NCBI GenBank assembly: GCA_022360715.1
Contig: JAKSCG010000237.1
Location: 34,232 to 98,231, forward strand
DNA from: Halanaerobiales bacterium
GTDB lineage: Bacteria > Bacillota > Halanaerobiia > Halanaerobiales > DTU029
Direction of reading: 5' to 3'
Length of the DNA: 64,000 nucleotides
Shown: one piece after another, positions 1 through 64,000 of the stretch
How positions within the stretch are numbered: the first letter of the stretch is position 1
Layout: the number at the start of each line of letters is the position of its first letter
The notes under the pieces: model-generated
What the model saw: only the letters and a program-made list of their open reading frames with translations
What the model was told of the DNA's origin: nothing
The model's database searches: none
Program-made: the position numbers and the translations under genes

Positions 1-567
1 CCGCACGTCGCCAAAAACCCACTGGATAAAATCAACCTCGTGGATTAAGAGATCTACCACCAGGGAACTGGATGCTTGCTCATCAGCATACCAATCATTC
101 CATCCCCGGGGATACCCCCCACCCCCGCGAAAACCATTAATTACTCCGGCCTCACCGATTAAACCTTCCTGATATCTTTGGCGCAGGGCCCTATATTCGG
201 GATAAAAGCGGAGAACCATCCCAATACCGAGTTTAACCCCGTTTTCACGGCAGACCGACAGCATATTCCAGGCTGCTTCTTCATTGAGGGCAATCGGTTT
301 CTCACAAAAAACATGTTTCCCGGCCCGGGCCGCTTTAATTGTATATTCCTGATGCAAATAGGTAGGGAGACAAATATCAATGATATCAAAATCAGCAGCG
401 AGTACTTGCTGATAATCCCCGGTCGAATCGATCCGGTATAACCGGCTAATCTCTTCTCTTTTTTGCTGATCGAGCTCGCAAAGTACTACCTCTATCTTTT
501 CCATCTTTTGATAGCAGTTAAGATGAACCTTACCCATCGTTCCTGCCCCAATCACCGCCACCTTCAT
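1..567 (-). CDS. Gfo/Idh/MocA-family NAD(P)-dependent oxidoreductase (3' end runs off the window)
   Basis: Not in the ORF track because there is no stop in the window. My translation of the minus strand from the ATG at 567..565 gives MKVAVIGAGTMGKVHLNCYQKMEKIEVV...GKHVFCEKPIALNEEAAWNML.... It has a GxGxxG Rossmann N-terminus and the EKP motif of this family. GGAGGA lies 6 nt upstream of the ATG. The frame stays open for all 189 codons down to position 1. Track ORFs 159..389(-) and 178..441(+) lie inside it in other frames. Confidence 0.8.
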   Translation of the reverse strand, partial: MKVAVIGAGTMGKVHLNCYQKMEKIEVVLCELDQQKREEISRLYRIDSTGDYQQVLAADFDIIDICLPTYLHQEYTIKAARAGKHVFCEKPIALNEEAAWNMLSVCRENGVKLGIGMVLRFYPEYRALRQRYQEGLIGEAGVINGFRGGGGYPRGWNDWYADEQASSSLVVDLLIHEVDFIQWVFGDVR

Positions 568-630
568 TGCTAATCCTCCTTCACAATCTATTAGAATTAT
601 AACACAGAATAAAGAAAAGTTAAAAATTAC

Positions 631-667
631 TTTTATTTTAAAAAGGGGAGAGGGAAACCTCTCCCCC
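631..667 (-). terminator. Rho-independent terminator closing the long phosphoesterase/ABC operon
   Basis: The minus strand reads GGGGAGAGG-uuuc-CCUCUCCCC followed by UUUUUAAAAUAAAA. The arms are at 645..653 and 658..666, about 12 nt after the stop of the 678..1763 CDS. Confidence 0.65.
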
Positions 668-677
668 CGATAAATAT

Positions 678-1763
678 CTATTTAAGATATTTACTATAGG
701 CTATATCTCTACCATTATCACTAACTGTTAGAAACATTACCTCTCCGTTCGTCCAGAATATCCCTTCATCATTAAGCGAATTTATACTGTTATTTAACCT
801 TTTCCATTCAGCATCCTCACTATCAGCCACAAATATATCTAAATTACCGTCTCGATCCGAAAGCAGATAGAACTTTCCTTCATCCTCTTCAAAGAAAACT
901 GCTCTTTCCGCCCCGTCTGAACAAAGACCGTCAACCTTACCGTCTTTAACCCAATTTTCTCCTTCTTTATGGGCTTTATATACTTCATAGTTATTAGCAC
1001 TATCTCTGGAAATGTAGTAAGCTAAAGTTTCGGTCCGATTAATCCAGAGATGCCAGTTAACCCCACCATCCACACTAAGACCCGGCACTTTTTTAACATC
1101 GGTCCATTGACTGCCGTCCCAGCTTGCCCGATAAATATCATAAGGCCAACCACCACCGCCAAAATACAGATGGTTCCCCCGTTTCACCGGACTTATACAA
1201 TTACTATAATCATTTACCTCGCCAGGCACCTCTTGCGGTATACTCCACTCATCCGTGGTTTCATTATAGGTTGTATAGTAAATGAGATAACCCTGATGGA
1301 CATAATAAAGGGTATTGGTCTCTTCATCATACCAAGGCATTCTTGCCATTTCATCTGAATTAAAGGGCAGTGAAACCGGAGCACTCCATCCCCCCATCAC
1401 AATATGGTATATTGCCGGTACTTGATCCAGGATTATTTCAAATTCATTATACAAAGTCCCGTATTGGTCTGATTGATGTTCAACCTTCAAGTTGGTCACC
1501 GTTCCAGCCCAAAGATCACTGGTCATATATACCCCATTTTGGTCAACCTGAATTATCTGCGGTTCTGCTAATCTGTGTTGTTCTACTATTACTGTAGTAT
1601 CCATCGTCGCAGAGCCTGCTAACGGCTCATCCCGAAAATACACCTGTCCGCTTAATGTGCCCTTTACGTCCTCCTGCTTTTTGATCGTTGAACACCCGGC
1701 CAGTAATCCGACCAACAGCAGACAGACTACAGCCAGTTTTAACAATTTATTTAGTTTATCCAT
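678..1763 (-). CDS. Lipoprotein with TolB/PD40-like beta-propeller domain (paralog 3)
   Basis: Track ORF is 678..1769. I prefer the second ATG (1763) because AGGAGG is 7 nt upstream of it and only 1 nt from the first ATG. A lipobox LLAG|C follows a hydrophobic h-region. The C-terminal two thirds share PWYDEETNTLYYV, SPVKRGNHLYF and DRDGNLDIFV blade-like motifs with the two upstream paralogs. Confidence 0.7.
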   Translation of the reverse strand: MDKLNKLLKLAVVCLLLVGLLAGCSTIKKQEDVKGTLSGQVYFRDEPLAGSATMDTTVIVEQHRLAEPQIIQVDQNGVYMTSDLWAGTVTNLKVEHQSDQYGTLYNEFEIILDQVPAIYHIVMGGWSAPVSLPFNSDEMARMPWYDEETNTLYYVHQGYLIYYTTYNETTDEWSIPQEVPGEVNDYSNCISPVKRGNHLYFGGGGWPYDIYRASWDGSQWTDVKKVPGLSVDGGVNWHLWINRTETLAYYISRDSANNYEVYKAHKEGENWVKDGKVDGLCSDGAERAVFFEEDEGKFYLLSDRDGNLDIFVADSEDAEWKRLNNSINSLNDEGIFWTNGEVMFLTVSDNGRDIAYSKYLK

Positions 1764-1798
1764 GCTCATCCCTCCTTATAAAGAACGGTTTTCTCTCC

Positions 1799-4039
1799 TT
1801 AAAACTGATAACTGGCACTAACTTCAATGAAGTTGTCATAATCATATTGATCATAATCGTCCTCAGCATCAATCGGGTCATTAGGGCTGGTATACCTGAT
1901 TATACAGCTTACACCGTTTGGTAATTCATAACTGGCTCCGACCCCATAGCTATTTTTATATTCCTCGCTTTTAACGGTTTCAACTTCGGTCCAGAGTTCG
2001 GCCCCCCGGAAAAGACCCCGGTTGAGTTTGGTACTTAACTTAAGGTTGCCGGTAATCTCTTCCTGCTCCGGATCATTTTCCAGGGCCAGCTGGAGAGTAG
2101 CATACTGGTTTTGCTGGAGCGGGAAATTGTGGCCGAGAGTAAAGCCATAGCTATAGGCTTGCTCCTCTTCTTCCGGTCGCTCTACTCCCACCCGGGCGGT
2201 CAGATCAACAGCACGGAAACTGGTCTCACCATGTAAGGTGACAGTGGCTGTCCCCTTTTGCTCCATTGTATAGTAATCAAGGTCGAGCGCCATTCCCAGA
2301 TCAGCACCGGCTAATACCTCGGGGAAAACGGTTGCTAACTTGACATTACCACCCCTTTGTCCAATATAGTCTTCAATATCGGAGTCATCTTTATAATCAA
2401 CATAGGGGTATTCATAGCCCGGGCTAAACTCCCTTAGACCTACCTCCAGGTCAAGCTCGGCAGACAAGGGATAGAAAAAGCCGACTTTAGCAATATGCTC
2501 ATGTTTGATCTCCTCGACCAGTTCACCGCTGGCATCCCGGTCAGCGGTAGTTTGATAAATCACTAAACCGCTAATATTAACCGGTTCAAGGGAGTATTTC
2601 CCTTCCAGACCATAGGAGTGCTGAGCATATCTGGAGGGGAAAACATATGATTTCTCCCCGGCACTATTTTCAATTACTTCATGGTTGATTCTACCGAGGT
2701 AATACCCGGTAAGCTCACCTTTTTCCAGCCCGGTTTTAGCCCGGGCGGCATAAAGGAGACCAAATTGCGGATCTACGGCAGACGGGCGATACATATAGGC
2801 TGCGTCTATCTCCACCCCGCTAATATCCAGATTTGATAAGTGAACACCCGGCCTGGAACCATCATTAATAATATAATCATGGTAATCAAGACTGATCTTA
2901 TTACCTACCCGCAAATTAACCGGTTTACCCCCGCTATAGAAGGGTCCCTGGGCTTCCAGATAAAATTCTTCTAAAGTAAACTTAACGGCATCATTAGCCT
3001 TACGGATAATCAGCCAGTTCGAATCCAGTAACTCTAATTCAAGATAAGCCTTGAAAATATTGGAGGCCAGGATCTCAGTCTTTAAATCCAGTTCAGTATA
3101 GGTCTCAACAAGGTTCTCCGGTGTAGCCAGGATCTTAAAACCGACCTCACCCCCATAATTAACGGCAAAACTTGCCTCTTGTTGGATTGACTTGTCCAGA
3201 TCAATCTCCGGCGAAGAGCCAGCCGCCTGGGCAATCCAGAGGTCATAACCACCGGCACCACCCGGTCGCCCCGATGAAGTCAGAAAGATAATCTCACCAT
3301 TGGTCCATAAACTACGGTCCTGACTGGTCGAATTGAGGGGCCAGCCCGGATTGCCGGCTTGACCATCTACCATATCCAGTACCCAGACATCATAACCCCC
3401 TTCTCCTCCAGGCCGGTCAGAGTCAATATACACTTGATTATTACCTTCATCCACAAAGATGCTCCACTCATTACTATCACTATTGATCTCCCCTTCCACC
3501 GGAACAGGAAGCTGCCACTGGCCATTTTCCTTAACGGCCTGCCAGATCCCTCGCCCACCGGCGACTTGCTTCCCCCCATAACTGCCGCTGGAGACAAAAT
3601 AAGCCAAGCGTTGGTCACTGCTTACCCATATTTTCCAGTCCTGACCAGGACTACTTAGCCGCTCCACCTTCTGAATATGATCCCACTCCTGTTTTTCCTC
3701 ATTCCAGACGGCCATATAAAAATCATAGTCAGTAGCCGAACTATAGCGAGAGAAATAAAGGTGATCCCCTCTCCTGACCGGTGAGAGTTCGTTGGCCGGG
3801 GTATTAACCGGTCCCGGGACCGGTTGGGGTTCAGTCCAGTACTCTCCTGTCCATTCGGTCTGGACCAGATCATAATCATCGACATAATAAAGGGTATTAG
3901 TAGGTTGATCAAACCAGGGCATCCGCTGTACCCCCGCATCATTATGCACAAATGGTTTAAAATTTTCCCACTCGGCACCGGTCGGCTGGGATAAAGAGAA
4001 CAAAATTAATAAAATCAAAGCCAAAACTAACTGTCTCAT
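1799..4039 (-). CDS. Secreted TolB/PD40-like beta-propeller fused to a C-terminal outer-membrane beta-barrel (paralog 2)
   Basis: 746 aa with a signal peptide (...LSQPTGA|EW). Residues ~25-270 are collinear with the 4089..4925 product (MPWFDQPTNTLYYV, SPVRRGDHLYF, SDRPGGEGGYDVWV, GRPGGAGGYDLWIA). Residues ~290-746 are alternating amphipathic, Gly/Tyr-rich strands ending ...EVSASYQF, a C-terminal aromatic beta-signal. AGGAGGG lies 8 nt upstream of the ATG. Confidence 0.7.
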   Translation of the reverse strand: MRQLVLALILLILFSLSQPTGAEWENFKPFVHNDAGVQRMPWFDQPTNTLYYVDDYDLVQTEWTGEYWTEPQPVPGPVNTPANELSPVRRGDHLYFSRYSSATDYDFYMAVWNEEKQEWDHIQKVERLSSPGQDWKIWVSSDQRLAYFVSSGSYGGKQVAGGRGIWQAVKENGQWQLPVPVEGEINSDSNEWSIFVDEGNNQVYIDSDRPGGEGGYDVWVLDMVDGQAGNPGWPLNSTSQDRSLWTNGEIIFLTSSGRPGGAGGYDLWIAQAAGSSPEIDLDKSIQQEASFAVNYGGEVGFKILATPENLVETYTELDLKTEILASNIFKAYLELELLDSNWLIIRKANDAVKFTLEEFYLEAQGPFYSGGKPVNLRVGNKISLDYHDYIINDGSRPGVHLSNLDISGVEIDAAYMYRPSAVDPQFGLLYAARAKTGLEKGELTGYYLGRINHEVIENSAGEKSYVFPSRYAQHSYGLEGKYSLEPVNISGLVIYQTTADRDASGELVEEIKHEHIAKVGFFYPLSAELDLEVGLREFSPGYEYPYVDYKDDSDIEDYIGQRGGNVKLATVFPEVLAGADLGMALDLDYYTMEQKGTATVTLHGETSFRAVDLTARVGVERPEEEEQAYSYGFTLGHNFPLQQNQYATLQLALENDPEQEEITGNLKLSTKLNRGLFRGAELWTEVETVKSEEYKNSYGVGASYELPNGVSCIIRYTSPNDPIDAEDDYDQYDYDNFIEVSASYQF

Positions 4040-4088
4040 TGTAAAATCCCTCCTAGTTTAGTTTAAATGGTTAATCTTGTCCGCCCAG

Positions 4089-4925
4089 TTAATCTTGATA
4101 AAAACTGACAAAGATATCATAACCGCCAATCCCGTTTTCATAATCTAAAGCACTAAAGAAGAGCACTTTACCGTCAGTCCAGAGACTTCGCTCCGATAAT
4201 TCGGTATTGATCGGTCTGCCAAGATTAACGGCTGTTTGATCTTCACCTGCTAACACCCAGATATCATAACTACCTAAAGAACCCGGTCGGTTGGAATCAA
4301 TATATATTTTTCCGGATTGCTCATCCTTAAACACACTCCATTCATTACCTTCACTATTGATCGCGCCGGTCAGGGGTCGGGGTCTCTGCCATTCCCCGTC
4401 TGACTTAACTGCCTTCCAGACCCCCCTGCCCCCCCGGACTTGCTGGTCACCAAAGGGTCCTTTGGAAATAAGATATGCTTCTGTTTCCGCAGTATTAACC
4501 CAGAGCGCCCAGTCCTGGTCTTCCCCGCTTAATTCGGTCAACCGAACCGCCTCTCCCCACGTTTCGGTCTCCTGATTCCAGGTAGTCATGTAGAAGTCAT
4601 AATCTGTTGCCGGAAAATAACTGGCAAAGTAAAGGTGATTACCCCTTTTTACCGGGTTAACCTGGTTCTGACGCGTATTTAATCCCGGGATCTCGACTTC
4701 AACCGGCTTAGTCCAGGCGGTATTGACAAAGCTGGATTGATAAATATTATAGTCCCTGATAAAATAAAGTGTTTTGGTCGGGGGATCATACCAGGGCATT
4801 CGGTCAACACTTGCCCCAGATTGTTCCCAGACCCGCGGTTCACTCCACCCCGAAGCAACAACGGCAAGACTGAAAAAAATACTGGCCAGCCCAAAAAAGA
4901 TGAGCAATAGACTAACTCTTTTCAA
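4089..4925 (-). CDS. Secreted TolB/PD40-like beta-propeller protein (paralog 1)
   Basis: 278 aa. TTG start with AAGGGGG 8 nt upstream. N-terminal signal peptide. Motifs RMPWYDPPTKTLYF, NPVKRGNHLYF, SNRPGSLGSYDIWV and GIGGYDIFV match the N-terminal half of the 746-aa neighbour. Confidence 0.7.
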   Translation of the reverse strand: MKRVSLLLIFFGLASIFFSLAVVASGWSEPRVWEQSGASVDRMPWYDPPTKTLYFIRDYNIYQSSFVNTAWTKPVEVEIPGLNTRQNQVNPVKRGNHLYFASYFPATDYDFYMTTWNQETETWGEAVRLTELSGEDQDWALWVNTAETEAYLISKGPFGDQQVRGGRGVWKAVKSDGEWQRPRPLTGAINSEGNEWSVFKDEQSGKIYIDSNRPGSLGSYDIWVLAGEDQTAVNLGRPINTELSERSLWTDGKVLFFSALDYENGIGGYDIFVSFYQD

Positions 4926-4954
4926 ACTTAAAACCCCCTTTTATTTATTGTAAA

Positions 4955-6184
4955 TTAAAAATAACTATCCCATTCGATCGGTTTTTCCTTTAACGCCCCT
5001 TTTAATACCCTTCCCTGTACACTGGCCGGGATCTCTATCCCCAGCAATTCCAGGATCGTCGGTGTAATATCAATAATTTCTGCCTCACTTTTAACTAAGC
5101 CTTCCTTGATCCCGGCTCCGGCCATAATCAGGGTTATTTGAGCCTCTTCCGGTCGACCGTGAATCCCTCCTCCCCCTCCCCCTAAGATCGAAAAACCGGG
5201 CCGGGGTACCAGAACCAAATCCCCCAATCCTTTCGGGTCAGCATTTAAGGCTTCAATTTCCCGGGCGGTCAGGAGATCAAGCCCCGGAATCCCGCTCAGT
5301 TCCTCCAACAGGGATTGATAACTCCTCTGATCAATCCTCCCTTCTCGAAAATATAAGAAGCTGGAACCGCTTTGAATAACAACAAGATCTGTCTCCGCGG
5401 TAATTTCGGCATTATTAAGCGCAATTTTAAAACCGCTACCGGCCAGCAGTTCTTTTAAATGCGGGACTGCTGCTGGTTGGGTATTTAGTGTCATCCCATG
5501 ATCTGAAGCGATAATCACTGTTGTTTGTTCCCTTAAACCGAGCTGCTCAAGATAGCTCAACATCTCACCCAGTTCAGTATCGATCTCAATTAACTTTTGT
5601 TCCATTTCTTCACTATATGGTCCATATTTATGTCCATAGCTATCTGTATCGCCTTCATAATAGACCAGGAGTTGAGGGCGGTATTGGGCGATCGCCGTTT
5701 TGAACTGAGCAACCCCCCGCTCCAGATAAACTTCTTCCCCCTTGTTTTCCAGCATAAAATGAGCGAGGACGACCGTTTTATGGCCAGCTGATTTTAATAT
5801 TTCCGAGATGACCGGTACCTTTACATCCCTTAATCCCGTTACAATCCGGTCGGCCTTCCGATCATATTTGCTGTTATTGGGGATACCGGTCCGGGCCGGA
5901 TAAGCCCCGGTAACCAGGCTGGTCTGGTTGGTTGTAGTGGTAGAGGGGAAGACCCCTGTGGCCTCTGCATAATACACCCCCATTTTAACCAGGGACTCAA
6001 TTACCGGAAGATCATACATCGCTAAATAGTCAGGCCGGAAGCCGTCAAGCATAAACAAAACTACTAATTGCGGTGATTCCCCCGCCGGCAGAGAGTCTGA
6101 CCCGGCCTTGACCGGAAAACCAAGGAACAAAAGAGGTAAAAAAACCAATAAAATCAAGTAGAATGCTATCTTCAATTTATTCAA
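4955..6184 (-). CDS. Secreted nucleotide pyrophosphatase/phosphodiesterase (NPP, alkaline-phosphatase superfamily)
   Basis: Signal peptide, then the LDGFRPDYL and ...SDHGM... metal-site motifs and a Thr-rich nucleophile segment (FPSTTTTNQTSLVTG) typical of type-I phosphodiesterase/NPP enzymes. The start is uncertain: TTG at 6184 abuts GGGAG, while an in-frame TTG at 6175 has better spacing. Confidence 0.7.
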   Translation of the reverse strand: MNKLKIAFYLILLVFLPLLFLGFPVKAGSDSLPAGESPQLVVLFMLDGFRPDYLAMYDLPVIESLVKMGVYYAEATGVFPSTTTTNQTSLVTGAYPARTGIPNNSKYDRKADRIVTGLRDVKVPVISEILKSAGHKTVVLAHFMLENKGEEVYLERGVAQFKTAIAQYRPQLLVYYEGDTDSYGHKYGPYSEEMEQKLIEIDTELGEMLSYLEQLGLREQTTVIIASDHGMTLNTQPAAVPHLKELLAGSGFKIALNNAEITAETDLVVIQSGSSFLYFREGRIDQRSYQSLLEELSGIPGLDLLTAREIEALNADPKGLGDLVLVPRPGFSILGGGGGGIHGRPEEAQITLIMAGAGIKEGLVKSEAEIIDITPTILELLGIEIPASVQGRVLKGALKEKPIEWDSYF

Positions 6185-7691
6185 CTCCCGTCTGCCCTTG
6201 CAACAGATATGCCAGGCAATTACTTAAAAGCCGTTGCACATCTTGATCATGGTAGTTTTTACCTGAAAATAGATTAGCAGCAAGATAAAGTGAATTCTCT
6301 GTCTCAATAATTGCCCCATTTTTATAGGCGGGATGGGAAGGCATCGTCCGGAAATCGTTATACCAGTCGCCCAACACCCTGCTTTCCTCAACCATACCGA
6401 CGACCATTCCCTGATTGTTTTCAATCCGGATCCAATCACTTACCCCTTGCCAGATCGGATGTTCTGCCCGTTTACATATAAACCCGTGTAAAGGGCGCAG
6501 GTTATTCCAGCCCAGATAGTTGATCCCGAGCAATTGTAAAAAACCGGTGCTGTCCCAGAACTCCGGCTTTATCCCCACCTGGTTTAAGGCCAATATCTTG
6601 CCGCCCTGTAAGAGGTAATTGCCTAGTCGATATTTTTCGGGAAGGCTGAGCTTTCGCAAGTCGGCTAAAAGCAGTAAGCTAATTCCGCTCAAATCGATCT
6701 CCCGGAAGCGCTTGTCCTCAATCACCTGATAGTTATAATCTAAATCGGTTAATAACTGGGCAGCATTGTCAATCACTTCTTGATAATTCAGCTTAAGTTT
6801 CTTCGACCATTCCTCCATTGCTCCGCTAACTACTATCCCTACATCAAGCTGAGGTGAGTGATCAAGTGGTAATACGATCCTGGCAATAACCGGCAAATGA
6901 TCGGAGCCGTCACTCTGGATAACCCGGAAGGAATCCCTCGCTCCGCTCAGCATGAGCTCTTCCGATAGAAAAATATAGTCAATGCGGGACTGGGGATTGG
7001 TAGTAGGGAAGGTAAGATGACCATCAATTAGCTGCTGATAGCTTAAATGATCGTAATCAGCCATCAGGCGGGCTAAATTAAGGGCATCATTATACTCCCG
7101 GGTCATTAACATAATCGGCGTAGTTACCGCATGGTCGTTAAAATCCCCGACAATAATTAACGGTTTTTTTATTTTAGCGGTATGTTCAAGAATATCCCTA
7201 ACCTGTTTTACCCTCAGTTTATTGCTGTTATGGGTCAGATGAGTTGAAGCAAAATACAATTGATGCTCCCCGACCTCGATCTCCGCTAATAAAAAACCCC
7301 TTTGTTCGTAAAAAGCCTGTTTACTTAATTTAATATTTTGGGCATACCTAATCGGATATTTACTTAAAATGGCATTACCGTACTCTCCTCCGCGGGCGGA
7401 CAGATTTGGTCCATAGACATAGTTCATGCCCAGTCTTTCCGCAATATATTTGGCGGAATCGATCCCGCCAACCCGGGTAGTTTCCCGATCTACTTCCTGC
7501 AGACCAACAAGATCAGCCCCACTAGCTCTGATAATCCTGGCAATTCGATCCAGATCGACCTTAAAATCGGTCCCTAGTCCACTCTTAATGTTATAGGTCA
7601 TTACCGTCAGTTCTCTTCCTTCGGCCAGCGCGATACCGGTTATTAACAACAGGGTGACAAATAGCAGTATGTAAAGATAACTCCTCGGCAT
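6177..7691 (-). CDS. Secreted endonuclease/exonuclease/phosphatase (EEP) domain fused to an uncharacterised ~220-aa C-terminal domain
   Basis: Signal peptide (...GIALA|EG). EEP motifs: MTYNIKSG, LVGLQEVD, VGDFND, SDHLPVIARI in the first ~280 aa. The remaining ~220 aa (LDVGIVVSG...LLLLADL...GGKILALN...) has no motif I can name and may be a flavodoxin- or GATase1-like fold. Confidence 0.65.
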   Translation of the reverse strand: MPRSYLYILLFVTLLLITGIALAEGRELTVMTYNIKSGLGTDFKVDLDRIARIIRASGADLVGLQEVDRETTRVGGIDSAKYIAERLGMNYVYGPNLSARGGEYGNAILSKYPIRYAQNIKLSKQAFYEQRGFLLAEIEVGEHQLYFASTHLTHNSNKLRVKQVRDILEHTAKIKKPLIIVGDFNDHAVTTPIMLMTREYNDALNLARLMADYDHLSYQQLIDGHLTFPTTNPQSRIDYIFLSEELMLSGARDSFRVIQSDGSDHLPVIARIVLPLDHSPQLDVGIVVSGAMEEWSKKLKLNYQEVIDNAAQLLTDLDYNYQVIEDKRFREIDLSGISLLLLADLRKLSLPEKYRLGNYLLQGGKILALNQVGIKPEFWDSTGFLQLLGINYLGWNNLRPLHGFICKRAEHPIWQGVSDWIRIENNQGMVVGMVEESRVLGDWYNDFRTMPSHPAYKNGAIIETENSLYLAANLFSGKNYHDQDVQRLLSNCLAYLLQGQTGVE

Positions 7692-7721
7692 CTTCTTGTA
7701 TCTCCCCCTTTCCTGATCTTT

Positions 7722-8849
7722 TTACCGATAAAGCTGTGGAAACTCGCTTATCCCTAACTGTTCAGCCATTAGCCGGGAAAGAATGCTGAGATGACGGGTA
7801 CCGGTAAAATTGATCGCCCCCGGGCCAAAAGCATAAACCGGGACCATGCTCCCCGAATGTCCCCCGGTGCTCCAACCGATCTTTAAATTCTGGCCATCCA
7901 AAAGTCCGCCATTCAGGGAAAAACCCCCGGTCTGATGATCAGCCGTGACTATTACCAGGGTATCACCACTTTTTTCGGCATAATCCAGCACAATCCCCAC
8001 CGCCTGATCAAACTCCACTGTCTCTTTGATCGTTTTATCCGGATCATTTTGATGACTGGCATCATCAATCCTTCCCCCTTCGATCAACAGAAAAAAGCCT
8101 TGCTCATTTGCTAAAAAACGAAGGGCTTGGACCGTCATTTCCGCCAAACCGGGTTCAAAAACAAAGCGTTCATCATAATAGTTCAGATCACCAAAATTGA
8201 ATAACCCCAGAACGCGCTCAGCTGTAGCTAGATTTTTTAGCCCGGCAGTAGTATCAATAAAGGTATAGCCCTTTTTCTCAGCTTCTTTAATCAGACTGTC
8301 GGGTTTCGGTTGGCGGGTAAAGAGGTCGGCACCAAAAGTATCGAGACCCCCGCCCAGCAGCAGATCAATATCTTTATTCAGCAAATCGGCGGCAATCTCT
8401 GCTTTATTTTGTCGGGAAATATTGTTAGCCCCAAAAGCGGCTGGGGTAGCATCAGTCAGATTGGTCGTGGTAACTATCCCCACCTTTTTACCCAGCTCTC
8501 CGGCCAGGATTAAAATACTCTTCAACTTCTCCCGGTTAGGGGAAATAGCGATAAAGCCATTATTGGTTTTATATCCGGTGGCCAGTGCGGTGCCGGCTGC
8601 TCCGGAATCGGTAATCAAATTGTTGGCGGAATGAGTCAGGGCAAAACCGGTATATTTGATCCGGTCAACGTTAATGCTCCCATCAGCCCCCTGGCTGGCT
8701 ACCCGGGCTGCCGTAACCTGCTGTATCCCCATTCCATCGCCAATCATTAGTACTAAATTTTTGACTCCTTGCCCCTGACCAAAAACTGTCAATGTAGTGA
8801 TCACCAGGAAGATGAGCACTAATAATCCTGCTGGCAAGCCTCTTTTCAT
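7722..8849 (-). CDS. Secreted alkaline phosphatase (PhoA family)
   Basis: Signal peptide. Motifs GDGMGIQQV, TDSGAAGTALATG (Ser nucleophile context), DDASH, ADHQTGG and GGHSGSMVPVYAFGPG are the PhoA-type metal and nucleophile motifs. GGGGAGGGG lies 6 nt upstream of the ATG. Confidence 0.85.
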   Translation of the reverse strand: MKRGLPAGLLVLIFLVITTLTVFGQGQGVKNLVLMIGDGMGIQQVTAARVASQGADGSINVDRIKYTGFALTHSANNLITDSGAAGTALATGYKTNNGFIAISPNREKLKSILILAGELGKKVGIVTTTNLTDATPAAFGANNISRQNKAEIAADLLNKDIDLLLGGGLDTFGADLFTRQPKPDSLIKEAEKKGYTFIDTTAGLKNLATAERVLGLFNFGDLNYYDERFVFEPGLAEMTVQALRFLANEQGFFLLIEGGRIDDASHQNDPDKTIKETVEFDQAVGIVLDYAEKSGDTLVIVTADHQTGGFSLNGGLLDGQNLKIGWSTGGHSGSMVPVYAFGPGAINFTGTRHLSILSRLMAEQLGISEFPQLYR

Positions 8850-9578
8850 TTAATTCCCCTCCCCGGTATATACTTCAGCAATCAGCGGTCGGTGATCGGA
8901 GTAATTACAAGCAATCACCGCAAAGTTGTCGACCCCGATCTCCCGACTAGAAAAGATGTAATCAATTCGGACATTAGGCAACTTACTCCGATCGGCAAAA
9001 GTCATCCCCTCTTCTGTCGATAAATTATTTTTTTCGCTGAATTGAAGAAAGAGGTCTTCCATTCCGGCGGCAAGGACCTTACCGATCTCAGCCCGCTCCG
9101 GGGTAGCATTGAAATCACCGACCAATATTGCTTTTTCCCCGGGTTTAATCAGCCGTAATAACTCCTCAACCTGTTTGAGCCGTTCTTCTGCCACCAATCC
9201 CAGATGAGTATTAATCAACTTAAATCTCTCCATACCCTTCTCCACTACCGCGACCACAGCTCCGCGGGGTTCACGGCTACTGGTCAGTTGCCGGTTATAA
9301 CTACTGGTGATCGGCCAGCGGCTGAGCACTCCATTCCCATATTTAGCTACAGCTAGCTTTAAATTGGGATAAAAGCAATAATTATAACCGGTTATTTCAG
9401 CTAATCGGCCCATCTGGTCAGTAAAATAGCTCCGCGGCATATATTGGTCAACCTCTTGCAGTCCGATCAAATCAACCTGCCGGCTGAGGATCAGCTCAGC
9501 GATTCTCTTTAAATCGATCTTCCCGTCCAGCCCTTTCCCGTGGCGGATATTATAACTCATTACCTTTAATCTGCCCAT
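8850..9578 (-). CDS. Cytoplasmic EEP-family metal-dependent hydrolase
   Basis: 242 aa with no signal peptide. Motifs SYNIRHG, LIGLQEVD, VGDFNA, SDHRPLIAEV. Its start overlaps the upstream stop (TAATG). Confidence 0.75.
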   Translation of the reverse strand: MGRLKVMSYNIRHGKGLDGKIDLKRIAELILSRQVDLIGLQEVDQYMPRSYFTDQMGRLAEITGYNYCFYPNLKLAVAKYGNGVLSRWPITSSYNRQLTSSREPRGAVVAVVEKGMERFKLINTHLGLVAEERLKQVEELLRLIKPGEKAILVGDFNATPERAEIGKVLAAGMEDLFLQFSEKNNLSTEEGMTFADRSKLPNVRIDYIFSSREIGVDNFAVIACNYSDHRPLIAEVYTGEGN

Positions 9579-10348
9579 TAACTACCACCTCCCGGCCAGA
9601 ATAAATTTTTTTCCGTTAACTTTAATTGGGAAAAAATCTGACAGCCATAATCTACCTTACCTACCCAGCTTAAACGATGGGCATCACTCCCGAGCGAGAA
9701 TCTCACTCCCTTGCTGGCCGCTGCTCTGACGAATTCCGGCCCCGGGGCTAAGGTAGGATTGTGAATTTCAATTGCAATATTATTCCCGGCCGCTAATTTA
9801 ATTACCTCGGCCTGCCATCTTTGATCAAAAAATTTATTCCTGATCTCCCTCTCCACCAACCTTTTATCGGCAAAACTTAAGCCGGTAATTTGCTCCGGGG
9901 GAAAGGGGAAGTATCCCATCATGTGCCCGGCTATATCTGTATTATGCATCTGGAGTAGCTTGAGTACCTGTTCTTTATAAATCTCCCAAATCACGGGGTC
10001 CATTAGTTGAACCTTTTTAAAGTCAATCCCCTGGGGCCAGGAGTGGATACTGCGGATAATAATATCAACCATTTCACGCAATTCGGTCCCGACCGGAAAA
10101 TCATAGCCGGTTTCAATCCCGGTAAAGACCTGTAGTCGATACTTAACTGCCTGCCGGCGGATCGCCCTTAAGTGCTTCTTTAGTGCCGCCATTTTGGGCT
10201 CCAGTTGGCCAAGGTCAGCAAACTCAAAGTGATCTGTTATCGCAATCGCTTTTAGTCCCAGCCCTGCTGCCCTGCTTAAGACCTCCTCAATACTTCCTTC
10301 TCCGTCCGAAAAGTTGGTATGGATATGGAAATCAATATTATAAAACAT
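9578..10348 (-). CDS. PHP-domain phosphoesterase (histidinol-phosphatase-like fold)
   Basis: N-terminal DFHIHTNFSDG plus later ITDH and GSDAH metal-ligand motifs of the PHP family. No signal peptide. TAATG overlap with the permease gene upstream. Confidence 0.75.
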   Translation of the reverse strand: MFYNIDFHIHTNFSDGEGSIEEVLSRAAGLGLKAIAITDHFEFADLGQLEPKMAALKKHLRAIRRQAVKYRLQVFTGIETGYDFPVGTELREMVDIIIRSIHSWPQGIDFKKVQLMDPVIWEIYKEQVLKLLQMHNTDIAGHMMGYFPFPPEQITGLSFADKRLVEREIRNKFFDQRWQAEVIKLAAGNNIAIEIHNPTLAPGPEFVRAAASKGVRFSLGSDAHRLSWVGKVDYGCQIFSQLKLTEKNLFWPGGGS

Positions 10349-11211
10349 TATTCCTTCAACCCGCTGACGGTGATTCCCTCGACAAAAAAACGCTGAGTAA
10401 AGATAAACAACAGCAAAATCGGTAATAAGGACATTAAAGAAGCGGCATAAACCAAATTAGGATACTGTTCATACTGGCCGTTAAACAGCGGAATGGCAAT
10501 TGATAAAGTCCTCAAATGATCGGAATTAATGATCATCAAGGGCCAGATATAGGAATTCCAGTGACTGGTAAAGGTAAATAAGGTTAACGTTGCTAAAGCC
10601 GGTTTAGTTAACGGTAAGATCAGGCTAAAAAATATTCTAAATTCAGTACATCCGTCAATCCTGGCCGCATCAAGTAAGGAATCCGGCAAAGACAAAATAA
10701 ACTGTCGCATTAAAAAAATACCAAAGGCACTGGATAAACCGACTACAATCAGCCCGGTATATGTATTGACCAGTCCGACTTGATGGGCCATCACATAGAG
10801 AGGAACTATTGTTACCGGATAAGGGACCATCATTGTAGCCAGGATCAGCCAGAATAAAACTTTAGCCCCTTTAAATTTATACTTGGCAAAACCAAAGCCG
10901 GCCATGGCTGCCGTTATTACCGTAATGATAGTTGGGATAATTGTAACAAAAGCTGTATTCAAGTAATAGCGGGCAAAAGGGATCATTGCAAAGACCTTTT
11001 GGAAATTCGCCAGGGTTGGTTCCTGCGGCCAAAAAGTCGGCGGAAAAACCATTACTTCCCGCAGGGGTTTAAATGCCCCCAGAATCATCCACAAAAAGGG
11101 CATCATCATCAAAATTCCACCGCCGGACAGGACTAAATAAATCATAATTTTCCGGGAATTGCCGATATATTGCTCCCCTCTTAGCTTGTCGGCTTGATCT
11201 TTTTTATTCAT
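10348..11211 (-). CDS. CUT1-family ABC transporter permease (MalG/UgpE-like)
   Basis: Polytopic membrane protein with the EAA loop DAARIDGCTEFRIFFSLILPLTKPAL. Confidence 0.85.
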   Translation of the reverse strand: MNKKDQADKLRGEQYIGNSRKIMIYLVLSGGGILMMMPFLWMILGAFKPLREVMVFPPTFWPQEPTLANFQKVFAMIPFARYYLNTAFVTIIPTIITVITAAMAGFGFAKYKFKGAKVLFWLILATMMVPYPVTIVPLYVMAHQVGLVNTYTGLIVVGLSSAFGIFLMRQFILSLPDSLLDAARIDGCTEFRIFFSLILPLTKPALATLTLFTFTSHWNSYIWPLMIINSDHLRTLSIAIPLFNGQYEQYPNLVYAASLMSLLPILLLFIFTQRFFVEGITVSGLKE

Positions 11212-12094
11212 AGCTAATATTCCTCCCCAGCAGCTTCCAATTAATCAAGGTAATAATTACGGTAATTATAAACAGAAAGACGGACATGGCAGCAGAATAA
11301 CCCATCCGGAGGTCAGCAAAAGCCCGCTGGAAAATATAGTAAACCAGGACCAGGCTTTTATCGACCGGCCCACCCTGGGTCATAATATTTACCTGGGCAA
11401 AGACCCGGAAAGCCCCGATCGTCGTTGTAATCATAATAAACAGGGTCGTCGGCTTTAACAGCGGTAAAGTTAAATACCAAAAAGTCTGCCACTTCCCGGC
11501 TCCGTCAATCTGGGCAGCCTCATAATAACTACGGGGGATACCCTGTAAAGCGGCTAAATAGATAATCATTCTGCTGCCGATCGACAACCAGATCCCCATA
11601 AGGACAAGGGCCGGGATTACTGTATCCGGATTGGCTAACCAGTTGACCCGGGTCCAACCGAAGAGACCAATCAACCAGTTCATAATCCCGATTCTGGGAT
11701 GGTAGATCCAGGTCCAGATCACTGAAGCAACGGCGATCGGTGTAATCACCGGCAAGTAAAATAAAGCCCGGAAAAAAACAATTTTTTTAATTTTAGTGTT
11801 TAATAAAAGGGCGGTGATTAAGGAAAAAATGACAATCCCCGGGATTAGACCAAGGGCATAGACAGCCGTGTTATAAACTGAGCTCCAAAATCGTTCATCC
11901 TGCAACATGCTAATATAGTTTTGCAGACCAACGAATTCTGCTTCCGGGGAGATAATACTCCACTGATTAAAACTTAACCAAATTCCAACGATAGCAGGGA
12001 TAAAGGTTACCATCATATAAAAGATAAAGCCTGGTGCCACAAAGATATAAGGTGCCAAAATCCTCTGCCATTTATTAAATTTATTTCCCCACAC
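11204..12094 (-). CDS. CUT1-family ABC transporter permease (MalF/UgpA-like)
   Basis: GTG start with GGGAGG 10 nt upstream. Six predicted TM segments. EAA loop EAAQIDGAGKWQTFWYLTLPLLKPT. Confidence 0.85.
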   Translation of the reverse strand: MWGNKFNKWQRILAPYIFVAPGFIFYMMVTFIPAIVGIWLSFNQWSIISPEAEFVGLQNYISMLQDERFWSSVYNTAVYALGLIPGIVIFSLITALLLNTKIKKIVFFRALFYLPVITPIAVASVIWTWIYHPRIGIMNWLIGLFGWTRVNWLANPDTVIPALVLMGIWLSIGSRMIIYLAALQGIPRSYYEAAQIDGAGKWQTFWYLTLPLLKPTTLFIMITTTIGAFRVFAQVNIMTQGGPVDKSLVLVYYIFQRAFADLRMGYSAAMSVFLFIITVIITLINWKLLGRNISYE

Positions 12095-12151
12095 TCCGCT
12101 TCAACCTCCCTCTTGAACGGAGAAGGGTGATTACCCTCCTCCGTACTTACC

Positions 12152-13414
12152 TTACTTCTTGACAATAACTTCCTGATAAATTTTTTCTGCTTCCTGAACC
12201 AGCCAGTCAAAAGCTACCCTCGTTTCCATCCCTTCAATCGTAACCTTTTGCACGGCCTTTCTAACGGCAGTATCCATCTGCGTCCAGGCCCGGAAGGGAT
12301 ATGGTTTAGCCTTTTTTAAAGAAGCAAAAGGGGTCGCTAACAGGGGTTCTACGGCGAGCAGTTCCTGATCATCAAGCAAGCTTTTGCGGGCCGGTAATTC
12401 ACCGGTTTTCCTGGTCATCTTCCGTTGGGCTTCTTCCGAAGTAAGGAAACTGAGCCATTTTGTTGCCAACTCCTGCTCTTTAGTTTTTTGACTGATTACA
12501 TAAGCCCAATTAGTTACAATATTGGTCTGCTCAGCCCCTTTTTTTAAGGTCGGTAGTTCGGCAATTCCGAGCGGAAGGTCAGGGTGAGTACTGCGGAAAC
12601 TGCCCAACATGGCGGGATGGGCTGCTACCATTCCCAGTTCCCCCTGCCGGAAAGCCATCCAACGGGAGCCGAAATCAAGGTCTTCCACCCCATATTTAAC
12701 AATCCATTCTGTGGTAAACTCAAAGGCCTTAAAGGCTTCTTCATTATTAAACAAGGCCTTGCCGTCTTTGATAAACTCTGTCCCGGACTGGGCGATAAAT
12801 GACCAAATAACCGGGCCATAACTACCGTGAGCCAGTCCCATTCTGGTAGTCATTCCATTTTCATCCCGTTGGTGGATCTTTTGGGCATAGTCTATTAATT
12901 CATCCCATGTTTCCGGTGGTCTGGTTAGCTTTTCTTCCTTAAAAATATCGCTGTTATAAAACAAAACAATTGTCTGGACATCAGTAGGCAAACCAAAATA
13001 CTGACGATCATCCGCTAAGTATTTAATTGTTCCGGCGTTAAATTCTTGCTTGATTTCCTCAGCTGTAATAATCGAAGCGCTTAAAGGGGAAAGGACGCCC
13101 CTTTCAATAAAAGTAGGCACATCGGTCGAACGAATCTGAAAGGTATCCGGGCCGGACCCAGCCGCCAGGGATGAAAGCAGCTTGGTATAGTAATCACCCA
13201 GCGGAATTGACTCCAGGGCAATTTGCAGACCATACTTTTGCTCAAATTCAGCCGCAAAATCTTTAATCATTGCTAACCTTGCCGGTGAATGATGCTGCCA
13301 GTGGACAATCCGGGGTTGGGCCAGTGTAAAGGCCGGATTTAACCATAAAACAAAGACAACTAACAGTAGAACAGAAAAAACACGACGGTTTTTAATTAAA
13401 TAATGCTTTTCCAC
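12152..13414 (-). CDS. Extracellular solute-binding protein, family 1 (CUT1 ABC importer)
   Basis: GTG start with AAGGGGG 6 nt upstream. Signal peptide. Length (420 aa) and composition are typical of sugar/glycerophosphodiester-type SBPs. First gene of the operon. Confidence 0.8.
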   Translation of the reverse strand: MEKHYLIKNRRVFSVLLLVVFVLWLNPAFTLAQPRIVHWQHHSPARLAMIKDFAAEFEQKYGLQIALESIPLGDYYTKLLSSLAAGSGPDTFQIRSTDVPTFIERGVLSPLSASIITAEEIKQEFNAGTIKYLADDRQYFGLPTDVQTIVLFYNSDIFKEEKLTRPPETWDELIDYAQKIHQRDENGMTTRMGLAHGSYGPVIWSFIAQSGTEFIKDGKALFNNEEAFKAFEFTTEWIVKYGVEDLDFGSRWMAFRQGELGMVAAHPAMLGSFRSTHPDLPLGIAELPTLKKGAEQTNIVTNWAYVISQKTKEQELATKWLSFLTSEEAQRKMTRKTGELPARKSLLDDQELLAVEPLLATPFASLKKAKPYPFRAWTQMDTAVRKAVQKVTIEGMETRVAFDWLVQEAEKIYQEVIVKK

Positions 13415-13616
13415 AGAAAACCCCCTTTTATTTTGAATAGTAAGTTATTAAATTTATTTTAATAACTTTTAAGTAAATTTTATCATTTTGTACTGAATCA
13501 GTCAAATTATTTTTAAAAATTAGTTTTTTTATAGCTTTTTTACAACAATTACGTTGGGTAAATAAAGTATTTTTTAAATTGATTTTACTAACTTTAGTCC
13601 TATTATCCCACGTCAA

Positions 13617-13644
13617 TATTAAATCCAAATTAACATAATGTAAA
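13617..13644 (-). promoter_or_regulatory. Pho-box-like array (three TTWAYA-type hexamers at 11-bp phasing)
   Basis: The minus strand reads TTTACA-ttatg-TTAATT-tggat-TTAATA-ttgac-GTGGGA-TAATAG. The hexamers lie at 13644..13639, 13633..13628 and 13622..13617. The region is very AT-rich, so a chance occurrence is plausible. Confidence 0.25.
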
Positions 13645-13666
13645 ATATTTATTAATATTAAGTATT

Positions 13667-13698
13667 TAAAAATGGGTAACCATGGTTGATGGCTACCC
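13667..13698 (-). terminator. Terminator after the patatin gene
   Basis: The minus strand reads GGGUAGCCAU-caacc-AUGGUUACCC (10 bp including one G.U) followed by AUUUUUAAAU, about 45 nt after the patatin stop. Confidence 0.5.
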
Positions 13699-13744
13699 TT
13701 TGCTTAAAGCATTTAAACATATATTAACTATCGGGATTAATTAA

Positions 13745-14650
13745 TTACCAAAAGCTGTGCAGCCACCTTAAGACCGGCGTCAAGTCGAGCTGATCGGCCA
13801 GTCTTTTGAGCTGGGGAATTTTACTGTATTTATCCATCCCGATCGGATCATGCAAGAGCGGATTTAAACGATAATACCTTTTTCCCAAAAGGTAGTCTGT
13901 AACCAGGTAATCAGTTTGAGCGGCACTACTGAAGAGCAAAGAAACCAATGGCATTGGAGGGTCTGCCCCAAAATACCATTGCCAGGCACCCCAGTCAGCT
14001 GTATTACCTTGAATCCTTTTCGGTAGATAGCCGGTACCCAGTGAAATTAAGCTCATTTTCGGTAAACCTTCCCGTCCCGATAGTCTGGAAAGGGCATAAG
14101 CCAGGGCAACTGTACTTGGATTATTGGCTACTACTGCCCCATCAATATAGTTTTGATGGGAGGGAAAAAAGATTGGGGCCGCACAACTGGCTAAAGCAAC
14201 ATCGATGACCCGGGCATCTTGATCATCAGTATCTGATAAATTACTAAAAAAAACGGGACCCCAGCTGTTCCTATTTTCAGGGCATGCCTTAACTTTAAAA
14301 GCAGGAATCAACACATTATATTCGAGATCTTTTAATTTAAGATTTAACGGGAAAACAAGTTCCAGCACTTTCTGCAATCTTTCCAGACTATAGCGCGGTT
14401 GAGTTAAACCCCTGCTTTGCCGCTTAAAGATATACCGGCAAAGTTCTACCGAATAAAGTTGATCTAACCATTCGATCTCAATCCCGGCGGCCAGTCCCAG
14501 CGCAATAAGGGAACCGGTTGAGGTACCGGCAAACATGTTAACCTGCTTTAATAAATTGGGAGTATTCTCGCTTAATCGGCTTAAAACTCTGGCTGTTAAT
14601 GCCCCACGAACCCCTCCTCCATCAAAGGTCATTATTCGGCATCCATCCAT
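13745..14650 (-). CDS. Patatin-like phospholipase
   Basis: FDGGGVRG oxyanion motif, GTSTGS (GxSxG nucleophile elbow) and DGAVVANNP (catalytic Asp). GGAGTG lies 7 nt upstream of the ATG. Confidence 0.85.
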   Translation of the reverse strand: MDGCRIMTFDGGGVRGALTARVLSRLSENTPNLLKQVNMFAGTSTGSLIALGLAAGIEIEWLDQLYSVELCRYIFKRQSRGLTQPRYSLERLQKVLELVFPLNLKLKDLEYNVLIPAFKVKACPENRNSWGPVFFSNLSDTDDQDARVIDVALASCAAPIFFPSHQNYIDGAVVANNPSTVALAYALSRLSGREGLPKMSLISLGTGYLPKRIQGNTADWGAWQWYFGADPPMPLVSLLFSSAAQTDYLVTDYLLGKRYYRLNPLLHDPIGMDKYSKIPQLKRLADQLDLTPVLRWLHSFW

Positions 14651-14720
14651 AGCTTTTCACTCCATAATAAAATATATATTATATTATGGTTTCTGCTTAA
14701 AATTGACAAAACCCAATAAA

Positions 14721-14748
14721 GAAAAACCCCCGGAGATAACCCCGGGGG
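14721..14748 (-). terminator. Terminator after ompM copy 1
   Basis: The minus strand reads CCCCCGG-gguuaucu-CCGGGGG followed by UUUUUC, about 25 nt after the stop at 14773. Confidence 0.7.
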
Positions 14749-14772
14749 TTTATTATGGAACAGAAGCATTGC

Positions 14773-16965
14773 CTAAAAACTAATACTAACACCGGCTTGG
14801 GCCGTGCTAACTTGATAGTCTTGCGCTTTATTTATATTACCAGCTGTGTCTTTTAATTCCAATAATTGATAATTGGCCTTGAAGTCAACTCCGTCAGTAA
14901 TCGTATAGACTAGCCCTGCTTGATTGGTGTTGTATTTACCCTGATCAGCAGTAGTACCCTCTACTTCTTTATAGGTATAGTCATAATTAAACTTAGCTGC
15001 TCCTAAGCTGTAACCAACACCAAGGTTATACTCCGTCGTCTCTTCATCCTCATCTTCGCCAATATCTTCAAAGGCAAATCCGGCCCTGATCACTAAATCG
15101 TTAAATACAGGATAATCAACTACCTTTACTCCATAGTCGATCGTTACTACGTCTTTACCGGCAATATAGTCATCATCAGTTACGTTTTCATACCCGGCCT
15201 CTGCTGTTATATATTCATTTGCTGCATATTTTACCCCAAATTCCAGGGTTGTTTCCTCTTTTCCGGTTTCTACCGGGTCTTTAACCGCGTATTCACCGGT
15301 TACGGTCAAGTCTTCAGTTAAAAGTGGCATCATACCGGTCAGCGCCAACTTAGTTGTTTCATCTTCTCCTTTTTCTACTTGAGCATAGAATAAACTGGCT
15401 TCCAGTAAATCAGTTATCTGCTCACTTACCTTGAAGTTCCAGCCGGTCATATCGGCTTGACCCAGCCCGGTGGTAAACTGATCATAGTCATCATCATCAG
15501 CATCAAATATTAGATCATTTTCACTAATTGGCTTAAAGTATTCGTCCCGGTTCTTGTAATTGAACTCAAGAGCAGCAAATGGTAAGCTGGTAATTGCTCC
15601 CAAGCGAATCAATGAACCGTTATCAGCTCCGTCCACTTCAGGGACGGAATGAGCAAAATCAAGATAGGCGTCTATTTGGCCCAACTGAGCATTGAGGTCA
15701 ATCCCTAATAAATTATGGTTCATATCTTCAACTTTAACTACCGTTCCACATTCACCGGTAAAGAATTCATTCCGGGCTCGCCGACTGCTAATGTTTACCC
15801 CAAAATCCAGGCCTTCTAACCCAAATCTCTTCCTGGCCCCCATCACATAAAAGTCATCACTATCTTCGACCAGATCTAGGTAAGCACCAGTTGTCGGATC
15901 ATAGTCCTCATAAACGTCGTGTCCATTATCTAAATCTTTAGTTCCGGCAACATCGTAATCGATCATCCCAAAAAAGGTCTCTAAGCCAAGTTTTTTCCAG
16001 TCAACTACTATCCCATTAATTTCAGCCTGACTATAGGCATAGTCAGCTATGTCTACGACGTTTTCTTCGTTATAGACTGCTTTTAAAGCCTCATTTTCCA
16101 TAACTAATTCAGCCTGATCCAAAATCAAGACATCTTCAACATCATCTTTTTCGTGCACATCCAGTTTGACAACGGCAGTTAAGCCATTAGCAACTATATT
16201 TGCCTGCAAGTCCAGAGTCTGTTCTACTTTTCCATCTGTTTTGTCATAGTCAATTTCGATCTTTTTGGAGTCGTCATCCCAGGGATCAGAATAAAGATAA
16301 GAGTCGTCCCGGTCTCCTTCTCCCAGGTCATATTCACCGTCATCGTCAGTATCAATGTATTCTTCTTGGATCAGCCTTCCTTCGATCTCTTGGTCGGTCA
16401 ACTCTACATTGTATTTCCCGCTAAAGCTAACTACCGGAGCAACCTTTTCTAATGCAGTGACTCGTGCTTCCACCGCATCTACATCGGCATAGATACCATC
16501 GATTTTCTGGTCGAGTATCTTTAACTCTGCTTTAAATTCAAAGGTTAAAGCCTCAATCAAGTTAACCACTTCTTCTACCTGCTGTTCACTTAAGTTTTTG
16601 GATCCTCCGCTTGCCGGTGGTTGGTTTTTGGCTAAAAGAGCTTTGACAATTGCCGTTACATCCTCTGCCTGTGCTTTGCTTAAATTGTTAGCGACATCGT
16701 CGATCTCCTCAGCGAGCATTTTCCGTTCCATCTCGATCTTGTCCAGGATCCGGCTTACTATGATCGCAATCTCATAGCGGGTCAGGTTGTTTTTCCCCTT
16801 AAAACTTCCGTCGGGATAACCCTCAGCGATACCGGATGCCACCAACTTGTTTACGGCCCGATAGGCCCAGTGGTTAGCCGGCACATCAGTAAAAGGCCCG
16901 GCAAAAGAAGTTGTGGTGACAAAGATCATCAATAAAAAAACCAGTAAAAAACTATATTTTTTCAT
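14773..16965 (-). CDS. ompM: OmpM-type porin/OM tether: SLH domain + coiled coil + beta-barrel (copy 1)
   Basis: Signal peptide. SLH motif FTDVPANHWAYRAVNKLVASGIAEGYPDGSFKGKNNLTRYEIA. A heptad-rich segment (residues ~80-180). An acidic insert. A ~480-aa amphipathic-strand barrel ending ...AGVSISF. This architecture defines OmpM/Mep45 of diderm Firmicutes. Confidence 0.85.
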   Translation of the reverse strand: MKKYSFLLVFLLMIFVTTTSFAGPFTDVPANHWAYRAVNKLVASGIAEGYPDGSFKGKNNLTRYEIAIIVSRILDKIEMERKMLAEEIDDVANNLSKAQAEDVTAIVKALLAKNQPPASGGSKNLSEQQVEEVVNLIEALTFEFKAELKILDQKIDGIYADVDAVEARVTALEKVAPVVSFSGKYNVELTDQEIEGRLIQEEYIDTDDDGEYDLGEGDRDDSYLYSDPWDDDSKKIEIDYDKTDGKVEQTLDLQANIVANGLTAVVKLDVHEKDDVEDVLILDQAELVMENEALKAVYNEENVVDIADYAYSQAEINGIVVDWKKLGLETFFGMIDYDVAGTKDLDNGHDVYEDYDPTTGAYLDLVEDSDDFYVMGARKRFGLEGLDFGVNISSRRARNEFFTGECGTVVKVEDMNHNLLGIDLNAQLGQIDAYLDFAHSVPEVDGADNGSLIRLGAITSLPFAALEFNYKNRDEYFKPISENDLIFDADDDDYDQFTTGLGQADMTGWNFKVSEQITDLLEASLFYAQVEKGEDETTKLALTGMMPLLTEDLTVTGEYAVKDPVETGKEETTLEFGVKYAANEYITAEAGYENVTDDDYIAGKDVVTIDYGVKVVDYPVFNDLVIRAGFAFEDIGEDEDEETTEYNLGVGYSLGAAKFNYDYTYKEVEGTTADQGKYNTNQAGLVYTITDGVDFKANYQLLELKDTAGNINKAQDYQVSTAQAGVSISF

Positions 16966-17015
16966 TTACTTCCCCTCACAGTTTAGTTTTCTGATTCAAC
17001 TATTCCGGCTCAGGC

Positions 17016-17045
17016 TACCATAAGTATCCTCGTTTCCTTATGGTA
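17016..17045 (-). promoter_or_regulatory. Conserved leader hairpin ~50-80 nt upstream of the ompM1 start
   Basis: The minus strand reads UACCAUAAG-gaaacgaggaua-CUUAUGGUA (9 bp). The same hairpin is at 40952..40981 upstream of ompM2, with one U.U mismatch. Confidence 0.4.
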
Positions 17046-17174
17046 TTACCACCGAAGCTGAATCAGATTTATTTATCATAATCATTTTGTAGGACCATAG
17101 ATTGAAAAACTAAAATCCACCCCCCTCTCCCAGATTTAGTAATACAAAATGATCTGAACAATTGGAATCTTTTT

Positions 17175-17300
17175 AAAAAACCCCAAGAGAAGACATATTA
17201 TGGCGCCCCCCATAATGACCAGTACAGTCCCCAGCACAACAAGGGGTCAAACAAAGCTGGGAAAGCCAGACTGGTGAAAATTTTTTCTATCTTCTCTTGG
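17175..17300 (-). ncRNA. Candidate structured cis-regulatory RNA or sRNA in the ompM1 leader (copy A)
   Basis: The minus strand reads CCAAGAGAAGA ... ACCAGU [CUGG-cuuuc-CCAG] ... [CCCC-uuguugugcu-GGGG] ... ACUGGU c [AUUAUGG-ggggcg-CCAUAAU] augu UCUUCUCUUGG gg UUUUUU. That is an 11-bp closing helix, a 6-bp helix enclosing two hairpins, a 7-bp hairpin and then U6. It differs from copy B (41107..41231) at only 4 positions. Confidence 0.45.
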
Positions 17301-17337
17301 AAAAATTTAATCAACTAAATACATTTTTGTTATAAGT

Positions 17338-17366
17338 ATTTTATCGAACGTTCTACCTTTAACCAA
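17338..17366 (-). promoter_or_regulatory. SigmaA-type promoter reading toward the ompM1 leader
   Basis: The minus strand has TTGGTT (17366..17361), a 17-nt spacer and TAAAAT (17343..17338), about 40 nt upstream of the structured element. Operator copy 1 overlaps its spacer and -10. Confidence 0.4.
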
Positions 17367-17608
17367 GCTGTTATTATATAGACCGTTCGTTCTTTTTCCG
17401 ATAAAAAAATGTCTCGGTGAGTTCGGCAGATTTATATCGAACATTCTTTCTATTGCTTTAAATTATATCACCACTAATTTTCTCTGTCAAGTCACTGAAA
17501 ATATTTTTATTTGACTCCGTTTGCGGAATCTCTGATTCTTGTCGATTGAACTTGACAAGTGTTATCTAAACTGATATTATATTGATTAGGTTATAGACCG
17601 AATGTTCT
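17341..17608. promoter_or_regulatory. Four copies of a 14-bp near-palindromic operator motif (AGAACRTTCKGTCT) in the ompM1/tetR divergent region
   Basis: Written on the minus strand: 17354..17341 AGAACGTTCGATAA; 17393..17380 AGAACGAACGGTCT; 17447..17434 AGAATGTTCGATAT; 17608..17595 AGAACATTCGGTCT. The last lies at about +9..+22 of the tetR promoter. Confidence 0.55.
17552..17580 (+). promoter_or_regulatory. SigmaA promoter of the TetR-family gene
   Basis: TTGACA (17552..17557), a 17-nt spacer and TATTAT (17575..17580), with TG at -15/-14 (extended -10). Confidence 0.7.
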
Positions 17609-17628
17609 ATTAAAGGGTGGGCCGAATT

Positions 17629-18258
17629 ATGAATACAGATAAAAATAAAATCAGTACCAAAGACAGAATCTTAGCGGTTTCAGAAAATCTTTTTGCCGAA
17701 AAAGGCTTTGATAGTACCGGCATTGATGAAATAGCCAGTAATGTCGGCATTGCCAAATCCGTGATCTATTATCATTTTAAGAATAAAGAGGACATTCTGA
17801 AGACGCTGTTTGAAAAATATTTGGGACAGGGTTTTGAGTTAAAAAAAGATAAAATAGATGAAATAGTTATTAATGATAATGTTAATTATAAGAAAATTTT
17901 TAGTGAAACGCTGAATCGTGCCGAATTATGGAGGAATTTTTCCAGGATATTGTTTATGGAATCAATGAAAAAAACTGATCCTGAAAACAACTTATTATTC
18001 AAGCTTTGGGAAAGGAATATGGAATTCCTTTATGTTGTATACAAAGATAAATTAAATGATCAAGCTATAAGCAAAAAAAAGGAATTATTAACTAAATCAT
18101 TCTTTATGTTGGGATTGCCCTGGATTGGTTTTCAGGTCTTTGTTGCTAGCTGGTCTGAATTCGTAGACATAGAAGAAGAGGAATTAAACAAAATGCTCAC
18201 TGAAATAATGGATGAGTTTCTGGAAAAAATATGGTTGGAGAAATTGTTTAATTTATAA
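17629..18258 (+). CDS. TetR/AcrR-family transcriptional regulator
   Basis: Track ORF starts at GTG 17617. ATG 17629 has AAGGGTGG 8 nt upstream. N-terminal HTH: ILAVSENLFAEKGFDSTGIDEIASNVGIAKSVIYYHFKNKEDIL. Confidence 0.85.
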   Translation: MNTDKNKISTKDRILAVSENLFAEKGFDSTGIDEIASNVGIAKSVIYYHFKNKEDILKTLFEKYLGQGFELKKDKIDEIVINDNVNYKKIFSETLNRAELWRNFSRILFMESMKKTDPENNLLFKLWERNMEFLYVVYKDKLNDQAISKKKELLTKSFFMLGLPWIGFQVFVASWSEFVDIEEEELNKMLTEIMDEFLEKIWLEKLFNL

Positions 18259-18315
18259 CCAATAAGATCGCTATTTCAATATATATTAATACTACATGAT
18301 TTTTGGGATGGTTAT

Positions 18316-18362
18316 AGACAGAACGCTCTGTTTATTTATTTGCTTTCTAGACAGAATGTTCG
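18316..18362. promoter_or_regulatory. Two further copies of the same operator motif upstream of the MMPL/RND gene
   Basis: On the plus strand: 18316..18329 AGACAGAACGCTCT and 18349..18362 AGACAGAATGTTCG. Both match the reverse complement of AGAACRTTCKGTCT and lie ~100-140 nt upstream of the ATG at 18459. Confidence 0.5.
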
Positions 18363-18458
18363 GCATACGAAGGGAGGTCTGAGCGATATGTAATAAAGAT
18401 ATAAAAAAATTATCTAATCTATTCAATCCCGGTCAAAAAAAATTAAGGAGGGACTCAA

Positions 18459-20939
18459 ATGAAAAGCAATAAACTAAAAGAAAAGATTGCTTCTTTCGGT
18501 ATGAATGTAATTATTAAGCGTAGATACCTCTTTCTTCTTCTCTTGCTTGTACTTGTGGTGATATGTGCAGTCGGTGCTCAGAAAGTTAGGCTTAACAGTA
18601 ATGATGAGGCTTTCTTTCCGGAAGATAGTCCTACATTAAAAAAATATGATCGATTTAAGGAGATCTTCGGTAGCGAGGAGTACATTTTTATCCTTGTTGA
18701 GAGTGAGCAAATTTTTAACTATGATGTTTTAAAATATATCGACGACTTAAGTCAGGACATCAACGAAAACTTGCCTTTTGTAAAGAAAGTAACTTCTTTA
18801 ACCAACATTGAGTATCTTCAAGCAACAGATAATAATTTAATTATTGAGGATTTATTTAAAGGGGGAATTCCCAAGGACCCGGAAAAACTTAATCAAGTTA
18901 AAGATAAAGTTTTAGCCAAGAAATCTTATGTCGGAAGTATAATAACCGCCGATGCAAAGAGCACGGGAATAATTGTTCAAATTAAAGCTCTCCCTGACTC
19001 GGTTTATGCCGCTGTTCCCGAGAATTTTACTCCCATTCAGCAGGAAAACTGGCCGCCGGAAAAAATACTGATGAAATCAGATCTATATACTAATCCTGCT
19101 GCCCAAGCGGGACTTAATCAAGTACTTGATCCCCGCAAATTGATCACACCGGCTCTAAGGGTTATTCTCAATCGGCAACCGGAAGAAAATGTTAAAGTAT
19201 ATGCTACCGGAACGCCCATTATCAACTATGAGCCGGATCTAGTCGCTGCTCAGGAGGGCGGAAAGTTTGGTGTAATCGCTTTATTAGCTGCGGTTATCCT
19301 GATGTTCCTCCTATTTAGAAGTTTTAGAGCTATCCTGGGGCCATTTATCGTAATCCTGTTTACCATGATTATGTTGTTTGGCCTGCTAGGCTGGTTAAAC
19401 CTAGAATTATCAATGCTGATTATTATTATTCCAACACTAATTCTGGTTATCTCGGTCAGTTATTCCATCCATGTAATCAATCATTTTCTTTACGCCTTTA
19501 ATCAAACAGGGTCCAGAGCAGCAGCGATTAAATATGCCTATCAAGAATCAACCTGGCCGATCTTGATCACTGCGGTTACCACAGCTTTAGGATTCCTGTC
19601 ATTTGTAGTACTCCCGATGCCTCCAATTAAAGTAATTGGGATTAGTTGTGCTTTAGGTGTCTTTATTGCTTATCTGCTTGTGATGACTATTATTCCGATT
19701 ATTTTTTCGATCGGCAAAGATCGGACTAATAAAAAAGGGGAAAAAATCAAACAGGCCAAGAAGGAATCCTTTCGCGATAAAATGGTTAGCTGGTCAAATT
19801 TTGTTGCTAATAATGTTAAATTTACGGTATTGCTCACAGTTATATTAGTACTGGTTTTAATTGGTTTTTCCTTCAAGATGCAAGTTGACCCGGATATATT
19901 GGAAATGATCGGTGATGATATAAAATTTGTTAGAGATACCAAATATATTACCGAGCGACTGGGTTCTCCCTATTCTTATGAGATATTGATTGAACTCCCG
20001 GAAGAAGAAATGGCAAAAAATAGTGCAATTCTGCAGGAAGTAGATCGGATGAGCGATTTAATAAACAACTGGGAAACTACATCCAACATAACATCACTTA
20101 CAAATATTATTAAAGATTTGAACTTGACAATGAATAATAATAATGAGGGATATTATACTATACCGGATTCAGAGCAATTAATCTCGCAGTATCTACTGTT
20201 ATATGAAATGTCAGGGGGAGAAGGTTTAGAAGAGTGGGTTAACTTTTCTTATGACAAAATGCGTGTTTCTGTTCAGGTTAATGAGTTTAAGGAGCGGCTA
20301 AACAATGACTTCGAAAAAATAAGTGCTTATGCCGATCAGCATTTCCCGGCCGGCACAAAAGTAACAGTCGTCGGAAACATTCCGATCTCCCTGCAGGTAA
20401 TGGAGTATATCTCGCAGGGGCAGATAACCTCGATACTATTGGCGCTATTGGTTATAACGATTATTATGATTATTGTGCTAAAATCACTGAAACTAGGCTT
20501 ACTTTCGATGCTGCCTAATGTTATACCAATACTAACAATTATCGGTTTGATGGGTATGGTCGGGATTCCACTCAATTTATTTACCCTAATAATCGCTCCG
20601 ATGATCCTGGGAATTGCCGTTGATGATACCGTTCACTATTTTGTTCACTTCAAGGAAGAATTTATGGAAGCCAAATCCTATTCAAAAGCCAATAGAGAAA
20701 CCTTTAAAAAAATCGGCCCTGCTTTAATCTTCACATCAGTTATCTTAATGATTGGTTACGGGATATTCAGTGTATCAAAAATGCAGGCTTTTGCCCATGT
20801 AGCAATACTCTCTACTGCCGGCATCTTTATTGCCTTAGTGGCCGATATGTTCCTCACACCGGCTATTATTATGTACCTTAAACCCTTTGGCCGGCCGGTA
20901 AAGATAACTGAAAAGGAGAATGCCTCCTATGAGAACTAG
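18459..20939 (+). CDS. RND-superfamily exporter, MMPL/HpnN-like (COG1033 type)
   Basis: 826 aa. One N-terminal TM, a large soluble loop, a 5-6 TM bundle (residues ~265-420), a second large loop and a second TM bundle (~650-810). This is the 12-TM pseudo-duplicated RND/MMPL layout. AAGGAGGG lies 7 nt upstream of the ATG. Confidence 0.75.
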   Translation: MKSNKLKEKIASFGMNVIIKRRYLFLLLLLVLVVICAVGAQKVRLNSNDEAFFPEDSPTLKKYDRFKEIFGSEEYIFILVESEQIFNYDVLKYIDDLSQDINENLPFVKKVTSLTNIEYLQATDNNLIIEDLFKGGIPKDPEKLNQVKDKVLAKKSYVGSIITADAKSTGIIVQIKALPDSVYAAVPENFTPIQQENWPPEKILMKSDLYTNPAAQAGLNQVLDPRKLITPALRVILNRQPEENVKVYATGTPIINYEPDLVAAQEGGKFGVIALLAAVILMFLLFRSFRAILGPFIVILFTMIMLFGLLGWLNLELSMLIIIIPTLILVISVSYSIHVINHFLYAFNQTGSRAAAIKYAYQESTWPILITAVTTALGFLSFVVLPMPPIKVIGISCALGVFIAYLLVMTIIPIIFSIGKDRTNKKGEKIKQAKKESFRDKMVSWSNFVANNVKFTVLLTVILVLVLIGFSFKMQVDPDILEMIGDDIKFVRDTKYITERLGSPYSYEILIELPEEEMAKNSAILQEVDRMSDLINNWETTSNITSLTNIIKDLNLTMNNNNEGYYTIPDSEQLISQYLLLYEMSGGEGLEEWVNFSYDKMRVSVQVNEFKERLNNDFEKISAYADQHFPAGTKVTVVGNIPISLQVMEYISQGQITSILLALLVITIIMIIVLKSLKLGLLSMLPNVIPILTIIGLMGMVGIPLNLFTLIIAPMILGIAVDDTVHYFVHFKEEFMEAKSYSKANRETFKKIGPALIFTSVILMIGYGIFSVSKMQAFAHVAILSTAGIFIALVADMFLTPAIIMYLKPFGRPVKITEKENASYEN

Positions 20940-21723
20940 AAAAATATTTATTATCTTTTTTTTATTGATGTTTTCCGTAAATGCTCAGGTATTAGCTGGG
21001 GAAGGGTTAACCGGCAGAGAGATTATTGAAAAAATGGAAACAGTAACTTCAGTAAAAGATATGCAGGCAGAAATGGTAATGAGAATTATCCATCGATCAG
21101 GTAAGGAACGGATCAGGGAGTTGAAAACAGCATCAAGTGAGAATGATGCCGGAGTGGAAAAATCACTTATCCGCTTTCTATCCCCGGCTGATGTACGCGG
21201 TACCGGTTTTCTCAGTATAGACAGACCGAACGGGGCCGATGAACAATACCTTTATCTGCCGGCCCTCGGCAAACCCCGTCGACTTTCCTCCGAAGAGCGA
21301 GGCGGAAGCTTTATGGGTTCTGATTTAAGCTATGAAGACCTTTCTCCCACCATCGATGATTATACCTATACATTGATTAGTACGGAAGAAATAGGTGGTA
21401 AAGAAGTATATGTTGTTGAATCACAACCTGTCTCAGCTAAGGTAAGATCAGATGTCGGGTTTGCCCAAAAGATTTACTGGATTAGAAAGGATATAATGAC
21501 CCTGATTAAGGCTGAGTTTGCGGACAGCTCCGGGACAGTGATTAAGTTAATGGAGGTCTCGCAAATTAAACAGATCGAGGGGAAGTTCTGGCTGGGAACT
21601 AAAATTGACATAAAGGATTTAGAGGATGGTTCAAGGACTGTCTTAGAATATAGAAATATTGAGATCAATAGCGGATTGACTGATAATTATTTTACGATCA
21701 GACAGCTAACCCGCCCGCTATAA
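20929..21723 (+). CDS. LolA-like 'outer membrane lipoprotein-sorting' family protein (copy 1)
   Basis: Track ORF starts at 20920. ATG 20929 is better spaced from AAGGAGA. Signal peptide (...NAQVLA|GE). The central motif QYLYLPALGKPRRLS...GGSFMGSDLSYEDL parallels ...LWMFFPEAEDVVKIS...NQSMMGSDFSYQDM in the 32744..33496 product. I recognise this as the LolA_like family that typically accompanies COG1033 and FtsX-type transporters. Confidence 0.6.
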   Translation: MRTRKIFIIFFLLMFSVNAQVLAGEGLTGREIIEKMETVTSVKDMQAEMVMRIIHRSGKERIRELKTASSENDAGVEKSLIRFLSPADVRGTGFLSIDRPNGADEQYLYLPALGKPRRLSSEERGGSFMGSDLSYEDLSPTIDDYTYTLISTEEIGGKEVYVVESQPVSAKVRSDVGFAQKIYWIRKDIMTLIKAEFADSSGTVIKLMEVSQIKQIEGKFWLGTKIDIKDLEDGSRTVLEYRNIEINSGLTDNYFTIRQLTRPL

Positions 21724-21735
21724 GGAGGAAAGAAA

Positions 21736-22890
21736 ATGCCAAAAAAAATGATCTTAATATTGACCGTCACAATTCTAATCTTAGCCTTCCCGACAATGAA
21801 AGTTGGAGCAGGAGATCTAACCATAGAGGGAGAGTTGACCTCCAGACTGGAGGGTAGTTTGTCCGAAAGCGAGCTTCTCCTGTTAAGTAATCACCTAAAA
21901 CTGAATCTTAACCACTATAGACCAGAGGCCGGGCTGACCACAGCTACCCTCGAAATTTCAGATCAGCGGGGGACTAAACTATCTTTAAAAGAGGCCTATG
22001 TCGAACTATATTATGCGGCAACGGATTTAACGATCGGTAAGCAACGGATCGCCTGGGGTAAAGCCGATGGAATTAATCCGACCGATAACTTTAATCCCCA
22101 AGACCAAACACAACCCTTTGCTGATGACAACAAGCTCAGGGTGCCGGCAGTCCGGGCCAGACATTATTCCGGTGATTGGATATTTGATCTGGTCTGGGTC
22201 CCCGCCTTTACCTCTCCCGTTTTTGCCGCACCGGGAGAACGCTGGTCAGTATTACCATCTGGTAGAATAAAGCCCGTATATCCAGAGGATAAATTGAAGC
22301 ATTCCGAGTATGGGGTTAGGGCCTCTAGATGGACCCCGGCAGTGGATTTTTCGGTCAGTTATTTCAATGGATATAGTAAAGATCCGGCCTTTCCTCCCGA
22401 TCCTAAAAGGGACGGAGGAGATTATATTTGGCAACCTGAATTTTACCGGGTTAATGTCCTGGGTGGAGACTTTTCCAAAGACTTCGGCAGTTTTGTACTG
22501 CGGGGAGAAGGGGCTTATTTTAAGCCGGAGGAAAACTTCCAATTGAAAAACCCATCTTACCAGTGCGTGCTGGGAGTGGACTTCAACCTGATCAATCAAC
22601 TATATATAAATACTCAATACTATCGAGAGCAGGAAGCAGAGCGGGAAGCAATCAATATGATAACCGGCTCGGCCCAATATGAGGTCACCCCTTTTCAATC
22701 CTTTGAACTAAATGGGTCTTATGGGCTAGACCATCAGGATTATGTTTTAAACCCCGTCTATATAGTCGATGTAGTCGACGGCCTATCTCTCTCCCTCGGT
22801 CTTTACTTTTTTGCGGGAGATGAGGGGACTCTGTTCGGTAGTTTTGCGGAAAAGGATTATTACTATCTTCAGCTAAATAAATCTTTTTAA
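21736..22890 (+). CDS. Putative outer-membrane beta-barrel protein (DUF1302-like; copy 1)
   Basis: Signal peptide. LTIGKQRIAWGKADGINPTDNFNP motif, shared as LTVGRQPISWSFGSMLNPVDYS with the 31631..32728 product. Alternating amphipathic strands. C-terminus ...YLQLNKSF. Confidence 0.55.
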   Translation: MPKKMILILTVTILILAFPTMKVGAGDLTIEGELTSRLEGSLSESELLLLSNHLKLNLNHYRPEAGLTTATLEISDQRGTKLSLKEAYVELYYAATDLTIGKQRIAWGKADGINPTDNFNPQDQTQPFADDNKLRVPAVRARHYSGDWIFDLVWVPAFTSPVFAAPGERWSVLPSGRIKPVYPEDKLKHSEYGVRASRWTPAVDFSVSYFNGYSKDPAFPPDPKRDGGDYIWQPEFYRVNVLGGDFSKDFGSFVLRGEGAYFKPEENFQLKNPSYQCVLGVDFNLINQLYINTQYYREQEAEREAINMITGSAQYEVTPFQSFELNGSYGLDHQDYVLNPVYIVDVVDGLSLSLGLYFFAGDEGTLFGSFAEKDYYYLQLNKSF

Positions 22891-22900
22891 CAATTGCAAA

Positions 22901-22938
22901 CTGAGCACAGGGCGATATCATTATTCCCCTGTGCTCAG
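22901..22938. terminator. Bidirectional hairpin between convergent OMP and IclR genes
   Basis: CTGAGCACAGGG (22901..22912) pairs with CCCTGTGCTCAG (22927..22938) around a 14-nt loop. The plus strand continues CTATTTGG. Confidence 0.55.
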
Positions 22939-22964
22939 CTATTTGGACTTAATTATTTAATATT

Positions 22965-23741
22965 TTATCTGTTGGCTATATATCCCAAAACAGCCGACAT
23001 TTTTCCGGTATATTCTTTGACCAGTTCAATTGTCTCCGGCAGCCTTTCTTCCGTCATCCGCATCACCGGCCCGGAAATACTAAAAGCAGCGGTTAAGTTT
23101 CCCTGATGATCAAAGATTGGCCCGGCTACACACCTTACTCCTTCTTCATGTTCGACATTGTCGAGGGCATAGCCTTTTTCCCTGATCTCAACCAAATGTG
23201 CTTTAAATTTAAGCTGATCGGTGATCGTACTCGGTGTAAAAGCTTTAAGTTCGATCCTGGCAATCACCTTCTCCATCTCGGCCGGTGCAGTAAAAGCGAG
23301 CAGTACTTTCCCGATCCCGGTACAGTAAAGGGGAATCCGCTTACCAACACTGGAATACATTCGGATTGTCTGGGATGGTTCAACTTTGTCGATATAGACG
23401 GCCTCTCCATTATCGATGATCCCTAAATGGATTGTTTCATTACTTTTTTCCATCAATTCTTCTAATAAAGGCTTAATCTCTCTTCTTAATTCAAGTTTAC
23501 CAAGGACCAGATTACTCAGTTCCAATAACCTGATCCCCACTCGATATCCGCTATTTTTATCCTGCTTAACATATCCCCGATAAGCAAGTGTCGCCAGCAA
23601 ACGATAAACACTACTTTTATGCATTCCTAAGGAATTACTTAACTCCGTCACCCCTAGGGCCCGATCAGCCTGCACGATTTTTTCCAGAACATTCAGGGCT
23701 CGGTCTAAGGATTTAATTAATTGGTCTGGTTTATCCATCAT
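22965..23741 (-). CDS. IclR-family transcriptional regulator
   Basis: N-terminal wHTH (SLDRALNVLEKIVQADRALGVTELSNSLGMHKSSVYRLLATL) followed by an IclR-type effector domain of ~170 aa. Confidence 0.85.
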   Translation of the reverse strand: MMDKPDQLIKSLDRALNVLEKIVQADRALGVTELSNSLGMHKSSVYRLLATLAYRGYVKQDKNSGYRVGIRLLELSNLVLGKLELRREIKPLLEELMEKSNETIHLGIIDNGEAVYIDKVEPSQTIRMYSSVGKRIPLYCTGIGKVLLAFTAPAEMEKVIARIELKAFTPSTITDQLKFKAHLVEIREKGYALDNVEHEEGVRCVAGPIFDHQGNLTAAFSISGPVMRMTEERLPETIELVKEYTGKMSAVLGYIANR

Positions 23742-23870
23742 ATTATTACCTCGAAATTCCAGATTTTATTCTTTACTAACTTTAATCCAGTTTCCTGCTA
23801 GCTTAGACTAATTTATTCTAATACAAAAATCTTAATTAATTGTATAATGTTTTCTACTGTTGTGTCAAAT

Positions 23871-25457
23871 TCAATTTTCCTCTTTGTTTCTTGCAAGAAT
23901 CCTCCCCGGACTTGAGCGACTAAATTTTCCTTGCTTGACGATGATTTCTCCGGCTATTATAACAAACTCAATCCCTTCCGGTTTTAAAGACGGATTATGA
24001 TAATCCCCTGGGTGGCCGATCTTCTTTTCATCAAAAATTACTAAATCAGCATAGTTATTTTGCCGGAGCGAGCCAATCCCTTTTAAATTAAAAAGACTGG
24101 CCGGTAAAAAGGTCATTTTTCTAATCGCCTCTTCTAAAGGAATTAAACTCTGCTCTCTGACCATTTTACCTAAAACCCTTGGAAAGGTACCATATGAACG
24201 AGGATGTGGCTTTTCCCCAACTAGTATCCCGTCAGAGCCGATACAACAATATTTATCTTGAAATATATTTTCCCAATCTCTTGCACATTGTTGAAAAATT
24301 ACCATAGTCCCGGCAGCCTCTGTTGCTAATAAAAGATCAAAAACTAGTTCAGCAGGTTCTTTTTTTAATTCTTCAGCAAGTTCTACGATCGTTTTACCCT
24401 CAAAAGCTTTTAATTTTGGCAAACTACTAATTAGCACATTTTCCCAGCCGGCTTCTTTGGCGATCGAATCCCATCCCGGAATGCCCTGTTCAATATCTTC
24501 TTTTATTTTTTCTCTAGTTTTTGCATCACTTAAGCGAGATAAAACTTTATTAATTCCCCCTTCCGCCACCCAGTGCGGTAACAAAGCCATTAGCATCGTA
24601 CTCCCGGCTAAATAGGGATATTGGTCCAGGCTAATCCTAACCCCTTGACTACGGGCTTTTGTGATTATTTCGATCGTCTTTGCTGATTCTCCCCAATTAT
24701 TTTTCCCACAGACCTTGTGATGAGAAATATGAACAGCAACACCGGTTTCTTGTCCTAATTTAATTGCTTCTTTAACTGAATCAACCACTGCACTTGATTC
24801 ATTTCTGATATGAGTAACATATGGAACATTAAACTCAGCCGCAACCTGGCATAACTCTTTTAACTCTTGATAAGTGGCATAACAGCCCGGCGGATAGATT
24901 AAACCGGTTGATAACCCTAATCCCCCACCCTTCAAACTCTCTTTTAATAGCTCTTTCATTATTGCCATCTCTTGCCTGGTTGCTTTCCTTTTCTCAAAAC
25001 CCATAGCTGCGATCCTTAAATTCCCATGGCCAACCAGACTGCCGATATTTTGAATTAAATGGCCTCTTCGGGCATAAGTAAAATATTCTTTGAAAGAGTG
25101 CCAGGAATAAACAGGCAGCTCACCTAAAATTATCTTCAGATATTCCTTAATTTCTTTTTCTTTCCCGGGATGGATGGGGGCAGCAGAAAAGCCACAATTC
25201 CCGACTATTTCTGTGGTTATTCCCTGTTCAATCTTGGGTAGGACTTCACCCTTTAATATTGCCAAATCGGCATGGGAATGGATATCGATAAACCCAGGTG
25301 CAATTATTTTTCCATTAGCATTAATTATTTTCCGGCCTTCTTTAATCCCTGTTGCGATTTTGATAATTTTCCCCTTGCTAATCGCTATATCCCCCGAATA
25401 GCGGGGGGTACCTAAGCCATCAACAATTACACCATTTTTAATTAGCAAATCATGCAC
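23871..25457 (-). CDS. N-acyl-D-amino-acid deacylase (D-aminoacylase) family amidohydrolase
   Basis: GTG start with GAGGGGGG 7 nt upstream. N-terminus DLLIKNGVIVDG...GFIDIHSHAD. Length (528 aa) and layout are typical of D-aminoacylases in the amidohydrolase superfamily. Confidence 0.7.
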   Translation of the reverse strand: MHDLLIKNGVIVDGLGTPRYSGDIAISKGKIIKIATGIKEGRKIINANGKIIAPGFIDIHSHADLAILKGEVLPKIEQGITTEIVGNCGFSAAPIHPGKEKEIKEYLKIILGELPVYSWHSFKEYFTYARRGHLIQNIGSLVGHGNLRIAAMGFEKRKATRQEMAIMKELLKESLKGGGLGLSTGLIYPPGCYATYQELKELCQVAAEFNVPYVTHIRNESSAVVDSVKEAIKLGQETGVAVHISHHKVCGKNNWGESAKTIEIITKARSQGVRISLDQYPYLAGSTMLMALLPHWVAEGGINKVLSRLSDAKTREKIKEDIEQGIPGWDSIAKEAGWENVLISSLPKLKAFEGKTIVELAEELKKEPAELVFDLLLATEAAGTMVIFQQCARDWENIFQDKYCCIGSDGILVGEKPHPRSYGTFPRVLGKMVREQSLIPLEEAIRKMTFLPASLFNLKGIGSLRQNNYADLVIFDEKKIGHPGDYHNPSLKPEGIEFVIIAGEIIVKQGKFSRSSPGRILARNKEEN

Positions 25458-25470
25458 TTGAAAGCCCCCC

Positions 25471-26760
25471 TCAATTATAACCTAATAAGTTTGGGATAAA
25501 CATGACTAATTGCGGTATATAGGTAATTAAAAAAAGAATCGCTATTTCCACGATAATAAAGGGGAGAATATCTTTAGCGATAACCTTTAAACTGATCTTA
25601 GTAATACCGCAGGCGACAAATAAACAGGCTCCCAATGGTGGGGTCATCAAACCCATCGTTAAATTAATTGTCATGATAATCCCGAAATGGAGAGGGTGAA
25701 CCCCTAAACCGATAGCTATTGGGCCAAGGATTGGAGCCAGGATAATTAGGGCAGCAGTTATATCCATAAACATTCCAAAGACCAGTAATAAAATATTGAT
25801 CAGAAAGAGCATGACCAGTTTATTGCCGGTAATACTAATCATAAAGTTGGCAATAGACTGGGGAATCTGCTCACTGGCCAATACCCAGGCCAATATTGCC
25901 GCACAGGATAAAATAATTAAAATCATTCCTTGGGATGTCGCAGTATCCTGAATAATCTTCCAGAAATCTTTAACCTTTAATTTTCGCATAAACAAGCCGA
26001 TTATTACGGCATATAAAACTGCAACTGCTGCTGCTTCGGTCGGTGTAAAGATCCCCCCCAAAATACCTCCTAAAATAATCAAAGGCATGATCAAGGCGGG
26101 AATGCTTTCTTTTAAAGCAATTATAACCTCTTTAAAGCTTGGGATCGGTCTTTTTTCGGCATAATCTTTTTTAATTGAAATAAAATAGCTCAAGATCATA
26201 ATTGATGTCCCCAGTAAAATTCCCGGTATTATTCCCGCGGCAAACATGCCGGCAATGGATACATTCATCAGGGAGCCATAAACTACCATAATAATACTGG
26301 GGGGAATTATTGGACCGATAATCGAAGAAGCGGCCGTAACCGCAGCACTAAATCCCTTGGAATAACCCCGCTCGACCATGGAAGGGATTAAGATCGAACC
26401 CAGGGCTGCTGTATCTGAAACAGCTGAACCGGTTAATCCCGCAAATAACATACTCGTTAAAATATTTACATGGGCCAGACCTCCACGAATCCATCCTACC
26501 AACATTTCCGCTAATTTAATCAGGCTATTGGTAATTCCTGTTCGATTCATCACTTCCCCGGCCAGCATAAAAAAGGGCATGGCCATAATGGCATAACTAT
26601 TTAATCCACCGAACATCCTTTGGGGCATGATTCCTAAAAAAGAAATATAATCCAGTTTAACTAGGGTAGCTAAGGCAGTAACTCCTAACGAGTAACTGAT
26701 CGGCATTCCTAAAAAAATTAATGACAACAATACCCCGACAATAAAAATTGGTGTATTCAT
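25471..26760 (-). CDS. dctM: TRAP transporter large permease
   Basis: 429 aa, ~12 TM, with typical DctM composition. Overlaps the DctQ gene by 4 nt. Confidence 0.85.
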   Translation of the reverse strand: MNTPIFIVGVLLSLIFLGMPISYSLGVTALATLVKLDYISFLGIMPQRMFGGLNSYAIMAMPFFMLAGEVMNRTGITNSLIKLAEMLVGWIRGGLAHVNILTSMLFAGLTGSAVSDTAALGSILIPSMVERGYSKGFSAAVTAASSIIGPIIPPSIIMVVYGSLMNVSIAGMFAAGIIPGILLGTSIMILSYFISIKKDYAEKRPIPSFKEVIIALKESIPALIMPLIILGGILGGIFTPTEAAAVAVLYAVIIGLFMRKLKVKDFWKIIQDTATSQGMILIILSCAAILAWVLASEQIPQSIANFMISITGNKLVMLFLINILLLVFGMFMDITAALIILAPILGPIAIGLGVHPLHFGIIMTINLTMGLMTPPLGACLFVACGITKISLKVIAKDILPFIIVEIAILFLITYIPQLVMFIPNLLGYN

Positions 26761-27302
26761 CTTTGATCCGTCCTTTCTGCAATCAGTACACCATCAATAA
26801 TAATTGTCATCACTTGTTGCAACAAAGTCAGCAAACACCCTACTGATATGGCTAAATAAGGTATCATCATACTTATTCCAAGTGAACCTGTTTTTCGACT
26901 CAGGCCTTTTTCAGCAAAACTCAATCCGTTATAAAAAATGATAATCAAAAAAATGGCGACTAAAGCCTCTAAAATAAACTGAATACCGATTTGAATTTTT
27001 TTAGGAAATTTTTCAAAAAGGATATCAATTCTGGGATGTTGCCTGTATTTATAGACAATACTTGCCGATAAACATCCTAACCAGATCATGCTATAAACTG
27101 AAACCTCTTCAACCCAGGGAAGCGGATTAACCAGCACAAAACGATAGTATACTCCGGCTAAAACTGAAATAACCATAATAAATAATAAGACTCCGCAAAC
27201 TGTCTTGGTTACATTTTCTAAGAGATGACTTATTTTACTTAATATAGCTTTTACTCCGCTCCTTTTTTCAATTTTATGGCTCCCTGTCTCTACCTCCCTC
27301 AT
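26757..27302 (-). CDS. dctQ: TRAP transporter small permease
   Basis: 181 aa, 4 TM. Lies between the DctP and DctM genes. AGGAGGG lies 5 nt upstream of the ATG. Confidence 0.8.
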   Translation of the reverse strand: MREVETGSHKIEKRSGVKAILSKISHLLENVTKTVCGVLLFIMVISVLAGVYYRFVLVNPLPWVEEVSVYSMIWLGCLSASIVYKYRQHPRIDILFEKFPKKIQIGIQFILEALVAIFLIIIFYNGLSFAEKGLSRKTGSLGISMMIPYLAISVGCLLTLLQQVMTIIIDGVLIAERTDQR

Positions 27303-27365
27303 TTAATCCCTCCTTGAACAAATCATGATAAGTGGGCTATATTGCTATAGCCCACTTACTATTTT

Positions 27366-28403
27366 TTAGTAACTATATACTTTTCTTTCCGCTTCGTCAG
27401 CAGCTTCCAGAATAGTTTCTACCCATTCTTCCCCAAATTTTCCCACAAAGTATGCAATCAGCTTTTCTTGTGATAAATTTTTAAACTGTTCCCGTTGGGC
27501 TGCGGTCGGCGAATATATTTCCATCCCTTGTTCCTTTAAATGGGCTATACCAGTTACCTCGGCAATTGTATTCACTCCCCGTGCCGCGACTTTCGCTGCC
27601 TCGGCTGCACTAATTAAAATATCTTGATAATTTTTAGGAAAACTATTAAAGGCTTGACTATTCATTACCAAATAATTCGGTCCATATAAATGTCCGGTTA
27701 AGGTTAAATAATCTTGAACTTCATACATTTTAAAAGATACCATGGCACTAACCGGATTGAAGTGTCCATCAACCAGTCCGGTTTGGAGAGAAGTATACAA
27801 TTCAGTAAAAGGCATCGGGGTTGCCGCCCCTCCAATCGATCTAATAAAGGTTATATGGCCATCATGCTGCATTGTCCTTATTTTTAGCCCCTTTAAATCT
27901 TCTGGAGAGGGTACCGGTCGCTTATTTGTGGCAAAATGCAAAAAGCCCCCGACTTCGCCAATCGCTAATACTTTCAGTCCCACTTCATCATTTAATCTCT
28001 GCTTTAGAATTTCTCCATAAGGACCGTCAAACATTTCTCGAGCTACCGGAATACTTCTAAACAAAAACGGAATGGCATTAGCTTCAATCGGCGGAAACCA
28101 TCGGCTCAAAGACCCTTCATTGGCCAGTGTTCCTTGAATTATGTTTTGCGTAACTGATTCTAACATATCAACATCACTACCTAATTGGGCACCAGGATAC
28201 AATTGTACTTTAACTTTCCCTTCGGTTTGTGCTTCAACTAATGTTTTAAATACGAAGGCCATTGTATGCTCATAATCTTTATGAATATCGGTACCACCTA
28301 AATAACCTAATTTGATTGTATAAGTCTTATCTGCGGCCATGGTTGAAAATCCACTCAAAATTACTAATGAGATCGCTAAAATTAAAACTAAAAACTTTTT
28401 CAT
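27366..28403 (-). CDS. dctP: TRAP transporter substrate-binding protein (DctP family)
   Basis: 345 aa with a signal peptide. It precedes the dctQM genes. Confidence 0.8.
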   Translation of the reverse strand: MKKFLVLILAISLVILSGFSTMAADKTYTIKLGYLGGTDIHKDYEHTMAFVFKTLVEAQTEGKVKVQLYPGAQLGSDVDMLESVTQNIIQGTLANEGSLSRWFPPIEANAIPFLFRSIPVAREMFDGPYGEILKQRLNDEVGLKVLAIGEVGGFLHFATNKRPVPSPEDLKGLKIRTMQHDGHITFIRSIGGAATPMPFTELYTSLQTGLVDGHFNPVSAMVSFKMYEVQDYLTLTGHLYGPNYLVMNSQAFNSFPKNYQDILISAAEAAKVAARGVNTIAEVTGIAHLKEQGMEIYSPTAAQREQFKNLSQEKLIAYFVGKFGEEWVETILEAADEAERKVYSY

Positions 28404-28487
28404 GGTAAATTTATCTCCTTCCAGATTTTATGTTTTTTTTAACTCTTTAACCGGCCAAATACTTAAGTTATCATCCCCCTTCGGTTA

Positions 28488-28949
28488 TTATGTTTTAACT
28501 TCGACCACCATTTCGATCTCTACTGGAGTATTAAATGGTAACTCATTAGCAGACAGGGCACAGCGAGAATGTTTTCCTTTTTCCCCAAAAAGCTGAACTA
28601 AAAATTCGGATGCACCATTAATAACCATTGGTTGCCGAACAAAGCCGGGAGCACTATTAACAAAACCTCGCAGATTAACCACTTGAACAAGATCATCTAA
28701 ATCAGCAATTGCACTTTTCAAGACAGCCAGACAGCGAATTACGGCAATTTTGGCTGCTTGATAGCCTTGTTCTTCCGTAACCTCAGCCCCAACTTTACCT
28801 TCATACTTTAATTCTCCGTTAATCCTACAATCCTGTCCAGAAATATAGATTAAATTCCCGGTTTTACGATAAGGGAGATATTCCGCAACCGGTTCTGGTA
28901 CTGGGGGGAGTTCTATCCCCAGTTTTCTAAGTTTTTCCTCTACAAGCAT
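28488..28949 (-). CDS. RidA/YjgF/UK114-family protein (enamine/imine deaminase-like)
   Basis: 153 aa. The pattern ...LIYISGQ...GKVG...AAKIAVIRCLAVLK...VNLRGFVNS...ANELPFNTPVEIEMV matches the YjgF fold family. Confidence 0.7.
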   Translation of the reverse strand: MLVEEKLRKLGIELPPVPEPVAEYLPYRKTGNLIYISGQDCRINGELKYEGKVGAEVTEEQGYQAAKIAVIRCLAVLKSAIADLDDLVQVVNLRGFVNSAPGFVRQPMVINGASEFLVQLFGEKGKHSRCALSANELPFNTPVEIEMVVEVKT

Positions 28950-28951
28950 TA

Positions 28952-30052
28952 TTACTCCTCCTTCTTTATAGTTAGATTATTATTTAAGTCAGTAAGCTGA
29001 CTAATGAGCTTTAATTCTTCTTGAGCAAGGATAGCAATATTTTTTAAACCGTGGCCGGTGACTAACACAACTACTTTATCGGCTGGTTTAATGACCCCTT
29101 TATCCACTAATTGCTTAACTCCGCCAAGACCAACCGCCCCGGCCGGTTCGGCAAATATTCCCTCCTCTTTAGCTAAACTGTGGATTGATTCCAGGATAGC
29201 TTCTTCCTGTAACTTAACTCCATACCCTTTACTTTGGTAAATTGCTTCTAAAGTCAAAGACCCGTCATTTTCATAACCGATTAAGGGATCATTGATTCCC
29301 GAAGCAATAGTGGGTATTTCTTTTGTCCATCCCTTTACCTCCCGTTGATTTTTCTCAAAAGCTTCAACTATCGGCGAACACCTTGCTGCTTGAACTCCTA
29401 CCATTCTAGGATATTTATCTATTTTACCCATCATTTTTAACTCTTTAAAACCCTTTAGCGTGCCATATAATAAAGGACCTGCCCCGATCGGGACAAAGAT
29501 GAAATCAGGAACACCGATTTGTTCAAACAATTCATAAGCAACCACTTTATTCCCTTCCACAGTATAGGGATTAAGATATGTTGTCGTTACGTTGTACCAA
29601 CCGTATTTGCTGGTTGCCTCCATTGCTAAGCGGAAGGCATTACTGTAATGGCCTTTAACTTTAAATACCTCGGCTTGATAAACCCTAGCTTGAACTAATT
29701 TTTCCTTTGGAGTAGACTCAGGGACAAAGACGATACAGCGCATATTCCCTTTCGCCGCATAAGCTGCAGCAGAAGAGGAGGCATTACCGGAAGAAGCAAT
29801 TACAATTGTATCAATACCAAATTCTTTGGCCTTACTAATCCCCACAGAATTCGGTCGGTCTTTAAAACTACCGGTAGTATTGCGGGCATAGTCCTTTATA
29901 TACAAATTGTCCAAACCTAGCTGCTTTTCTAAATTCTTTGCTTCCAATAAAGGTGAAATACTCTCACCCAATGAGACAACATTGTTGCGCTCTTCGATCG
30001 GTAAAAAATCTATATAATCCCACATTTCTTTAGGATTCGGCGGCAGTTTCAT
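28952..30052 (-). CDS. Threonine-synthase-like PLP enzyme (fold type II); the true 5' end is probably upstream, see findings
   Basis: PLP-lysine motif TTGSFKDRPNS and a Gly-rich loop (VTGHGLK). The frame stays open upstream to 30190 and encodes a ThrC-type zinc ribbon (RCLSC...KCQCGGILEVIYDY), but there is no ATG/GTG/TTG in that stretch. Confidence 0.75.
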   Translation of the reverse strand: MKLPPNPKEMWDYIDFLPIEERNNVVSLGESISPLLEAKNLEKQLGLDNLYIKDYARNTTGSFKDRPNSVGISKAKEFGIDTIVIASSGNASSSAAAYAAKGNMRCIVFVPESTPKEKLVQARVYQAEVFKVKGHYSNAFRLAMEATSKYGWYNVTTTYLNPYTVEGNKVVAYELFEQIGVPDFIFVPIGAGPLLYGTLKGFKELKMMGKIDKYPRMVGVQAARCSPIVEAFEKNQREVKGWTKEIPTIASGINDPLIGYENDGSLTLEAIYQSKGYGVKLQEEAILESIHSLAKEEGIFAEPAGAVGLGGVKQLVDKGVIKPADKVVVLVTGHGLKNIAILAQEELKLISQLTDLNNNLTIKKEE

Positions 30053-30311
30053 CCCTTGATAATCATAAATAACCTCTAGAATCCCGCCACATTGACACTT
30101 TAGATAATTATCCAGCAGAAATTGCTTGGCACAGCTTAAACATCTTAAATTTATTGCTTGGATAGCAATCGCCCCCCCATGATAGATTGATTAGTCTTTT
30201 GTTTCGTTATACAAAACACTATTTTGTTTTTATTAATATATATATACTAGCTAAATACAAAAATCCCTTTTTTTTAACTTAATTTTATTAAAAACACTTT
30301 TTTTTGATTAT

Positions 30312-31466
30312 TTATTTAATCGGTTTCCCTTGCCTGAGCCAATCATACTCAATTAAACGTCTGGCGATCCTCCACCACCGGCTGGCCGGTAAAAAATAGT
30401 AGGCCGGATCTTTTTGGTGATAGAAATTACTGAAGGCCGGTTTTACCTGCCCGGCCCCGACATCAAAAAAACAACTGGCATATCCCTTGTACTTTTTGTC
30501 CGGAAGACTCCCGGTAGCTAATGCCAATACATTGGAAATAATAATATTTTTTTGCAGGGTAGTGACTGCTCCCATCATCGGGAGGTATTTACCGGAAGGG
30601 GTTTTAATGATCGTAGAATCACCCATGGCAAAGAGGTCGTTAGCGGCATATAAGTATTGGGGATCAACCGGCATCCACCCGGATTCATCCCCTAACTCAC
30701 TATTCCGAATAACCGTCTGTCCCTTATATACCGGGGCATATAAGAGGAGGTCATAAGGTGCAGTAAAACCGGTAAACTTTAGTTTTTGGGCGGCCGGATC
30801 AATACTCTCAAACTGGGAAGCAGTCTTCACCCTGATCTGATGCCGGTCCAGTTCCTTACTGATACACTTATTTAAATCATTGGAAACCTCAATTAACGGT
30901 CTTTCCAGGGGGGTATAGATCGTTAATTGATATTGACCTTTTAACCCCTTTTTGATCAGTAAGCTATTTAAGAGAATTGCCGCCTCATAAAGAGCTGTTG
31001 GGCAGAGGTCAGGCAATGAGGTTTTAACAATGGCTATTTCTCCCCCAGTAAAAATGTTTAGTCCCGCACAGAGCCCTTTAATCCCCTCCAGGGTATGCAG
31101 ATTATGGCCAACTCCGGTCAAATCGGGGAAAACCGCGGGGTCAGCCTCAGTCCCGGTAGCCACTACCAGGATATCATAGGTAATCGGTTCCCTATTTTTC
31201 AAGATAATTTTTTTGGTAACCGGTTTAATTTCCAGTGCCTCATCGTGGATAAATTCCAGGCCGGGAGGAAATACTCCTGCCAGGTTCCGGTAGATATCCC
31301 GTTCTTTCCTCTCGCCAATCATTAACCAATAAAGGGAAGGTTGAAAGTACTGTCGTAACCTCTTTTCAATTAAAATCACCTGATTACCGGCCGGTAATTT
31401 CTGGCGAATCTTTTTGGCCACAACCAAGCCACCTATTCCAGCTCCAAGTACAACTACTTTAACCAC
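30312..31466 (-). CDS. FAD-dependent pyridine-nucleotide-disulfide oxidoreductase (SQR/NDH-2-like)
   Basis: GTG start with AAGGGGG 8 nt upstream. N-terminal KVVVLGAGIGG dinucleotide fold. A second Rossmann segment (EIAIVKT). C-terminal FAMGDS motif. Confidence 0.7.
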   Translation of the reverse strand: MVKVVVLGAGIGGLVVAKKIRQKLPAGNQVILIEKRLRQYFQPSLYWLMIGERKERDIYRNLAGVFPPGLEFIHDEALEIKPVTKKIILKNREPITYDILVVATGTEADPAVFPDLTGVGHNLHTLEGIKGLCAGLNIFTGGEIAIVKTSLPDLCPTALYEAAILLNSLLIKKGLKGQYQLTIYTPLERPLIEVSNDLNKCISKELDRHQIRVKTASQFESIDPAAQKLKFTGFTAPYDLLLYAPVYKGQTVIRNSELGDESGWMPVDPQYLYAANDLFAMGDSTIIKTPSGKYLPMMGAVTTLQKNIIISNVLALATGSLPDKKYKGYASCFFDVGAGQVKPAFSNFYHQKDPAYYFLPASRWWRIARRLIEYDWLRQGKPIK

Positions 31467-31572
31467 CTGGCTAGCCCCCTTTGGACAAATAAAATTTAAG
31501 CTTAGTTTTTCACTAACCCGGCTCTTCTATACCGAATTATTCGGCCGATCGAAGTATTCCTTTGAGCAAAAC

Positions 31573-31608
31573 AAAAAAAGCACTATGAAAAAAACGCTTC
31601 CATAGTGC
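31573..31608 (-). terminator. Terminator closing the GbsR/ArsA/ABC/LolA-like/OMP gene string
   Basis: The minus strand reads GCACUAUG-(13-nt loop)-CAUAGUGC followed by U7. The arms are at 31601..31608 and 31580..31587, about 22 nt after the stop at 31631. Confidence 0.6.
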
Positions 31609-31630
31609 CGATAGTGCTTAAAGATTATAT

Positions 31631-32728
31631 TTAAAAAGAATAACTTAAGGCTGTCTCTATCCCCCCAATCCTTTTTTCATCTGCACTGGCTAATATTTTA
31701 TCTGGGTCTCCCAGTTGGTAAAACCCACTCAAGTTTAGACTTAAATTACTCCCCAGGTCGACCTGATAACTGGGTTGAAGAACCATACTGCCATCGTCCA
31801 AACTGCTGATTACGGTAAAATTTAGAGCCGAAAAATCATCAAGGGGATAGTTAATATTTCCAATCAAAAAGTTAAGGTATTCTCCGGCCGGTATTACTCC
31901 GCTCAACAATTCCCCTTTTTCCAAAACCAGGTATTCCAGCTGGGCGGTAATCAATTGATCATAGTGATAGGTATAGCTATAATCACCGCCTAAAAGTAGG
32001 ACTAGATTACCCTGTTCCCTTTGATCCCAATGATAGTAGCCCAAGGCACTATAAACTCCCAATGGGCCGAGATCCCCCTTGGCTGTTAGCCCGGCTCTGG
32101 TACAGGTCAGTACTTCTCCGGCAACCTGATCGGTCGCATGATTCATTAAGCCGTTTAGTTCGGTCAGATTAATTGCCGGTTCACGGATCAAGCTGGCAGT
32201 CAGGTCATAACCTTTATATCCGGCCCGACCCCTGATCCCCCATTTAATTTTACCTGTTCCACTAAAATTGGAAGCAACCAACGCTAAATTGGAGTTCCAG
32301 TTTAGTGGAACGTAAAGGGCCACCGCATCCTGATATTTCCCGATAGTTTCTTGCTTGATCGCTTCTGCTCCCAGGCTGTAATCAACCGGGTTGAGCATTG
32401 AGCCAAAAGACCATGAGATCGGCTGGCGCCCCACCGTTAAATAAAATTGATCAAACTTTCGCTTTAAATATAGTTTCTGAAAGCTGATTCTCTCCCCGTT
32501 CAACAGCTCCGGATTATAAATCTTCAATTCCACTTTAGCATCGGTATCCCCAAACCTTGGGATTAATAATTCCAGCTGCAAGGTTTCCTGAAGCAGACTC
32601 TTAATCTCTCCTTGATAAATAGTACTGATCAGGTTAGCTTTAATCTCCCCTCCTATTTCGACCTGGGCGGAGACCGGAAGTACTATTAACAGAATTAAGA
32701 GTATTAGGCAAAAGATTTTTTGTGACAT
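31631..32728 (-). CDS. Putative outer-membrane beta-barrel protein (DUF1302-like; copy 2)
   Basis: Signal peptide (...PVSA|QVE). LTVGRQPISWSFGSMLNPVDYS motif. Amphipathic strands. Ends ...ETALSYSF. Paralog of the 21736..22890 product. Confidence 0.55.
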   Translation of the reverse strand: MSQKIFCLILLILLIVLPVSAQVEIGGEIKANLISTIYQGEIKSLLQETLQLELLIPRFGDTDAKVELKIYNPELLNGERISFQKLYLKRKFDQFYLTVGRQPISWSFGSMLNPVDYSLGAEAIKQETIGKYQDAVALYVPLNWNSNLALVASNFSGTGKIKWGIRGRAGYKGYDLTASLIREPAINLTELNGLMNHATDQVAGEVLTCTRAGLTAKGDLGPLGVYSALGYYHWDQREQGNLVLLLGGDYSYTYHYDQLITAQLEYLVLEKGELLSGVIPAGEYLNFLIGNINYPLDDFSALNFTVISSLDDGSMVLQPSYQVDLGSNLSLNLSGFYQLGDPDKILASADEKRIGGIETALSYSF

Positions 32729-32743
32729 AGCAATTCCCCCTCT

Positions 32744-33496
32744 TTATGACTGTAAACTCTCCAGGGTAAAGACCCCTTCCGCTATTTCCGGGTTAAACTC
32801 AATTGATAAGAGCTTAAACTCGGTCCGGGTATTTTCCCGCAGTTTATTCTCCATGACTGATTCGATTGGTATCCAGCGTTGATCGATCTGTTCAATCTTA
32901 TTGACCATACTTACCTTTAACAGACGGCCACTCCGGGCATATAGTTCTTCCTTTAATCCGACAAACCGCTCTTGATCAACCCAGATTACCCGGCGGTAAT
33001 ATGATACTTCTTTCCCTTCCCGGGCAATTCCTTCTAAGACATAACAGAGCCTCCCGTCTAATTCCTCTTCCTGTAGTATTTTAAATTGGTACAACTCGGT
33101 CAACTGATCTGATTCCATCATGTCCTGGTATGAGAAATCGCTGCCCATCATTGACTGATTGAGCATATGCCCGGAGATTTTTACTACATCCTCTGCTTCC
33201 GGGAAGAACATCCAGAGATCTTCCCCCCGTTTTAAGAACTTGGTACCCCGGTCCCGGGGATTAGTGAATTCGGTCAGGGCATTTTGATCATCACTGAGTG
33301 AACGCAAAGTCTTGGTCATCTTTCTCCCACCATTAACAATAATCATCTCTGCTTCGATTCTGGCTGAAATAATATATTCATTTTTATCCCGATAATTAAT
33401 TATTTCTTCCGCGGTAATTGCCGTTACTATCCCGGATAACCCAGTAATCAACAGTAAACTCAACAGCAAAATACCAACAATTGTGTTCTTTTTCAT
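32744..33496 (-). CDS. LolA-like 'outer membrane lipoprotein-sorting' family protein (copy 2)
   Basis: Signal peptide. Paralog of the 20929..21723 product with shared GSDxSYxD core and overall length. Confidence 0.6.
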   Translation of the reverse strand: MKKNTIVGILLLSLLLITGLSGIVTAITAEEIINYRDKNEYIISARIEAEMIIVNGGRKMTKTLRSLSDDQNALTEFTNPRDRGTKFLKRGEDLWMFFPEAEDVVKISGHMLNQSMMGSDFSYQDMMESDQLTELYQFKILQEEELDGRLCYVLEGIAREGKEVSYYRRVIWVDQERFVGLKEELYARSGRLLKVSMVNKIEQIDQRWIPIESVMENKLRENTRTEFKLLSIEFNPEIAEGVFTLESLQS

Positions 33497-33526
33497 GCTT
33501 AATCCCCTTTCAATATGTTTTTCAAG

Positions 33527-34783
33527 CTACAGATCCCGCAAAGCCTCGGACGGTTCCAGTCTCGCCGCCCGGCGAGCCGGAAAAATACAGGCAATAGCCG
33601 TAACTACTACCCCCAGAATAAAGGCAAAAACCATGTGGTCGACCGAAAAACTGGGGAAAATAATCGGGTCAATTAAAAATCCTTCCATACCGGACATCGC
33701 TTGACTATAATCAATCCCATGGACTGATAAAAAGCGGGTAATCATCCCCCCGAACAATGAACCAAGCAGACTGCCGATTATTCCCATTACCGCACCTTCC
33801 ATCACAATAAGTTTCAGGATATCTCTGCCCTGCAACCCGAGGGCGGCCATCATACCGATCTCCTGCGTCCTCTCTTTAACAATCATCACCATCGTATTAA
33901 TGACCACTATGCTGGAAAGGAGTACCAGGAAAATGTAAATTAAGTCATAGATCTTGAGGGCAAGATCCATATAGGCCAAAAACTCATTGGCTTCCTGCCA
34001 GGTCAGGACAGAATACCGGCTGAGGGCATTCTTTGCGCTAAATAGTCGTTCGACCGCCGGGAAAAAAACATCGGCCTGGTTAGCATTAGGTGTAATCAAT
34101 AATAACTCGGTAACCTGGTCGGGCATTTCCAATAAATGCTGGGCCAGGTCGAGCGGCAGGAAAAAAATTCGCTCATTGATTAGGGGCAGATTACTGCTAA
34201 TCACCCCGACAATTCTAAAAGTAACTCCTTTAAAGGAATTAAAGGAATCAGTATATAAAAGGGTTACTTTATCCCCCACCCTTTTGTTCAGCTTCTCCAT
34301 TAAACCGTTACCCAACACTATTTCTTTTTCCCCATTTTGAATCATTCTTCCGGCCACCAGTTTCTCTTCTATTTTGGTAAATCTGTCTTCAAGCACTGGG
34401 TCAACCCCCCAGCCCAGCATGGTTATCGCCTCGTGCTCAGTACTGGCCATTGCCCCAAATTTAATGCGGGGAACCACCAGCTCGATCCCTTCCAGCTCAG
34501 TTAGCTGGTCAGTCATTACCGCAACTCCCTCCCCGTTAAAACCATCAACCGGATAGTTTAAAGAAAGAAGGCGTTGCTTCAAACGGTACTCTTGATTGAC
34601 TATTTTAATATGCCCTGTTTCGTATTGGATATAGAGGGAAAAGGTTGAGTCGATAAAGCCCATTAGTAGCCCTCTGGTAAAGACAATCACCGCTACTGAG
34701 ATTGCAATGGCAATGATTGATACTATTGACCTTAATCGGTTGCGCAATAAATTCTTGGCCGCTAAATTCCATAAAAAGATCAT
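33527..34783 (-). CDS. FtsX/MacB/LolC-type ABC transporter permease
   Basis: N-terminal TM (NLLRNRLRS...), a ~230-aa periplasmic domain and three C-terminal TMs (FtsX domain), ending PARRAARLEPSEALRDL. Confidence 0.8.
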   Translation of the reverse strand: MIFLWNLAAKNLLRNRLRSIVSIIAIAISVAVIVFTRGLLMGFIDSTFSLYIQYETGHIKIVNQEYRLKQRLLSLNYPVDGFNGEGVAVMTDQLTELEGIELVVPRIKFGAMASTEHEAITMLGWGVDPVLEDRFTKIEEKLVAGRMIQNGEKEIVLGNGLMEKLNKRVGDKVTLLYTDSFNSFKGVTFRIVGVISSNLPLINERIFFLPLDLAQHLLEMPDQVTELLLITPNANQADVFFPAVERLFSAKNALSRYSVLTWQEANEFLAYMDLALKIYDLIYIFLVLLSSIVVINTMVMIVKERTQEIGMMAALGLQGRDILKLIVMEGAVMGIIGSLLGSLFGGMITRFLSVHGIDYSQAMSGMEGFLIDPIIFPSFSVDHMVFAFILGVVVTAIACIFPARRAARLEPSEALRDL

Positions 34784-34798
34784 CAGACCCCCTCCTTT

Positions 34799-36043
34799 TT
34801 AACGGTGATAGATTGCCTTAACCGGGTCTTTCCCGGCGGCCCAGCGGGCCGGCAGTATACTTGCTAAAACAGCCACCACCACCCCAAAGAGCGCAATAAA
34901 CAAAAATGCCCCCGGATTCCAACCACCATATATTTTATCAATAATCGGAATACCGATATCGATCTCCCCCATGCCGAAAGCACTGAGGGCAATACCGAAT
35001 CGATTAAAGAAGGCTACGCTCACCCCGCCCAGGAAACAACCAATTAAACTACCGATCACGCCAATCCCCAGTGCTTCTATCATAAAAGCCAGGATAATCT
35101 CCCCTTCTTTTAAGCCCAGGGCCTTCATCATCCCTATTTCTTCTGTCCGTTCGATCGCCGAAAGAATAGTGGTATTAATGATTCCCACCGCAGCAATCAG
35201 AATAATAATCCCCAGAATAATTATATTTTCAATCTGAGATGCTTCCATCATCGCCAAAATTGATTGGGCTGATGCCTGCCAGGGATAAGCCCTTAAATCA
35301 GGATTAATTTTTGCTACCTTTTCGGTCAGCTGTCTGGCCGCAGTTGGCATTTCCCCTTGGTCTCCCCTAAACCGGATCACCAGCTGACTGACTTCATCAC
35401 CCAGATTGAGTGATTGCTGGGCGAGATCCAAGGGGACAAAAACAATATTATTATTGACATTGGGATTGGGGGTACTAATTAAACCGCTAATCTCCACATC
35501 AATTGTATTAAAAGTCCTTTCTCGGCTTCTAACCAACAAAGTTAAGTAATCTCCGACCTTCAGATCCATCAATTCCGCCAAACTCTGACCGAGGACCGCC
35601 TTCTCCTCCCCGGCTTTAAAGAACGAACCCTTGACAAAGTAATCACCGGTAGTAAAGACCTGATGATAGGTATTCGGCTCAATCCCCAGACCTAGCACCG
35701 GTAGTTCTTCAACCCCGTTGTTTAAATTGGCGTTGAACCTAAGTAACGGCGACATGCCCTGCAAGTTAGCCAGAGCTTTGATCTCTTCTGCCAGTTGGCC
35801 GTCTTTAACGAGCAGTTGGTCAAGCGGGTTCTTATCCTTCTCCTCCCAGTATTGCTCGGTCATCACCTGGAGATGCCCGGTCTCCAGATTAATGATGTTT
35901 TGATAAGACAACTCGGCAATCCCGATCATGATTGAATCAGTAACCAGATAAATTAAAATTGCCAGTGAGATTATAATCGCCGTAATTAGCGTCCTCTTTT
36001 TATGACGAAAGACATTCCTGAACCCCAGTTTAGCTATAAACAC
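34799..36043 (-). CDS. FtsX/MacB/LolE-type ABC transporter permease
   Basis: Track ORF runs to 36094, which would overlap the ATPase gene by 65 nt. GTG at 36043 has GGGGGAG 7 nt upstream and gives [18 protein letters not shown]..., the usual FtsX N-terminus. Same topology as its neighbour. Ends PARWAAGKDPVKAIYHR. Confidence 0.8.
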   Translation of the reverse strand: MFIAKLGFRNVFRHKKRTLITAIIISLAILIYLVTDSIMIGIAELSYQNIINLETGHLQVMTEQYWEEKDKNPLDQLLVKDGQLAEEIKALANLQGMSPLLRFNANLNNGVEELPVLGLGIEPNTYHQVFTTGDYFVKGSFFKAGEEKAVLGQSLAELMDLKVGDYLTLLVRSRERTFNTIDVEISGLISTPNPNVNNNIVFVPLDLAQQSLNLGDEVSQLVIRFRGDQGEMPTAARQLTEKVAKINPDLRAYPWQASAQSILAMMEASQIENIIILGIIILIAAVGIINTTILSAIERTEEIGMMKALGLKEGEIILAFMIEALGIGVIGSLIGCFLGGVSVAFFNRFGIALSAFGMGEIDIGIPIIDKIYGGWNPGAFLFIALFGVVVAVLASILPARWAAGKDPVKAIYHR

Positions 36044-36740
36044 CGGCTTTCTCCCCCTTTTGATCAATCGAGACCTCTCCGTCCCTGATCTCAATTAATC
36101 TGCTCGCATATTCCATAACCTGGGGGTCATGGGTGGAAAAAATAAATGTTGTCTTCAACTGCTGGTTCATCTTAACCATAATCTCCAGGATCTCAATGCT
36201 GGTTTTGGAGTCCAGATTGGCCGTAGGTTCATCGGCCAGGATCAATTTCGGTTCTTTGACCAAGGCCCGGGCAATGGCTACTCTCTGCTTCTGTCCCCCC
36301 GATAATTCGTTGGGCCGTCGGTTTTCCAGCCCTTCCAGTCCCACTGCTGCCAAAATATTTAGGACTATTTGCCGCCGTTCTTTGTCATTACGGTTATTGA
36401 CCAAGCGGACAGCAAACTCGACATTCTCAAAAGCAGTCAGCACAGGAATCAAATTATAGCTCTGGAAGACAAAGCCGATATTATACCGTCGGATTAAGGC
36501 CAACTCTTTTTTTGAAATACCGCCCAACTCCCGCTGATCAAAAGTAATTTGACCTGCTGTCGGCTTATCCAGACAGCCGATCATATTAAGGAGGGTCGTC
36601 TTCCCTGATCCTGACGGACCAAAGATAGTTGTAAATTCACCTGTTTCCACCGTCAGGTCAATTCCTTTTAAAGCAGGTACTTCTATTTTACCCTGCTGAT
36701 AAATCTTTTCTACACCTTTAAGTTCAATTAAGGTCATCAT
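36030..36740 (-). CDS. ABC transporter ATP-binding protein (MacB/LolD type)
   Basis: Walker [10 protein letters not shown], signature [15 protein letters not shown], Walker B LILADEPT. Confidence 0.9.
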
Positions 36741-36823
36741 TCTTTCCCCCTTATCATTAAATCCCTTAATCTGATCTGATCTCTGTGGCCGCCATTATCT
36801 GCCCCCCGGAGTCGCCAAAAGAG

Positions 36824-37981
36824 CTAAAAGGATAGATGTAGATACGAGTCCCGGTATTGAGCCTTCTTAATCGACTTATTGCTCAGGAGCTGAGGTAAAT
36901 GTAGTTTCTGTTTATAATCACCAATAGTAACAATTAAAATTCCTCCCTTTTGGTGCAGTCTAAACTTATCCCGCTGCAAAAAGGGGAGATACACCCGATA
37001 ATGATAACCGTCCCCTTCCTTCTCAACCGCCAAGGGAATTCCCCCGAAAAAGCTATCCAACGGATCTTCTTGCTGATATAGTAATCTGGAAACCGGTTTA
37101 AGGTTGTCAAGGCCCTTTAGTTCTTCACAAATTAAGGGTAAGGTAAAGACCCGTTGGGAGGAAAAAATCTTTTCAATTCTGGTCAGATTACTCCGCTGTC
37201 TGGCCAAGATCCGGTTATAAAAGTCGCTGTTGGCCTCAGGCAAAAATAATTTATTAACAATGATGCAATCGACCTTAAAGCCATATAAACTCAAATAAGT
37301 ATAAGCCCGTTGAGATTCATTAATGACCATCTCTTCCGGATTGAGCACCAATCTAACCGATGTTATTTCCGGATTAGTTAGTATTCCCTTGACCTCTTCC
37401 ATTTTCTGATAGATCTCCTCAATCGCTGTAAAAACATCTTCCTCGGGCAGGGGCAGTTCCATAAAACTATTACTAAAAGTCCGTAAAAACTTAATACTTT
37501 TCTTTTTAATTTTGAAAAATTTTTCCATATACCAACCAATTATATCAAAAAAACTAAGGAGACGAATCGCCGAAGCCGTTGGGGGAAAATCCATGATTAA
37601 AACATCATATCCCTTTTTTTTAAACTGTTCATGGATTTCCAATAAACTAAAAAGCTCCTCGACTCCCGGAAACATTGTTAATTCCTCTGCAAAAATATCT
37701 TTAATTCCCATCATCTTCAATAGATCAACTAAATACTGATAGATTTGCGCCCAGTGGTTTTCCAACTGGTGCTGGGGATTTAACTCCATACCATCCAGAT
37801 TTTTCAGGATAGTGGTCGGTTGATAATTTAAATCTACCCCCAATGAATCAGAAAGGCTGTGGGCCAGATCAGTACTAACCACCAGGGTCTTGATCCCTTT
37901 TCCCGCCAATTTAATCCCGGTAGCAGCCGCAATACTGGTTTTTCCAACTCCACCCTTCCCGGTATAAATAAGTATTCTCAT
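36824..37981 (-). CDS. ArsA/Get3-family P-loop ATPase with C-terminal HSP20-like domain
   Basis: ATG 37981 overlaps the upstream stop (ATGA). Deviant Walker A GKGGVGKTS. VVSTDLAHSLSD. The switch II region DFPPTASAIRLL lacks the canonical DTAPTGHT His. The C-terminal ~70 aa (DGYHYRVYLPFLQRDKFRLHQKGGILIVTIGDYKQKLHLP) resemble the ArsA_HSP20 domain. Confidence 0.75.
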   Translation of the reverse strand: MRILIYTGKGGVGKTSIAAATGIKLAGKGIKTLVVSTDLAHSLSDSLGVDLNYQPTTILKNLDGMELNPQHQLENHWAQIYQYLVDLLKMMGIKDIFAEELTMFPGVEELFSLLEIHEQFKKKGYDVLIMDFPPTASAIRLLSFFDIIGWYMEKFFKIKKKSIKFLRTFSNSFMELPLPEEDVFTAIEEIYQKMEEVKGILTNPEITSVRLVLNPEEMVINESQRAYTYLSLYGFKVDCIIVNKLFLPEANSDFYNRILARQRSNLTRIEKIFSSQRVFTLPLICEELKGLDNLKPVSRLLYQQEDPLDSFFGGIPLAVEKEGDGYHYRVYLPFLQRDKFRLHQKGGILIVTIGDYKQKLHLPQLLSNKSIKKAQYRDSYLHLSF

Positions 37982-38541
37982 CCTTCCACACCCCAATCCA
38001 CTGAAATTTCTTTTAATTGCTGGGGGAAAGGCCCACTGTCCAACTCTTTATCCAACAGGAAATAAATCCACTTTTCCCCTAGTTGGATGATCCGGATTAA
38101 TTCCTCAATCTTCTTTAAATCTCCTTCAATCAGCTGCTTTACCTCCTGACTGCTCCGGGACATAAGGTCTTGATAAGATTTAGTCGCCGGAACAATCGCC
38201 TCTTTAATCAGCCGGATTTGATTTAATTCCTTACTCTTTAATGCTTCTTGAAAAATTTTGTTAAAATCCCTTTCTGCTAAATAATAGTCTTTGCGGCTCC
38301 CCTTCATCCATATTTTCTGGACCATCTTTAATTTTAGCAGCAAACGAATATTAATACTGACCGTAGCCTTACTAACACCAAGTTTTTCCGCGATCTCATC
38401 CAGACATAAAGGGTTATCCTCAAAATACAACAGACCATAAATATAACCGATCGTTCGATTCATCCCGTAAGTATCAAGTGTTTGCCCCAGGGCTTCAATA
38501 ATAATTCTTCTAATCCCGTCGATCTCCTGATAACCTGTCAT
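37978..38541 (-). CDS. GbsR/COG1510-type MarR-like transcriptional regulator
   Basis: ATG 38541 has GGGGAGGGGG 4 nt upstream (track start is 38565). The wHTH NRTIGYIYGLLYFEDNPLCLDEIAEKLGVSKATVSINIRLLLKLKMVQKIWMKGSRKDYYLAERDF matches the GbsR-type pattern. Confidence 0.7.
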   Translation of the reverse strand: MTGYQEIDGIRRIIIEALGQTLDTYGMNRTIGYIYGLLYFEDNPLCLDEIAEKLGVSKATVSINIRLLLKLKMVQKIWMKGSRKDYYLAERDFNKIFQEALKSKELNQIRLIKEAIVPATKSYQDLMSRSSQEVKQLIEGDLKKIEELIRIIQLGEKWIYFLLDKELDSGPFPQQLKEISVDWGVEG

Positions 38542-38560
38542 CAAACCCCCTCCCCACTTT

Positions 38561-38602
38561 AACATTTAAAACATTTAATAAAAATTAAATGTTTTAAATG
38601 TT
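38561..38602. promoter_or_regulatory. Perfect 19+19-nt inverted repeat (candidate operator) at the predicted +1 of the GbsR-like gene
   Basis: AACATTTAAAACATTTAAT-aaaa-ATTAAATGTTTTAAATGTT. Each arm is itself two direct copies of AACATTTAA. It starts immediately downstream of the -10 box. Confidence 0.6.
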
Positions 38603-38608
38603 ACTTAC

Positions 38609-38637
38609 ATAATAATACACTAATCAAGGGCTGTCAA
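38609..38637 (-). promoter_or_regulatory. SigmaA promoter of the GbsR-like/ArsA-like operon
   Basis: The minus strand has TTGACA (38637..38632), a 17-nt spacer and TATTAT (38614..38609). Confidence 0.65.
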
Positions 38638-38643
38638 GAAAGA

Positions 38644-38673
38644 TTAAAACCCCCGGGGTTGATCCCCGGGGGG
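38644..38673 (-). terminator. Terminator after ompM copy 2
   Basis: The minus strand reads CCCCCGGGG-aucaa-CCCCGGGGG (9 GC pairs) followed by UUUUAA, about 25 nt after the stop at 38697. Confidence 0.75.
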
Positions 38674-38696
38674 TTAATCTTTGAGTTATAAGCTAA

Positions 38697-40898
38697 TTAA
38701 AAGGAGATACTAACACCGGCTTTGGCTGTTCTAACTTGATAATCATCGGCCCCGTTTAAGTCACCGTCGGTATCTTTTAAGGCAAGCAGCTGGTAATCAG
38801 CCTTGAAATCAATTCCGTCAGCAACCGTGTAGACTAAGCCAACTTGATTGCTATTATATTTACCAACTTCAGCTGTTTTTCCCTCTGCTTCTTTATTGCG
38901 ATAGTCATAACTTAATTTAACTGCACCCAAGGTGTAGCCAAGACCAAGATTGTATTCCATCGTCTCTTCATCTTTATCTTCGCCAATATCTTTAAAATTA
39001 AGCCCGGCCCGGACTACTAAGTCTTTAAATACCGGATAATCAATGACCTTTATCCCGTATTTGACGGTAACTACGTCTTGACCGGAGACATAAGCATCAT
39101 CTGCTACATTTTCATAACCCAACTCGGCTGTCAGGTAATCATTTGCGGTATACTTGACATCAAACTCGAGGGTTGTTTCTTCGACACCGGCTTCGACCGG
39201 GTCTTCAACGGTATATTCACCACTAAGAGTTAAGCCTTCAATTAGAACCGGCAGCGGCATTTCACCGGCCAGCGCCATCTTGGTCGTTTCATCACCGACT
39301 TCTTCTATGCTGGCGTAGAATAAACTGGCTTCCAACAAATCAGTTATCTGCTCGGTTAATTTGAAATTCCAACCGGTCATATCGGCTTGACCCAGCCCGG
39401 TGGTAAACCGATCATAGTCGCCGTTACCACTATCAAAGACTACATTATCTTGGCTAATTGGGGTAAAGTTTTCATCCCGGTTTTTGTAATTAAACTTCAA
39501 ATCGGCAAAAGGCAAGCCTGTACTGACCCCCAAACGGATCAATGAACCATTATCGGCAGCTTCCTGTTCCGGGATGGAGTGAGCGAAATCAAAATTCAGG
39601 TCTATTTCCCCGAACTGAGCATCTGTATCAATTCCCAAGATATTATGGTTCATATCTTCAACCTTAACAACCGTTCCACATTCACCGGTAAAAAACTCAT
39701 TCCGGGCCCGCCGGCTGGTAACGTTTACTCCGAGGTTCAGCCGGTCCAACTCAAATCTCTTCCTGGCCCCCATCACATAAAAGTCATCTTTATCTTCAAC
39801 CGGGTCCTGGTAAAGATTGGTTGTTGAGTCATACTTGTCATAAGTTGGAAAACCGTCTTTATAATCGATTGTACCGGGGACATCATATCCGGCCGTCCCA
39901 AAAAAGGTCTCTAAACCAAATTTCTTCCAGTCAACTACTAATCCGTTAATTTCGGCCTGGCTATAGGCATAGTCAGCTATGTCTACAACGTTTTTTTCCT
40001 TGTAGACTGCTTTGAGGGTTTCATTTTCCAAAATTAATTCAGCTTGATCTAAAACCAAAACGTCTTTAACATCGCTATCTTCATGTACATCCATTTTTAC
40101 AGCCGCAGAAAAGCCCTCTTTAACTATCTTGGCCTGCAAGTCCAGGGTCTGTTCCACTTTACCGTCAGATTGATCAGCGGCAATCTTTTCAGAATCATCA
40201 TCCCAGGGGTCAAGATAGACATACGGATCTTTATAATCCTCTTCCCCGGAATCATAACGACCGTCTTTATCTTTATCGATATATTTATCGACATCAGTAG
40301 CAATAACTCCGTCTTCAATATACTGATCCACCAAATCTACACTGTATTTCCCGCTAAAGCTAACTACCGGAGAAACCTTTTCTAAAGCAGCAACTCGCGC
40401 TTCCACGGCATCTACATCGGCATAGATTCCATCAATTTTCTGGCCGAGTATCTTTAACTCCGCTTTGAATTCAAAGGTTAAGGCCTCAATCAGATTAACC
40501 ACTTCTTCCACCTGCTGATCGCTTAAGTTTTTGGAAATTCCGCCTGCCGGTGGTTGGTTTTTAGCTAAAATAGCCTTGACAATTGCCGTTACATCCTCTG
40601 CCTGGGCTTTGCTTAAATTGTTAGCGGCATCGTCGATTTCCTCAGCCAGCATATTGCGTTCCAGTTCAATCTTGTCCAGGATCCGGCTTACTATGATCGC
40701 AATCTCATAGCGGGTCAGGTTGTTTTTCCCCTTAAAACTTCCGTCGGGATAACCCTCCGCGATACCGGAGGCCACTAACTTGTTTACGGCCCGATAAGCC
40801 CAGTGGTTTGCCGGTACATCAGTAAAGGGGTTGGCAAAGGCAGTTGTGGTGACAAAGATTGTCAATAAAAAAACCAGCAAAAAACTATATTTTTTCAT
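38697..40898 (-). CDS. ompM: OmpM-type porin/OM tether: SLH domain + coiled coil + beta-barrel (copy 2)
   Basis: 733 aa, collinear with copy 1. The first ~190 aa are almost identical. The insert at residues ~190-260 and several loops diverge. Ends ...AGVSISF. Confidence 0.85.
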   Translation of the reverse strand: MKKYSFLLVFLLTIFVTTTAFANPFTDVPANHWAYRAVNKLVASGIAEGYPDGSFKGKNNLTRYEIAIIVSRILDKIELERNMLAEEIDDAANNLSKAQAEDVTAIVKAILAKNQPPAGGISKNLSDQQVEEVVNLIEALTFEFKAELKILGQKIDGIYADVDAVEARVAALEKVSPVVSFSGKYSVDLVDQYIEDGVIATDVDKYIDKDKDGRYDSGEEDYKDPYVYLDPWDDDSEKIAADQSDGKVEQTLDLQAKIVKEGFSAAVKMDVHEDSDVKDVLVLDQAELILENETLKAVYKEKNVVDIADYAYSQAEINGLVVDWKKFGLETFFGTAGYDVPGTIDYKDGFPTYDKYDSTTNLYQDPVEDKDDFYVMGARKRFELDRLNLGVNVTSRRARNEFFTGECGTVVKVEDMNHNILGIDTDAQFGEIDLNFDFAHSIPEQEAADNGSLIRLGVSTGLPFADLKFNYKNRDENFTPISQDNVVFDSGNGDYDRFTTGLGQADMTGWNFKLTEQITDLLEASLFYASIEEVGDETTKMALAGEMPLPVLIEGLTLSGEYTVEDPVEAGVEETTLEFDVKYTANDYLTAELGYENVADDAYVSGQDVVTVKYGIKVIDYPVFKDLVVRAGLNFKDIGEDKDEETMEYNLGLGYTLGAVKLSYDYRNKEAEGKTAEVGKYNSNQVGLVYTVADGIDFKADYQLLALKDTDGDLNGADDYQVRTAKAGVSISF

Positions 40899-41106
40899 TT
40901 GCTTCCCTCGCTTATATTTTAGTTTGTTTGACTCACCATTCAGGAAAAAGCTACCATAAGTGTCCTCGTTTCCTTAAGGTATTACTTCCCGAAGTTGAAT
41001 CAGTTTTATCATGATCATTTTGTAGTACATAGAATGAAAGTAAAATCCACCCCCTCTCTTAGATTTAGTAATACAAAATGATATGAACAATTAGTAGAAA
41101 TCTCTT

Positions 41107-41231
41107 AAAAAAACCCAAGAGAAGACATATTATGGTGCCCCCCATAATGACCAGTACAGTCCCCAGCACAACAAGGGGTCAAACAAAGCTGGGACAGGCA
41201 GACTGGTGAAAATTTTTCTATCTTCTCTTGG
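41107..41231 (-). ncRNA. Candidate structured cis-regulatory RNA or sRNA in the ompM2 leader (copy B)
   Basis: Same helices as copy A: P1 CCAAGAGAAGA/UCUUCUCUUGG (41231..41221 and 41125..41115), followed by G + U7. Sequence upstream of 41231 is unrelated to that upstream of copy A. Confidence 0.45.
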
Positions 41232-41334
41232 AAAAGCTAAAATCAAGGTCGGCATCAGCTTTTTTGCTCACCATGCCCTTGATATTTGTAAATATGGTAA
41301 TTTTGCTTTGCAAATATAAACAATCGGTAATGAT

Positions 41335-41364
41335 ATTTTACCATACCGTTTGGTAAGATGTCAA
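41335..41364 (-). promoter_or_regulatory. SigmaA promoter reading toward the ompM2 leader
   Basis: The minus strand has TTGACA (41364..41359), an 18-nt spacer and TAAAAT (41340..41335), with TG two nt upstream of the -10 (extended -10). Confidence 0.55.
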
Positions 41365-41456
41365 GGCGTAATTTATATTATTGGTAATTTAAATGTTAAA
41401 CAAAATTATTTAGATTATAATATGGTAAAATATTAATTATAAGGGGGAATACATGA

Positions 41457-41891
41457 GTGGTAATAATCGGTGATAGAATATTAAGGCTCAGAAAAGAACT
41501 TAATTTAAACCAAAAGGAATTAGCAGAAAGTATTGGGATCACAGAGGCTAGTCTGTCACGATATGAAAATAACCTGCGGGAACCCAAAGCCGAAATTATT
41601 GCCAGAATATCAAAAGCTCTCGGCTGTTCTACTGATTATCTTCTAAAGCGGACAGACATAAAAAATCATGTTTTATCACCAGCAGAGAAGCTAGACCAAG
41701 ACAATATTAACTACAAAAATTACAAAGAGATCGAAAACAAGATTTTGGAAAAACTAATCGAAGAGGGACTGATTAAGGAAGACGAGTTTATTTCGGAAGA
41801 GGCGCTAGATAAGATAATCAAATATGGAATTGAAGCCGCGGTAGAGATATTGAAACTGGAAAGAGCAATAAAAAACAATCAACAAACTTAA
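41457..41891 (+). CDS. XRE-family HTH transcriptional regulator
   Basis: GTG start with AAGGGGGA 8 nt upstream. HTH_3 motif LRKELNLNQKELAESIGITEASLSRYENNLREPKAEIIARISKALGCSTDYLL. The ~75-aa C-terminal region has no motif I can name. Confidence 0.8.
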   Translation: MVIIGDRILRLRKELNLNQKELAESIGITEASLSRYENNLREPKAEIIARISKALGCSTDYLLKRTDIKNHVLSPAEKLDQDNINYKNYKEIENKILEKLIEEGLIKEDEFISEEALDKIIKYGIEAAVEILKLERAIKNNQQT

Positions 41892-41934
41892 TCCCACTTG
41901 ATTACTTTATCGAAATAATCAATGAGCAGCAACA

Positions 41935-41975
41935 AATCCTGAGAGAATAGAGTCCCTCAGGATTATTGTTTATTT
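41935..41975 (+). terminator. Terminator after the XRE gene (between convergent genes)
   Basis: AATCCTGAG (41935..41943) pairs with CTCAGGATT (41956..41964) around a 12-nt loop, then ATTGTTTATTT. Confidence 0.55.
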
Positions 41976-41990
41976 AATCTTGTATTCCAT

Positions 41991-43925
41991 TTATTTAGCA
42001 ATTGAGATCTTGTGCTTATCTGATACCAGCACCTTATTGAGGGCTTCTACCACCGTAGTGACCGGCGTTATCTTAATCCCGGATTGGTGGCAGATATCGT
42101 TAGTGTTATCGACCGGGATTAAAACCTCTTTTAAGCCGACTTGCTCTGCTGCATGTAGCTTTTCCCTAATACTACCGACCGGTTTTATTTTACCCTGAAT
42201 TGAGACCTCGCCTGTTACGGCTATATCTTGTCTTAAAGGAATCTCTTCGATAGCACTGATAATAGCCAGTAACATCGCAATCCCGGCCGAAGGGCCATCA
42301 ACATTTCCACCTCCAACGATGTTAACATGTAAGTCATAATCATTCATGTTTTTCCCGGTAATCTTCCTGAGCACCGCTGCCGCATTAAACAGGGAATCCT
42401 TAGCCATTGAACCGGCCGTTTCATTAAATCTCAACCGTCCGTTACCCTTTTCGTCAGCCAGAAAAGCCACGGCTTCAATCTCGATTACCGTACCGAGAAA
42501 GCCCTTTACCCCCATGCCAAAAATCCTGCCTACCTGGGCCTTTTCATCAACTTTTACACTGTTATAAGGAGTCATTCTCCGATTCTGCAAGGCTTCATAT
42601 AGTTTTTCTTTAGTGATAACCAGTTCTGTCTTTTCTTGATTATCGTTTTCATAGAGGACCAGGCTATAGGCATCCAGCAGCAGGTTAATCGCTGTTCTTC
42701 CTTCGATCGTATAGTTGCTAATGATCCGCGGAACCTCTTCTTCAATTTTTACCTTTAGTTTCCCTACCGCATTAGCAACGATCATCTGAATATCTTGCCG
42801 GGATAATGGGTTAAAAAACACTTCCGCACAACGAGAACGGAACGCCGGATTGATCGCCTGCGGACTCCGGGTTGTCGCCCCGATCAGCATAAAATCAGCC
42901 GGAGCTCCTTTTTTAAATAATTTTTTGATATAAAGTGGGATATTGTCATCATTTTCGTCAAAATAGGAAGATTCAAACATAATCCGTTTATCTTCCATTA
43001 CTTTCAAAAGTTTGTTTTGCAACATCGGATCAAGCTCCCCGATTTCATCAATAAAGAGTACCCCGCCATGTGCTTCGGTAACCAGTCCGATCTTTGGTTC
43101 AGGAACCCCTCCGTCAGCCAAGTTTCGCTTAGCTCCCTGATAAATCGGGTCATGAACCGAACCAAGTAATGGATTGGTCACCTCCCTGGGGTCCCAGCGC
43201 AGGGTAGTTCCATCCACTTCAATAAACTTAGAATCCTGGTAAAAAGGGGTGTTATTCCTTTTCTTGGCTTCTTCCAGGGCCAGTCGCGCTGCGGTTGTTT
43301 TACCTACCCCCGGCGGCCCATAAAGGATTACGTGTTGAGGATATGGGGAAGCTATCTTGGAGACCAGGGCTTTTACCGCAATCTTCTGTCCGACCAATTC
43401 TTTAAACGAACGCGGTCTAACCAGATCAAGGGTTGAACGATTGAGCGATCTTGTTTCCAGCCTCTCCAATTGCGCCAATTTCCTTAGGGTCTGAGCATTA
43501 TCTACACTCTGGTCGCCCTTGACAATCTCCTTTTTAATTTCCTTAATGTACTCCCGCTGCCTTTTTTCCATTCGGACAGCAATCTGTTCTTCTAAATCCT
43601 TTTCAACCGACCGTTCGGCCATCAGATCAGCCAGCTCATTTTCAAGCTTGAGGACCCTTTCCTCAAAATTACTGCCGTCTATTTCTATGCTGGGATCATC
43701 GCCAATAATCCGCTCCAGGGCTGTTAATCTCTCTTTAATGCTATCAGAACCAATTAAATCAAGAACATCTACCCTACAGGCTTTCAGAATAAACTTATCC
43801 CTGCCGTAAAAATCAGCCACTTTTTTATACAGGGCTTTGACTATCTTTAATCTTTGATCTGTTTTTTCATTGTTCTCCTTCTTCTTGAAAAATTGCAGCC
43901 AGAAGGGTTTCATGCTAGAATTCAT
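41991..43925 (-). CDS. Lon-family ATP-dependent protease, LonC-like (short N-domain)
   Basis: AAA+ Walker A GPPGVGKTT and Walker B VLFIDEIGE. C-terminal Lon protease domain with VDGPSAGIAMLLAI (Ser) and GKIKPVGSIREKL (Lys). At 644 aa it lacks the long LonA N-domain. It lies next to rplI. Confidence 0.75.
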   Translation of the reverse strand: MNSSMKPFWLQFFKKKENNEKTDQRLKIVKALYKKVADFYGRDKFILKACRVDVLDLIGSDSIKERLTALERIIGDDPSIEIDGSNFEERVLKLENELADLMAERSVEKDLEEQIAVRMEKRQREYIKEIKKEIVKGDQSVDNAQTLRKLAQLERLETRSLNRSTLDLVRPRSFKELVGQKIAVKALVSKIASPYPQHVILYGPPGVGKTTAARLALEEAKKRNNTPFYQDSKFIEVDGTTLRWDPREVTNPLLGSVHDPIYQGAKRNLADGGVPEPKIGLVTEAHGGVLFIDEIGELDPMLQNKLLKVMEDKRIMFESSYFDENDDNIPLYIKKLFKKGAPADFMLIGATTRSPQAINPAFRSRCAEVFFNPLSRQDIQMIVANAVGKLKVKIEEEVPRIISNYTIEGRTAINLLLDAYSLVLYENDNQEKTELVITKEKLYEALQNRRMTPYNSVKVDEKAQVGRIFGMGVKGFLGTVIEIEAVAFLADEKGNGRLRFNETAGSMAKDSLFNAAAVLRKITGKNMNDYDLHVNIVGGGNVDGPSAGIAMLLAIISAIEEIPLRQDIAVTGEVSIQGKIKPVGSIREKLHAAEQVGLKEVLIPVDNTNDICHQSGIKITPVTTVVEALNKVLVSDKHKISIAK

Positions 43926-43935
43926 CTCCTTAAGG

Positions 43936-44379
43936 TCAAGCCTCCACTACCTGTATTTTTAAAGTAGCGCTTATTTGCTGATAAATTTTAATCTTTATTT
44001 CATATACCCCCAAAGTTTTAATTTGTTCCTCAAGCTCGATCTTGCGTTTATCTATTTTATAACCGGCCTTTTTAACCAGATCAGCAATATCCTTAGCGGT
44101 CACTGACCCAAATAATCTCCCATTCTCGCCTGCTTTAACTTTGATGACAAAATGCTCTGCTGCCAGTTTTTTGGCCAGTAGTTCAGCCGCAGCCTTTTGT
44201 TCGCGATCTTTGCGTTGCTGGACCTTTGCTTGCTGTTTTAATTGAGTTAAGTTGCTTTTAGTCGCTTTTTCCGCCAGGCCTCTGGGCAACAAATAATTGT
44301 GGGCATAGCCGTCAGATACCTTAATTACATCGCCTTTACTTCCCAGCTTTTTAACATCAGCCAGTAAAATTACATCCAT
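43936..44379 (-). CDS. rplI: 50S ribosomal protein L9
   Basis: ATG 44379 has GGAGG 8 nt upstream (track start is 44397). MDVILLADVKKLGSKGDVIKVSDGYAHNYLLPRGLA is the canonical L9 N-terminus. Confidence 0.9.
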   Translation of the reverse strand: MDVILLADVKKLGSKGDVIKVSDGYAHNYLLPRGLAEKATKSNLTQLKQQAKVQQRKDREQKAAAELLAKKLAAEHFVIKVKAGENGRLFGSVTAKDIADLVKKAGYKIDKRKIELEEQIKTLGVYEIKIKIYQQISATLKIQVVEA

Positions 44380-44471
44380 AATAGAAACCTCCATCATTTT
44401 TATTTTATCTAATTAAAACCCCATTAGCAATAGTAATATTAACCTTTAGTACTTTATACTCCCTAATTTTT

Positions 44472-45347
44472 TTATTCTTTTCTCTTTCTTAGATTAAACC
44501 ACATATCAATTAAGCCAACCAAACTTAGTATTATAAAGACAAAAAAATTAAACAAAATAATCAGCAGGATATAAAGAAACGTCAGTCCGGAAGAATTAGG
44601 TGATTTAGCTAGATAATATAGGCCGACCGCAAATCCCTGCAAAAAGACAAAAAAGAGCAAAACCATATTTAAATTTACCAGGTATATATTGGTCTTAAAA
44701 AGCAGACAAATAGCTATTCCAACCGAGATCCAGCGTGTGAAATACCAATATTTAATCGGCTTATAAACCCTTTTGTTTAGCTTAATCCTTTTTAAATACC
44801 ACAAGGTCAGGTAATAAGTAATCGTCCCGGAAATAATCGAAGTAATCACAAAAAAAGCCGGGATTAGCATTTTAAGTAACTCCAACTGCTGTTCCAGGTT
44901 TAAAGCCAATTCGGTTAAATCAGGATTACTTCCTAGCCCTTCAATAATCTCATTAAATAAGTTGTGATAGTTAAAATCGAGTAAATAGGAAGATATCCCG
45001 GAAATTATTAAATTAGAGATTAAAACAGCACTGATCGTTAGGATCAGAGTAAGGCGAGGCGAAAACTCCTCTTTTAAAGCAGAGCCTAAAACAAATCCGA
45101 TCAGTCCGAAGCCGATAATCGTATAAAGACCCATTAGCGGATCGATCAGCAGACCGCTAAGCACAGCCGACAGCAAGATCATAAAAAAGGTTTTATTCAT
45201 ACCATGTTTTATAATCATATAAACAACCGGAACTGGTAAAATTATATTAACCAGAAAACTGATAATAGGTATATTAAGATTAAGAATTGTCAGTAAAAAA
45301 ATCAGCAATAAAACCTTGATTCCGTCAACGTACTCTTCTTTTAACAT
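44472..45347 (-). CDS. DUF2232/YybS-like polytopic membrane protein
   Basis: 291 aa with ~8 TM. The position between rpsR and rplI matches B. subtilis yybS. Confidence 0.6.
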   Translation of the reverse strand: MLKEEYVDGIKVLLLIFLLTILNLNIPIISFLVNIILPVPVVYMIIKHGMNKTFFMILLSAVLSGLLIDPLMGLYTIIGFGLIGFVLGSALKEEFSPRLTLILTISAVLISNLIISGISSYLLDFNYHNLFNEIIEGLGSNPDLTELALNLEQQLELLKMLIPAFFVITSIISGTITYYLTLWYLKRIKLNKRVYKPIKYWYFTRWISVGIAICLLFKTNIYLVNLNMVLLFFVFLQGFAVGLYYLAKSPNSSGLTFLYILLIILFNFFVFIILSLVGLIDMWFNLRKRKE

Positions 45348-45370
45348 AACTAAACCACCTCAGATCTGTA

Positions 45371-45404
45371 TATAGAAAAGGAGGCACAAAACCTCGGCCT
45401 CCTT
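45371..45404 (-). terminator. Hairpin after rpsR (weak terminator or attenuator)
   Basis: The minus strand reads AAGGAGGC-(11 nt)-GCCUCCUU followed by UUCUAUAU. The U-tract is poor. Confidence 0.4.
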
Positions 45405-45411
45405 AATCAAC

Positions 45412-45627
45412 TTATTCTTTTACATATGCTAACAGGGCAATAGCTCTGGCTCTTTTAATCTCCCTGGTCAACGCCCGCTGATGCTTGGCACAATTCCCCG
45501 TAATCCTGCGCGGTACAATTTTACCCCGATCAGTAACAAACCGTTGCAGGGTCCTGATATCCTTATAATCCATTTCTTTATCCTTGTTTGCACAAAAAAA
45601 ACAGGACTTATTTCTTCCTCTGGCCAT
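45412..45627 (-). CDS. rpsR: 30S ribosomal protein S18
   Basis: 71 aa. ...[58 protein letters not shown] is canonical S18. Confidence 0.95.
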
Positions 45628-45641
45628 TTATATCCCCCTTT

Positions 45642-46082
45642 CTAAAATGGCACATCAAAATCATCATCTAAATCAAAACTGTTATTGTCATTATTATTAT
45701 TGTTATTGTTGTTATTATTTTTATAGTTGCTCCCGGAACTACCCTTGCTATCTGCCGGCCAGTCCAGGAAACGGACTTCATTGGCTATAATTTCAGTATT
45801 TAAGTAAGTTCTTCCGTCTTTCTCACTCTTCCTGACCTGGATGGAACCTTCAATCGCCACCAATCTCCCTTTACCCAGATGATGAGCACAGGTTTCTGCT
45901 AACTTCCGCCAGGTAACTATCCGGATAAAGTCGACATCACGTTCACCCTGCTGATTGGCAAAACGGCGTTCAACTGCTAGGGTAAAGTTACTAACCGGTG
46001 TACCATTAGAAGTGTACCTGAGTTCGGGATCCCTGACCAGTCGGCCAATTAAAACAACATGATTTAACAATCTACTCACCAT
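45642..46082 (-). CDS. ssb: Single-stranded DNA-binding protein
   Basis: OB-fold N-terminus LNHVVLIGRLVRDPELRYTSNGTPVSNFTLAV. Acidic tip DDDFDVPF. The real start may be the in-frame TTG at 46070, giving MLNHVVLIGRL. Confidence 0.9.
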   Translation of the reverse strand: MVSRLLNHVVLIGRLVRDPELRYTSNGTPVSNFTLAVERRFANQQGERDVDFIRIVTWRKLAETCAHHLGKGRLVAIEGSIQVRKSEKDGRTYLNTEIIANEVRFLDWPADSKGSSGSNYKNNNNNNNNNNDNNSFDLDDDFDVPF

Positions 46083-46095
46083 CCCCTTTGCGTTC

Positions 46096-46386
46096 TCAGT
46101 TCTCTGTATTAATAACTAAATAGCGGAGAACATCATCTATGATCTTAAAGTTGCGTTCCAGTTCATTAACCAGGCTAGCATCTCCTTTGAAGGTAATAAT
46201 AGTATAGTAGCCATTCTTATAATCCTTAATTTCATAAGCCAACTTCCTACTACCCCAGTCATCTACCTCCAAGATCTCCCCATTATGATCAGTAATAATC
46301 CCTTTGATCCTCTCGGTTAAACTCTCCCGGGCTTCTTGCTCCATATCCGGTTTCAGGATATAGGTCGCTTCATATTGACGGATCAT
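46096..46386 (-). CDS. rpsF: 30S ribosomal protein S6
   Basis: MIRQYEATYILKPDMEQEA...YYTIITFKGD is the canonical S6 pattern. First gene of rpsF-ssb-rpsR. Confidence 0.95.
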   Translation of the reverse strand: MIRQYEATYILKPDMEQEARESLTERIKGIITDHNGEILEVDDWGSRKLAYEIKDYKNGYYTIITFKGDASLVNELERNFKIIDDVLRYLVINTEN

Positions 46387-46401
46387 CTTAATTCACCCCC
46401 T

Positions 46402-46441
46402 CCATGCGGACTAAACGGCCCTGTCGATCAACAGAGCATGG
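46402..46441 (-). promoter_or_regulatory. rpsF 5'-leader hairpin (candidate S6:S18 autoregulatory element)
   Basis: The minus strand reads CCAUGC-ucuguugaucgacagggccguuuagucc-GCAUGG, immediately followed by AGGGGG (SD) and the ATG. The 3' arm abuts the SD and the interior carries a GGCCG segment. An S6:S18-binding leader is described for Firmicute rpsF, but I cannot verify the match by eye. Confidence 0.35.
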
Positions 46442-46458
46442 ATTACAATTCATTCTAT

Positions 46459-46487
46459 ATTATAGCACTCTATCGCCCAGAATGCAA
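46459..46487 (-). promoter_or_regulatory. SigmaA promoter of rpsF-ssb-rpsR
   Basis: The minus strand has TTGCAT (46487..46482), a 17-nt spacer and TATAAT (46464..46459), with TG at -15/-14. Confidence 0.6.
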
Positions 46488-46519
46488 TAACCTTCGCTTT
46501 ATTTTGTTGTCAAAATCTA

Positions 46520-46548
46520 TTGAATAGATCGAACAGATATGTTATACT
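46520..46548 (+). promoter_or_regulatory. SigmaA promoter of the ABC-2 transporter operon
   Basis: TTGAAT (46520..46525), a 17-nt spacer and TATACT (46543..46548), with TG at -15/-14. Confidence 0.5.
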
Positions 46549-46617
46549 GATTATCCGCTCACCAGTGGGACTTTATCTACCCCAATCCAACGCATTTCAA
46601 TATTCCTGCGCTACATA

Positions 46618-47400
46618 ATGGAGGTGTCTGATATTTTTAGAGGATTAGAATTGGCTAAAAAATCTTTTAAAAGGGATCATGTCTATCTATTAAACCATCT
46701 AGTTAATAACATTGGGAGTATTGTCTTCGGTTATATCAATGTTCGAATCTGGCTTGCTGTCTTAGGCGATTCAAAAGAAGGTATTGAGGCCGTAACTTAT
46801 TTAATGGTTAACCAGGCCGGTCTTTGGCTGGTACTGTTTATTCCCTATGGGTGTTACCTCCCGCAAAAAGTCTATGATGGAACAATAGCTTACGAAATGT
46901 TAAGACCATATGGTCTGCTTTATAATAGCTTTTTTGAGCTGGCGGGCCATATCTTGTACAACTTCTTATTTCGCTCCATACCAATTTTCCTGTTCAGTGT
47001 ATTGGTAATGGGGGTATCTCTCCCTAAACTTGCTCAGATCTTACCATACTTAATCACTTTAACTAATGGGATAGTAATTGCCTTTTTTATCAACTATTTC
47101 ATCGGGCTATGGAGTCTTAAGTTTATATCTATTAACGGAGTTCAAATGCTTTATTATTTTACCGGCACTTTATTTAGCGGTGCCTGGATCCATCTAAAAT
47201 ACTATCCCCAGTTTTTTCAAGATATCATTATGCTTTTGCCTTTTGCCTATACCACCTATGTACCTACAGCAGTCTATCAGGGGCAATTTAGTTTAGCCAG
47301 GGCCTTAATTAGCCAATGGCTATGGATCATCGTTCTCTTCACCATTGCTTACTCACTGACGATCAGGTTAACCAAAAATATGGCCATTCAAGGGGGATAA
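46618..47400 (+). CDS. ABC-2-type transporter permease (COG4587-like)
   Basis: 260 aa, 6 TM. First of two permease genes preceding a COG4586-like ATPase. There is no SD before ATG 46618, so the start is uncertain. Confidence 0.6.
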   Translation: MEVSDIFRGLELAKKSFKRDHVYLLNHLVNNIGSIVFGYINVRIWLAVLGDSKEGIEAVTYLMVNQAGLWLVLFIPYGCYLPQKVYDGTIAYEMLRPYGLLYNSFFELAGHILYNFLFRSIPIFLFSVLVMGVSLPKLAQILPYLITLTNGIVIAFFINYFIGLWSLKFISINGVQMLYYFTGTLFSGAWIHLKYYPQFFQDIIMLLPFAYTTYVPTAVYQGQFSLARALISQWLWIIVLFTIAYSLTIRLTKNMAIQGG

Positions 47401-47402
47401 GA

Positions 47403-48179
47403 ATGGAACTTTTTTTTACACTTTTTAAGGCTTCTTTTAAAAGAGAAGCCCAGTACAAATTTGATTTTTTTGTTAATATCCTCGGTAATTTCTTAGGGTT
47501 GTTTGCTGATTTTTTGATTATAGCTTTGATCTTAATCCGGTTTCAAAACATAGCAGGCTGGCAACTGCATCAAGTCGCTTTAATGTATGCAATTATTGAG
47601 TTTGGTTTTGGAGTATATCGGTTGATTGGCGAAGGATTCAATCGATTTGAAGAATTAATTCTATCGGGTAAATTTGATACTTTACTGCTCAGACCAGTTC
47701 CTGTATTGGTCCAAGTCATGCTCCACAAAATCGATTTGAAAAGACTGGGGATGGTAGTACAGGCAATGGTGGTCGGTCTTTGGGGAATACAGCGTTCTAC
47801 CTTTCCAAACAGTAGCTTTTATTGTTATCTCCCCTTACTATTACTAGCTTCAGTAATAATCAATTTAGAGGTAAGTATTATCCTGGCAGCCATGGCCTTC
47901 TGGACCGGGAAAAATAAGGATATAATTATCCTCGGGCACTACTCGACCCGAACAGCAGCCACATATCCAGCAACAATCTATCACAAGCTATTCAGCCATA
48001 TTTTAACCTTGGTCATCCCATTCTTTACGGTAAGCTATTACCCCCTTTTATATTATACCGGAAAGTCAGATAACCCCTTTTATTTGCTAACTCCCCTCTT
48101 CGGTATTATCACCATGACGCTATTATCATCGTTGATTTGGCGTTCGGGGATTAAAAGGTATTCAAGCACTGGAACTTAA
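47403..48179 (+). CDS. ABC-2-type transporter permease (COG3694-like)
   Basis: Track ORF starts at 47316 inside the upstream gene. ATG 47403 follows GGGGGA by 5 nt and gives MELFFTLFKASFKREAQYKFDFF.... 6 TM. Confidence 0.6.
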   Translation: MELFFTLFKASFKREAQYKFDFFVNILGNFLGLFADFLIIALILIRFQNIAGWQLHQVALMYAIIEFGFGVYRLIGEGFNRFEELILSGKFDTLLLRPVPVLVQVMLHKIDLKRLGMVVQAMVVGLWGIQRSTFPNSSFYCYLPLLLLASVIINLEVSIILAAMAFWTGKNKDIIILGHYSTRTAATYPATIYHKLFSHILTLVIPFFTVSYYPLLYYTGKSDNPFYLLTPLFGIITMTLLSSLIWRSGIKRYSSTGT

Positions 48180-48220
48180 GTCCTTTTTCGATAACTTATT
48201 GCGTCGGGAGGAAAACTATA

Positions 48221-49183
48221 ATGGAATATATTAATGTTAGGGGTCTGAAAAAGGAGTACACAATCTATCAAAAAAAAAGCCTTTGGCGGAGAAATAAAAT
48301 AAAGATTAAAGCCCTGCAGGGTATTGACTTTACTGTCAAGCAAGGTGAATTTTTAGGTTATATCGGCCCTAATGGGGCCGGCAAATCAACAACAATCAAA
48401 ATACTTACCGGGATAATGACTCCCAGTGAAGGTATGGTAAATGTAGGCAAATATATACCCTATCAAGAACGCAAGCGCTATGTACAAAATATCGGGGTGG
48501 TCTTCGGTCAAAAAACCCAGATGTGGTGGGACCTACCTGTCATTGATACCTATCAACTTTTAAGGGGGATCTATCGGGTTGCTCCCATTGATTATCAACG
48601 GCAACTGGAATACCTGGTCGAAAAGCTATCACTGGCAGATATACTCAAACAACCGGTCCGCCAACTTAGTCTGGGGCAGAGAATGAGGGCAGAACTGGGG
48701 GCTTGTTTGATCCACAATCCTGCGATCCTCTTCCTTGATGAACCTACCATCGGCTTAGATCTAATCTCTAAACACCGAGTGATCGCGTTCCTCCAAGAGA
48801 TCAACAAGCAGGGTAAGACCATCTTTCTTACCACCCATGACCTGAAGGACATTGAAATACTATGTAATCAAATGCTGGTGATTAATCACGGGAAGATTGT
48901 ATATAAAGGGACAGTAGAAAAACTTAAGACAATAACAGCTTTACCGATTAGAGTTTTAGCACAGTTGGCGCATCAGCCCGGTGTACACTTAATCAATCAA
49001 ATTTTAGCTCAATATGCGGGGATTTATTATCCGGAAAAAAAGCGACTTATCTTAGATTCAAAAAATAAGAAAGAGACTTCGGAAATCGCCAAAACCCTTT
49101 TCAATAATTTCGGTATTGAGGATTTTAAGATCGAAGAACCCAGTATCGAAGAGATCATCAAAATGATCTATTCAAAAAATTAA
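48221..49183 (+). CDS. ABC transporter ATP-binding protein (COG4586-like)
   Basis: Walker A GPNGAGKST, signature LSLGQRMRAELGACL, Walker B ILFLDEPTIGLD, plus a ~90-aa C-terminal extension. Confidence 0.85.
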   Translation: MEYINVRGLKKEYTIYQKKSLWRRNKIKIKALQGIDFTVKQGEFLGYIGPNGAGKSTTIKILTGIMTPSEGMVNVGKYIPYQERKRYVQNIGVVFGQKTQMWWDLPVIDTYQLLRGIYRVAPIDYQRQLEYLVEKLSLADILKQPVRQLSLGQRMRAELGACLIHNPAILFLDEPTIGLDLISKHRVIAFLQEINKQGKTIFLTTHDLKDIEILCNQMLVINHGKIVYKGTVEKLKTITALPIRVLAQLAHQPGVHLINQILAQYAGIYYPEKKRLILDSKNKKETSEIAKTLFNNFGIEDFKIEEPSIEEIIKMIYSKN

Positions 49184-49187
49184 CTCT

Positions 49188-50072
49188 TTACCCCTTGATT
49201 GCGCCACTGGTCAGACCGGAAATGATCTGTTCCTGGAATAAAATATATCCGATAATACTTGGAATTATGCTGATTACAATAGCTGCATACATTGAAGTAT
49301 AATCAGTCGTAAACTGATTTGAGAAAAACCGTATACCTACTTGCATAGTTCGCACACTGTTCGAGGAAGTCAAAAGCATGGCATAAACAAATTCATTCCA
49401 GCTATATAAAAACTGGAAAGTTGCTGCGGTAATCAAGCCCGGTTTTGCTAAGGGGAAGATGATTTTAAAGAATCTACTATAAAAACCGCAACCATCAATA
49501 ATCGCTGCTTCCTCCAGTTCCACCGGTATATTATTGATAAACCCCCTGATGATAAACAGGGATAAAGGCAAACTAACCCCGGTATATGTTAAAATAAGTG
49601 CCAATCTGGTATTATATACTCCCAGGGTTTTGATCAAGGTAAAGATCGGTACCATTAAAGAACTAATCGGCACCATTATTCCCGCAATAATAATGGTGAA
49701 AATAACCTCTTTAAATTTAAAATTAAATCTGGCAATAACATAAGCAGCCATTGCCGCGATTAATACGTTTAAAATAGTTGCACTTAAGCTGACTACCATT
49801 GAATTTAAGAATAGCCGATTTAGTCCGGATACCTGGAATGCATTAGTATAGTTAGTAAACTGCATTTTTTCCGGCAAGGAAAAAGGCGAGGCAATCAGTT
49901 CGGCATTAGTTTTTAAAGAAGATATCAACAACCAGACCATCGGGGCTACTGTATAGAACAGGAAGAAGGCCAAAACAACCCACATTATTATTGAACCGAA
50001 AAATTTACTCCGGCCTGGTTCTAAGCTGTTACTAAACCTTTTTTCAAATAAAAGTTTCGGCATCAGTTCCAA
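49188..50072 (-). CDS. CUT1-family sugar ABC transporter permease (MalG-like)
   Basis: EAA loop EEAAIIDGCGFYSRFFKIIFPLAKPGL. 6 TM. Confidence 0.85.
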   Translation of the reverse strand: MELMPKLLFEKRFSNSLEPGRSKFFGSIIMWVVLAFFLFYTVAPMVWLLISSLKTNAELIASPFSLPEKMQFTNYTNAFQVSGLNRLFLNSMVVSLSATILNVLIAAMAAYVIARFNFKFKEVIFTIIIAGIMVPISSLMVPIFTLIKTLGVYNTRLALILTYTGVSLPLSLFIIRGFINNIPVELEEAAIIDGCGFYSRFFKIIFPLAKPGLITAATFQFLYSWNEFVYAMLLTSSNSVRTMQVGIRFFSNQFTTDYTSMYAAIVISIIPSIIGYILFQEQIISGLTSGAIKG

Positions 50073-50097
50073 CCACCTTTAAAATATTATTAATTCT

Positions 50098-50982
50098 TTA
50101 ATCCTTAGCTCGAAATAACCTCCTTAACCCGACTATAATAATTACTCCAATCATCAGTAAAAATACTGCCGAGGTATTGGCAACACCATATTGAAAATCA
50201 TTTATTTTTTTAAATAAATACAAAACAAGAACCATTGTCCGGTTAGCGGGACCACCATTTGTCATCACATAAGTCTGTTCAAACTGTCTTAAGCCATATA
50301 CCATTGCTATCGTCATACAGGTTAAAGTTGATCCTCTGATCAAAGGGAGGGTTATATGTAATTCCTGTTGAAGCCGGGATGCACCGTCTATACTGGCCGC
50401 TTCATAATATGTTTCAGGAATTGAAGAAATCTCCGCTAAAATTATGATCATAAAATAACCAATGTAAAAAACACCAAATAAAACAACAGCGGGATAAGCA
50501 GTAAAGTAATTACCCAACCAGTTTTGTTGTAAACCTTCCAGGCCAACAGCTTTTAATAAACCGTTTAAAATACCATATTCACTATTAAAAACGGCCATCC
50601 ACAACATTGACATAGCAACTATCGAAATTACATTCGGGAAATAATAAACTGTTCTTAAAAACTTCCATCCTTTTGGTTTTCTGGCCAGTAAGATCGCAAC
50701 CAGTACCGCTAAGGGCACCTGTAAAAAGCCGCCGGCCAGGATCCAACCGATATTATTTTGAATTGATAATTTAAAAGTAGGATCACTCAACACAAAACGA
50801 TAATTATTCCAACTATTAAAAACCGGCTGACTTAAACCATCCCAACTGGTAAAACTCGTAATTATGATAAAGACCAGAGGATAGACAAAAAAACTAATAA
50901 AAAATAAACCTGCCGGGAGAAGAAACAAGACCATCCCAATTTTACTACTAATTGTTTTTTTCATTTGATCACCTGATAACAT
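50098..50982 (-). CDS. CUT1-family sugar ABC transporter permease (MalF-like)
   Basis: EAA loop YEAASIDGASRLQQELHITLPLIRGS. 6 TM. Confidence 0.85.
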   Translation of the reverse strand: MLSGDQMKKTISSKIGMVLFLLPAGLFFISFFVYPLVFIIITSFTSWDGLSQPVFNSWNNYRFVLSDPTFKLSIQNNIGWILAGGFLQVPLAVLVAILLARKPKGWKFLRTVYYFPNVISIVAMSMLWMAVFNSEYGILNGLLKAVGLEGLQQNWLGNYFTAYPAVVLFGVFYIGYFMIIILAEISSIPETYYEAASIDGASRLQQELHITLPLIRGSTLTCMTIAMVYGLRQFEQTYVMTNGGPANRTMVLVLYLFKKINDFQYGVANTSAVFLLMIGVIIIVGLRRLFRAKD

Positions 50983-51011
50983 GTTTTAGAAGTAAGCCAG
51001 TTCCCTAACTG

Positions 51012-51052
51012 CCGTTTATCCCCCCGCTTGAAGACAGCGAGGGAATAAACGG
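51012..51052 (-). other. Intercistronic stem-loop between the SBP and permease genes
   Basis: CCGTTTAT..CCC..GCT / AGC..GGG..ATAAACGG imperfect hairpin with outer arms at 51012..51019 and 51045..51052. There is no U-tract. This is typical of mRNA-stabilising or attenuating hairpins downstream of SBP genes. Confidence 0.45.
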
Positions 51053-51063
51053 AAATCCTTGTC

Positions 51064-52344
51064 TTATCTGGTATCAATTGCTTTTAAAGTAGCAATAAAC
51101 TCTTCCGGGGTTTTTATCCCTAAGACCAGTGCTGATAAAGCCTGCGGAAATTCTGTAGCTACGGCAGGTTTCACACTCATATTAAAATGCGGAACTATAT
51201 AGGGCGCTTTACTCGACTGATTGATCATTGCTCCCTGTAATGGTTCAACATTATCGCCGGGATTAATCTCCGTTTTAATTACAAATAAGGCACCGGAAGA
51301 CATAGACAGTTTTTTAACATTCTCCGCTTCGGTTAAATACTTAAGGAATTTTACAACCGCTTCTTCCTTATTATGATCACTTTGTTTAGCAGCAACCAAT
51401 AACGCCTGCACAAAACCTAGATAACCGCCCTTTTCTCCTTTCCCTCCTTGATAAGCCGGGGCTGGAGCCACTTTAATATTTTGATAGAAATTATTGCCCC
51501 CTTCACTCTTAATCCGACCAATAAACCAGGGACCGTTCATCAGCATAGCGGTTCTTTCATTGAGAAAATGTCCGGCCGCAACAGTAGCAGTTGCCCCGAC
51601 TGCATCTGATGTAGTATAATCAAACATCTTTTTAATCAGTTTCGCCGCTTCCAGATAAGCCGGATCATCAAAACCCCTCTCATAGATATCCGGTCCGCCG
51701 ATAGCGGCTAATAGTTGTGAGTACCATAGCATCGAGGTCCAGGCATTGGCCCCGGTCATCTGTGACATCGGTGTTATGCCGAGCGCCTCCATTTTATCAC
51801 ACATTACAAAAAAGTCTTGATATGTTTCGGGAAATTCTGTATATCCTGCTTTTTCTAATAATTTTGAATTGTAAAGTACTGGCGTAACCCCAAATTCATA
51901 TGGTACAGCCAAAATCCGGCCCTGATAAGTAGCACTGCTCATTACGCCCGGAACAAACCTGTCCTGCCAGGCACTATCCATATATTTGCTTAGATCCATT
52001 AATTTACCCGATTTGTAGAATGGTTCTGCTTTGGCCCCGGCTTTGGTAATAAATAGGTCGGGAACCTGACCTGCCGCGATACTTACCTTCACTTTTTCTT
52101 CATAAGCATCATAATCGGCTATTTCTTCTACAACAACTTTAATCTTTCCGGCGTTTTCTTGATTAAATTTGGTAATTAGTTCGTTCATAACTACAGCCTT
52201 GGAGTCTTTACCTACCCAAATAGAAGGAAAGTTTATGATCGTCTGATTATCTGCCACTGCTCGACCTGCATTGCCGAAAATTCCCACCGCCATAGCTGAA
52301 CAAACAACAAAGACCAGCAACATTAACGATAAAAACCTTTTCAC
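51064..52344 (-). CDS. Extracellular solute-binding protein, family 1 (sugar ABC importer)
   Basis: GTG start with GGGGGA 10 nt upstream. Signal peptide. 426 aa. It precedes the two CUT1 permease genes. Confidence 0.8.
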   Translation of the reverse strand: MKRFLSLMLLVFVVCSAMAVGIFGNAGRAVADNQTIINFPSIWVGKDSKAVVMNELITKFNQENAGKIKVVVEEIADYDAYEEKVKVSIAAGQVPDLFITKAGAKAEPFYKSGKLMDLSKYMDSAWQDRFVPGVMSSATYQGRILAVPYEFGVTPVLYNSKLLEKAGYTEFPETYQDFFVMCDKMEALGITPMSQMTGANAWTSMLWYSQLLAAIGGPDIYERGFDDPAYLEAAKLIKKMFDYTTSDAVGATATVAAGHFLNERTAMLMNGPWFIGRIKSEGGNNFYQNIKVAPAPAYQGGKGEKGGYLGFVQALLVAAKQSDHNKEEAVVKFLKYLTEAENVKKLSMSSGALFVIKTEINPGDNVEPLQGAMINQSSKAPYIVPHFNMSVKPAVATEFPQALSALVLGIKTPEEFIATLKAIDTR

Positions 52345-52442
52345 TGTTAACTTATCCCCCTTCTTTATTTTCCTTGTTTACCCTTTCCCAACAATCTCTT
52401 TTTTTCTCTTTCCCCCCTTCCTTGCATCAGCCCTTTTTCTGA

Positions 52443-52466
52443 TTTAATTAACATTTTTAATTAATT
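52443..52466. promoter_or_regulatory. TTTAATTAA / TTTTAATTAATT operator candidate downstream of the SBP promoter
   Basis: TTTAATTAA (52443..52451) and TTTTAATTAATT (52455..52466) lie about +14..+37 relative to the predicted promoter at 52487..52515(-). The same 12-mer occurs three times in 61255..61398. Confidence 0.4.
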
Positions 52467-52486
52467 ATTAAAATATTCTCTTTTTT

Positions 52487-52515
52487 ATGATATAATAAGA
52501 TCTATTATCTGTCAA
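52487..52515 (-). promoter_or_regulatory. SigmaA promoter of the sugar ABC operon
   Basis: The minus strand has TTGACA (52515..52510), a 17-nt spacer and TATCAT (52492..52487). Confidence 0.5.
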
Positions 52516-52665
52516 TAGTATTGTAAAAAACCCCTCAAAATAATAGAATCAGAACTAAATAAAGCAATTATTTAGCTCAATAAATAACCTTAATTAAAGC
52601 ATTAAATTTTTATCACCGCTCTTTTTCAAATAAATCGGTATAGTGATTAGGCGAAATTTTAAGAT

Positions 52666-53982
52666 TTACTTGAGCACCGTCCAACCTTTAATCCGGGCCA
52701 AAATTTCAAACGGTTTGATAAAATCACCATAAACCATTGAAACATGGTGGGCAATCCCCTTGGTAATTACCAGCTGAAGCACCTCCCGAACCGGACGTTC
52801 AAATTTAACCCGGGCATAACTCCCTTTTAATGCTTTCTCCATCGCAACTGCCTCCCCCTGCTGTAAAAATAGTCGATGCTGACCACCGGCTGAGTCCAAG
52901 CGCAGGATTGAGACGGGACCGGACTTCATCACAAAATCGGCGGTAACCCCTTTACCATCGGCAAAATATGAATCGAGAGTAAGCTTACAACTCCCATCCC
53001 ACAGGTTACAAGGAGCGACACCACAGTGCCATAACAGGGCATAATCTTCTTCAAAATCTACTTGGGAGAGGTCGGCCAGGAAAGGGGTCTCAGCTCCGAC
53101 AGCCCGATGAGCCAACATTGATACCGCCCCTTCCACATCACCTTCACAGGAAATTATTTGCTCTTCAGACTGTAGTAAGGATAAAGCAGCACAGGGAGAA
53201 ATCCCAAATTTAGCGGCAAACTCCGGCCAGCATCTGAGGGCCAGCGCGGTCAAATTATGCTGATTAATGAAATTATCCAGTTTAGCTGATAATTCAGCTA
53301 CCTTCTGCAATTGTAACTCACTGAGCCCGCTGGTATCAAATATGCTCTTTATTTTCTCTCTTTTTTCGTCAATTGTTTTTTGAGCAACAACATAGCTATA
53401 AAGCTCTTCCAGTTCAAAATGATCGACTAAAAAGCCCAGCTGTCGATAAGCATTTAGTTCGTCAATGGCCAGGTTAAAAAAGCCGTGCGCCCGGTATCCG
53501 GCCAGACCAATCTTGGCATCACGCCAGGCTGCCATAACCCGGATTGCATCCAGCCAATCCTGGTCCACCGTATCACCAATTGTATAGTGATAACCCCTTA
53601 CCCCTGCTTTGTAAAGATTAGAGGCATTAAGATTAACCCCACAGACGGAATTTAATCTAATCTTACCCCCATCATAGGGTAATTCCTTTAGTCCCCACAA
53701 AAGCAACGGTTGATCAATCACTTTATTTAATTCCAGGACTAGGTGGCCCAGATGGAAGGTCCCGCTGATAACTATTAAACCGTCCAGTTGACTTTGCGCC
53801 AGCTTTTGCGCGGCCCGCCGTGCATCTTCCACCTCAATGACCAGTTCATTAATAAAGACAAAATCGGTATATTCAATTAGTTGCAATTCCTTTTTGATCC
53901 CCTGATAGATAACTTCGGCCGCCTGATAGTCAAAAGTCTTCCGGGCCAGACAGACCACACCAATCTTAACCTGCTGTTTCAT
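52666..53982 (-). CDS. L-fucose/L-arabinose isomerase-family protein (COG2407-like)
   Basis: 438 aa. N-terminal KIGVVCLARKTFDY... and C-terminal ...FLADLSQVDFEEDYALLWHCGVAP... resemble the short fucose-isomerase-like family. Assigned from memory of the family pattern only. Confidence 0.5.
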   Translation of the reverse strand: MKQQVKIGVVCLARKTFDYQAAEVIYQGIKKELQLIEYTDFVFINELVIEVEDARRAAQKLAQSQLDGLIVISGTFHLGHLVLELNKVIDQPLLLWGLKELPYDGGKIRLNSVCGVNLNASNLYKAGVRGYHYTIGDTVDQDWLDAIRVMAAWRDAKIGLAGYRAHGFFNLAIDELNAYRQLGFLVDHFELEELYSYVVAQKTIDEKREKIKSIFDTSGLSELQLQKVAELSAKLDNFINQHNLTALALRCWPEFAAKFGISPCAALSLLQSEEQIISCEGDVEGAVSMLAHRAVGAETPFLADLSQVDFEEDYALLWHCGVAPCNLWDGSCKLTLDSYFADGKGVTADFVMKSGPVSILRLDSAGGQHRLFLQQGEAVAMEKALKGSYARVKFERPVREVLQLVITKGIAHHVSMVYGDFIKPFEILARIKGWTVLK

Positions 53983-54010
53983 TTAATCACCTGCTCCCCT
54001 ATCTTTGCTC

Positions 54011-54487
54011 CTATTTAAAATTATCTTCTTCGATTTGCTGTACTTCTAGAAAAGCCTGGCGTAAAAAAGCCTGCTTTTCTGCCGGAAATCCTTCGGTAAA
54101 ACCCGCTTTAAGCCAGCGCTCCACCATATCAATAGCCTGCTGGGGGGCCAACAGCCAGCCGCCCAATGTTAAAACATTAGCCTGATTTATAATCGAGGAC
54201 ATCCCGGCACTATAACTCCCTTCAACCACTGCCGCATAAACCCCTTTAAATTTATTGGCGATAATATTCATCCCCATCCCGGTACCACAGCAAAGAATCC
54301 CCTTTTGATATTCCCCTGATTTAATCCTTTGGGCTACTTTAGGTGCTACTACAAAATATGGCTGAAAATCCTCCTGATTTTGCATCCCGACATCCTCCAC
54401 CTGATAACCTGAAGCAATTAAATGAGCCTTCACTGTCTCCTTTAAGGAAAAACCTGATCGATCGGAGCCGATAATAATCTTTTTCAA
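54011..54487 (-). CDS. RpiB/LacA/LacB-family sugar-phosphate isomerase
   Basis: KIIIGSDRSGFSLKETVKAHL... and CCGTGMGMNIIANKFKGVYAA (catalytic Cys context) are the RpiB-family hallmarks. Confidence 0.8.
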   Translation of the reverse strand: MKKIIIGSDRSGFSLKETVKAHLIASGYQVEDVGMQNQEDFQPYFVVAPKVAQRIKSGEYQKGILCCGTGMGMNIIANKFKGVYAAVVEGSYSAGMSSIINQANVLTLGGWLLAPQQAIDMVERWLKAGFTEGFPAEKQAFLRQAFLEVQQIEEDNFK

Positions 54488-54500
54488 AACTAATCCCTCC

Positions 54501-55436
54501 TTATTTTCGTTTAATAACTTCTCGGACAGCCTTAGCTATATCGCGCGCTGTCATTCCGTACTTTTCCATCAAAAATTCCTTAGTTCCGACCTCTCCAAAA
54601 TGATCTTTAACTCCGATTCTTTTCATTGGAACCGGATCGTTTTCAACTAGTATTTCGGCAACAGCGCTTCCTAAACCATTGATAATATTATGGTTTTCAG
54701 CGGTAACAATAGCCCCGGTTTCCCGGGCCGCCTTCCGTACTGCTTCCTGATCAATCGGTTTTATTGTATGCATATTTACTAAGCGAACCTTTATTCCCTC
54801 TTCTTTTAATTCCGCGGTGGCTTCCAGCGAATTTCTAACCATCAGCCCGCTGGCAAATATTGTAGCATCACTTCCCTCGACCAGTGTGGATGCCATACCT
54901 AATTTAAACGCAATATCCTCATTAATCACATTCTCGGAATATTTTCTGATCATCCGGAGATAGACCGGCCCTTTATGCTCCAGGATCTGGGGCAAAGCCT
55001 TTTTAAGTTGATTACCGTCTACCGGCTCATAGATCACCATCTCCGGAATATTTCTCATAATGCCAACATCTTCGAAGCTCATATGGGTGCCTCCATTTAA
55101 TTCGGCCGATACTCCCGGATCACTTCCCATCATCTTAACATTGAGATCGGAATAAGCAATTGAGATAAAAATTTGATCAAAACACCTTCTGGTGGCAAAG
55201 GGAGTAAAGGTATGGGTAAAAGGAATCTTCCCCATAGCCGATAATCCGGCGGCAACTCCGATCATATTAGCCTCGGCCACTCCCACATTAATCAAGCGAT
55301 CCGGGAATCTGTTCTTAAAAGAAACAGTTTTGGCGGCAGTCATCAGGTCTGCTTCCAGCAGGATAATCCGTTCATCTTTTTCCGCCAGTTCAATCAAACC
55401 TTCTACGTAGATATCTCTTACTTCTTGCCCACTCAT
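54501..55436 (-). CDS. Transketolase, C-terminal (pyrimidine-binding) subunit
   Basis: 311 aa. ...FPDRLINVGVAEANMIGVAAGLS... and FASGLMV... motifs. 4-nt overlap with the N-terminal subunit gene. Confidence 0.85.
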   Translation of the reverse strand: MSGQEVRDIYVEGLIELAEKDERIILLEADLMTAAKTVSFKNRFPDRLINVGVAEANMIGVAAGLSAMGKIPFTHTFTPFATRRCFDQIFISIAYSDLNVKMMGSDPGVSAELNGGTHMSFEDVGIMRNIPEMVIYEPVDGNQLKKALPQILEHKGPVYLRMIRKYSENVINEDIAFKLGMASTLVEGSDATIFASGLMVRNSLEATAELKEEGIKVRLVNMHTIKPIDQEAVRKAARETGAIVTAENHNIINGLGSAVAEILVENDPVPMKRIGVKDHFGEVGTKEFLMEKYGMTARDIAKAVREVIKRK

Positions 55437-56272
55437 TCCCCTTCCTCCTCTACTGAATCTAATCTCTCAATCGCCTTTTTCCACTGTCCTTCGCTTACCG
55501 GCATATTATGGGAGGCCAGTTTACCCTCAGCAAAATAAGCCCCTTTACCCTTAATTGTCTTTAAGATGATCATCGAAGGTTTGCTTTTTTCCGTTTGCGC
55601 TTTTTTAATGGCAGCCAGAATCTGCTCAAGATCATGACCATCAATCAGTTGAACCGACCAGCCAAAAGCTCGCCATTTTTGATCAAGCGGTTCCAGTCCG
55701 TTTACATCCTGAGTATAACCGTCAATCTGCATTTGATTATAATCAACAAAGGCGATTAAATGATCCAGCCGGCGATTAGCAGCCAACATAGCCGCTTCCC
55801 AGATCTGCCCTTCCTGGCTTTCCCCGTCTCCGATCACTGTATAGATGTTACAAGGAAGTGAATCCAATTGAGCGGCGATCGCCATTCCGACAGCTGCTGA
55901 TAGGCCCTGGCCGAGCGAACCGGCCGTCATATCGATCCCTGTTGTCAGTTTCATATCACAATGGCTGGGCAGACTGGTATTCCCCCGGTTTAAGGTCTCC
56001 AGTTCATCTACCGCAAAATAACCTTTGAGGGCTAAGGTAGCATATAGTGCCGGACCCCCGTGTCCTTTGGACAGGATAAATCTATCTCTATTTTCTAGCC
56101 CCGGTTTGGCCGGATCAATATTCATTACCGCAAAATATAACACTGAGAGAAGATCGGCAATTGACAGTGAACCCCCGACGTGACCGACCCCCAATTGGCC
56201 GATCATTTTAAGCGTCAGTTTGCGGATCTCTCTGGCTTTTTCTTTTAAATACTTAATCTGCTCTTCGCTCAT
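55433..56272 (-). CDS. Transketolase, N-terminal (TPP-binding) subunit
   Basis: 279 aa. GHVGGSLSIADLL, SKGHGGPALYA and the TPP motif GDGESQEGQIWEA...NQMQIDG. Confidence 0.85.
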   Translation of the reverse strand: MSEEQIKYLKEKAREIRKLTLKMIGQLGVGHVGGSLSIADLLSVLYFAVMNIDPAKPGLENRDRFILSKGHGGPALYATLALKGYFAVDELETLNRGNTSLPSHCDMKLTTGIDMTAGSLGQGLSAAVGMAIAAQLDSLPCNIYTVIGDGESQEGQIWEAAMLAANRRLDHLIAFVDYNQMQIDGYTQDVNGLEPLDQKWRAFGWSVQLIDGHDLEQILAAIKKAQTEKSKPSMIILKTIKGKGAYFAEGKLASHNMPVSEGQWKKAIERLDSVEEEGE

Positions 56273-56295
56273 CTTTACCCCCTAGCGATTATTTT

Positions 56296-57765
56296 TTAAT
56301 ATAGTTGCATGACCCTACCGATCAAATAAATCGAGCCTGATACAATAACGGTGGCAATGATCGTCTGGATTAAGCCGATTTTGGCCATATCGGCAATTGA
56401 AAAATACCCGGCTGAATATGGGATTACATTGGTTGGTGTACTGGTTACCAGGATAAAGGCCAGTGATGCCGTTAGTGCTGCCGGCAGGGTGATCGTAAGT
56501 GGAGCCAGCCCTAAACCCTGGGCCAGCGCAATCACAATTGGGATCACAATCGTACCGGTAACAGTATTACTGGCCAATAAAACCTTGAGCAACATTACAA
56601 CAATCACAACGATAAAAACTTGCCAAAATGGACTAAACCCTCCGATTCCACCCAGCAGCTTCAGCGAAAGCCATTTGGCTGCCCCGCTATTATACAACAT
56701 CATCCCAACCGAAATGCCCGATAAAACCAGGATGATCCCGCTCCAGGAAATTTCAGGCTGAATTTCGGACCAGCGGATCTTGCTCATTCCCGGAAAGAAA
56801 AACAGGGCTGTCGTCAGGATTACCGGCATTGATATTGGAATTGATATTCCGACAATTGATCCGATTAACGGACTGATTAACCATAGGACAATCGTTAAAA
56901 GAAAAACGACTAAGGTTATTATCTCTTCCCGGTTCATGGCCGGAAGACCTCGATATTCATTAATGAGTTCTTCTTTTGTTTTGGACAAATATTTTATTTC
57001 CGGTTTAAAAAACAACAAAAGGAGTCCCCAGGTTGGCAAAATCAATAATATTGCTGCCGGCACCCCATAGGTCATCCAACCGAGAAAAGTCATTTCTATC
57101 CCCACCATATCCCGCAAAAAACCGATAGCCAGGGGATTAGCCCCACAGCCAGCCGGAGTTGCGATTCCGCCGATAATCGGCCCCCAGGCACAGGAGATCA
57201 TTAAGGCCTTGCCAAAATTACTTTTTAAAGGAATTACCCCTTCCTCCTCCAGGATCCCTTTTGCCAGCGGCATCAAAATAGCCGCTACTGCCATATCGGT
57301 CACCCACATTGACAGGAAAACACCGCCCAGCAGAAAGCCGAGAATAATTAGCCCGGTATCGTTGCCCGTCCTGGCGACAATAAACATGGCAATTCGCTTC
57401 CCTAAGCCGGAATAGGTAATATAAGCAGACAGGATTAAAACACCGATAAAGAAAATAACGATCTGGTTACCAAAGCCCACTTTAACAATCTCGGTAAAAC
57501 TATCAACTTGAAAAATAGCCATAAAAAAAACACCGAGTAGTCCGGTAATATGGAAGGGAATAGCTTCCGTCATCCATAAAACAAGACAAAAGATTAATAC
57601 GCCGATTGAAGTCTGACCAGTTCGGCTCAGGGTAACCTCTCCGCTGGTGACCAATGACTCCGGTAATTGAAGATTTATTATCAATAAGGCCATTGTTATG
57701 GCAATCAATAAAGCCATCGTATCCCGTTTATTTTTTCGTCTTTGATTACTGTTCAATTTATCCAC
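56296..57765 (-). CDS. DASS/SLC13-type anion (di/tricarboxylate or sulfate) transporter
   Basis: 489 aa polytopic protein. The N-terminal segment ...LVLWMTEAIPFHITGLLG is typical of DASS/ArsB-NhaD-superfamily permeases. Start codon uncertain (GTG 57765 abuts its SD). Confidence 0.65.
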   Translation of the reverse strand: MDKLNSNQRRKNKRDTMALLIAITMALLIINLQLPESLVTSGEVTLSRTGQTSIGVLIFCLVLWMTEAIPFHITGLLGVFFMAIFQVDSFTEIVKVGFGNQIVIFFIGVLILSAYITYSGLGKRIAMFIVARTGNDTGLIILGFLLGGVFLSMWVTDMAVAAILMPLAKGILEEEGVIPLKSNFGKALMISCAWGPIIGGIATPAGCGANPLAIGFLRDMVGIEMTFLGWMTYGVPAAILLILPTWGLLLLFFKPEIKYLSKTKEELINEYRGLPAMNREEIITLVVFLLTIVLWLISPLIGSIVGISIPISMPVILTTALFFFPGMSKIRWSEIQPEISWSGIILVLSGISVGMMLYNSGAAKWLSLKLLGGIGGFSPFWQVFIVVIVVMLLKVLLASNTVTGTIVIPIVIALAQGLGLAPLTITLPAALTASLAFILVTSTPTNVIPYSAGYFSIADMAKIGLIQTIIATVIVSGSIYLIGRVMQLY

Positions 57766-57811
57766 CCCTATTGCCGGTGCTAGCCGGCTCCTACTATCTT
57801 GTTGGCTATTT

Positions 57812-58690
57812 TTACAATAACTGATGGAGTAGTCTTCCTACCTCGCTGGGTCGCTCAGCTACCAAGGCCCCTGCTTCGGTCAGCGCGATAATTTTATCTT
57901 CGACTGAGCCCTTCCCCCCGGTAATAATCGCCCCGGCATGACCCATTCTTTGCCCCGGTGGGGCTGTTCTTCCGGCCAGAAAAGCCACCAGTGGTTTGTT
58001 ATATATTTGAGCCTTAATAGCCCCGGCAACCTCTTCTTCCATTGTTCCGCCGAGTTCGCCAATAATCACTACTGCCTCGGTTTCTTGATCCCTTTGATAG
58101 TAAGGGAGCATCTCTGCAAACCTGGTACCCGGTACCGGATCACCACCAATCCCAATCAGAGTAGAGATACCCAGACCGGCTTTAACCACCATAGCCGTCA
58201 CTTCATTGGTCAGTGAACCACTTCTGGTCATTACGCCGATCCGCCCCGGCTTATAAACCCGTTCCAGCCAGTACGGGAAAAATCCCATCATCGCCTTCCC
58301 CGGTGAGATAACACCTGAGGTATTCCCCCCAATCACCAAAGCTCCGGCTGCTTTAGCCGCTTGTCTAATCTGAATAGCATCATGGAGTGGAATCCCGTCA
58401 GCTACAGTTACAATCTTCTTAATCCCCGCATCAAGCGCTTCCCAAACAGCATCTTTAGTAAAGCGGGGAGGAACAAATAACAAGGCGGCATCAAAATCAA
58501 ATCTTTCTGCTGCCCTGCGGAGCGAATGAAAGACCGGAATACCTTCCACTTGCTGACCTTCTTTGCCGGGGGTTACCCCGGCGACAATCTTCGTTCCCAT
58601 TTCTTTCATATGTTTTGTCCAGTAACTGCCTTCTTGACCGGTAATCCCTTGAATAATTACTTTGGTCTTTTGATCGATAAAAATACTCAT
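57812..58690 (-). CDS. Succinyl-CoA-synthetase-like acid-CoA ligase, alpha subunit
   Basis: KVIIQGITGQEGSYWTKHM...VAGVTPGKEG (CoA-binding) and the phosphohistidine loop RMGHAGAIITGGKGS. Confidence 0.8.
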   Translation of the reverse strand: MSIFIDQKTKVIIQGITGQEGSYWTKHMKEMGTKIVAGVTPGKEGQQVEGIPVFHSLRRAAERFDFDAALLFVPPRFTKDAVWEALDAGIKKIVTVADGIPLHDAIQIRQAAKAAGALVIGGNTSGVISPGKAMMGFFPYWLERVYKPGRIGVMTRSGSLTNEVTAMVVKAGLGISTLIGIGGDPVPGTRFAEMLPYYQRDQETEAVVIIGELGGTMEEEVAGAIKAQIYNKPLVAFLAGRTAPPGQRMGHAGAIITGGKGSVEDKIIALTEAGALVAERPSEVGRLLHQLL

Positions 58691-59814
58691 CCGTAATCCC
58701 TCCTTGCTACTAATTCCACAGCCTTCCGGACCGCCTCTTCCGTATCAAATAAACATTCCAGGCCCTCTTCTTGCAGGATTTTTAGGGCTTGATCCTCATT
58801 AGTGCCTCTGATACAGGTGACAATCGGCCGATCCGGTTTTAGCTTTCGGATTGCTTTAACAACCCCTTCCGCCATCACATCTGCCCGGGCGATGGTTCCA
58901 AAGGTTACAATTAAAATAACCTTTGAGGGGCTCTTTAAACACAATTCCATTGCTTTAACGGCTTTTTGATAGTTAGGTCCACCAAATTCCAGGTAGTTAG
59001 CTACTGTCCCCCCTTGATAATTAATCAAATCATAGACAGTTGTCGTCAAACCTGCCCCCGCACACATCAGTCCAATATCTCCAGTAAACTGGATATAGGG
59101 AATACCAGCCTGGGCCGCTTCGTATTCAGCATCACTGACATAATATTCCCGGGTTTTTTTGTATCCGGTCTGGCGAAAGCTCGAATTACCGTCGATAATT
59201 AACTTGCCGTCCCCGGCTACAAGAGTATCATCTTTAGTATAAAATAAGGGGTTTATCTCAACCAATTCAGCATCATATTGGCAAAAAATCTGATATAAAC
59301 CGGTAATTATTGCTGCCGCTTGTTTGGCGACAGCACCCTGCAGGCCGAGACGGTAAGCAAGATCTCTGGCCTGGAAGGGCATTAAGCCGATATTGAGATC
59401 GACTTCTTCCTTAATTATTTTTTCCGGTGCGTCCGCCGCCAGTGTCTCAATATCAACACCGCCTTCCGAACAGGCGATCAATATTACTCTGGCTTTAAAC
59501 GGATCAACCGTTACCGCCAGATAGAGCTCGCGCTCAATCTGCACTGCCTGTTCAACTAATATTTTCCTGACATTATCCGGGGATACCAATAAATCCTCGA
59601 CTTTTTTAGTGGCTTCGGCCGCTGATGAGGCAAATTGAATCAGACCGGCTTTACCCCGGCCACCTCTGAGCACCTGCGCCTTTAAGACACAGGGAAAGCC
59701 AATTTTAGGTAAAACGGCAGCTAGTTCAGCCCTATTCTCAATCACCATCCCGACCGGGGTCGGGATCTGATAACCCGTAAAAACCTCTTTGGCTTGATAT
59801 TCAAACAATTTCAT
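58687..59814 (-). CDS. Succinyl-CoA-synthetase-like acid-CoA ligase, beta (ATP-grasp) subunit
   Basis: MKLFEYQAKEVFTGYQIPTP...VLKAQVLRGGRGKAG is the SucC/MtkA-type N-terminus. 4-nt overlap with the alpha subunit gene. Confidence 0.8.
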   Translation of the reverse strand: MKLFEYQAKEVFTGYQIPTPVGMVIENRAELAAVLPKIGFPCVLKAQVLRGGRGKAGLIQFASSAAEATKKVEDLLVSPDNVRKILVEQAVQIERELYLAVTVDPFKARVILIACSEGGVDIETLAADAPEKIIKEEVDLNIGLMPFQARDLAYRLGLQGAVAKQAAAIITGLYQIFCQYDAELVEINPLFYTKDDTLVAGDGKLIIDGNSSFRQTGYKKTREYYVSDAEYEAAQAGIPYIQFTGDIGLMCAGAGLTTTVYDLINYQGGTVANYLEFGGPNYQKAVKAMELCLKSPSKVILIVTFGTIARADVMAEGVVKAIRKLKPDRPIVTCIRGTNEDQALKILQEEGLECLFDTEEAVRKAVELVARRDYG

Positions 59815-59829
59815 CCTTGCTCCCCCTTA

Positions 59830-61239
59830 CTACCGGATGTCATATTTTTGCCAGAATTGCCCCCAGACCTGCTCATCACCGGGTTTATCCTCTTTAATCG
59901 GTTCAGATAACCAGGTAATATTGAGAAAATGGCGGTAGTTGATATTCTCGGTTGTTATATTGCCGCCCCAGGTCCCACAACCGAGGGTAACTGTAGATGG
60001 CATACCATTAGAGAAGGTTCCGCCATTAGCTGCCGCCTGTGGCTGTCTTACCATAATTCTACTGATTTTCATTTCCTGGCCCAGCCTTTCAATATATTTT
60101 GGGTTAAAGGTATGGATACCACAGGAGTGACCGCTCCCGGCAAAATCGGTTAGCTCCTTCAGCAACTTTAAGCTATCTTCAAAACAGGCGGACTTCCAGA
60201 GGGTTAATACCGGTGAGATTTTTTCCCCCGAAAAACGGTCATTTTCGATCGGGCGACTCCCTTCCACAATCAACATCTTTGTCTGTGCCGGGACAGAAAG
60301 CCCGGCTCCGGCAGCAATTTCACTCGCCGCCCGGGCAATAATCTTGCTATTTAAGGCCAGCTTCCCCTTTTTATTGGGAACCCACATCCACTCGGCCAAT
60401 TTTTCCTTCTCGGCTAAACTACAGAGATAGCCCTGATTCTTTTTTAATTGCTCAAGCACTTGAGCATAGACTTTTTGATCGATAATCAGTGAATTTTCCG
60501 AAGAACAGGAAGTAGCATGGTCAAAGGTTTTACTGGCGGTTACTTTCTTGATTGCATCTTCCAGATCAGCATCTTCAGCAATAATTTGGCAGGAATTACC
60601 CGGACCAACACCATAAGCAGGGGTGCCGCTGGAATAAGCTGCCTTGACCATAGCACTGCCGCCGGTTGCCAACACCAGATCAACCTGTTCCATCAAATGC
60701 TTGGTCTTATCCAGGCTTGGTTCCTCAATAATTTGCAGCAAATCAACGGGAGCCCCTACCCTTACTAGCCCCTCTCGCATCAAATCAACTGCCAACTTGG
60801 AAGCGCGTTTAGCCAGGGGATGGGGAGCGAAGATAATCGCATTTCGACCTTTCAGGATCGAAATAGCATTGCTGGCCGGTGTGGCGGTCGGATTGGTCAC
60901 CGGTGTTAAGACCCCGACAATCCCGACCGGTTTTGCATACTTACTAATTCCGGTCTCTACATTTTTCTCAATTAGTCCGACCGATTTAGCTCCGCAAATA
61001 TCTTTAATCACCCCTAAAACTTTAGCCCGATGCTTTTGCATCTTATCAGTATAATTTCCCATGCCGGTCTCTCGAACGGCAAATTTAGCTAATTGTTCGA
61101 TATTACGCTCATGATACACTTCCCATCCTACCGAAAGACAGAGCTCATCAATTTCCTCCTGTTGATATTCGGCGATTTGTTCCTGGGCCTGTCTGGCTTT
61201 GCCAACTATCTGCTTAATCAGCTCTTTACTATCGTCCAC
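59830..61239 (-). CDS. CoA-acylating aldehyde dehydrogenase (EutE/PduP/clostridial SucD type)
   Basis: GTG start with GGGAGGG 8 nt upstream. 469 aa. KTFDHATSCSSENSLII (catalytic Cys context of acylating ALDHs). It lacks the long C-terminus of non-acylating ALDHs. Confidence 0.7.
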   Translation of the reverse strand: MDDSKELIKQIVGKARQAQEQIAEYQQEEIDELCLSVGWEVYHERNIEQLAKFAVRETGMGNYTDKMQKHRAKVLGVIKDICGAKSVGLIEKNVETGISKYAKPVGIVGVLTPVTNPTATPASNAISILKGRNAIIFAPHPLAKRASKLAVDLMREGLVRVGAPVDLLQIIEEPSLDKTKHLMEQVDLVLATGGSAMVKAAYSSGTPAYGVGPGNSCQIIAEDADLEDAIKKVTASKTFDHATSCSSENSLIIDQKVYAQVLEQLKKNQGYLCSLAEKEKLAEWMWVPNKKGKLALNSKIIARAASEIAAGAGLSVPAQTKMLIVEGSRPIENDRFSGEKISPVLTLWKSACFEDSLKLLKELTDFAGSGHSCGIHTFNPKYIERLGQEMKISRIMVRQPQAAANGGTFSNGMPSTVTLGCGTWGGNITTENINYRHFLNITWLSEPIKEDKPGDEQVWGQFWQKYDIR

Positions 61240-61254
61240 CCACTGTTCCCTCCC

Positions 61255-61279
61255 TTTTAATTAATTCTTTTAATTAATT
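61255..61279. promoter_or_regulatory. Tandem TTTTAATTAATT x2 immediately upstream of the aldehyde dehydrogenase SD
   Basis: 61255..61266 and 61268..61279 are identical 12-mers separated by 1 nt. Confidence 0.4.
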
Positions 61280-61386
61280 GATTTTACCTTGCCCTACCAA
61301 TGATAATCCTATGCTCTTGTTTTACTGTTTTAATATAGCGGTTATATCTATTTCTTATTCCGCTTTTCTTTAGCTTTTTTTAATCA

Positions 61387-61398
61387 TTTTAATTAATT
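61387..61398. promoter_or_regulatory. TTTTAATTAATT operator candidate at about +3..+14 of the catabolic-operon promoter
   Basis: The same 12-mer starts 10 nt downstream of the -10 box at 61408..61413. Confidence 0.4.
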
Positions 61399-61407
61399 AG
61401 TTATTTT

Positions 61408-61436
61408 ATAATATAATAACTTTTTTAATTTGTCAA
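61408..61436 (-). promoter_or_regulatory. SigmaA promoter of the aldehyde-DH...isomerase operon
   Basis: The minus strand has TTGACA (61436..61431), a 17-nt spacer and TATTAT (61413..61408). Confidence 0.6.
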
Positions 61437-61463
61437 ATTACTAGTGTGGAAAAGCTGATCAGG

Positions 61464-62675
61464 CTAGCGGAGGTTATGGTAAAAATGGCTAATAGCCAGT
61501 GATATCCCCCCTACATACTCCTTTTTACTGGATAATTTACTGAATTTAATAAATCGATGATAGTTTTTACAGGGATTCAGTTGATTAATTTCTCGCAACA
61601 GCAGTTGATTAAATATTTGATAGGAAAAGATCGGTCCATATAAGATTACCAGTCCCGGGTCGTACATCTGAAAAGCATTGAAAATCCCAATGGCAAGATA
61701 GTATACGGCCTGATTAATAATCTTGGCAACGACATCATCTTTTTCCAACACAGTAAAAACTTTATTGAGGGTTATCCCATCTTGATCCTTTGCACATAGC
61801 TGAGCGAGGGCAGGGGTCTCCCCGGCGGCCAAAGCCTTTTTTGCTTGATTAATAATCGCCTCAGAAGATGCTTCTGCTTCCAGACAACCCCGCTGATTGC
61901 ACCGACAGAGATTCCCGTTTTTCTTGACGATAATGTGGCCAATTTCGGCGGCAATATTATGGGTTCCGTAATAAACTTCCTTATTCAATAAGACAGTCGC
62001 CCCAATCCCCGGACCATTTTTTATAAACAAAATATTGCCATTACTAATCCCGGCTGAAAAATTAAGCTCGGCCCGGGCCAGACAACGCACATTATTATCC
62101 AGCACTACCGGTAATTCCAGGTTTTCCTCCAGAATATCTTTCACCGGTACCGGGTTGCTCCAGAGTCCGTATACTTCTTTACTGATCCCTTTTTTCGGCT
62201 CAACCGGCCCGATAATACCAACACCTACTCCCAGAATATCACCTTTCATAATATTATTTTTCCATAATATTTGCACACATTCCTCGGCCACCATTTTTAA
62301 AAAATCAGTTGCCGGCAAGGAGGGTTGGGTTTTTAATTCCTGTTCACAAATAATATCGCCTTTTAAGTTGGCAATCCCAATCCCGGTATTATCAGGGCCA
62401 ATAATGATCCCGATTACTTTTTTAAAATTATATTCAAGGTCAACCAGGATCTTCTTGCGGCCAACTCTACTATCATTATCGACCAACTGACCTACTTCCT
62501 TAATCAGACCTTCCTCGATCATATCATTGACCAGAATGGTAACCGCAGCAGGGGTTAATTCTACCAATTCGGCAATATCCTTCCGGGAAAGGGGCCCGTT
62601 ATTATTTAAGACTTTTAATATATTGCGCCGATTACTCTGTTTAATACTGGCCATATTCAGGCCCTTTTCCTTCAT
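61464..62675 (-). CDS. ROK-family transcriptional regulator (NagC/XylR-like)
   Basis: N-terminal wHTH (NRRNILKVLNNNGPLSRKDIAELVELTPAAVTILVNDMIEEGLI) followed by a ROK sugar-kinase-like domain with the GHIIV...CRCNQRGCLE zinc motif. Confidence 0.85.
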   Translation of the reverse strand: MKEKGLNMASIKQSNRRNILKVLNNNGPLSRKDIAELVELTPAAVTILVNDMIEEGLIKEVGQLVDNDSRVGRKKILVDLEYNFKKVIGIIIGPDNTGIGIANLKGDIICEQELKTQPSLPATDFLKMVAEECVQILWKNNIMKGDILGVGVGIIGPVEPKKGISKEVYGLWSNPVPVKDILEENLELPVVLDNNVRCLARAELNFSAGISNGNILFIKNGPGIGATVLLNKEVYYGTHNIAAEIGHIIVKKNGNLCRCNQRGCLEAEASSEAIINQAKKALAAGETPALAQLCAKDQDGITLNKVFTVLEKDDVVAKIINQAVYYLAIGIFNAFQMYDPGLVILYGPIFSYQIFNQLLLREINQLNPCKNYHRFIKFSKLSSKKEYVGGISLAISHFYHNLR

Positions 62676-62727
62676 CCAAAATTCCTCCTAATTGTATCTG
62701 ATCAGAATCATCGTGCTTCCAGTAGGA

Positions 62728-63816
62728 TTAAACATTAAACCGGAAGTGACATACATCACCATCTTTGATCAGATAATCCTTACCCTCTACCCTTAAAAGT
62801 CCCTCTTCTCTGGCTCTAGCTATTGAGCCGGCTTTAGCTAGATCCTCAAAACTGACCACTTCCGCCCGAATAAAACCCCTTTGCATATCGGTGTGGACTT
62901 TACCGGCAGCCAGTAGCGCCGTACTTCCTTTCCTTAAGGTTCGGGCCCTGACTTCCTTTTCCCCGGTGGTAAAGAAAGTAATCAGGTTTAGCAACTGATA
63001 ACCAGCCTGGATCACCAGATCAAGCCCGGATTGCTTGAATCCCAATCCTTCAAGGAATAACTCGGCTTCAGCCGGCTCCAGTTCAGCTATGTCTGCCTCG
63101 ATTTTAGCACTAATAGTTACGACCGGAGCTTCTTCCCGCTTAGCATGTTCCTTAACCTGTCTGAGCATTTCATTTTCTGCTCTCAGATCTGTCTCATCTA
63201 TGTTGGTGATATAAATCGTCGGTTTAGCGGTCAGCAGGTGCATCTCTTTGATTAGTGCTTCTCCCCGTTCACTCAAAGTTATCCGACGAATATTCAGTCC
63301 TTCCTCCAGGATATTTTTAAGCTGTTCCAGTTCCTTTAACTCTTCCCGGGCTTCTTTTTCACAACTCTTAGCCATCTTTTTGGTTTTTTCGATTCTTCTT
63401 TCAGTAGTAGCCAGGTCAGCCAGTAGTAGTTCGGTCTTAATTACTTCAATATCCCGGAGCGGATCAACTGATCCGTCAACATGGTTGACATTTTGATCGG
63501 TAAAACACCTGACTACCTGGGCAACAGCCTCTACTTCACGGATATGGCCCAAAAACTGATTGCCCAACCCTTCCCCTCTACTTGCCCCTTTGACCAGTCC
63601 GGCAATATCTACAAATTCAATTGCGGTCGGAATCTTCTTTTGTGGTCGATAGATCCCGGCCAGGAGATCTAATCTATGATCAGGAATACTGACTATCCCG
63701 ACATTGCGATCAATGGTACAAAAGGGGTAATTCTCTGCGGCGGCACCAGCCCTGGTCAAGGCATTAAAAAGGGTTGACTTTCCGACATTCGGTAAACCTA
63801 CTATCCCAATCTTCAT
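62728..63816 (-). CDS. ychF: Ribosome-binding ATPase YchF
   Basis: ATG 63816 gives the canonical MKIGIVGLPNVGKSTLFNALT (track start is GTG 63825). TGS-like C-terminus ...DGDVCHFRFNV. Confidence 0.95.
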   Translation of the reverse strand: MKIGIVGLPNVGKSTLFNALTRAGAAAENYPFCTIDRNVGIVSIPDHRLDLLAGIYRPQKKIPTAIEFVDIAGLVKGASRGEGLGNQFLGHIREVEAVAQVVRCFTDQNVNHVDGSVDPLRDIEVIKTELLLADLATTERRIEKTKKMAKSCEKEAREELKELEQLKNILEEGLNIRRITLSERGEALIKEMHLLTAKPTIYITNIDETDLRAENEMLRQVKEHAKREEAPVVTISAKIEADIAELEPAEAELFLEGLGFKQSGLDLVIQAGYQLLNLITFFTTGEKEVRARTLRKGSTALLAAGKVHTDMQRGFIRAEVVSFEDLAKAGSIARAREEGLLRVEGKDYLIKDGDVCHFRFNV

Positions 63817-63821
63817 CTCTT

Positions 63822-64000
63822 TCACTCTCCATCGACTGTTTGCTCCGCTTTACTGCTAATTAGCTCTTTCACGCTTTTTTCAAACTTTTTCCTGGGTAAC
63901 ATAATTAACCTTCCACAGGTCTGACAACTAGCTTTAAAATCCATCCCGACCCGAATAACCTCCCAGGTATAACCGCCACAGGGATGCTGTTTGCGAAATC
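63822..64000 (-). CDS. DUF951 (YyzM-like) small protein, 5' end outside the window
   Basis: Not in the ORF track. My minus-strand translation gives ...FRKQHPCGGYTWEVIRVGMDFKASCQTCGRLIMLPRKKFEKSVKELISSKAEQTVDGE*, with the stop at 63824..63822. The HPCG...W.V.R.G.D....C..CGR..M.PR..FEK pattern and the position next to ychF match DUF951. Confidence 0.75.
   Translation of the reverse strand, partial: FRKQHPCGGYTWEVIRVGMDFKASCQTCGRLIMLPRKKFEKSVKELISSKAEQTVDGE

What the first reader, a model, noticed from the sequence alone, without database searches (positions are those of the whole stretch)
17175..17300. Near-identical ~125-nt multi-helix RNA element with a 3' U-tract in the leaders of both ompM paralogs (candidate new riboswitch, attenuator or sRNA)
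Read on the minus strand, the same strand as ompM, the sequence is: CCAAGAGAAGA-uagaaaaaauuuuc-ACCAGU-[CUGG cuuuc CCAG]-cuuuguuuga-[CCCC uuguugugcu GGGG]-acugu-ACUGGU-c-[AUUAUGG ggggcg CCAUAAU]-augu-UCUUCUCUUGG-gg-UUUUUU.

This gives an 11-bp closing helix, a 6-bp helix enclosing two small hairpins, and a separate 7-bp hairpin. A U6/U7 tract directly follows the closing helix, so the element can terminate or attenuate transcription. The U-tract exists only in this orientation.

The second copy (41107..41231) differs at 4 positions in ~118 nt: one in the P3 loop, two in the first small hairpin, and one U in the linker. By eye, the rest of the shared leader and the coding 5' ends are clearly more diverged. 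Homology stops abruptly at the 5' edge of the closing helix.

Each copy has its own promoter in unrelated upstream sequence: TTGGTT-17-TAAAAT for copy A and TTGACA-18-TAAAAT for copy B. About 190-210 nt of conserved leader follow before the ompM start, including a 9-bp hairpin at 17016..17045 / 40952..40981.

I do not see the conserved cores of TPP, SAM, FMN, purine, lysine, glycine, c-di-GMP, yybP-ykoY or cobalamin riboswitches. A structured regulator in front of the major OM tether/porin of a diderm Firmicute would be new to me.

Caveat: with only two copies there is essentially no covariation support, and the two substitutions in the first small hairpin weaken it rather than compensate.
Basis: seen in the sequence. 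Interest (0 to 1): 0.8.

Follow-up and report, generated by a model that had tools for sequence, protein, structure and literature searches.

The report
New structured leader RNA before OmpM paralogs
The repeated ~125-nt element is real and belongs to a previously undescribed, structurally conserved RNA family that sits between the promoter and the coding region of one accessory outer-membrane tether/porin (OmpM) gene across Halanaerobiales, ends in a terminator-like helix plus U-tract, and most likely controls whether transcription continues into the gene.

Summary
Both copies are at the stated coordinates, with 4 substitutions and 1 indel in 127 nt.

The element (here "LE1") is not specific to this genome. 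A covariance model built only from the window copies found diverged homologues in seven other loci. These include Halanaerobium praevalens DSM 2228 and H. saccharolyticum. Each homologue lies in the leader of a syntenic ompM paralog (RND/MMPL pump, LE1-ompM, patatin).

On a 10-sequence structural alignment, 96% of cells pair and 18 of 35 pairs show double-sided changes. Slid and shuffled controls score far lower.

- **Conserved features:** a 12-bp closing helix followed directly by a U-rich tail, one long hairpin whose apical loop carries the invariant ACCCCUUGUUGU, and a G-rich GGGGGGCACC loop.
- **Prior descriptions:** there is no Rfam match, and my literature searches (Halanaerobium/OmpM with riboswitch or ncRNA terms) found no description.
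- **Distribution:** canonical ompM leaders lack LE1.

My best reading is a promoter-proximal transcription attenuator with a terminator-embedded sensing domain and an unknown effector (about 0.5). Rivals are a leader-derived trans-acting C-rich sRNA, or ribosome-mediated attenuation. This is a new RNA family of a known kind, and it can be tested in cultured strains.

The parts
17175..17300 (-). LE1 copy A, the whole element: P1, J1/2, P2, P3, P1' and the U-tract.
   Evidence: R1 scores 160 bits and R2 scores 122 bits.
17289..17300 (-). P1 5' strand, CCAAGAGAAGAU.
   Evidence: It pairs with 17183-17194. Four of the 12 P1 pairs covary across 10 sequences.
17276..17288 (-). J1/2, an A/U-rich linker (AGAAAAAAUUUUC).
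   Evidence: The core AAAUUUYCA is conserved. It may form a small hairpin.
17218..17275 (-). P2, a long irregular hairpin. Its 5' strand is 17275-17258 and its 3' strand is 17233-17218.
   Evidence: Twelve of the 16 P2 pairs show double-sided changes. The MFE fold of every homologue gives the same hairpin.
17234..17257 (-). Conserved apical loop of P2. It contains the invariant 12-mer ACCCCUUGUUGU at 17247-17236.
   Evidence: Among the window and all 128 loci, the exact 12-mer occurs only in LE1 copies.
17197..17216 (-). P3 hairpin, AUUAUGG-GGGGCG-CCAUAAU. The G-rich motif GGGGGGC(A/G)CC is conserved.
   Evidence: The stem is 7 bp here and 3 bp in Halanaerobium. The loop is invariant except in L096.
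17183..17194 (-). P1 3' strand, GUCUUCUCUUGG.
17175..17182 (-). GG followed by the U6 tract directly after P1.
   Evidence: In every family member, 6-8 of the 9 nt after P1 are U.
41107..41231 (-). LE1 copy B.
- P1: 41231-41220 with 41126-41115.
- P2: 41207-41150.
- Invariant 12-mer: 41179-41168.
- P3: 41148-41129.
- U7: 41113-41107.
17337..17365 (-). Promoter-like site TTGGTT-17-TAAAAT. It occupies the position equivalent to the conserved TTGACA-17-TATATT promoter of the relatives. The operator-like GAACGTTC lies in its spacer.
   Evidence: Read from the sequence and compared.
17462..17490 (-). A perfect sigma-70 consensus promoter, TTGACA-17-TGnTATAAT, about 160 nt upstream of LE1 copy A.
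41335..41364 (-). Promoter-like site TTGACA-18-TGgTAAAAT upstream of LE1 copy B.
17081..17153 (-). LE2', a diverged homologue of the canonical ompM leader element. Its P1' is AUCAUUUUGUA/UACAAAAUGAU, and it has a GGGAGAGGGGGGUGG core but no C-run.
16991..17066 (-). LE3', a long leader hairpin. Its apex at 17045-17016 carries the conserved loop GGAAACGAGGAUAC.
14773..16965 (-). ompM paralog A (730 aa; SLH + Porin_4). It is the syntenic orthologue of the LE1-associated Halanaerobium genes.
38697..40898 (-). ompM paralog B (733 aa), a secondary duplicate that carries LE1.

Best explanation
LE1 is a cis-acting leader RNA of one accessory OmpM paralog, and it works as a promoter-proximal transcription attenuator. 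Transcription starts about 35-55 nt upstream, at a TTGACA-17-TAnAnT promoter that in most members overlaps a palindromic operator.

**Proposed steps (all inferred).**
1. As the RNA emerges, P2 and the G-rich P3 segment fold.
2. This brings the two P1 strands together.
3. The 12-bp P1 helix is GC-rich at its base and is followed at once by a U-rich tract. It then acts as an intrinsic terminator stem.
4. Termination releases a roughly 160-180-nt RNA and prevents transcription of the LE2'/LE3' leader and ompM.
5. The invariant loops are ACCCCUUGUUGU in the P2 apex and GGGGGGCACC in P3. Their C4 and G4 runs could form a loop-loop pseudoknot.
6. I propose these loops form the site where an unknown effector binds: a small molecule or ion, a protein, or the 30S subunit. 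Binding would shift the balance between P1 closure (termination) and read-through.

**Shown here:** the element, its conservation, its helices with covariation, the conserved U tail, its fixed place between promoter and leader, and its gene association.

**Inferred:** that termination occurs, that it is conditional, the pseudoknot, and the identity of the effector.
For: 1. **Homologues found independently.** Model R1, built only from the window copies, found full-length homologues in seven other loci, each at the same place in an ompM-paralog leader. Scores were 23-33 bits and E-values 2e-5 to 2e-3.
2. **Structure.**
   - 96.3% of cells pair, and 18 of 35 pairs change on both sides.
   - The covariation score is 0.49, against at most 0.155 for slid controls.
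   - None of 500 shuffles reached the observed value.
   - Each homologue folds on its own into the same architecture, with z-scores from -2.2 to -5.9.
   - The forward strand scores over 100 bits. The reverse strand scores 14-22 bits.
3. **Terminator features.**
   - A U-rich tail (6-8 U in 9 nt) follows P1 directly in all members.
   - The base of P1 is GC-rich.
   - These genomes use hairpin-plus-U-tract terminators after their ompM genes.
4. **No room for a second promoter.**
   - LE2' starts 12-22 nt after the U tail.
   - LE2' is homologous to 5'-UTR elements of canonical ompM.
   - No conserved promoter lies between LE1 and the gene (and sequence inspection).
   - ompM must therefore be transcribed through LE1.
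5. **Invariant loops.** The loops stay fixed across genera while the helices covary. The same pattern exposed the terminator-embedded HMP-PP aptamer (PMC6478431).
6. **Purifying selection between the two window copies.** P = 1.8e-6 against the leader's divergence rate.
Against: - I have no transcript data, so termination and read-through are not demonstrated.
- A terminator stem that encloses about 100 nt of multi-branched RNA is atypical. The simple terminator scan does not call it.
- I found no conserved alternative (antiterminator) pairing.
- A 12-bp P1 is much longer than the usual ligand-gated riboswitch P1. It might therefore form constitutively.
- The proposed pseudoknot has no covariation, because both partners are invariant.
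- The structural alignment was made by hand to fit the structure, which inflates the pairing counts.
- The three window-type rows are nearly identical, so independent lineages number about 5-7.
Confidence: 0.5

Rival explanations
1. LE1 is mainly a trans-acting small RNA. It would be produced from the ompM-paralog promoter by termination at P1/U-tract. The C-rich apical loop (CCCCUUGUUGU) would be its seed and would pair with G-rich Shine-Dalgarno regions. The canonical ompM mRNA (ACAAUCAAGGGGG) is a candidate target. Induction of the accessory OmpM locus would then down-regulate the main one, a logic like micF/ompC.
For: - LE1 has a promoter, a terminator-like 3' end, an A/U-rich single strand and a C-rich motif in an exposed loop.
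- The loop pairs with the invariant canonical ompM ribosome-binding site (RBS) over 11-12 bp with one bulge, at -17 to -18 kcal/mol.
- LE1's own RBSs give only -9.5 to -16 kcal/mol.
- Against shuffled loops, p = 0.017.
- The LE1 P3 motif GGGGGGCACC is the exact complement of the GGUGCCCCCC motif in canonical leaders. The two motifs occur in mutually exclusive leaders.
Against: - The canonical ompM RBS ranks only 8th of 55 when the loop is tested against all ORF starts of the window. The complementarity is therefore largely generic anti-SD pairing.
- LE1 is always physically coupled to an ompM-paralog leader, and no promoter follows it. A purely independent sRNA gene does not explain that arrangement.
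- There is no homology to RsaE/RoxS or to any Rfam sRNA.
Confidence: 0.2
2. LE1 works by ribosome-mediated attenuation. P1's 5' strand carries an SD (AGGAGA). A 5-6-codon mini-ORF lies in J1/2 (GUG/UUG-K-x-F-H-K-stop). A ribosome bound or stalled there would hold the P1 5' strand, block the terminator and allow read-through, as in leader-peptide control of resistance and efflux genes.
For: - Seven of 10 LE1 sequences have AGGAG, a 4-5-nt spacer, GUG or UUG, and a short frame ending at UGA or UAA inside the base of P2 (sequences).
- The gene neighbourhood contains an RND/MMPL transporter and a TetR regulator.
Against: - The window copies (A, B, B') have no start codon and only a weak SD at this place.
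- In L119 and L096 a 1-nt insertion shifts the frame, so the peptide is not conserved.
- This hypothesis does not explain the invariant P2 and P3 loops.
Confidence: 0.1
3. LE1 is a constitutive structural 5'-UTR module, either an mRNA stabiliser or a fixed partial terminator that merely dampens expression. It would have no sensing function.
For: - From my own knowledge, not tested here: abundant envelope-protein mRNAs such as E. coli ompA and S-layer genes carry long, structured, stabilising 5' UTRs.
- The 12-bp P1 would form without help.
- No antiterminator was found.
Against: - A stabiliser does not need a U tract directly after the helix, or 12- and 10-nt loops that stay invariant across genera.
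- Canonical ompM genes do without LE1.
Confidence: 0.12
4. LE1 is a relic: a mobile-element or MITE-like repeat with terminal inverted repeats, a leftover terminator carried along by the gene duplication, or similarity maintained only by gene conversion between the paralogs.
For: - The closing helix resembles 11-bp terminal inverted repeats.
- The 5' parts of the two genes show conversion-like blocks, including a 60-nt stretch at 100% identity.
Against: - There are no other copies in the 64-kb window or in 128 loci.
- There is no match in plasmids, phages or viral contigs.
- LE1 is present at the orthologous leader position in different genera, with compensatory changes.
Confidence: 0.03

Closest known systems
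HMP-PP (thiS motif) riboswitch, a terminator-embedded aptamer (PMC6478431)
   Same: - A conserved sensing domain lies inside what otherwise looks like an intrinsic terminator (stem plus U run).
- It was recognised by abnormally conserved loop nucleotides and exclusive association with one gene class.
- A pseudoknot has been proposed for it too.
   Different: - There is no sequence or structure homology; Rfam gives no hit.
- LE1 is about twice as long and multi-branched.
- LE1's terminator stem is the outermost helix and encloses everything.
- No ligand is known, and no conserved alternative 'ON' pairing was found.
- The regulated gene encodes an envelope protein, not a biosynthetic enzyme.
C-rich-loop sRNAs of Firmicutes (RsaE/RoxS type)
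   Same: - A C-run sits in an exposed loop and is complementary to G-rich SD sequences.
- There is a Rho-independent-terminator-like 3' end.
   Different: - LE1 is not homologous to them; there is no Rfam hit.
- LE1 is embedded in the 5' leader of a specific gene.
- Target specificity is not supported (rank 8 of 55).
micF/ompC arrangement in Enterobacteria (from my own knowledge)
   Same: A regulatory RNA is encoded next to one porin gene and could cross-regulate another porin.
   Different: - micF is a separate, divergently transcribed gene.
- LE1 lies in the same transcript as its porin paralog.
- Cross-regulation by LE1 is only a hypothesis.
Canonical Halanaerobiales ompM 5' UTR (the LE2/LE3 elements seen here)
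   Same: - It serves the same gene family and order.
- LE1-type leaders keep diverged LE2' and LE3'.
- Both leader types contain SD-like G-runs and a C-run.
   Different: - Canonical leaders lack LE1 and carry GGUGCCCCCC inside LE2.
- LE1-type leaders lack that C-run and instead carry it, and its complement, inside LE1.

Membership tests
Any Rfam 15 family (4227 covariance models) | A score at or above the family's gathering threshold, or at least a credible E-value. | tested here: not met
   - There were no hits on the whole window at gathering thresholds.
- There were none at E<=10 on 16900-17500.
- There were none at LE1 in L126, L127, L125 or L096 at E<=1.
Riboswitch (metabolite- or ion-sensing cis-regulatory RNA) | A conserved structured domain supported by covariation. 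| tested here: met
   18 of 35 pairs carry compensatory changes, and 96% of cells are paired.
Riboswitch (metabolite- or ion-sensing cis-regulatory RNA) | A consistent location in the 5' UTR of functionally related genes. | tested here: met
   All LE1 copies lie between a promoter and an ompM-paralog coding region, in a syntenic locus.
Riboswitch (metabolite- or ion-sensing cis-regulatory RNA) | An expression platform with mutually exclusive structures. | tested here: inconclusive
   The terminator-like P1 plus U tail is conserved. No conserved antiterminator pairing was found by inspection.
Riboswitch (metabolite- or ion-sensing cis-regulatory RNA) | Direct, selective ligand binding that changes gene expression. 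| not testable with these tools
   This needs in-line probing and transcription assays.
Intrinsic (Rho-independent) terminator | A stable stem with a GC-rich base, immediately followed by a U-rich tract. | tested here: met
   P1 is 10-12 bp with a CCAGG/CCUGG base. The tail has 6-8 U in 9 nt in all members.
Intrinsic (Rho-independent) terminator | A compact hairpin (loop of a few nt) at the 3' end of a transcription unit. | tested here: not met
   - The stem encloses about 100 nt with two or three inner helices.
- The element lies downstream of a promoter and upstream of the coding region.
- The terminator scan does not call it.
- Genuine terminators in these genomes are compact.
Leader-peptide (ribosome-mediated) attenuator | A short ORF with SD and start codon overlapping the terminator or antiterminator strands, conserved across members. 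| tested here: not met
   It is present in 7 of 10 members but absent in the window copies, and it is frame-shifted in L119 and L096.
Trans-acting base-pairing sRNA | Specific, conserved complementarity to target mRNAs beyond what generic sequence gives. | tested here: inconclusive
   The loop pairs with the canonical ompM RBS over 11-12 bp at -17 to -18 kcal/mol. That site ranks only 8th of 55 among window RBSs.
MITE or dispersed repeat element | Many dispersed copies, terminal inverted repeats, and no fixed gene association. | tested here: not met
   LE1 occurs only in ompM-paralog leaders. It is absent from plasmid, phage and viral collections.

The most novel reading that the evidence does not exclude
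LE1 is a dual-function element. In cis, it is a ligand- or protein-gated terminator that decides whether the accessory OmpM (next to an RND/MMPL pump, a patatin lipase and a TetR regulator) is made. The prematurely terminated ~170-nt RNA would then act in trans. Its invariant C-rich loop would pair with the RBS (ACAAUCAAGGGGG) of the canonical ompM mRNA. Its GGGGGGCACC loop would pair with the GGUGCCCCCC motif of the same mRNA. Together these would form an RNA-based switch between outer-membrane tether/porin isoforms in diderm Firmicutes.
Probability: 0.1. Interest if true: 0.85.

Novelty: new variant of a known kind. Interest (0 to 1): 0.68.

Why it matters
OmpM is the outer-membrane tether and main porin of diderm Firmicutes and other Terrabacteria (PMC10628300, listed). 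My searches of the held literature found no paper on how its expression is regulated.

This work yields a covariation-supported RNA family that I did not find described. It has about 7 lineages so far. Its architecture is unusual: the whole conserved domain is enclosed by a terminator stem. It is tied to one syntenic accessory OmpM gene.

Because it occurs in cultured, fully sequenced strains (H. praevalens DSM 2228, H. saccharolyticum), it can be tested directly. It also adds an orphan riboswitch/attenuator candidate from a poorly explored halophilic order.

The same analysis shows that canonical ompM genes carry a second, even more widespread conserved 5' UTR of about 230 nt that also has no Rfam family.

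Tried and rejected
- **Known RNA family.** Rfam gave no hit at gathering thresholds or at permissive E-values.
- **Mobile element.** There was no match in plasmids, phages or viral contigs. There were no extra copies in the window or in 128 loci.
- **Exact 22-mer scan of JGI metagenomes.** Nothing was found. Homologues surfaced only after I fetched ompM-family loci by protein and searched them with the covariance model with filters off.
They are not conserved in any non-window member. I replaced them with one long P2.
- **Small protein gene.** A 25/26-aa hydrophobic ORF starts at the ATG at 17213 (copy A) or 41145 (copy B) and keeps its frame across an indel. It has no SD, and Halanaerobium members have no ATG or ORF there, so I rejected it.
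- **Upstream leader peptides.** A 47-codon frame lies before copy A and an 18-codon frame before copy B. They are unrelated to each other, so I rejected them.
- **Specific trans target (canonical ompM RBS).** The complementarity is real but not distinguishable from generic anti-SD pairing (rank 8 of 55).
- **Conserved antiterminator.** I looked for one between the P1 5' strand and upstream or internal UUCCUG-like segments. It is present in some lineages but not consistently, so I dropped it.
- **MAFFT alignment for pair counting.** It put P2 out of register for the window, L125 and L096 rows. I used a hand-made, N-padded alignment instead.
- **CM-fitted alignment A6.** It came out at 256 columns with large inserts and was unusable.
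- **Taxonomic placement of the window.** No marker genes are present. I assign the order only from the best protein hits.

Full report
**1. The observation**

The two copies differ by four substitutions and one 1-nt indel in 127 columns.
- The element folds at -47 to -48 kcal/mol, with z about -3.4 against dinucleotide shuffles.
- The downstream ORFs (14773-16965 and 38697-40898) encode 730 and 733 aa proteins with an SLH domain and a Porin_4 domain, i.e. OmpM-type proteins.
- A sliding identity profile of the two loci shows LE1 at about 97%. The rest of the leader is at 78-83%, the stretch before the ATG at 65-73%, and the first 560 nt of the coding region at about 90%. The remainder of the coding region is at 55-85%.
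- The first 185 codons carry 29 synonymous codon differences. Five differences in 127 nt is far below the neutral expectation (P = 1.8e-6 at the leader's rate).
- One 60-nt coding block is 100% identical. Gene conversion therefore operates in this region and, taken alone, would weaken the argument from the two copies.

**2. The element is a family, not a local duplicate**

Rfam gave nothing at gathering thresholds or at E<=10.

I built covariance model R1 from the window copies alone. It found only strain variants among the first 90 ompM loci:
- L081 is identical to copy A.
- L086 and L087 carry CU to GG in the middle of P2.

Canonical ompM leaders lack the element. This includes a third paralog, L090, from the same metagenome sample as L086.

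An exact 22-mer scan of JGI metagenomes found nothing. I therefore fetched loci through the family-specific coiled-coil part of the protein. R1 with filters off then found full-length, diverged matches in L096, L112 and L119, each in the leader of an ompM-family gene.

Protein searches showed what these genes are:
- L112 encodes a Halanaerobium 'S-layer protein' (P0121).
- L096 is 80% identical to P0029.

Looking up P0029, P0126, P0123 and P0124 gave four more loci: L125, L126 (H. praevalens DSM 2228, CP002175.1), L127 (H. saccharolyticum) and L128. Each has an LE1 at the same position, scoring 27-33 bits.

The exact 12-mer ACCCCTTGTTGT occurs only in LE1 copies among the window and all loci held.

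**3. Structure**

MAFFT placed P1 in register but not P2. I made a block-wise structural alignment, padded it with N so that it passed through the aligner unchanged (alignment A8), and counted pairs.

| Measure | Result |
|---|---|
| Cells forming a standard pair | 96.3% |
| Pairs with changes on both sides | 18 of 35 (4 of 12 in P1, 12 of 16 in P2) |
| Covariation score | 0.49 |
| Best slid control | 0.155 |
| Shuffles reaching the observed value | 0 of 500 |

*Caveats.* The alignment was fitted by hand to the structure. The three window-type rows are also nearly identical.

*Independent support.* Each homologue folded alone gives the same architecture, with z from -4.2 to -5.9 for the Halanaerobium and L125 members and -2.2 for L096. 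Model R2 scores the ompM strand above 100 bits and the opposite strand at 14-22 bits.

*Consensus.*
- P1 is 12 bp.
- J1/2 is an A/U-rich linker with core AAAUUUYCA.
- P2 is one long hairpin. In Halanaerobium it is 10 bp, a 1-nt bulge, then 6-7 bp.
- P2 is capped by an 18-26-nt loop, (A)GCGACUUGUUACCCCUUGUUGUUCC.
- A G-rich segment, CGG-GGGGCA-CCG, follows. It has a 7-bp stem in the window and none in L096.
- The P1 3' strand comes next, followed by a U-rich tail.

In the window the homologous fold is the MFE one: UUCCCAGC pairs with GCUGGGGA around the conserved loop. The C4 run in the P2 loop and the G4 run in the P3 loop could pair with each other. Both are invariant, so this cannot be tested by covariation.

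**4. Context**

In Halanaerobium and L125 the gene order is as follows:
1. an AcrB/RND transporter;
2. an ORF of about 300 aa;
3. a TTGACA-17-TATATT promoter with one to three copies of the palindrome GAAYGACCGGTCAGTCAT;
4. LE1, LE2' and LE3';
5. ompM;
6. patatin, then further on an OMP beta-barrel gene and a TetR gene.

Window copy A has a divergent TetR gene and an MMPL/RND gene upstream, and patatin downstream. It also has GAACGTTC and GAACGAACGGTC repeats around its promoter. Copy A is therefore the syntenic orthologue. Copy B sits beside an XRE regulator and a Lon-like protease and is a secondary duplicate.

LE2' begins only 12-22 nt after the U tail. LE2' and LE3' are diverged versions of the 5'-UTR elements shared by 31 distinct canonical ompM leaders. 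No conserved promoter fits between LE1 and the gene. ompM must therefore be transcribed through LE1.

Leaders with LE1 lack the GGUG(C/U)CCCC motif that all canonical LE2 elements carry, and the reverse also holds.

**5. Mechanism**

The features conserved in every lineage are these:
- a closing helix with a GC-rich base;
- a U-rich tail immediately after it (6-8 U in 9 nt);
- two loops that stay invariant while the helices covary.

These genomes use ordinary hairpin-plus-U-tract terminators after their ompM genes. The most economical reading is a promoter-proximal attenuator in which the sensing domain is enclosed by the terminator stem. This is functionally like the terminator-embedded HMP-PP aptamer (PMC6478431), although the two are not homologous.

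Not shown here: that termination happens, that it is conditional, and what binds. I found no conserved antiterminator, and a 12-bp P1 could close unaided.

**6. Rivals**

*Trans-acting sRNA.*
- The C-rich loop pairs with the invariant canonical ompM RBS (ACAA-U-CAAGGGG) at -17 to -18 kcal/mol.
- It pairs with its own RBSs at only -9.5 to -16 kcal/mol.
- GGGGGGCACC is the exact complement of the canonical LE2 motif.
- Against this, the same loop pairs as well or better with 7 of 54 other ORF starts in the window. The signal is therefore mostly generic anti-SD complementarity.

*Ribosome-mediated attenuation.* Seven of ten members have an SD in the P1 5' strand and a 5-6-codon frame in J1/2. The window copies do not, and two members are frame-shifted.

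*Constitutive stabiliser or damper.* This does not explain the U tail or the invariant loops.

*Relic, MITE or conversion artefact.* This is contradicted by the orthologous, covarying copies in other genera.

**7. Comparison with what is known, and novelty**

- There is no Rfam family.
- My searches of the held literature found no paper describing an RNA element for Halanaerobium or OmpM.
- LE1 is a new RNA family of a known general kind: a 5' leader with a built-in terminator, i.e. an orphan riboswitch or attenuator candidate.
- Its architecture is unusual and its target class is envelope proteins.
- It is restricted so far to Halanaerobiales, and its function is unproven. This keeps the interest score below the top range.

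**8. Verdict**

The inner structure and the kind of gene it precedes needed correction.
- My best explanation is a cis-acting attenuator (0.5).
- Interest is 0.68.

Noticed in passing
window 17153-16991 (-) and about 41095-40925 (-); loci L001-L005, L082, L083, L088, L090-L095, L097-L124: Canonical ompM genes of Halanaerobiales share a conserved 5' UTR of about 230 nt.
- Element LE2 has covarying P1 and P2 helices and a GGAGGUGCCCCCC core.
- A long hairpin, LE3, follows it.
- The RBS AACAAUCAAGGGGGA is nearly invariant.

There are 31 distinct sequences and no Rfam family. The window's two paralogs keep diverged versions of both elements. This looks like a second undescribed leader RNA, more widespread than LE1.
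   Followed up: partly
window 17045-17016 (-) and 40981-40952 (-); all ompM-family leaders: The apical loop of LE3, GAGGAAAC(A/U/G)AGGAWAC, is nearly invariant while its stem covaries (CCAUAAG/CUUAUGG against AAUGAG/CUCAUU).
- It gives a weak, sub-threshold match to the Cyano-1 RNA loop (RF01701; 17 bits, E = 2.4).
- From memory, it resembles GGA-in-loop CsrA binding sites. I did not test this.
   Followed up: no
window 17490-17337 (-); L125 2480-2680; L112, L119 and L126-L128 just downstream of the -10 box: Operator-like palindromes lie around the LE1-ompM promoters.
- In Halanaerobium and L125 the palindrome is (T)GAAYGACCGGTCAGTCAT, with three copies in L125.
- In window copy A the repeats are GAACGTTCGAT, GAATGTTCGAT and GAACGAACGGTC.
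- Copy A also has a perfect TTGACA-17-TGnTATAAT promoter at 17490-17462.
- A TetR-family gene is nearby (window 17617-18258, +).

This points to repressor control layered on top of LE1.
   Followed up: partly
window 13745-20939; L125-L128: The LE1-bearing ompM paralog has conserved neighbours: an RND/MMPL-type transporter and a patatin-like phospholipase, plus an OMP beta-barrel gene and a TetR gene in Halanaerobium. This suggests an envelope, lipid or efflux module rather than the housekeeping OmpM locus (LptFG, DUF3084, RuvX, ompM).
   Followed up: partly
window 17213-17136 (-) and 41145-41065 (-): A 25/26-codon hydrophobic ORF (MGGAIICLLLGFFKK...) starts inside P3 and runs across the U tract. 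It stays in frame in both copies despite a 3-nt indel. It has no SD, and Halanaerobium members have no ATG or ORF there, so it is probably spurious.
   Followed up: yes
L126 2666-2686; same place in L127, L128, L112, L125 (J1/2 of LE1): In 7 of 10 LE1 members, an AGGAG in the P1 5' strand is followed by GUG or UUG and a 5-6-codon frame (M-I/K-K/Y-F-H-K-stop). It is absent from the window copies and frame-shifted in L119 and L096.
   Followed up: partly
window 16965-16400 against 40898-40340, and L090 3001-3560: The N-terminal ~190 residues (SLH domain plus coiled coil) of OmpM A and B are about 90% identical at the nucleotide level, with one 60-nt block at 100%. Long peptide stretches are also identical to the canonical paralog P0008. 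This suggests gene conversion among ompM paralogs.
   Followed up: partly
L083 2520-2650: An unrelated ~130-nt multi-helix element in another Halanaerobiales genome. A ~19-bp closing helix (AAAAAAUGAUGUACCUUUU / AAAAGGUACAUCAUUUAUUU) encloses two hairpins and is followed by a T-rich run. It lies between an ABC permease gene and the ompM promoter.
   Followed up: no
L088 5404-5712: Group II intron domains (RF02001 at 159 bits; RF01998 at 70 bits) lie directly downstream of an ompM gene.
   Followed up: no
window 52666-61239 (-): Genes matching sulfoquinovose isomerase (SftI-like), an acylating sulfoacetaldehyde dehydrogenase (SauS-like) and a DASS transporter. Together they look like a possible sulfoquinovose or sulfonate degradation cluster.
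   Followed up: no

Follow-up and report, generated by a model that had tools for sequence, protein, structure and literature searches.

Several systems described in other bacteria resemble the two gene cassettes analysed here, one built around an RND pump (module 1) and the other around an ABC transporter (module 2). In gene order and families, module 1 is matched by PG1178-PG1181 of P. gingivalis and by operons of Prevotella, in which a TetR gene comes first. The hosts of these operons belong to Bacteroidota, whereas that of module 1 is a member of Halanaerobiales. In the Prevotella operons, the genes for TetR and the MMPL pump are separated by two fused ABC exporter genes, which module 1 lacks, while in P. 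gingivalis ABC genes are found in the wider PG1175-81 locus. PG1178-81 forms one transcription unit, which is induced by NO and by hemin or iron limitation, and which is co-induced with heme uptake genes when hemin is limiting. Its carrier is LolA3 (PDB 9TP6), a protein without the Arg and Leu hallmarks that has a hydrophobic groove and exhibits weak or negligible binding to LolB (PMC13103446). In F. johnsoniae, the deletion of lolA3 affects neither gliding nor the T9SS and produces no lipoprotein-linked phenotype (PMC11885536).

Another set of relatives comprises AmeABCD and the Proteobacterial DUF1302-DUF1329-BNR-RND (COG1033) clusters, which combine an HAE3 RND protein, a member of the LolA superfamily and a DUF1302 barrel, the counterparts in module 1 being an HAE3-type pump, a PF17131 carrier and a barrel distantly related to DUF1302. 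Genes for DUF1302, DUF1329, BNR and RND proteins show cofitness (bioRxiv 10.1101/072470), the deletion of AmeABCD lowers monoterpene tolerance and raises dye influx (PMC6394551), and the pair DUF1302-DUF1329 reaches an AlphaFold-Multimer ipTM of 0.84 (PMC13499233). The genetics of these clusters show that their parts cooperate and handle hydrophobic compounds. P. putida mutants in DUF1302/DUF1329 genes have a fitness defect on Tween 20 and butyl stearate, and for some of these systems an uptake role has been proposed, with the barrel as the entry and a periplasmic receiver behind it. The Ame type differs from the cassettes in the window (the whole stretch of DNA analysed, 64,000 nucleotides) in that its carrier is a DUF1329 protein of ~450 aa instead of a PF17131 protein of ~260 aa, its barrel measures ~600 aa instead of ~380 aa (the latter failing a direct DUF1302 scan), and no ABC-driven sister cassette has been described for it. 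The four-gene Ame set is incomplete in the two cassettes, which hold neither a DUF1329 carrier nor a BNR/COG4447 protein. By its description, TOL_3187 of T. oleivorans is also comparable. This gene encodes an MMPL+LolA-like fusion and is followed by a predicted porin gene without a known domain, the pair being upregulated 42-fold on the n-C28 alkane (PMC6304351). Engine and carrier are fused in this protein and split in module 1, and a 'Rosetta stone' fusion of this kind supports a direct cooperation between the two.

Module 2 resembles the Lol pathway in its LolD-like ATPase, two LolC/E-like permeases and LolA-fold carrier. It differs in that the equivalog models are missed, the carrier belongs to PF17131, the operon has a gene for an 18-strand barrel in place of LolB, and its relatives are linked to TetR genes. 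A putative Lol system of Halanaerobiales, very probably module 2, was proposed by Antunes 2016 with no mention of the barrel (PMC5007114); the supplement gives lolD, lolC/E, lolC/E and lolA with consecutive accessions. The same study found Lnt in Halanaerobiales, LolA homologs as the only Lol candidates, and no LolB (PMC5007114), and a later paper discussed the cassette as horizontally acquired (PMC11784454). Finally, AcrAB-TolC and MacAB-TolC share with the cassettes a TetR-type repressor and the reuse of one accessory set by an RND and a type VII ABC engine. However, that set consists of an HlyD-family membrane-fusion protein (MFP) and TolC, in place of which the cassettes hold a LolA-fold protein and an 18-strand barrel.

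Two paralogous three-layer cassettes in one window

The host is a Halanaerobiales bacterium, a diderm Firmicute. As an earlier note on this DNA had described, both modules lie between two genes for SLH+porin (OmpM-like) proteins, which are 75% identical to each other, and 8.7 kb separate one module from the other. All nine module genes were found at or close to the coordinates given in that note, and the domain assignments of both modules hold in Pfam and NCBIfam searches. Neighbouring genes within the modules are spaced by −20 to +30 nt, with gaps of 12-15 nt upstream of each barrel gene.

Module 1 (17617-22890, plus strand) begins with a TetR-family regulator of 213 aa (17617..18258), read from a GTG start with an ATG at 17629 and matching TetR_N (PF00440) with an E value of 1.4e-15. 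Upstream of it, a promoter-like site (17538..17580, plus strand; a consensus match) consists of TTGACA, a 17-nt spacer and TATTAT, with a TG, and is overlapped by the palindrome CTTGTC-N10-GACAAG, so that this region may serve as the promoter of the module and as an operator for autoregulation by TetR. The engine (18459..20939, 826 aa) is an MMPL/HAE3-type RND transporter that scores 131 bits against MMPL (PF03176; cutoff 20.5) in two stretches. Its best NCBIfam model is HAE3 (TIGR00921), with 250.5 bits under a cutoff of 351.9, and its closest solved structures are HpnN, the nearest, and MmpL4. The gene for carrier 1, a LolA-like periplasmic protein of 267 aa with a signal peptide (20920..21723), overlaps the MMPL stop by 20 nt. 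Barrel 1 (21736..22890, 384 aa) is encoded from 12 nt past the carrier gene. Comparison with the Prevotella nigrescens locus gives identities of 30% for the MMPL protein (full length, 410 bits), 34% for the carrier and 27% for the barrel (E 2e-25).

Module 2 (31631-36740, minus strand) encodes an ABC ATPase of 236 aa (36030..36740), two permeases (a, 34799..36094; b, 33527..34783, 418 aa), a LolA-like protein (carrier 2, 32744..33496, 250 aa) and barrel 2 (31631..32728, 365 aa). The genes are present as the earlier note had placed them, except that permease a probably starts near 36043 instead of 36094, since a scaffold with 97% identity (L168) has this protein called as 414 aa. The ATPase matches ABC_tran (PF00005) with an E value of 1.2e-36 and is similar to LolD, DevA and the MacB nucleotide-binding domain, LolD and DevA being its best NCBIfam matches. 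Both permeases carry an FtsX domain (PF02687) and a MacB periplasmic core domain (PF12704) above cutoff, which, together with PF00005 in the ATPase, makes this a type VII ABC transporter. Two different permeases with one ATPase give it a LolCDE-like composition. Among solved structures, permease b is closest to LolF (7e-23), followed by LolE (1e-18), LolC (5e-10) and MacB (5e-4). Nevertheless, the equivalog models are not reached: the permeases score 128 and 139 bits against lolCE (TIGR02212; cutoff 362) and the ATPase 225 bits against LolD (TIGR02211; cutoff 308). Directly 3' of barrel 2, a terminator-like hairpin with a 13-bp stem and a T run (31579..31609, minus strand; a pattern match) marks the probable end of the operon. 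No TetR gene accompanies module 2 in the window. Instead, genes for an ArsA-type ATPase with an HSP20-like domain and an ArsR-like HTH protein (36824..38565, minus strand) lie upstream; they are possibly co-transcribed with module 2, and their membership in the system is uncertain. This pair is lineage-specific and is missing from other cassette loci.

The carriers and the barrels hold signal peptides and no lipobox, and carrier 1 is not a lipoprotein because it is wholly devoid of Cys. Both carriers belong to LolA_like (PF17131), carrier 1 with an E value of 1.2e-60 and 204.7 bits and carrier 2 with 2.8e-59 and 200.3 bits, over a gathering cutoff of 30 bits and with nearly the whole profile covered. 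Their suggested paralogy around a GSDxSYxD core was borne out by 26% identity (E 4e-21) and a common MGSD(L/F)SY(E/Q)D motif. The closest solved structure of carrier 1 is 9TP6 (E 3e-37), the LolA3 of P. gingivalis, and those of carrier 2 are 4Z48, 3BK5 and 9TP6. Neither carrier matches canonical LolA (PF03548) at E<=0.01 in the Pfam search, and their PDB matches include no chain of a canonical LolA or LolB. DUF1329 gives a secondary, partial match of 28.8 bits beneath the far stronger PF17131 match in the carrier.

The outer-membrane nature of the barrels is a prediction drawn from their signal peptides and C-terminal Phe and from a high-confidence model of barrel 1. The AF2 model of barrel 1 (pLDDT 93, pTM 0.85) consists of 18 long strands with short periplasmic turns. 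Its top Foldseek matches are AlgE (TM 0.57), OccK/OpdO of the Occ family (0.55-0.57) and porins, in agreement, for barrel 1 only, with the AlgE/Occ-like 18-strand barrel described previously (PMC13499233). Invariant columns in barrel 1 form the motif G101-Q103-W107-G108-D111-D117-P121, which sits in the long loop L3. Both barrels contain IGKQRIAWGKADGINPTD and VGRQPISWSFGSMLNPVD and end in Phe; the shared motif had been noticed earlier, with three residues between the W and the NP where there are six. In a pairwise BLAST the two barrels are only weakly similar (E 2e-6). Despite this, the proposal that they are paralogs is upheld by hhalign, in which the family profiles align at full length over 350 columns (99.5% probability, E 4.9e-23). 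The DUF1302 label found less direct backing. Neither barrel matches PF06980 in a direct Pfam scan, even at E<=10, where barrel 2 is assigned to no family and barrel 1 matches Wzi weakly. However, 52 of 63 barrel-1 homologs do match PF06980 (best 1.4e-17), and the last gene of the homologous Prevotella operon is annotated as 'DUF1302 family protein'. Barrel 1 is probably a distant member of the DUF1302 superfamily, to which barrel 2 would also belong. The family of barrel 2 is small, with 71 representatives at E<=1e-30.

No LolB-like or BNR-type gene was found in or adjoining either operon. An HlyD-family membrane-fusion protein or a TolC-type factor is likewise missing from the 53 window ORFs of at least 120 aa covered by the Pfam scan, a set comprising all but four of the shorter ORFs in this length class.

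Recurrence of the two cassette types in other genomes

Both module types are copies of widespread, uncharacterised cassettes that have been seen before. Of 49 informative genome loci, 48 retain the order MMPL, LolA-like protein and barrel, and this cassette type occurs in many diderm phyla, including Bacteroidota, Calditrichota, Ignavibacteriota, Aminicenantes, Atribacterota, Spirochaetota and Proteobacteria. The ABC ATPase, two FtsX permeases and LolA-like protein precede the barrel in all 28 informative metagenome loci, none of which has an MMPL gene, and the barrel 2 family is always found downstream of this cassette (28 loci). Recurrence at this rate places the arrangement far beyond chance. 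The modules are not peculiar to diderm Firmicutes, as the module 1 type is found across many diderm phyla and module 2 also in Atribacterota. The matches to both barrel families and to carrier 2 come almost exclusively from diderm lineages.

Each engine has its own carrier subfamily. The LolA1 query outscores LolA2 at every MMPL locus, and the carrier matches at ABC loci are of the LolA2 type. In the same way, each engine type is linked near-invariantly to its own barrel subfamily in other organisms. In the window, one type of carrier+barrel pair is joined both to an RND engine driven by protons and to a LolCDE/MacB-type engine driven by ATP, just as the earlier note had put it. A TetR gene adjoins homologous cassettes in many loci; among the ABC cassettes, that of L084, a Halanaerobiales relative, and those of at least 15 of the 28 loci have it upstream. 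Proteins matching those of the ABC cassette carry source names from Halanaerobiales and Atribacterota. Carrier 2 is 66-76% identical to homologs from sources that also include unclassified Firmicutes MAGs, and over the ABC cassettes the median identity is 67% for carrier 2 and 69% for the ATPase.

Candidate roles of the cassettes

We consider it somewhat probable that the cassettes are inducible and export specific hydrophobic molecules, with a LolA-like protein and a barrel replacing the MFP and TolC. The LolA-like protein would receive the cargo from the engine in its hydrophobic groove and would ferry it to the cognate barrel, or bridge to that barrel, and the barrel would put it into or across the outer membrane. 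The carrier and barrel would in this way do the job of MFP and TolC as a pair pluggable onto different engines. Gene linkage and the related DUF1302/DUF1329 pair suggest that the carrier contacts the barrel or the engine. That export is conditional and specific is argued by the TetR genes flanking the cassettes and by the stress- and iron-inducible homolog of P. gingivalis, as well as by the poor LolB binding of LolA3 and the lack of a lipoprotein-linked deletion phenotype (PMC13103446, PMC11885536). The exported class is, we think, a lipid, a pigment, a siderophore-like molecule or a toxic hydrophobic compound. No single common cargo emerges from what is seen in the relatives, where the phenotypes concern esters or alkanes as growth substrates, NO stress and iron limitation.

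The cassettes had been proposed as trans-envelope conduits for lipids or lipoproteins. The domain assignments and homologies behind this proposal hold, whereas a role in general biogenesis is disfavoured by TetR control and by the induction of the P. gingivalis homolog, and we think that they are not a general lipoprotein pathway. Module 2 could still be the real Lol pathway of Halanaerobiales, with LolCDE-like permeases releasing triacylated lipoproteins to the carrier and the barrel replacing LolB as acceptor or insertase at the outer membrane, and module 1 a separate lipid or drug pump reusing the fold. The nearest solved structures of the permeases (LolF, LolE, LolC), lolCE and LolD as the top NCBIfam models, the one-ATPase/two-permease layout and the LolA-superfamily partner within the operon all agree with it, and carrier 2 and the ATPase are equally conserved, as expected if the carrier were a hub protein. 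The genes have moreover been tied to the presence of Lnt in Halanaerobiales, where no LolB is found (PMC5007114). We nevertheless regard this reading as unlikely. All three equivalog scores fall far below their cutoffs, the carrier is of PF17131 and not of PF03548, and its relative LolA3 is without the Arg/Leu hallmarks and a poor ligand of LolB (PMC13103446). Near-identity with the Atribacterota copies suggests a mobile accessory cassette (PMC11784454). TetR genes upstream of the relatives would be unusual for an essential housekeeping pathway, and a paralogous carrier+barrel pair serves an RND pump. We know of no lipoprotein role for an RND pump.

A lesser chance, and in our judgement a slight one, is that the cassettes serve the uptake or use of hydrophobic nutrients (alkanes, fatty esters, heme), the barrel being the entry channel and the LolA-like protein the periplasmic receiver. 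The response of the T. oleivorans pair to n-C28, the P. putida growth defects and the co-induction with heme uptake genes in P. gingivalis would all be accounted for. However, to our knowledge, RND and type VII ABC (MacB/LolCDE type) engines act only outwards, as extractors or exporters. The increased dye influx and lower tolerance of the AmeABCD deletion are also consistent with efflux, and neither module has genes for the catabolism of these substrates linked to it in the window. That the barrels are ordinary porins beside two unrelated transporter operons, alike by coincidence, is hardly tenable: the Pfam scan (no family for barrel 2, weak Wzi for barrel 1) and the general porins among the Foldseek matches would allow it, but chance neighbourhood is contradicted by the 48/49 and 28/28 conserved loci in many phyla, by the 12-15 nt gaps and engine-specific barrel subfamilies, and by the homology of the barrels to each other and to DUF1302 rather than to OmpM or general porin families.

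Significance for PF17131 proteins and diderm Firmicutes

Across genomes, PF17131 proteins bear the annotation 'outer membrane lipoprotein-sorting protein', while LolA3, the one studied member, differs from LolA in its behaviour. The present analysis shows that these carriers are almost always paired with a dedicated DUF1302-type barrel and an RND or LolCDE-like ABC engine, and this linkage unites three 'unknown' families in a single machine that can be tested and that predicts contacts of the carrier with the barrel and with the periplasmic domain of the engine. Hemin or iron limitation and NO stress induce few operons as strongly as the homolog in P. gingivalis, which makes this a tractable organism in which to hunt for the cargo. 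The sole published Lol candidate of diderm Firmicutes needs to be re-examined, because a conserved barrel gene of its operon was overlooked. In a broader reading, which we put forward as doubtful, the engine, the PF17131 carrier and the DUF1302-type 18-strand barrel would together form an ancient, modular type of trans-envelope machine, the third beside MFP/TolC and Lpt/Lol, its ABC version possibly being a route for lipoproteins or bulk envelope lipid in Halanaerobiales and Atribacterota with the barrel as the missing LolB-type acceptor. If this were true, the diderm Firmicute 'Lol system' would be a barrel-terminated pathway.

Composition of the two modules

Module 1 (plus strand, 17617-22890) comprises a TetR gene (17617-18258), an 826-aa MMPL/HAE3-type RND transporter (18459-20939; 131 bits to MMPL, with HAE3 TIGR00921 as the top NCBIfam model at 250 bits, which is under its cutoff), a 267-aa carrier of the LolA_like family PF17131 (carrier 1, 20920-21723; E 1e-60), and a 384-aa candidate barrel (barrel 1, 21736-22890) whose Pfam result is a weak Wzi match alone. 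Module 2 lies on the minus strand (31631-36740), and consists of an ABC ATPase (36030-36740), two permeases with FtsX and MacB_PCD domains (FtsX-a, 34799-36094; FtsX-b, 33527-34783), a 250-aa PF17131 carrier (carrier 2, 32744-33496; E 3e-59), and a 365-aa candidate barrel without a Pfam match (barrel 2, 31631-32728). This gene map, proposed in the earlier note, was borne out by the ORF listing and the profile searches. Gene spacing in both modules takes the form of overlaps or gaps of 12-30 nt. Both carriers and both barrel candidates are predicted to bear a cleavable signal peptide without a lipobox Cys, and the two barrel candidates end in Phe. No membrane-fusion protein or TolC-type factor is encoded in either operon or among the 53 ORFs of the window that were scanned.

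The carriers, which had been described as paralogs, do belong to the same family and share 26% identity (E 4e-21). The same relationship claimed for the barrels holds at the level of their families, whose profiles align over 350 columns with 99.5% probability (hhalign, E 5e-23). An AlphaFold2 model of barrel 1 based on an alignment of 63 homologs (pLDDT 93, pTM 0.85) was taken, and the single-sequence model (pLDDT 30) was set aside. The model shows 18 long strands joined by periplasmic turns of 2-4 residues and by longer external loops, and the invariant motif of the family (G101, Q103, W107, G108, D111, D117, P121) lies within the long loop L3. Its Foldseek neighbours are AlgE, Occ-family channels, and porins (TM about 0.5-0.57), the same kind of neighbours given for DUF1302 in a recent paper (PMC13499233). 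No PDB entry was matched when the sequence of barrel 1 was searched. As for the earlier label "DUF1302-like", a direct Pfam scan at E<=10 found no DUF1302 match in barrel 1 or barrel 2, but 52 of the 63 barrel-1 homologs do match this model, and the Prevotella ortholog is annotated as a DUF1302 family protein; the label stands for the relatives of barrel 1, and not for a direct match of either protein. The barrel-2 family is a small one, with 71 representatives (E<=1e-30) out of 1.84 billion, and lacks a Pfam model. A 39-position segment of its profile (166-204) is also matched by 30 separate stretches of the 3862-aa protein P0378, which looks like a repeat protein made from this segment or a low-complexity artefact.

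Flanking genes and putative control sites

A candidate TetR operator, CTTGTCGATTGAACTTGACAAG (a CTTGTC-N10-GACAAG palindrome), overlaps the -35 element of a near-consensus candidate promoter just 5' of tetR (17538-17580, plus strand; the palindrome itself at 17538-17559). The search for inverted repeats in the spacer between tetR and the MMPL gene yielded an AT-rich palindrome alone, and the palindrome upstream of tetR is the better operator candidate. Downstream of the last gene of module 2 there is a strong terminator-like hairpin.

At the other end of module 2, an ArsR-like HTH gene and an ArsA-type ATPase gene with an HSP20-like domain (36824-38565, minus strand) are located between a promoter-like site and the module. 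Sites at 38637-38609 and 38672-38650 (minus strand) were noted upstream of this pair, no terminator-like site was found between it and the ABC gene, and a transcript shared with module 2 is possible. Both genes recur in a TARA scaffold (L168) that is 97% identical, and TetR often holds that position at other cassette loci. Since they are missing from all cassette loci except L168, these two genes were rejected as conserved members of the cassette.

The region is bracketed by two SLH-plus-porin (OmpM-like) genes of 730 and 733 aa (14773-16965 and 38697-40898, both minus strand), 75% identical, in agreement with the previous placement of both modules between two ompM copies. These paralogs exceed the usual length of OmpM by roughly 300 aa and contain a long, acidic stretch in the middle. 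Between the modules lie genes for an IclR regulator, an amidohydrolase, a TRAP transporter, RidA, a PLP enzyme, and a flavoprotein, with no envelope-biogenesis gene among those annotated there. Directly downstream of the first OmpM-like gene is a patatin-like phospholipase gene (13745-14650, minus strand). Further away, three ORFs (363, 746, and 278 aa) without Pfam matches precede a phosphatase-rich block (678-10348, minus strand) with a type I phosphodiesterase, two Exo_endo_phos proteins, an alkaline phosphatase, and a PHP protein, which adjoins a sugar-type ABC importer.

Conservation of the cassettes

A profile scan of a genome collection confirmed at least 588 loci related to barrel 1, the best 80 of which are spread over Calditrichota, Ignavibacteriota/Melioribacteraceae, Bacteroidota, Aminicenantes, Cloacimonadota, Marinimicrobia, KSB1, Atribacterota, Caldisericota, Spirochaetota, and Proteobacteria. 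Of the 49 loci that extend 3.5 kb or more upstream, 48 have an MMPL gene and a LolA-like gene 5' of the barrel and the remaining one shows an alternative order; TetR often adjoins these cassettes. No ORF fusing MMPL and LolA-like domains was found in the 58 genome loci examined, and the sole fusion met is the published case of T. oleivorans, followed by a porin-like gene and induced on a C28 alkane (PMC6304351).

The barrel-2 profile retrieved 209 loci in a metagenome scan. All 28 loci with at least 5 kb upstream encode the ATPase, two permeases, and the carrier, and none encodes MMPL; a third permease is present in 17 of them and TetR in at least 15. Carriers and barrels both fall into subfamilies specific to one engine type (that is, inner-membrane transporter). 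Where a source is named for homologs of barrel 2 or carrier 2, it is Halanaerobiales, Atribacterota, Aerophobetes, or unclassified Bacillota. In L168, both modules occur in the same arrangement with about 97% protein identity, and a Halanaerobiales MAG (L084) is syntenic over SSB, S18, DUF2232, L9, Lon, and the ABC cassette, with Lon 81% identical. These matches assign the window to a Halanaerobiales bacterium, and so to the diderm Firmicutes. A plasmid of Persicobacter psychrovividus (pPP1, Bacteroidota; L167, 3060-8681) carries, in this order, TetR, a 378-aa ORF, ABC, two FtsX, and LolA-like genes; this ORF has no Pfam match, and its GlQkIdfG...LrP motif resembles the L3 motif of the barrels, but the hhalign probability is a mere 14%.

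The closest homologs of carrier 2 are 66-76% identical, from sources that include Halanaerobiales, Atribacterota, and unclassified Firmicutes MAGs. Median identities within module 2 are 67% for the carrier, 69% for the ATPase, 51-52% for the permeases, and 44% for the barrel (range 41-49%). A carrier on a par with the ATPase and well above the barrel suggests either a recent inter-phylum transfer or an unusually strong constraint on this protein.

Regarding the distribution between diderm and monoderm lineages on which the earlier proposal depended, diderms supply almost all matches, including every plasmid-collection genus named for the relatives of carrier 2. The only classically monoderm labels among the matches listed belong to two barrel-1 contigs, from an "Actinomycetota" MAG (L020, 4.9 kb) and an "Eubacteriales" MAG (L058, 2.4 kb), so short that mis-binning is plausible.

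Published relatives and a proposed export route

The module 1 cassette is homologous gene for gene to that of Prevotella nigrescens (L166, 986-9960), which differs by a pair of additional fused ABC exporter genes that separate TetR from MMPL; a single carrier-barrel pair may thus be fed by two engines. The Prevotella cassette is flanked by IS elements and integrase genes. Its carrier matches LolA3 of Porphyromonas gingivalis (PDB 9TP6, E 5e-92), the carrier of the PG1178-PG1181 operon. This operon rises 84-fold under NO stress and ranks among the most induced ones when hemin/iron is limiting; three such operons are present in P. intermedia. LolA3 presents a hydrophobic groove, has neither the hallmark Arg of LolA nor the hallmark Leu of LolB, and shows weak or negligible binding to LolB (PMC13103446). 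In F. johnsoniae, gliding and the T9SS are unaffected when lolA3 is deleted (PMC11885536). More distant relatives are the Proteobacterial clusters of DUF1302, DUF1329, BNR, and RND genes, which are cofit in several species (bioRxiv 10.1101/072470), are required for growth on fatty esters, and, in the AmeABCD version, provide monoterpene tolerance (PMC6394551).

For module 2, "LolA" homologs beside two LolC/E permeases and LolD were reported in every Halanaerobiales genome by Antunes et al. (2016; PMC5007114), whose supplement gives two LolA homologs for most of the genomes it covers, one with an accession consecutive with lolD and lolC/E. That run reproduces the gene order of module 2 and, together with the Halanaerobiales MAG locus L084, indicates that the published "Lol" cluster is very probably module 2. 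Among the top 120 matches of carrier 2, every protein is of metagenomic or MAG origin and none comes from a cultured Halanaerobium. A 2024 review considers these Lol-like genes a horizontal acquisition (PMC11784454).

What the sequences show directly is the set of parts, with predicted signals for their location, homology between the modules, and near-invariant linkage in genomes. RND pumps and type VII ABC transporters are known solely as exporters or extractors, and we infer an outward-acting engine, which would pass hydrophobic cargo to the LolA-fold carrier. The carrier would then dock on its cognate barrel, and the latter would place the cargo into the outer membrane or let it through. 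As neither operon encodes a membrane-fusion protein or TolC-type factor, carrier and barrel appear to be an alternative accessory set that fits either engine, as membrane-fusion protein and TolC fit AcrB and MacB. The linkage to TetR, together with the induction seen for the P. gingivalis operon, speaks for export of a specific cargo under particular conditions rather than for housekeeping, and the likely inducer of TetR would be this cargo or one of its precursors. We give this reading as a whole moderate confidence.

As the main alternative, module 2 could be a true Lol pathway with the barrel in the place of LolB, since LolF and LolE are the solved structures closest to its permeases and Lnt is present in Halanaerobiales (PMC5007114); its proteins, however, all miss the Lol equivalog cutoffs widely, and carrier 2 belongs to a family other than that of LolA, which makes this option unlikely. 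Uptake of hydrophobic nutrients by the cassettes is more doubtful still, as it runs against the direction in which both engine classes are known to work. That a porin-like barrel adjoins each transporter operon by chance is ruled out for practical purposes by the conserved gene order (48/49 and 28/28 informative loci).

Both cassettes already have database annotations and published mentions, in each case as an uncharacterised unit. Three points were not found in the literature searched: that a barrel gene invariably closes the putative "Lol" operon of Halanaerobiales; that this barrel is homologous, over its full length by profile alignment, to the DUF1302-type barrel found with the RND engines; and that, as follows from both points, PF17131 carriers would mark a single modular architecture built on either of two engines. 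Viewed as one putative machine with proposed cargo and contacts, the cassettes allow three families of unknown function to be tested together.

Follow-up and report, generated by a model that had tools for sequence, protein, structure and literature searches.

ATPases of the ArsA/Get3 family with an alpha-crystallin domain have been described as 'Group 6' (Farkas 2019, PMC6593721) and as Get3d (Barlow 2023, PMC10248533). Examples are All4481 of Nostoc (PDB 3igf/8egk) and At1g26090 of Arabidopsis (PDB 8elf). In the solved Get3d structures the alpha-crystallin domain packs against the interface of the Get3 dimer, and the paper (PMC10248533) does not report that it binds peptides. The stretch of DNA which we have analysed (the window, 64,000 nt of a bacterium of the Halanaerobiales, a group of two-membraned Firmicutes) contains a gene of this class at 36824-37981, with the Pfam domains ArsA_ATPase and ArsA_HSP20. 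It lies on the minus strand, like all the genes and signals given below except the palindrome, which has no strand.

The window protein has the features of Get3d: a single Get3/ArsA domain with a deviant Walker A motif, no CXXC motif, a C-terminal seven-strand alpha-crystallin domain (PF02374 plus PF17886) and a fold which matches NosGet3d (8egk) and AtGet3d (8elf) over its full length. The ATPase domain, residues 1-307 (37061..37981), has the Walker A sequence GKGGVGKT and keeps the aspartates of switch I and Walker B. The HSP20/alpha-crystallin-like domain, residues ~317-385 (36824..37033 with the stop codon; PF17886, 9.3e-16), is a seven-strand beta-sandwich in the AF2 model of the protein (pLDDT 81.7). 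There are also differences. The ATPase domain is nearer to archaeal Get3, its best PDB matches being 3zq6 (1.8e-49) and 3ug6, than to NosGet3d (2e-20) or AtGet3d (5e-10), and it remains under the NosAFP equivalog cut-off (152 vs 325 bits). Its catalytic motifs are intact, unlike those of NosGet3d, the host is a non-photosynthetic anaerobe, and the gene shares a predicted operon with the genes for a regulator and an envelope exporter. Motif comparison also shows a variant switch II, DFPPTASAIRLL (37556..37591), which reads D[FC]PPT[AG]S in all operon-linked members of the clade, as against DCAPTG[EAS]T in outgroup ArsA-HSP20 proteins. The initial annotation called this ATPase atypical. The single P-loop domain, the deviant switch II and the C-terminal HSP20-like domain are all present as it stated, and the switch II is specific to the clade; the joining of ArsA/Get3 with alpha-crystallin, however, belongs to a class already described (PF17886, Group 6, Get3d).

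ArsA of E. coli has the P-loop superfamily and the Pfam domain in common with the window ATPase, and in both cases a winged-helix regulator is found on the 5' side. Nevertheless an arsenic system was rejected: the window ATPase has one domain, no DTAPTGHT and no metalloid-binding cysteines, it scores 97.9 bits against a cut-off of 650, and its operon has no arsB, acr3 or arsD.

Control of repressors by chaperone titration is known in HspR-DnaK, HrcA-GroEL and sigma32-DnaK. It is also known that the beta4/beta8 groove of alpha-crystallin domains binds IxI/V tails, even in trans, as in the case of the IPV motifs of BAG3 with HSPB8 and HSPB6. The reading we prefer has a similar logic, a chaperone which binds its own regulator through a short IxI/V peptide placed in the alpha-crystallin groove. 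It concerns other protein families: the chaperone would be a Get3-type ATPase and the output an envelope exporter. We give a probability of about 0.55 to this reading as a whole, namely that the seven genes belong to one operon in which two units, each conserved independently of the other, have been joined, that the ATPase docks its repressor and that the exporter is the regulated output.

The seven-gene unit and its signals

The predicted operon extends from 38541 to 31631. The order of its genes is a GbsR-like winged-helix regulator, the ArsA/Get3 ATPase with its alpha-crystallin domain, an ABC ATPase, two FtsX/MacB permeases, a LolA_like protein and an 18-strand barrel. It is bounded by one strong promoter-like site, accompanied by a perfect palindrome, and by one terminator. 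The promoter-like site (38609..38637) is of sigma-70 type, TTGACA-17-TATTAT, and agrees with the consensus in 11 of 12 positions; no other 11/12 match is found in the 8.2 kb scanned (31000-39200). It lies directly 3' of the terminator of the upstream gene, and L030 and L031 have equivalent TTGACA/TATAAT-like sites 5' of their regulator genes. A perfect palindrome with 20-nt arms and a 4-nt spacer (38560..38603) lies between the -10 element and the ribosome-binding site and is a candidate operator for the GbsR-like regulator. L022, L030 and L031 have related inverted repeats, with the core CRTTTAA...TTAAAYG, at the equivalent position; four loci in all have operator-like repeats just 3' of the -10 element. 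An intrinsic terminator with a 13-pair stem followed by TTTTTTGTTT (31579..31609) closes the unit.

The upstream gene codes for an SLH-porin (OmpM-like). Its intrinsic terminator (38650..38672), a 9-bp all-GC stem followed by a T-run, is the 5' boundary of the seven-gene unit.

Every gene of the unit is preceded by a G-rich Shine-Dalgarno sequence, and the junctions measure, in operon order, -4, 83, overlap, 15, 30 and 15 nt. The first one is an ATGA shared by the stop codon of the regulator and the start codon of ArsA. Both this overlap and the short or overlapping junctions (15-30 nt) which follow the 83-nt gap had been reported in the initial annotation and are confirmed by the sequence. 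Our consensus scan also agrees with its statement that there is no convincing internal terminator or promoter. Promoter-like matches (20 vs 16.1 in shuffles) and terminator-like matches (9 vs 9.4) show no excess overall, so that weak internal promoters are still compatible with the consensus scan alone.

The 83-nt spacer between the ArsA and ABC genes (36741..36823) shows neither a terminator, nor a stable structure, nor a promoter-like match, and no match to Rfam. It had been described as free of U-tract hairpins; the terminator scan and its folding, which is worse than that of shuffled sequences (z = +1.68), lead to the same result. It is nevertheless the longest junction of the unit, and its homologues reach 152 nt in L130 and about 0.9 kb in G004, which has an insertion at this place. 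One may thus consider two abutting transcription units, an autoregulated regulator-ArsA pair and an ABC cassette with its own promoter in or near the gap: non-canonical promoters escape a consensus scan, and trios of MarR, ArsA and a small protein stand alone in other loci. We find this very unlikely. There is no terminator or stable hairpin 3' of ArsA, and in six loci (L030, L031, L126-L129) the homologous gap has 17-46 nt, too short for a promoter and leader. Furthermore, TetR has been lost from the cassette in every ArsA-headed locus, and with two units the cassette would have no dedicated regulator.

The transporter cassette and its regulatory heads

The ABC ATPase (36030..36740) is of the LolD/DevA/MacB type; it scores 224.9 bits with LolD, below the cut-off of 307.75. 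The two permeases (34799..36094, with an uncertain start codon, and 33527..34783) are LolC/E-like and match the MacB_PCD and FtsX profiles. The periplasmic LolA_like protein (32744..33496; PF17131, TP_0789-like in newer Pfam, 2.8e-59) has a signal peptide without a lipobox Cys, and its homologues with at least 58% identity are present in 39 of the 41 genomes of the order. The last gene (31631..32728) codes for an outer-membrane beta-barrel with a signal peptide and the C-terminal sequence ...LSYSF. It has no match in Pfam or NCBIfam; its AF2 model (pLDDT 78.7) has 18 strands and is porin/AlgE-like in Foldseek, and the family is found in Halanaerobiales, Atribacterota and Aerophobetes.

This cassette matches the cluster proposed as the Lol system of Halanaerobiales (Antunes et al. 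2016, PMC5007114). With that cluster and with LolCDE-LolA of E. coli it shares an ABC ATPase, two FtsX/MacB_PCD permeases and a periplasmic protein of LolA fold. There are also differences: all the NCBIfam Lol equivalog scores are under cut-off, the carrier is the PF17131 LolA_like protein (the genome has no canonical PF03548 LolA), and LolB is absent, with the barrel gene in its stead. A further difference from Lol systems is that the Halanaerobiales cluster is controlled by a repressor, either TetR or the GbsR-like/ArsA pair.

The cassette also occurs without ArsA: it is present in 39/41 genomes of the order, and seven out of eight sampled loci are headed by TetR, including a second copy on contig C66 of this same genome. 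All 11 loci examined from the clade of the ATPase (55-64% identity) have the identical seven-gene order, and they lie in several chromosomal contexts. Whether ArsA-HSP20 stays linked to the ABC module had been set beforehand as a check, and the linkage is kept in the whole clade sample; the literature searched gave no description of the combination, as had been supposed. G005, G004, L130 and the window have the order L9 - LonC - (...) - regulator - ArsA - ABC, while G001, whose genome has no ArsA, has L9 - LonC - TetR - ABC. In a tree of the module G001, with its TetR head, branches within the ArsA-headed clade, and the AU test rejects the grouping of all ArsA-headed modules in one clade (p = 0.0045). 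The preferred reading, with the probability given above, includes a replacement of the TetR head by the pair at the same chromosomal site within one sub-clade. A reversion from the pair to TetR could also explain the pattern.

The initial annotation proposed instead a route from the cytoplasm to the outer membrane, in which the Get3-like ATPase hands a hydrophobic cargo to the ABC exporter, and this to the LolA_like protein and the barrel. The linkage is indeed strict and long-lived, with gaps down to 17-27 nt, and the Get3 fold includes a helical client-binding region with Met residues. Members of the clade also have no small downstream partner protein, and this loss, together with the derived switch II, could reflect a new partner. 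We consider this route unlikely. In most of the order, in the nested G001 and in the TetR-headed copy of this genome, the cassette does without ArsA; outside the clade, none of 80 diverse ArsA-HSP20 loci adjoins such a cassette. Transporters of the MacB/LolCDE type work by type VII ABC mechanotransmission and load their substrates at the periplasmic side or the outer leaflet rather than in the cytoplasm. None of the products of the operon is a tail-anchored protein, and the 0.9-kb insertion between ArsA and ABC is tolerated in G004. A direct functional tie between ATPase and transporter would, however, account just as well for the 11/11 linkage and the clade-specific switch II, and this counts against the regulatory reading.

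Tails of the regulators and role of the ATPase

The regulator (37978..38541) has 187 aa from its likely ATG; its longest ORF starts at 38565. It is a winged-helix protein of GbsR/MarR type (HTH_5), below the cut-off of NCBIfam CudC (111 bits, 3.7e-32; cut-off 218), and its homologues are named 'GbsR/MarR family' at NCBI. Among close homologues, its clade and the ArsA clade co-occur one to one on contigs. The protein ends in ...QQLKEISVDWGVEG, a tail which contains EISVDW; the codons for I-S-V-D-W (37993..38007) are the proposed docking motif for the alpha-crystallin domain. Among 21 ArsA-linked regulators, 20 have the pattern [EKQR]-I-x-[VI]-[DE]-W. The entire tail is missing from relatives of 164 aa (P0271-P0276), the single one examined not being linked to ArsA.

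Similar tails appear in the wider survey of 80 loci. The constant neighbours of these diverse ATPases are small proteins or regulators which end in an I-x-I/V tail: the downstream ORF has one in 31/69 cases, against a background of about 2% (14/712 genes of at least 150 aa, Fisher p about 1e-25; 9/1701 small ORFs, p about 1e-39), and so do upstream MarR-type regulators in 7/69. Three unrelated protein families encoded beside ArsA-HSP20 ATPases carry them. Cassettes formed by MarR, ArsA-HSP20 and a small IxI-tailed protein are found in Bacillota and other phyla (G003, G021, L045, L047, L051, L066, L077); our literature search gave no publication on them. The window resembles them in that the gene immediately 5' of ArsA-HSP20 codes for a winged-helix regulator whose C-terminus bears an I-x-I/V tail. 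It differs in that the regulator is GbsR-like and has the tail IxV[DE]W with 2-4 residues behind it (in the window there are a Trp and four more residues, as against the strictly C-terminal KxIxIE tails elsewhere), and in having five envelope-transport genes on the 3' side instead of the small partner. In Halanaerobiales the ATPase is always accompanied by a regulator, GbsR-like or MarR.

From these sequence patterns we suggest that the regulator tail probably docks onto the ATPase. One unit would be the GbsR-like repressor and, coupled to it in translation, the Get3d-like ('Group 6') ATPase; the other would be the order-wide Halanaerobiales cassette of LolD-like ATPase, two LolC/E-like permeases, LolA_like protein and barrel. 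The repressor would bind the palindrome, which overlaps the predicted transcription start, and its I-x-V-[DE]-W tail would dock on the alpha-crystallin domain, as the IxI/V tails of small heat-shock proteins do in the beta4/beta8 groove. The nucleotide or client state of the ATPase would then set the strength of repression of the operon, exporter included. The exporter would be an output under control and would not receive cargo brought to it by the ATPase. Residues of the alpha-crystallin domain are invariant within the clade. The packing of this domain on the dimer interface in Get3d, where peptide binding is not reported, counts against tail docking, and so does the position of the window tail, which is not strictly C-terminal.

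The ATPase might also be a non-regulatory chaperone, a co-induced holdase or insertion helper for the permeases and the barrel precursor, with a tail which serves another purpose. Get3 homologues are reported to act as ATP-independent holdases (PMC3613179), the alpha-crystallin domain suggests chaperone activity (PMC6593721), and co-transcription with four envelope proteins is likely. We think it improbable: it leaves unexplained the recurrence of IxI-type tails on three unrelated neighbour families and the constant regulator partner in Halanaerobiales, and TetR-headed cassettes need no such helper. The proposed tail docking and the replacement of TetR lead us back to the regulatory reading: most likely the ATPase takes part in controlling the transporter and is not a step in the transport of a cargo. 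If this is true, a chaperone ATPase controls the repression of a putative outer-membrane lipoprotein-sorting (Lol-like) transporter.

Gene order and limits of the operon

Seven co-directional ORFs are found on the minus strand between 38.6 and 31.6 kb; their identities come from Pfam and NCBIfam. The first one (37978–38541) codes for a winged-helix regulator with an HTH_5 domain, whose best NCBIfam match is the GbsR-type CudC (111.5 bits vs. a cut-off of 218). Next comes a protein of 385 aa (36824–37981) with the domains ArsA_ATPase (PF02374, 3.1e-87) and ArsA_HSP20 (PF17886, 9.3e-16), which scores 246.8 bits for TIGR00345 (cut-off 135). An ABC ATPase (36030–36740), nearest to LolD, DevA and MacB, is followed by two permeases with MacB_PCD and FtsX domains (34799–36094 and 33527–34783), both nearest to LolC/E, below cut-off. 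The last two genes code for a LolA_like protein (32744–33496; PF17131, 3e-59) and for a protein of 365 aa (31631–32728) which has a signal peptide and matches no family.

A scan of 8.2 kb gave a single 11/12 promoter match, TTGACA-17-TATTAT (38637–38609), on the same strand; this promoter-like site comes after the terminator of the upstream SLH-porin gene (38672–38650, minus strand). The unit is closed by a terminator with a 13-pair hairpin and a T-run (31609–31579, minus strand). The stop codon of the regulator overlaps the start codon of ArsA (ATGA); the other junctions are, in gene order, 83 nt, an overlap, 15, 30 and 15 nt. All seven genes are preceded by a G-rich Shine-Dalgarno sequence. 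ORF, domain and signal scans thus confirm the layout, promoter-like site, terminator and junctions of the initial annotation, ATGA overlap included. From these signals, the seven genes are probably transcribed as a single unit.

The ArsA-ABC spacer of 83 nt had been described as lacking a U-tract hairpin. This is borne out: the spacer folds more poorly than shuffled sequence (z = +1.68), and an Rfam search of 31000–39200, which includes it, gave no match. The RNA of this gap is thus predicted to be unstructured, and the junction shows no sign of an attenuator or riboswitch. An arrangement of two abutting transcription units, instead of a single one, seems to us quite improbable. Terminator-like matches inside coding regions, at 33971, 33612 and 33229, were rejected since they have no real T-tract and their number is that expected from shuffled sequence. 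Directly downstream of the closing terminator there is a pyridine-nucleotide disulfide oxidoreductase with a GTG start (30312–31466, minus strand); its best NCBIfam match is a type III sulfide:quinone reductase of the selenoprotein subtype, at 171.6 bits, below the cut-off of 525.

The ATPase and its class

The window belongs to contig C135 of a genome of 4.0 Mb in 256 contigs, which has only one ArsA homologue; the names given to homologues are Halanaerobiales bacterium or Natronospora cellulosivora. The two-domain architecture of this ATPase is found in more than 5,600 proteins. Get3 homologues that bear an alpha-crystallin domain are known from bacteria of many phyla (PMC6593721, PMC10248533): they have been described as 'Group 6', present in many non-photosynthetic phyla including Firmicutes (Farkas et al. 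2019, PMC6593721), and two members of the class have been solved structurally as Get3d (Barlow et al. 2023, PMC10248533).

The AlphaFold model (pLDDT 81.7) shows a Get3 fold and, after it, a sandwich of seven strands at residues 317–384; the PF17886 match spans residues 328–390 of the ArsA ORF. The ATPase domain is nearest to the archaeal Get3 structures 3zq6 and 3ug6, while a full-length alignment (about 400 columns) is obtained only with NosGet3d (8egk) and AtGet3d (8elf). The catalytic motifs are intact and invariant in alignments: the deviant Walker A GKGGVGKT, the switch I Asp and the Walker B Asp. The CXXC zinc motif is absent, the archaeal 'sdCefC' of 3zq6 being aligned with 'nsdfy'. 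A possible counterpart of the hydrophobic groove or TRC40-insert of the class, which would receive tail-anchored clients, is a long helical pair (residues 136–202) that contains 3 Met and has a lower pLDDT. The invariant residues of the alpha-crystallin domain are kept in the clade of the window.

The protein shares with Get3d/Group 6 the single domain, the deviant Walker A, the C-terminal alpha-crystallin domain and the missing CXXC. It is of the same architectural class as Nostoc NosAFP (NF050088), but not its equivalog (152.5 bits vs. a cut-off of 325). The switch II is D[FC]PPT[AG]S in the operon-linked clade (here DFPPTAS) and DCAPTG[EAS]T in other ArsA-HSP20 proteins. The initial annotation had considered this ATPase atypical: the single domain, the HSP20-like domain and the switch II variant, which is clade-specific, all stand, but it is not of an unknown type, as it falls in the described Get3d/Group 6 class. 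A role in arsenic resistance was also considered and rejected: the ArsA pump has two tandem halves and the motif DTAPTGHT, whereas this protein has one domain, lacks the metalloid motifs and reaches 97.9 bits vs. 650 for TIGR04291, and the seven genes include no ars gene.

Full-length ArsA-HSP20 proteins are also found (contigs L046–L125) in Archaeoglobaceae, Thermoplasmatota, Methanocellales, Aminicenantes, Spirochaetota, Dormibacterota, Actinomycetota, Poribacteria and others. With such a range, the class cannot be bound to photosynthesis, contrary to the hint in the title of the Get3d paper.

The transporter cassette and its exchangeable head

Homologues of the ATPase form a tight group at 55–99% identity and then fall to 45% or less. 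The order regulator-ArsA-ABC-FtsX-FtsX-LolA_like-barrel is found in all 11 loci of this group that could be examined: the window, the related genomes G004, G005 and G006, and seven metagenomic or MAG contigs (L030, L031, L126–L130). Flanking genes vary among several of them; the seven genes thus move together as one block. The linkage of ArsA-HSP20 with the ABC module, on which the initial annotation depended, is thus conserved in other genomes. The ArsA-ABC gap has 17–46 nt in six loci, 83 nt in the window and 152 nt in L130. Only Natronospora cellulosivora (G004; contig L023, 5359–6273) has an insertion of about 0.9 kb there, which carries a nitroreductase-like fragment of 176 aa. No ABC/LolA_like cassette is found near the homologues at 40–45% identity, which come from Halanaerobiales (G003 and G021), a Fervidibacter and other contigs. 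An alignment-based search of genome contigs, for which a single-protein query had given no matches, yielded 80 diverse loci from about 15 phyla and archaea; the cassette is beside ArsA-HSP20 in none of them.

The cassette itself is widespread in the order: 39 of 41 genomes have a LolA_like homologue with at least 58% identity. Three of the family (G001, G002, G007) have one without any ArsA. Among the ArsA-less loci we took a sample of eight: ABC-FtsX-FtsX-LolA_like is present in each, as a rule with the barrel gene after it, and in seven of them the head is a TetR-family gene. In one contig (L040, genome G016, 7388–9894) an extra FtsX/MacB_PCD permease pair lies between the TetR and ABC genes, giving four permease genes in a row. 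The genome of the window has a second, TetR-headed copy in contig C66 (3272–7981), with a LolA_like protein 68–69% identical and no barrel gene downstream; it clusters with the cassettes of G002 and G007, apart from the copy in the window.

The cassette matches the cluster described as the likely complete Lol system of Halanaerobiales, a LolA homologue flanked by LolC/E and LolD, without LolB (Antunes et al. 2016, PMC5007114); transport of lipoproteins to the outer membrane by this cluster is a proposal of the same work. Canonical LolA (PF03548) has no match anywhere in the genome of the window, so the LolA_like protein is presumably what these authors found. It differs from the carrier of LolCDE-LolA in being PF17131 and not PF03548. 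The Lol equivalogs are the nearest named families, below cut-off: 224.9 bits vs. 307.75 for the ABC ATPase with LolD, 128 and 138.7 bits vs. 362.45 for the permeases with lolCE. The last gene product is modelled as an 18-strand barrel (AF2 pLDDT 78.7) which resembles porins and AlgE; its family has no Pfam model and is also present in Atribacterota and Aerophobetes. MacAB-TolC-type pumps have the MacB_PCD+FtsX permeases in common with this system, but the operon has no MFP/HlyD gene and its outer membrane protein is not TolC-like. The literature on TP_0789 and LolA_like gave nothing useful.

Both types of head occupy the same chromosomal site, as shown by the flanking L9-LonC block which they share. 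Genome G001 has the order yybS-L9-LonC-TetR-ABC; in G005, G004 and L130 it is L9-LonC-regulator-ArsA-ABC. In the window the same rpsF...L9-LonC block lies just upstream, set apart by an XRE gene and an OmpM paralogue. These two genes, the XRE gene (41457–41891) and an OmpM-like porin of 733 aa with an SLH domain (38697–40898, minus strand), form an insertion that separates the LonC-like gene from the regulator; in related genomes the cassette head comes directly after LonC.

In a maximum-likelihood tree of the concatenated ABC, FtsX1, FtsX2 and LolA_like proteins the TetR-headed cassette of G001 is found inside a clade (support 99/100) with four ArsA-headed cassettes, and the L030/L031 pair is placed far from it. 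A single origin of the ArsA-headed arrangement is rejected on this tree (one forced clade, AU p = 0.0045). At least two exchanges of heads are needed to explain this incongruence. We consider it somewhat better than an even bet (about 0.55) that the operon is the result of a regulatory-head swap, by which a Lol-like cassette was put under a repressor and a Get3d-like ATPase.

The initial annotation had proposed instead that the ATPase and the exporter form a route which delivers a hydrophobic cargo from the cytoplasm to the outer membrane. This now seems unlikely. The cassette is TetR-headed without ArsA elsewhere, including the nested G001, so the transporter evidently works with either head and without the ATPase, which is the main argument against such a relay. 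Transporters of the MacB/LolCDE type, moreover, handle their substrates at the periplasmic face. An ATPase that is simply co-expressed as a quality-control chaperone appears to us no more probable. Models of a direct function are nevertheless kept alive by the strict linkage in 11 of 11 loci and by the derived switch II.

C-terminal tails, operator and a possible switch

The regulator and the ATPase occur as a pair. The regulator has only a small number of close homologues (39 at E <= 1e-8), which are found one-to-one on contigs with the ArsA clade; NCBI labels them 'GbsR/MarR family'. The similarity to the choline-responsive GbsR/CudC regulators is at the family level only, and the operon lacks choline or betaine genes. 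A C-terminal extension ...GP-x5-[EKQR]-I-x-[VI]-[DE]-W-x2-4 is present in 20 of 21 aligned regulators; in the window the peptide is QQLKEISVDWGVEG, which contains EISVDW. The extension is completely missing in the nearest shorter relatives, of 164 aa, and the single one examined is not beside an ArsA gene.

Similar tails are found elsewhere. Beside Halanaerobiales ArsA paralogues at 40% identity, the upstream MarR regulators end in ...KIEIE and the overlapping downstream ORFs of 73–75 aa in ...INIE or ...IEIK; contigs L045 (...KKISIE; ...KTIDIE) and L032 (...KKVKID) have tails of this kind. In most genomes ArsA-HSP20 is found in small self-contained cassettes. We scored the pattern [KRQTHEN]-[IV]-x-[IVL]-[EDKQSG] at the 80 diverse loci. 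The immediately downstream ORF on the same strand has it in 31 of 69 ArsA-HSP20 loci. Among the controls it is present in 14 of 712 genes with 150 aa or more (Fisher p about 1e-25) and in 9 of 1,701 small ORFs taken at random (p about 1e-39). Upstream, seven regulators with sizes of about 158–190 aa also have it. The tailed neighbour is mostly missing in cyanobacterial loci. A Pfam search of the small tailed proteins gave no family.

Tails of the I-x-I/V type are known to dock into the beta4/beta8 groove of alpha-crystallin domains in small heat shock proteins; BAG3 is an example in trans. The tail and the adjacency to ArsA-HSP20 are all that three unrelated families (small helical proteins, MarR regulators and GbsR-like regulators) have in common; the economical explanation is that the tail would dock on the alpha-crystallin domain of the ATPase. 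In the literature searched no description of such a pairing at ArsA-HSP20 loci was found. In five contigs (L054, L059, L067, L081, L108) upstream ORFs end with a hydrophobic stretch and a few residues, for example ...LILIAAFVVTRINP. These ORFs, from Dormibacterota, Chloroflexia and Verrucomicrobia, look tail-anchored and are possible clients of ArsA-HSP20. No tail-anchored client was found encoded inside the operon.

A perfect palindrome with arms of 20 nt (38560–38603) is located after the -10 element and ahead of the ribosome-binding site. The window, L030 and L031 have inverted repeats directly after the -10, ahead of the regulator gene, which share the core CRTTTAA...TTAAAYG; one with the same core is upstream of the regulator gene in L022. 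A position just after the -10 is classic for an autorepressor, and the palindrome is a candidate operator to which the repressor would bind. A repeated AACTAAAGT(A) motif is also present upstream of the regulator in L021 (8480–8600), L030 (9255–9290) and L031 (9250–9290), and is absent from the window.

Under the head swap, the state of the ATPase would control the strength of repression. A more specific reading, which we hold only tentatively, is that the alpha-crystallin domain of bacterial Get3d-like ATPases is a receptor for I-x-I/V tails in trans, and that in this clade ATPase and repressor form a client-titrated switch, which would put the order's Lol-like system for outer-membrane sorting under control of the load of hydrophobic clients or membrane proteins in the cytoplasm.

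Each component belongs to a described class. As the initial annotation had supposed, we found no description of the combination in the literature searched, nor of the GbsR-like regulator with its tail or of the replacement of TetR. The small cassettes of other genomes give no hint of what the ATPase serves; here the pair is wired to a recognisable output. It is a natural experiment: a putative Lol-like cassette has come under a regulator-ATPase pair, and sister genomes keep the TetR control. There are tractable handles in the predicted contact between ...EISVDW... and the alpha-crystallin domain, the candidate operator and the cultured Natronospora cellulosivora, which has the same operon. The proposed Lol system of Halanaerobiales appears as repressor-controlled and has two copies in the genome of the window, which bears on the question whether it is a housekeeping lipoprotein pathway. 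If the client-titrated switch is true, it would give the widespread class of Get3d-like ATPases its first identifiable physiological output, and diderm Firmicutes a novel type of envelope-stress circuit.
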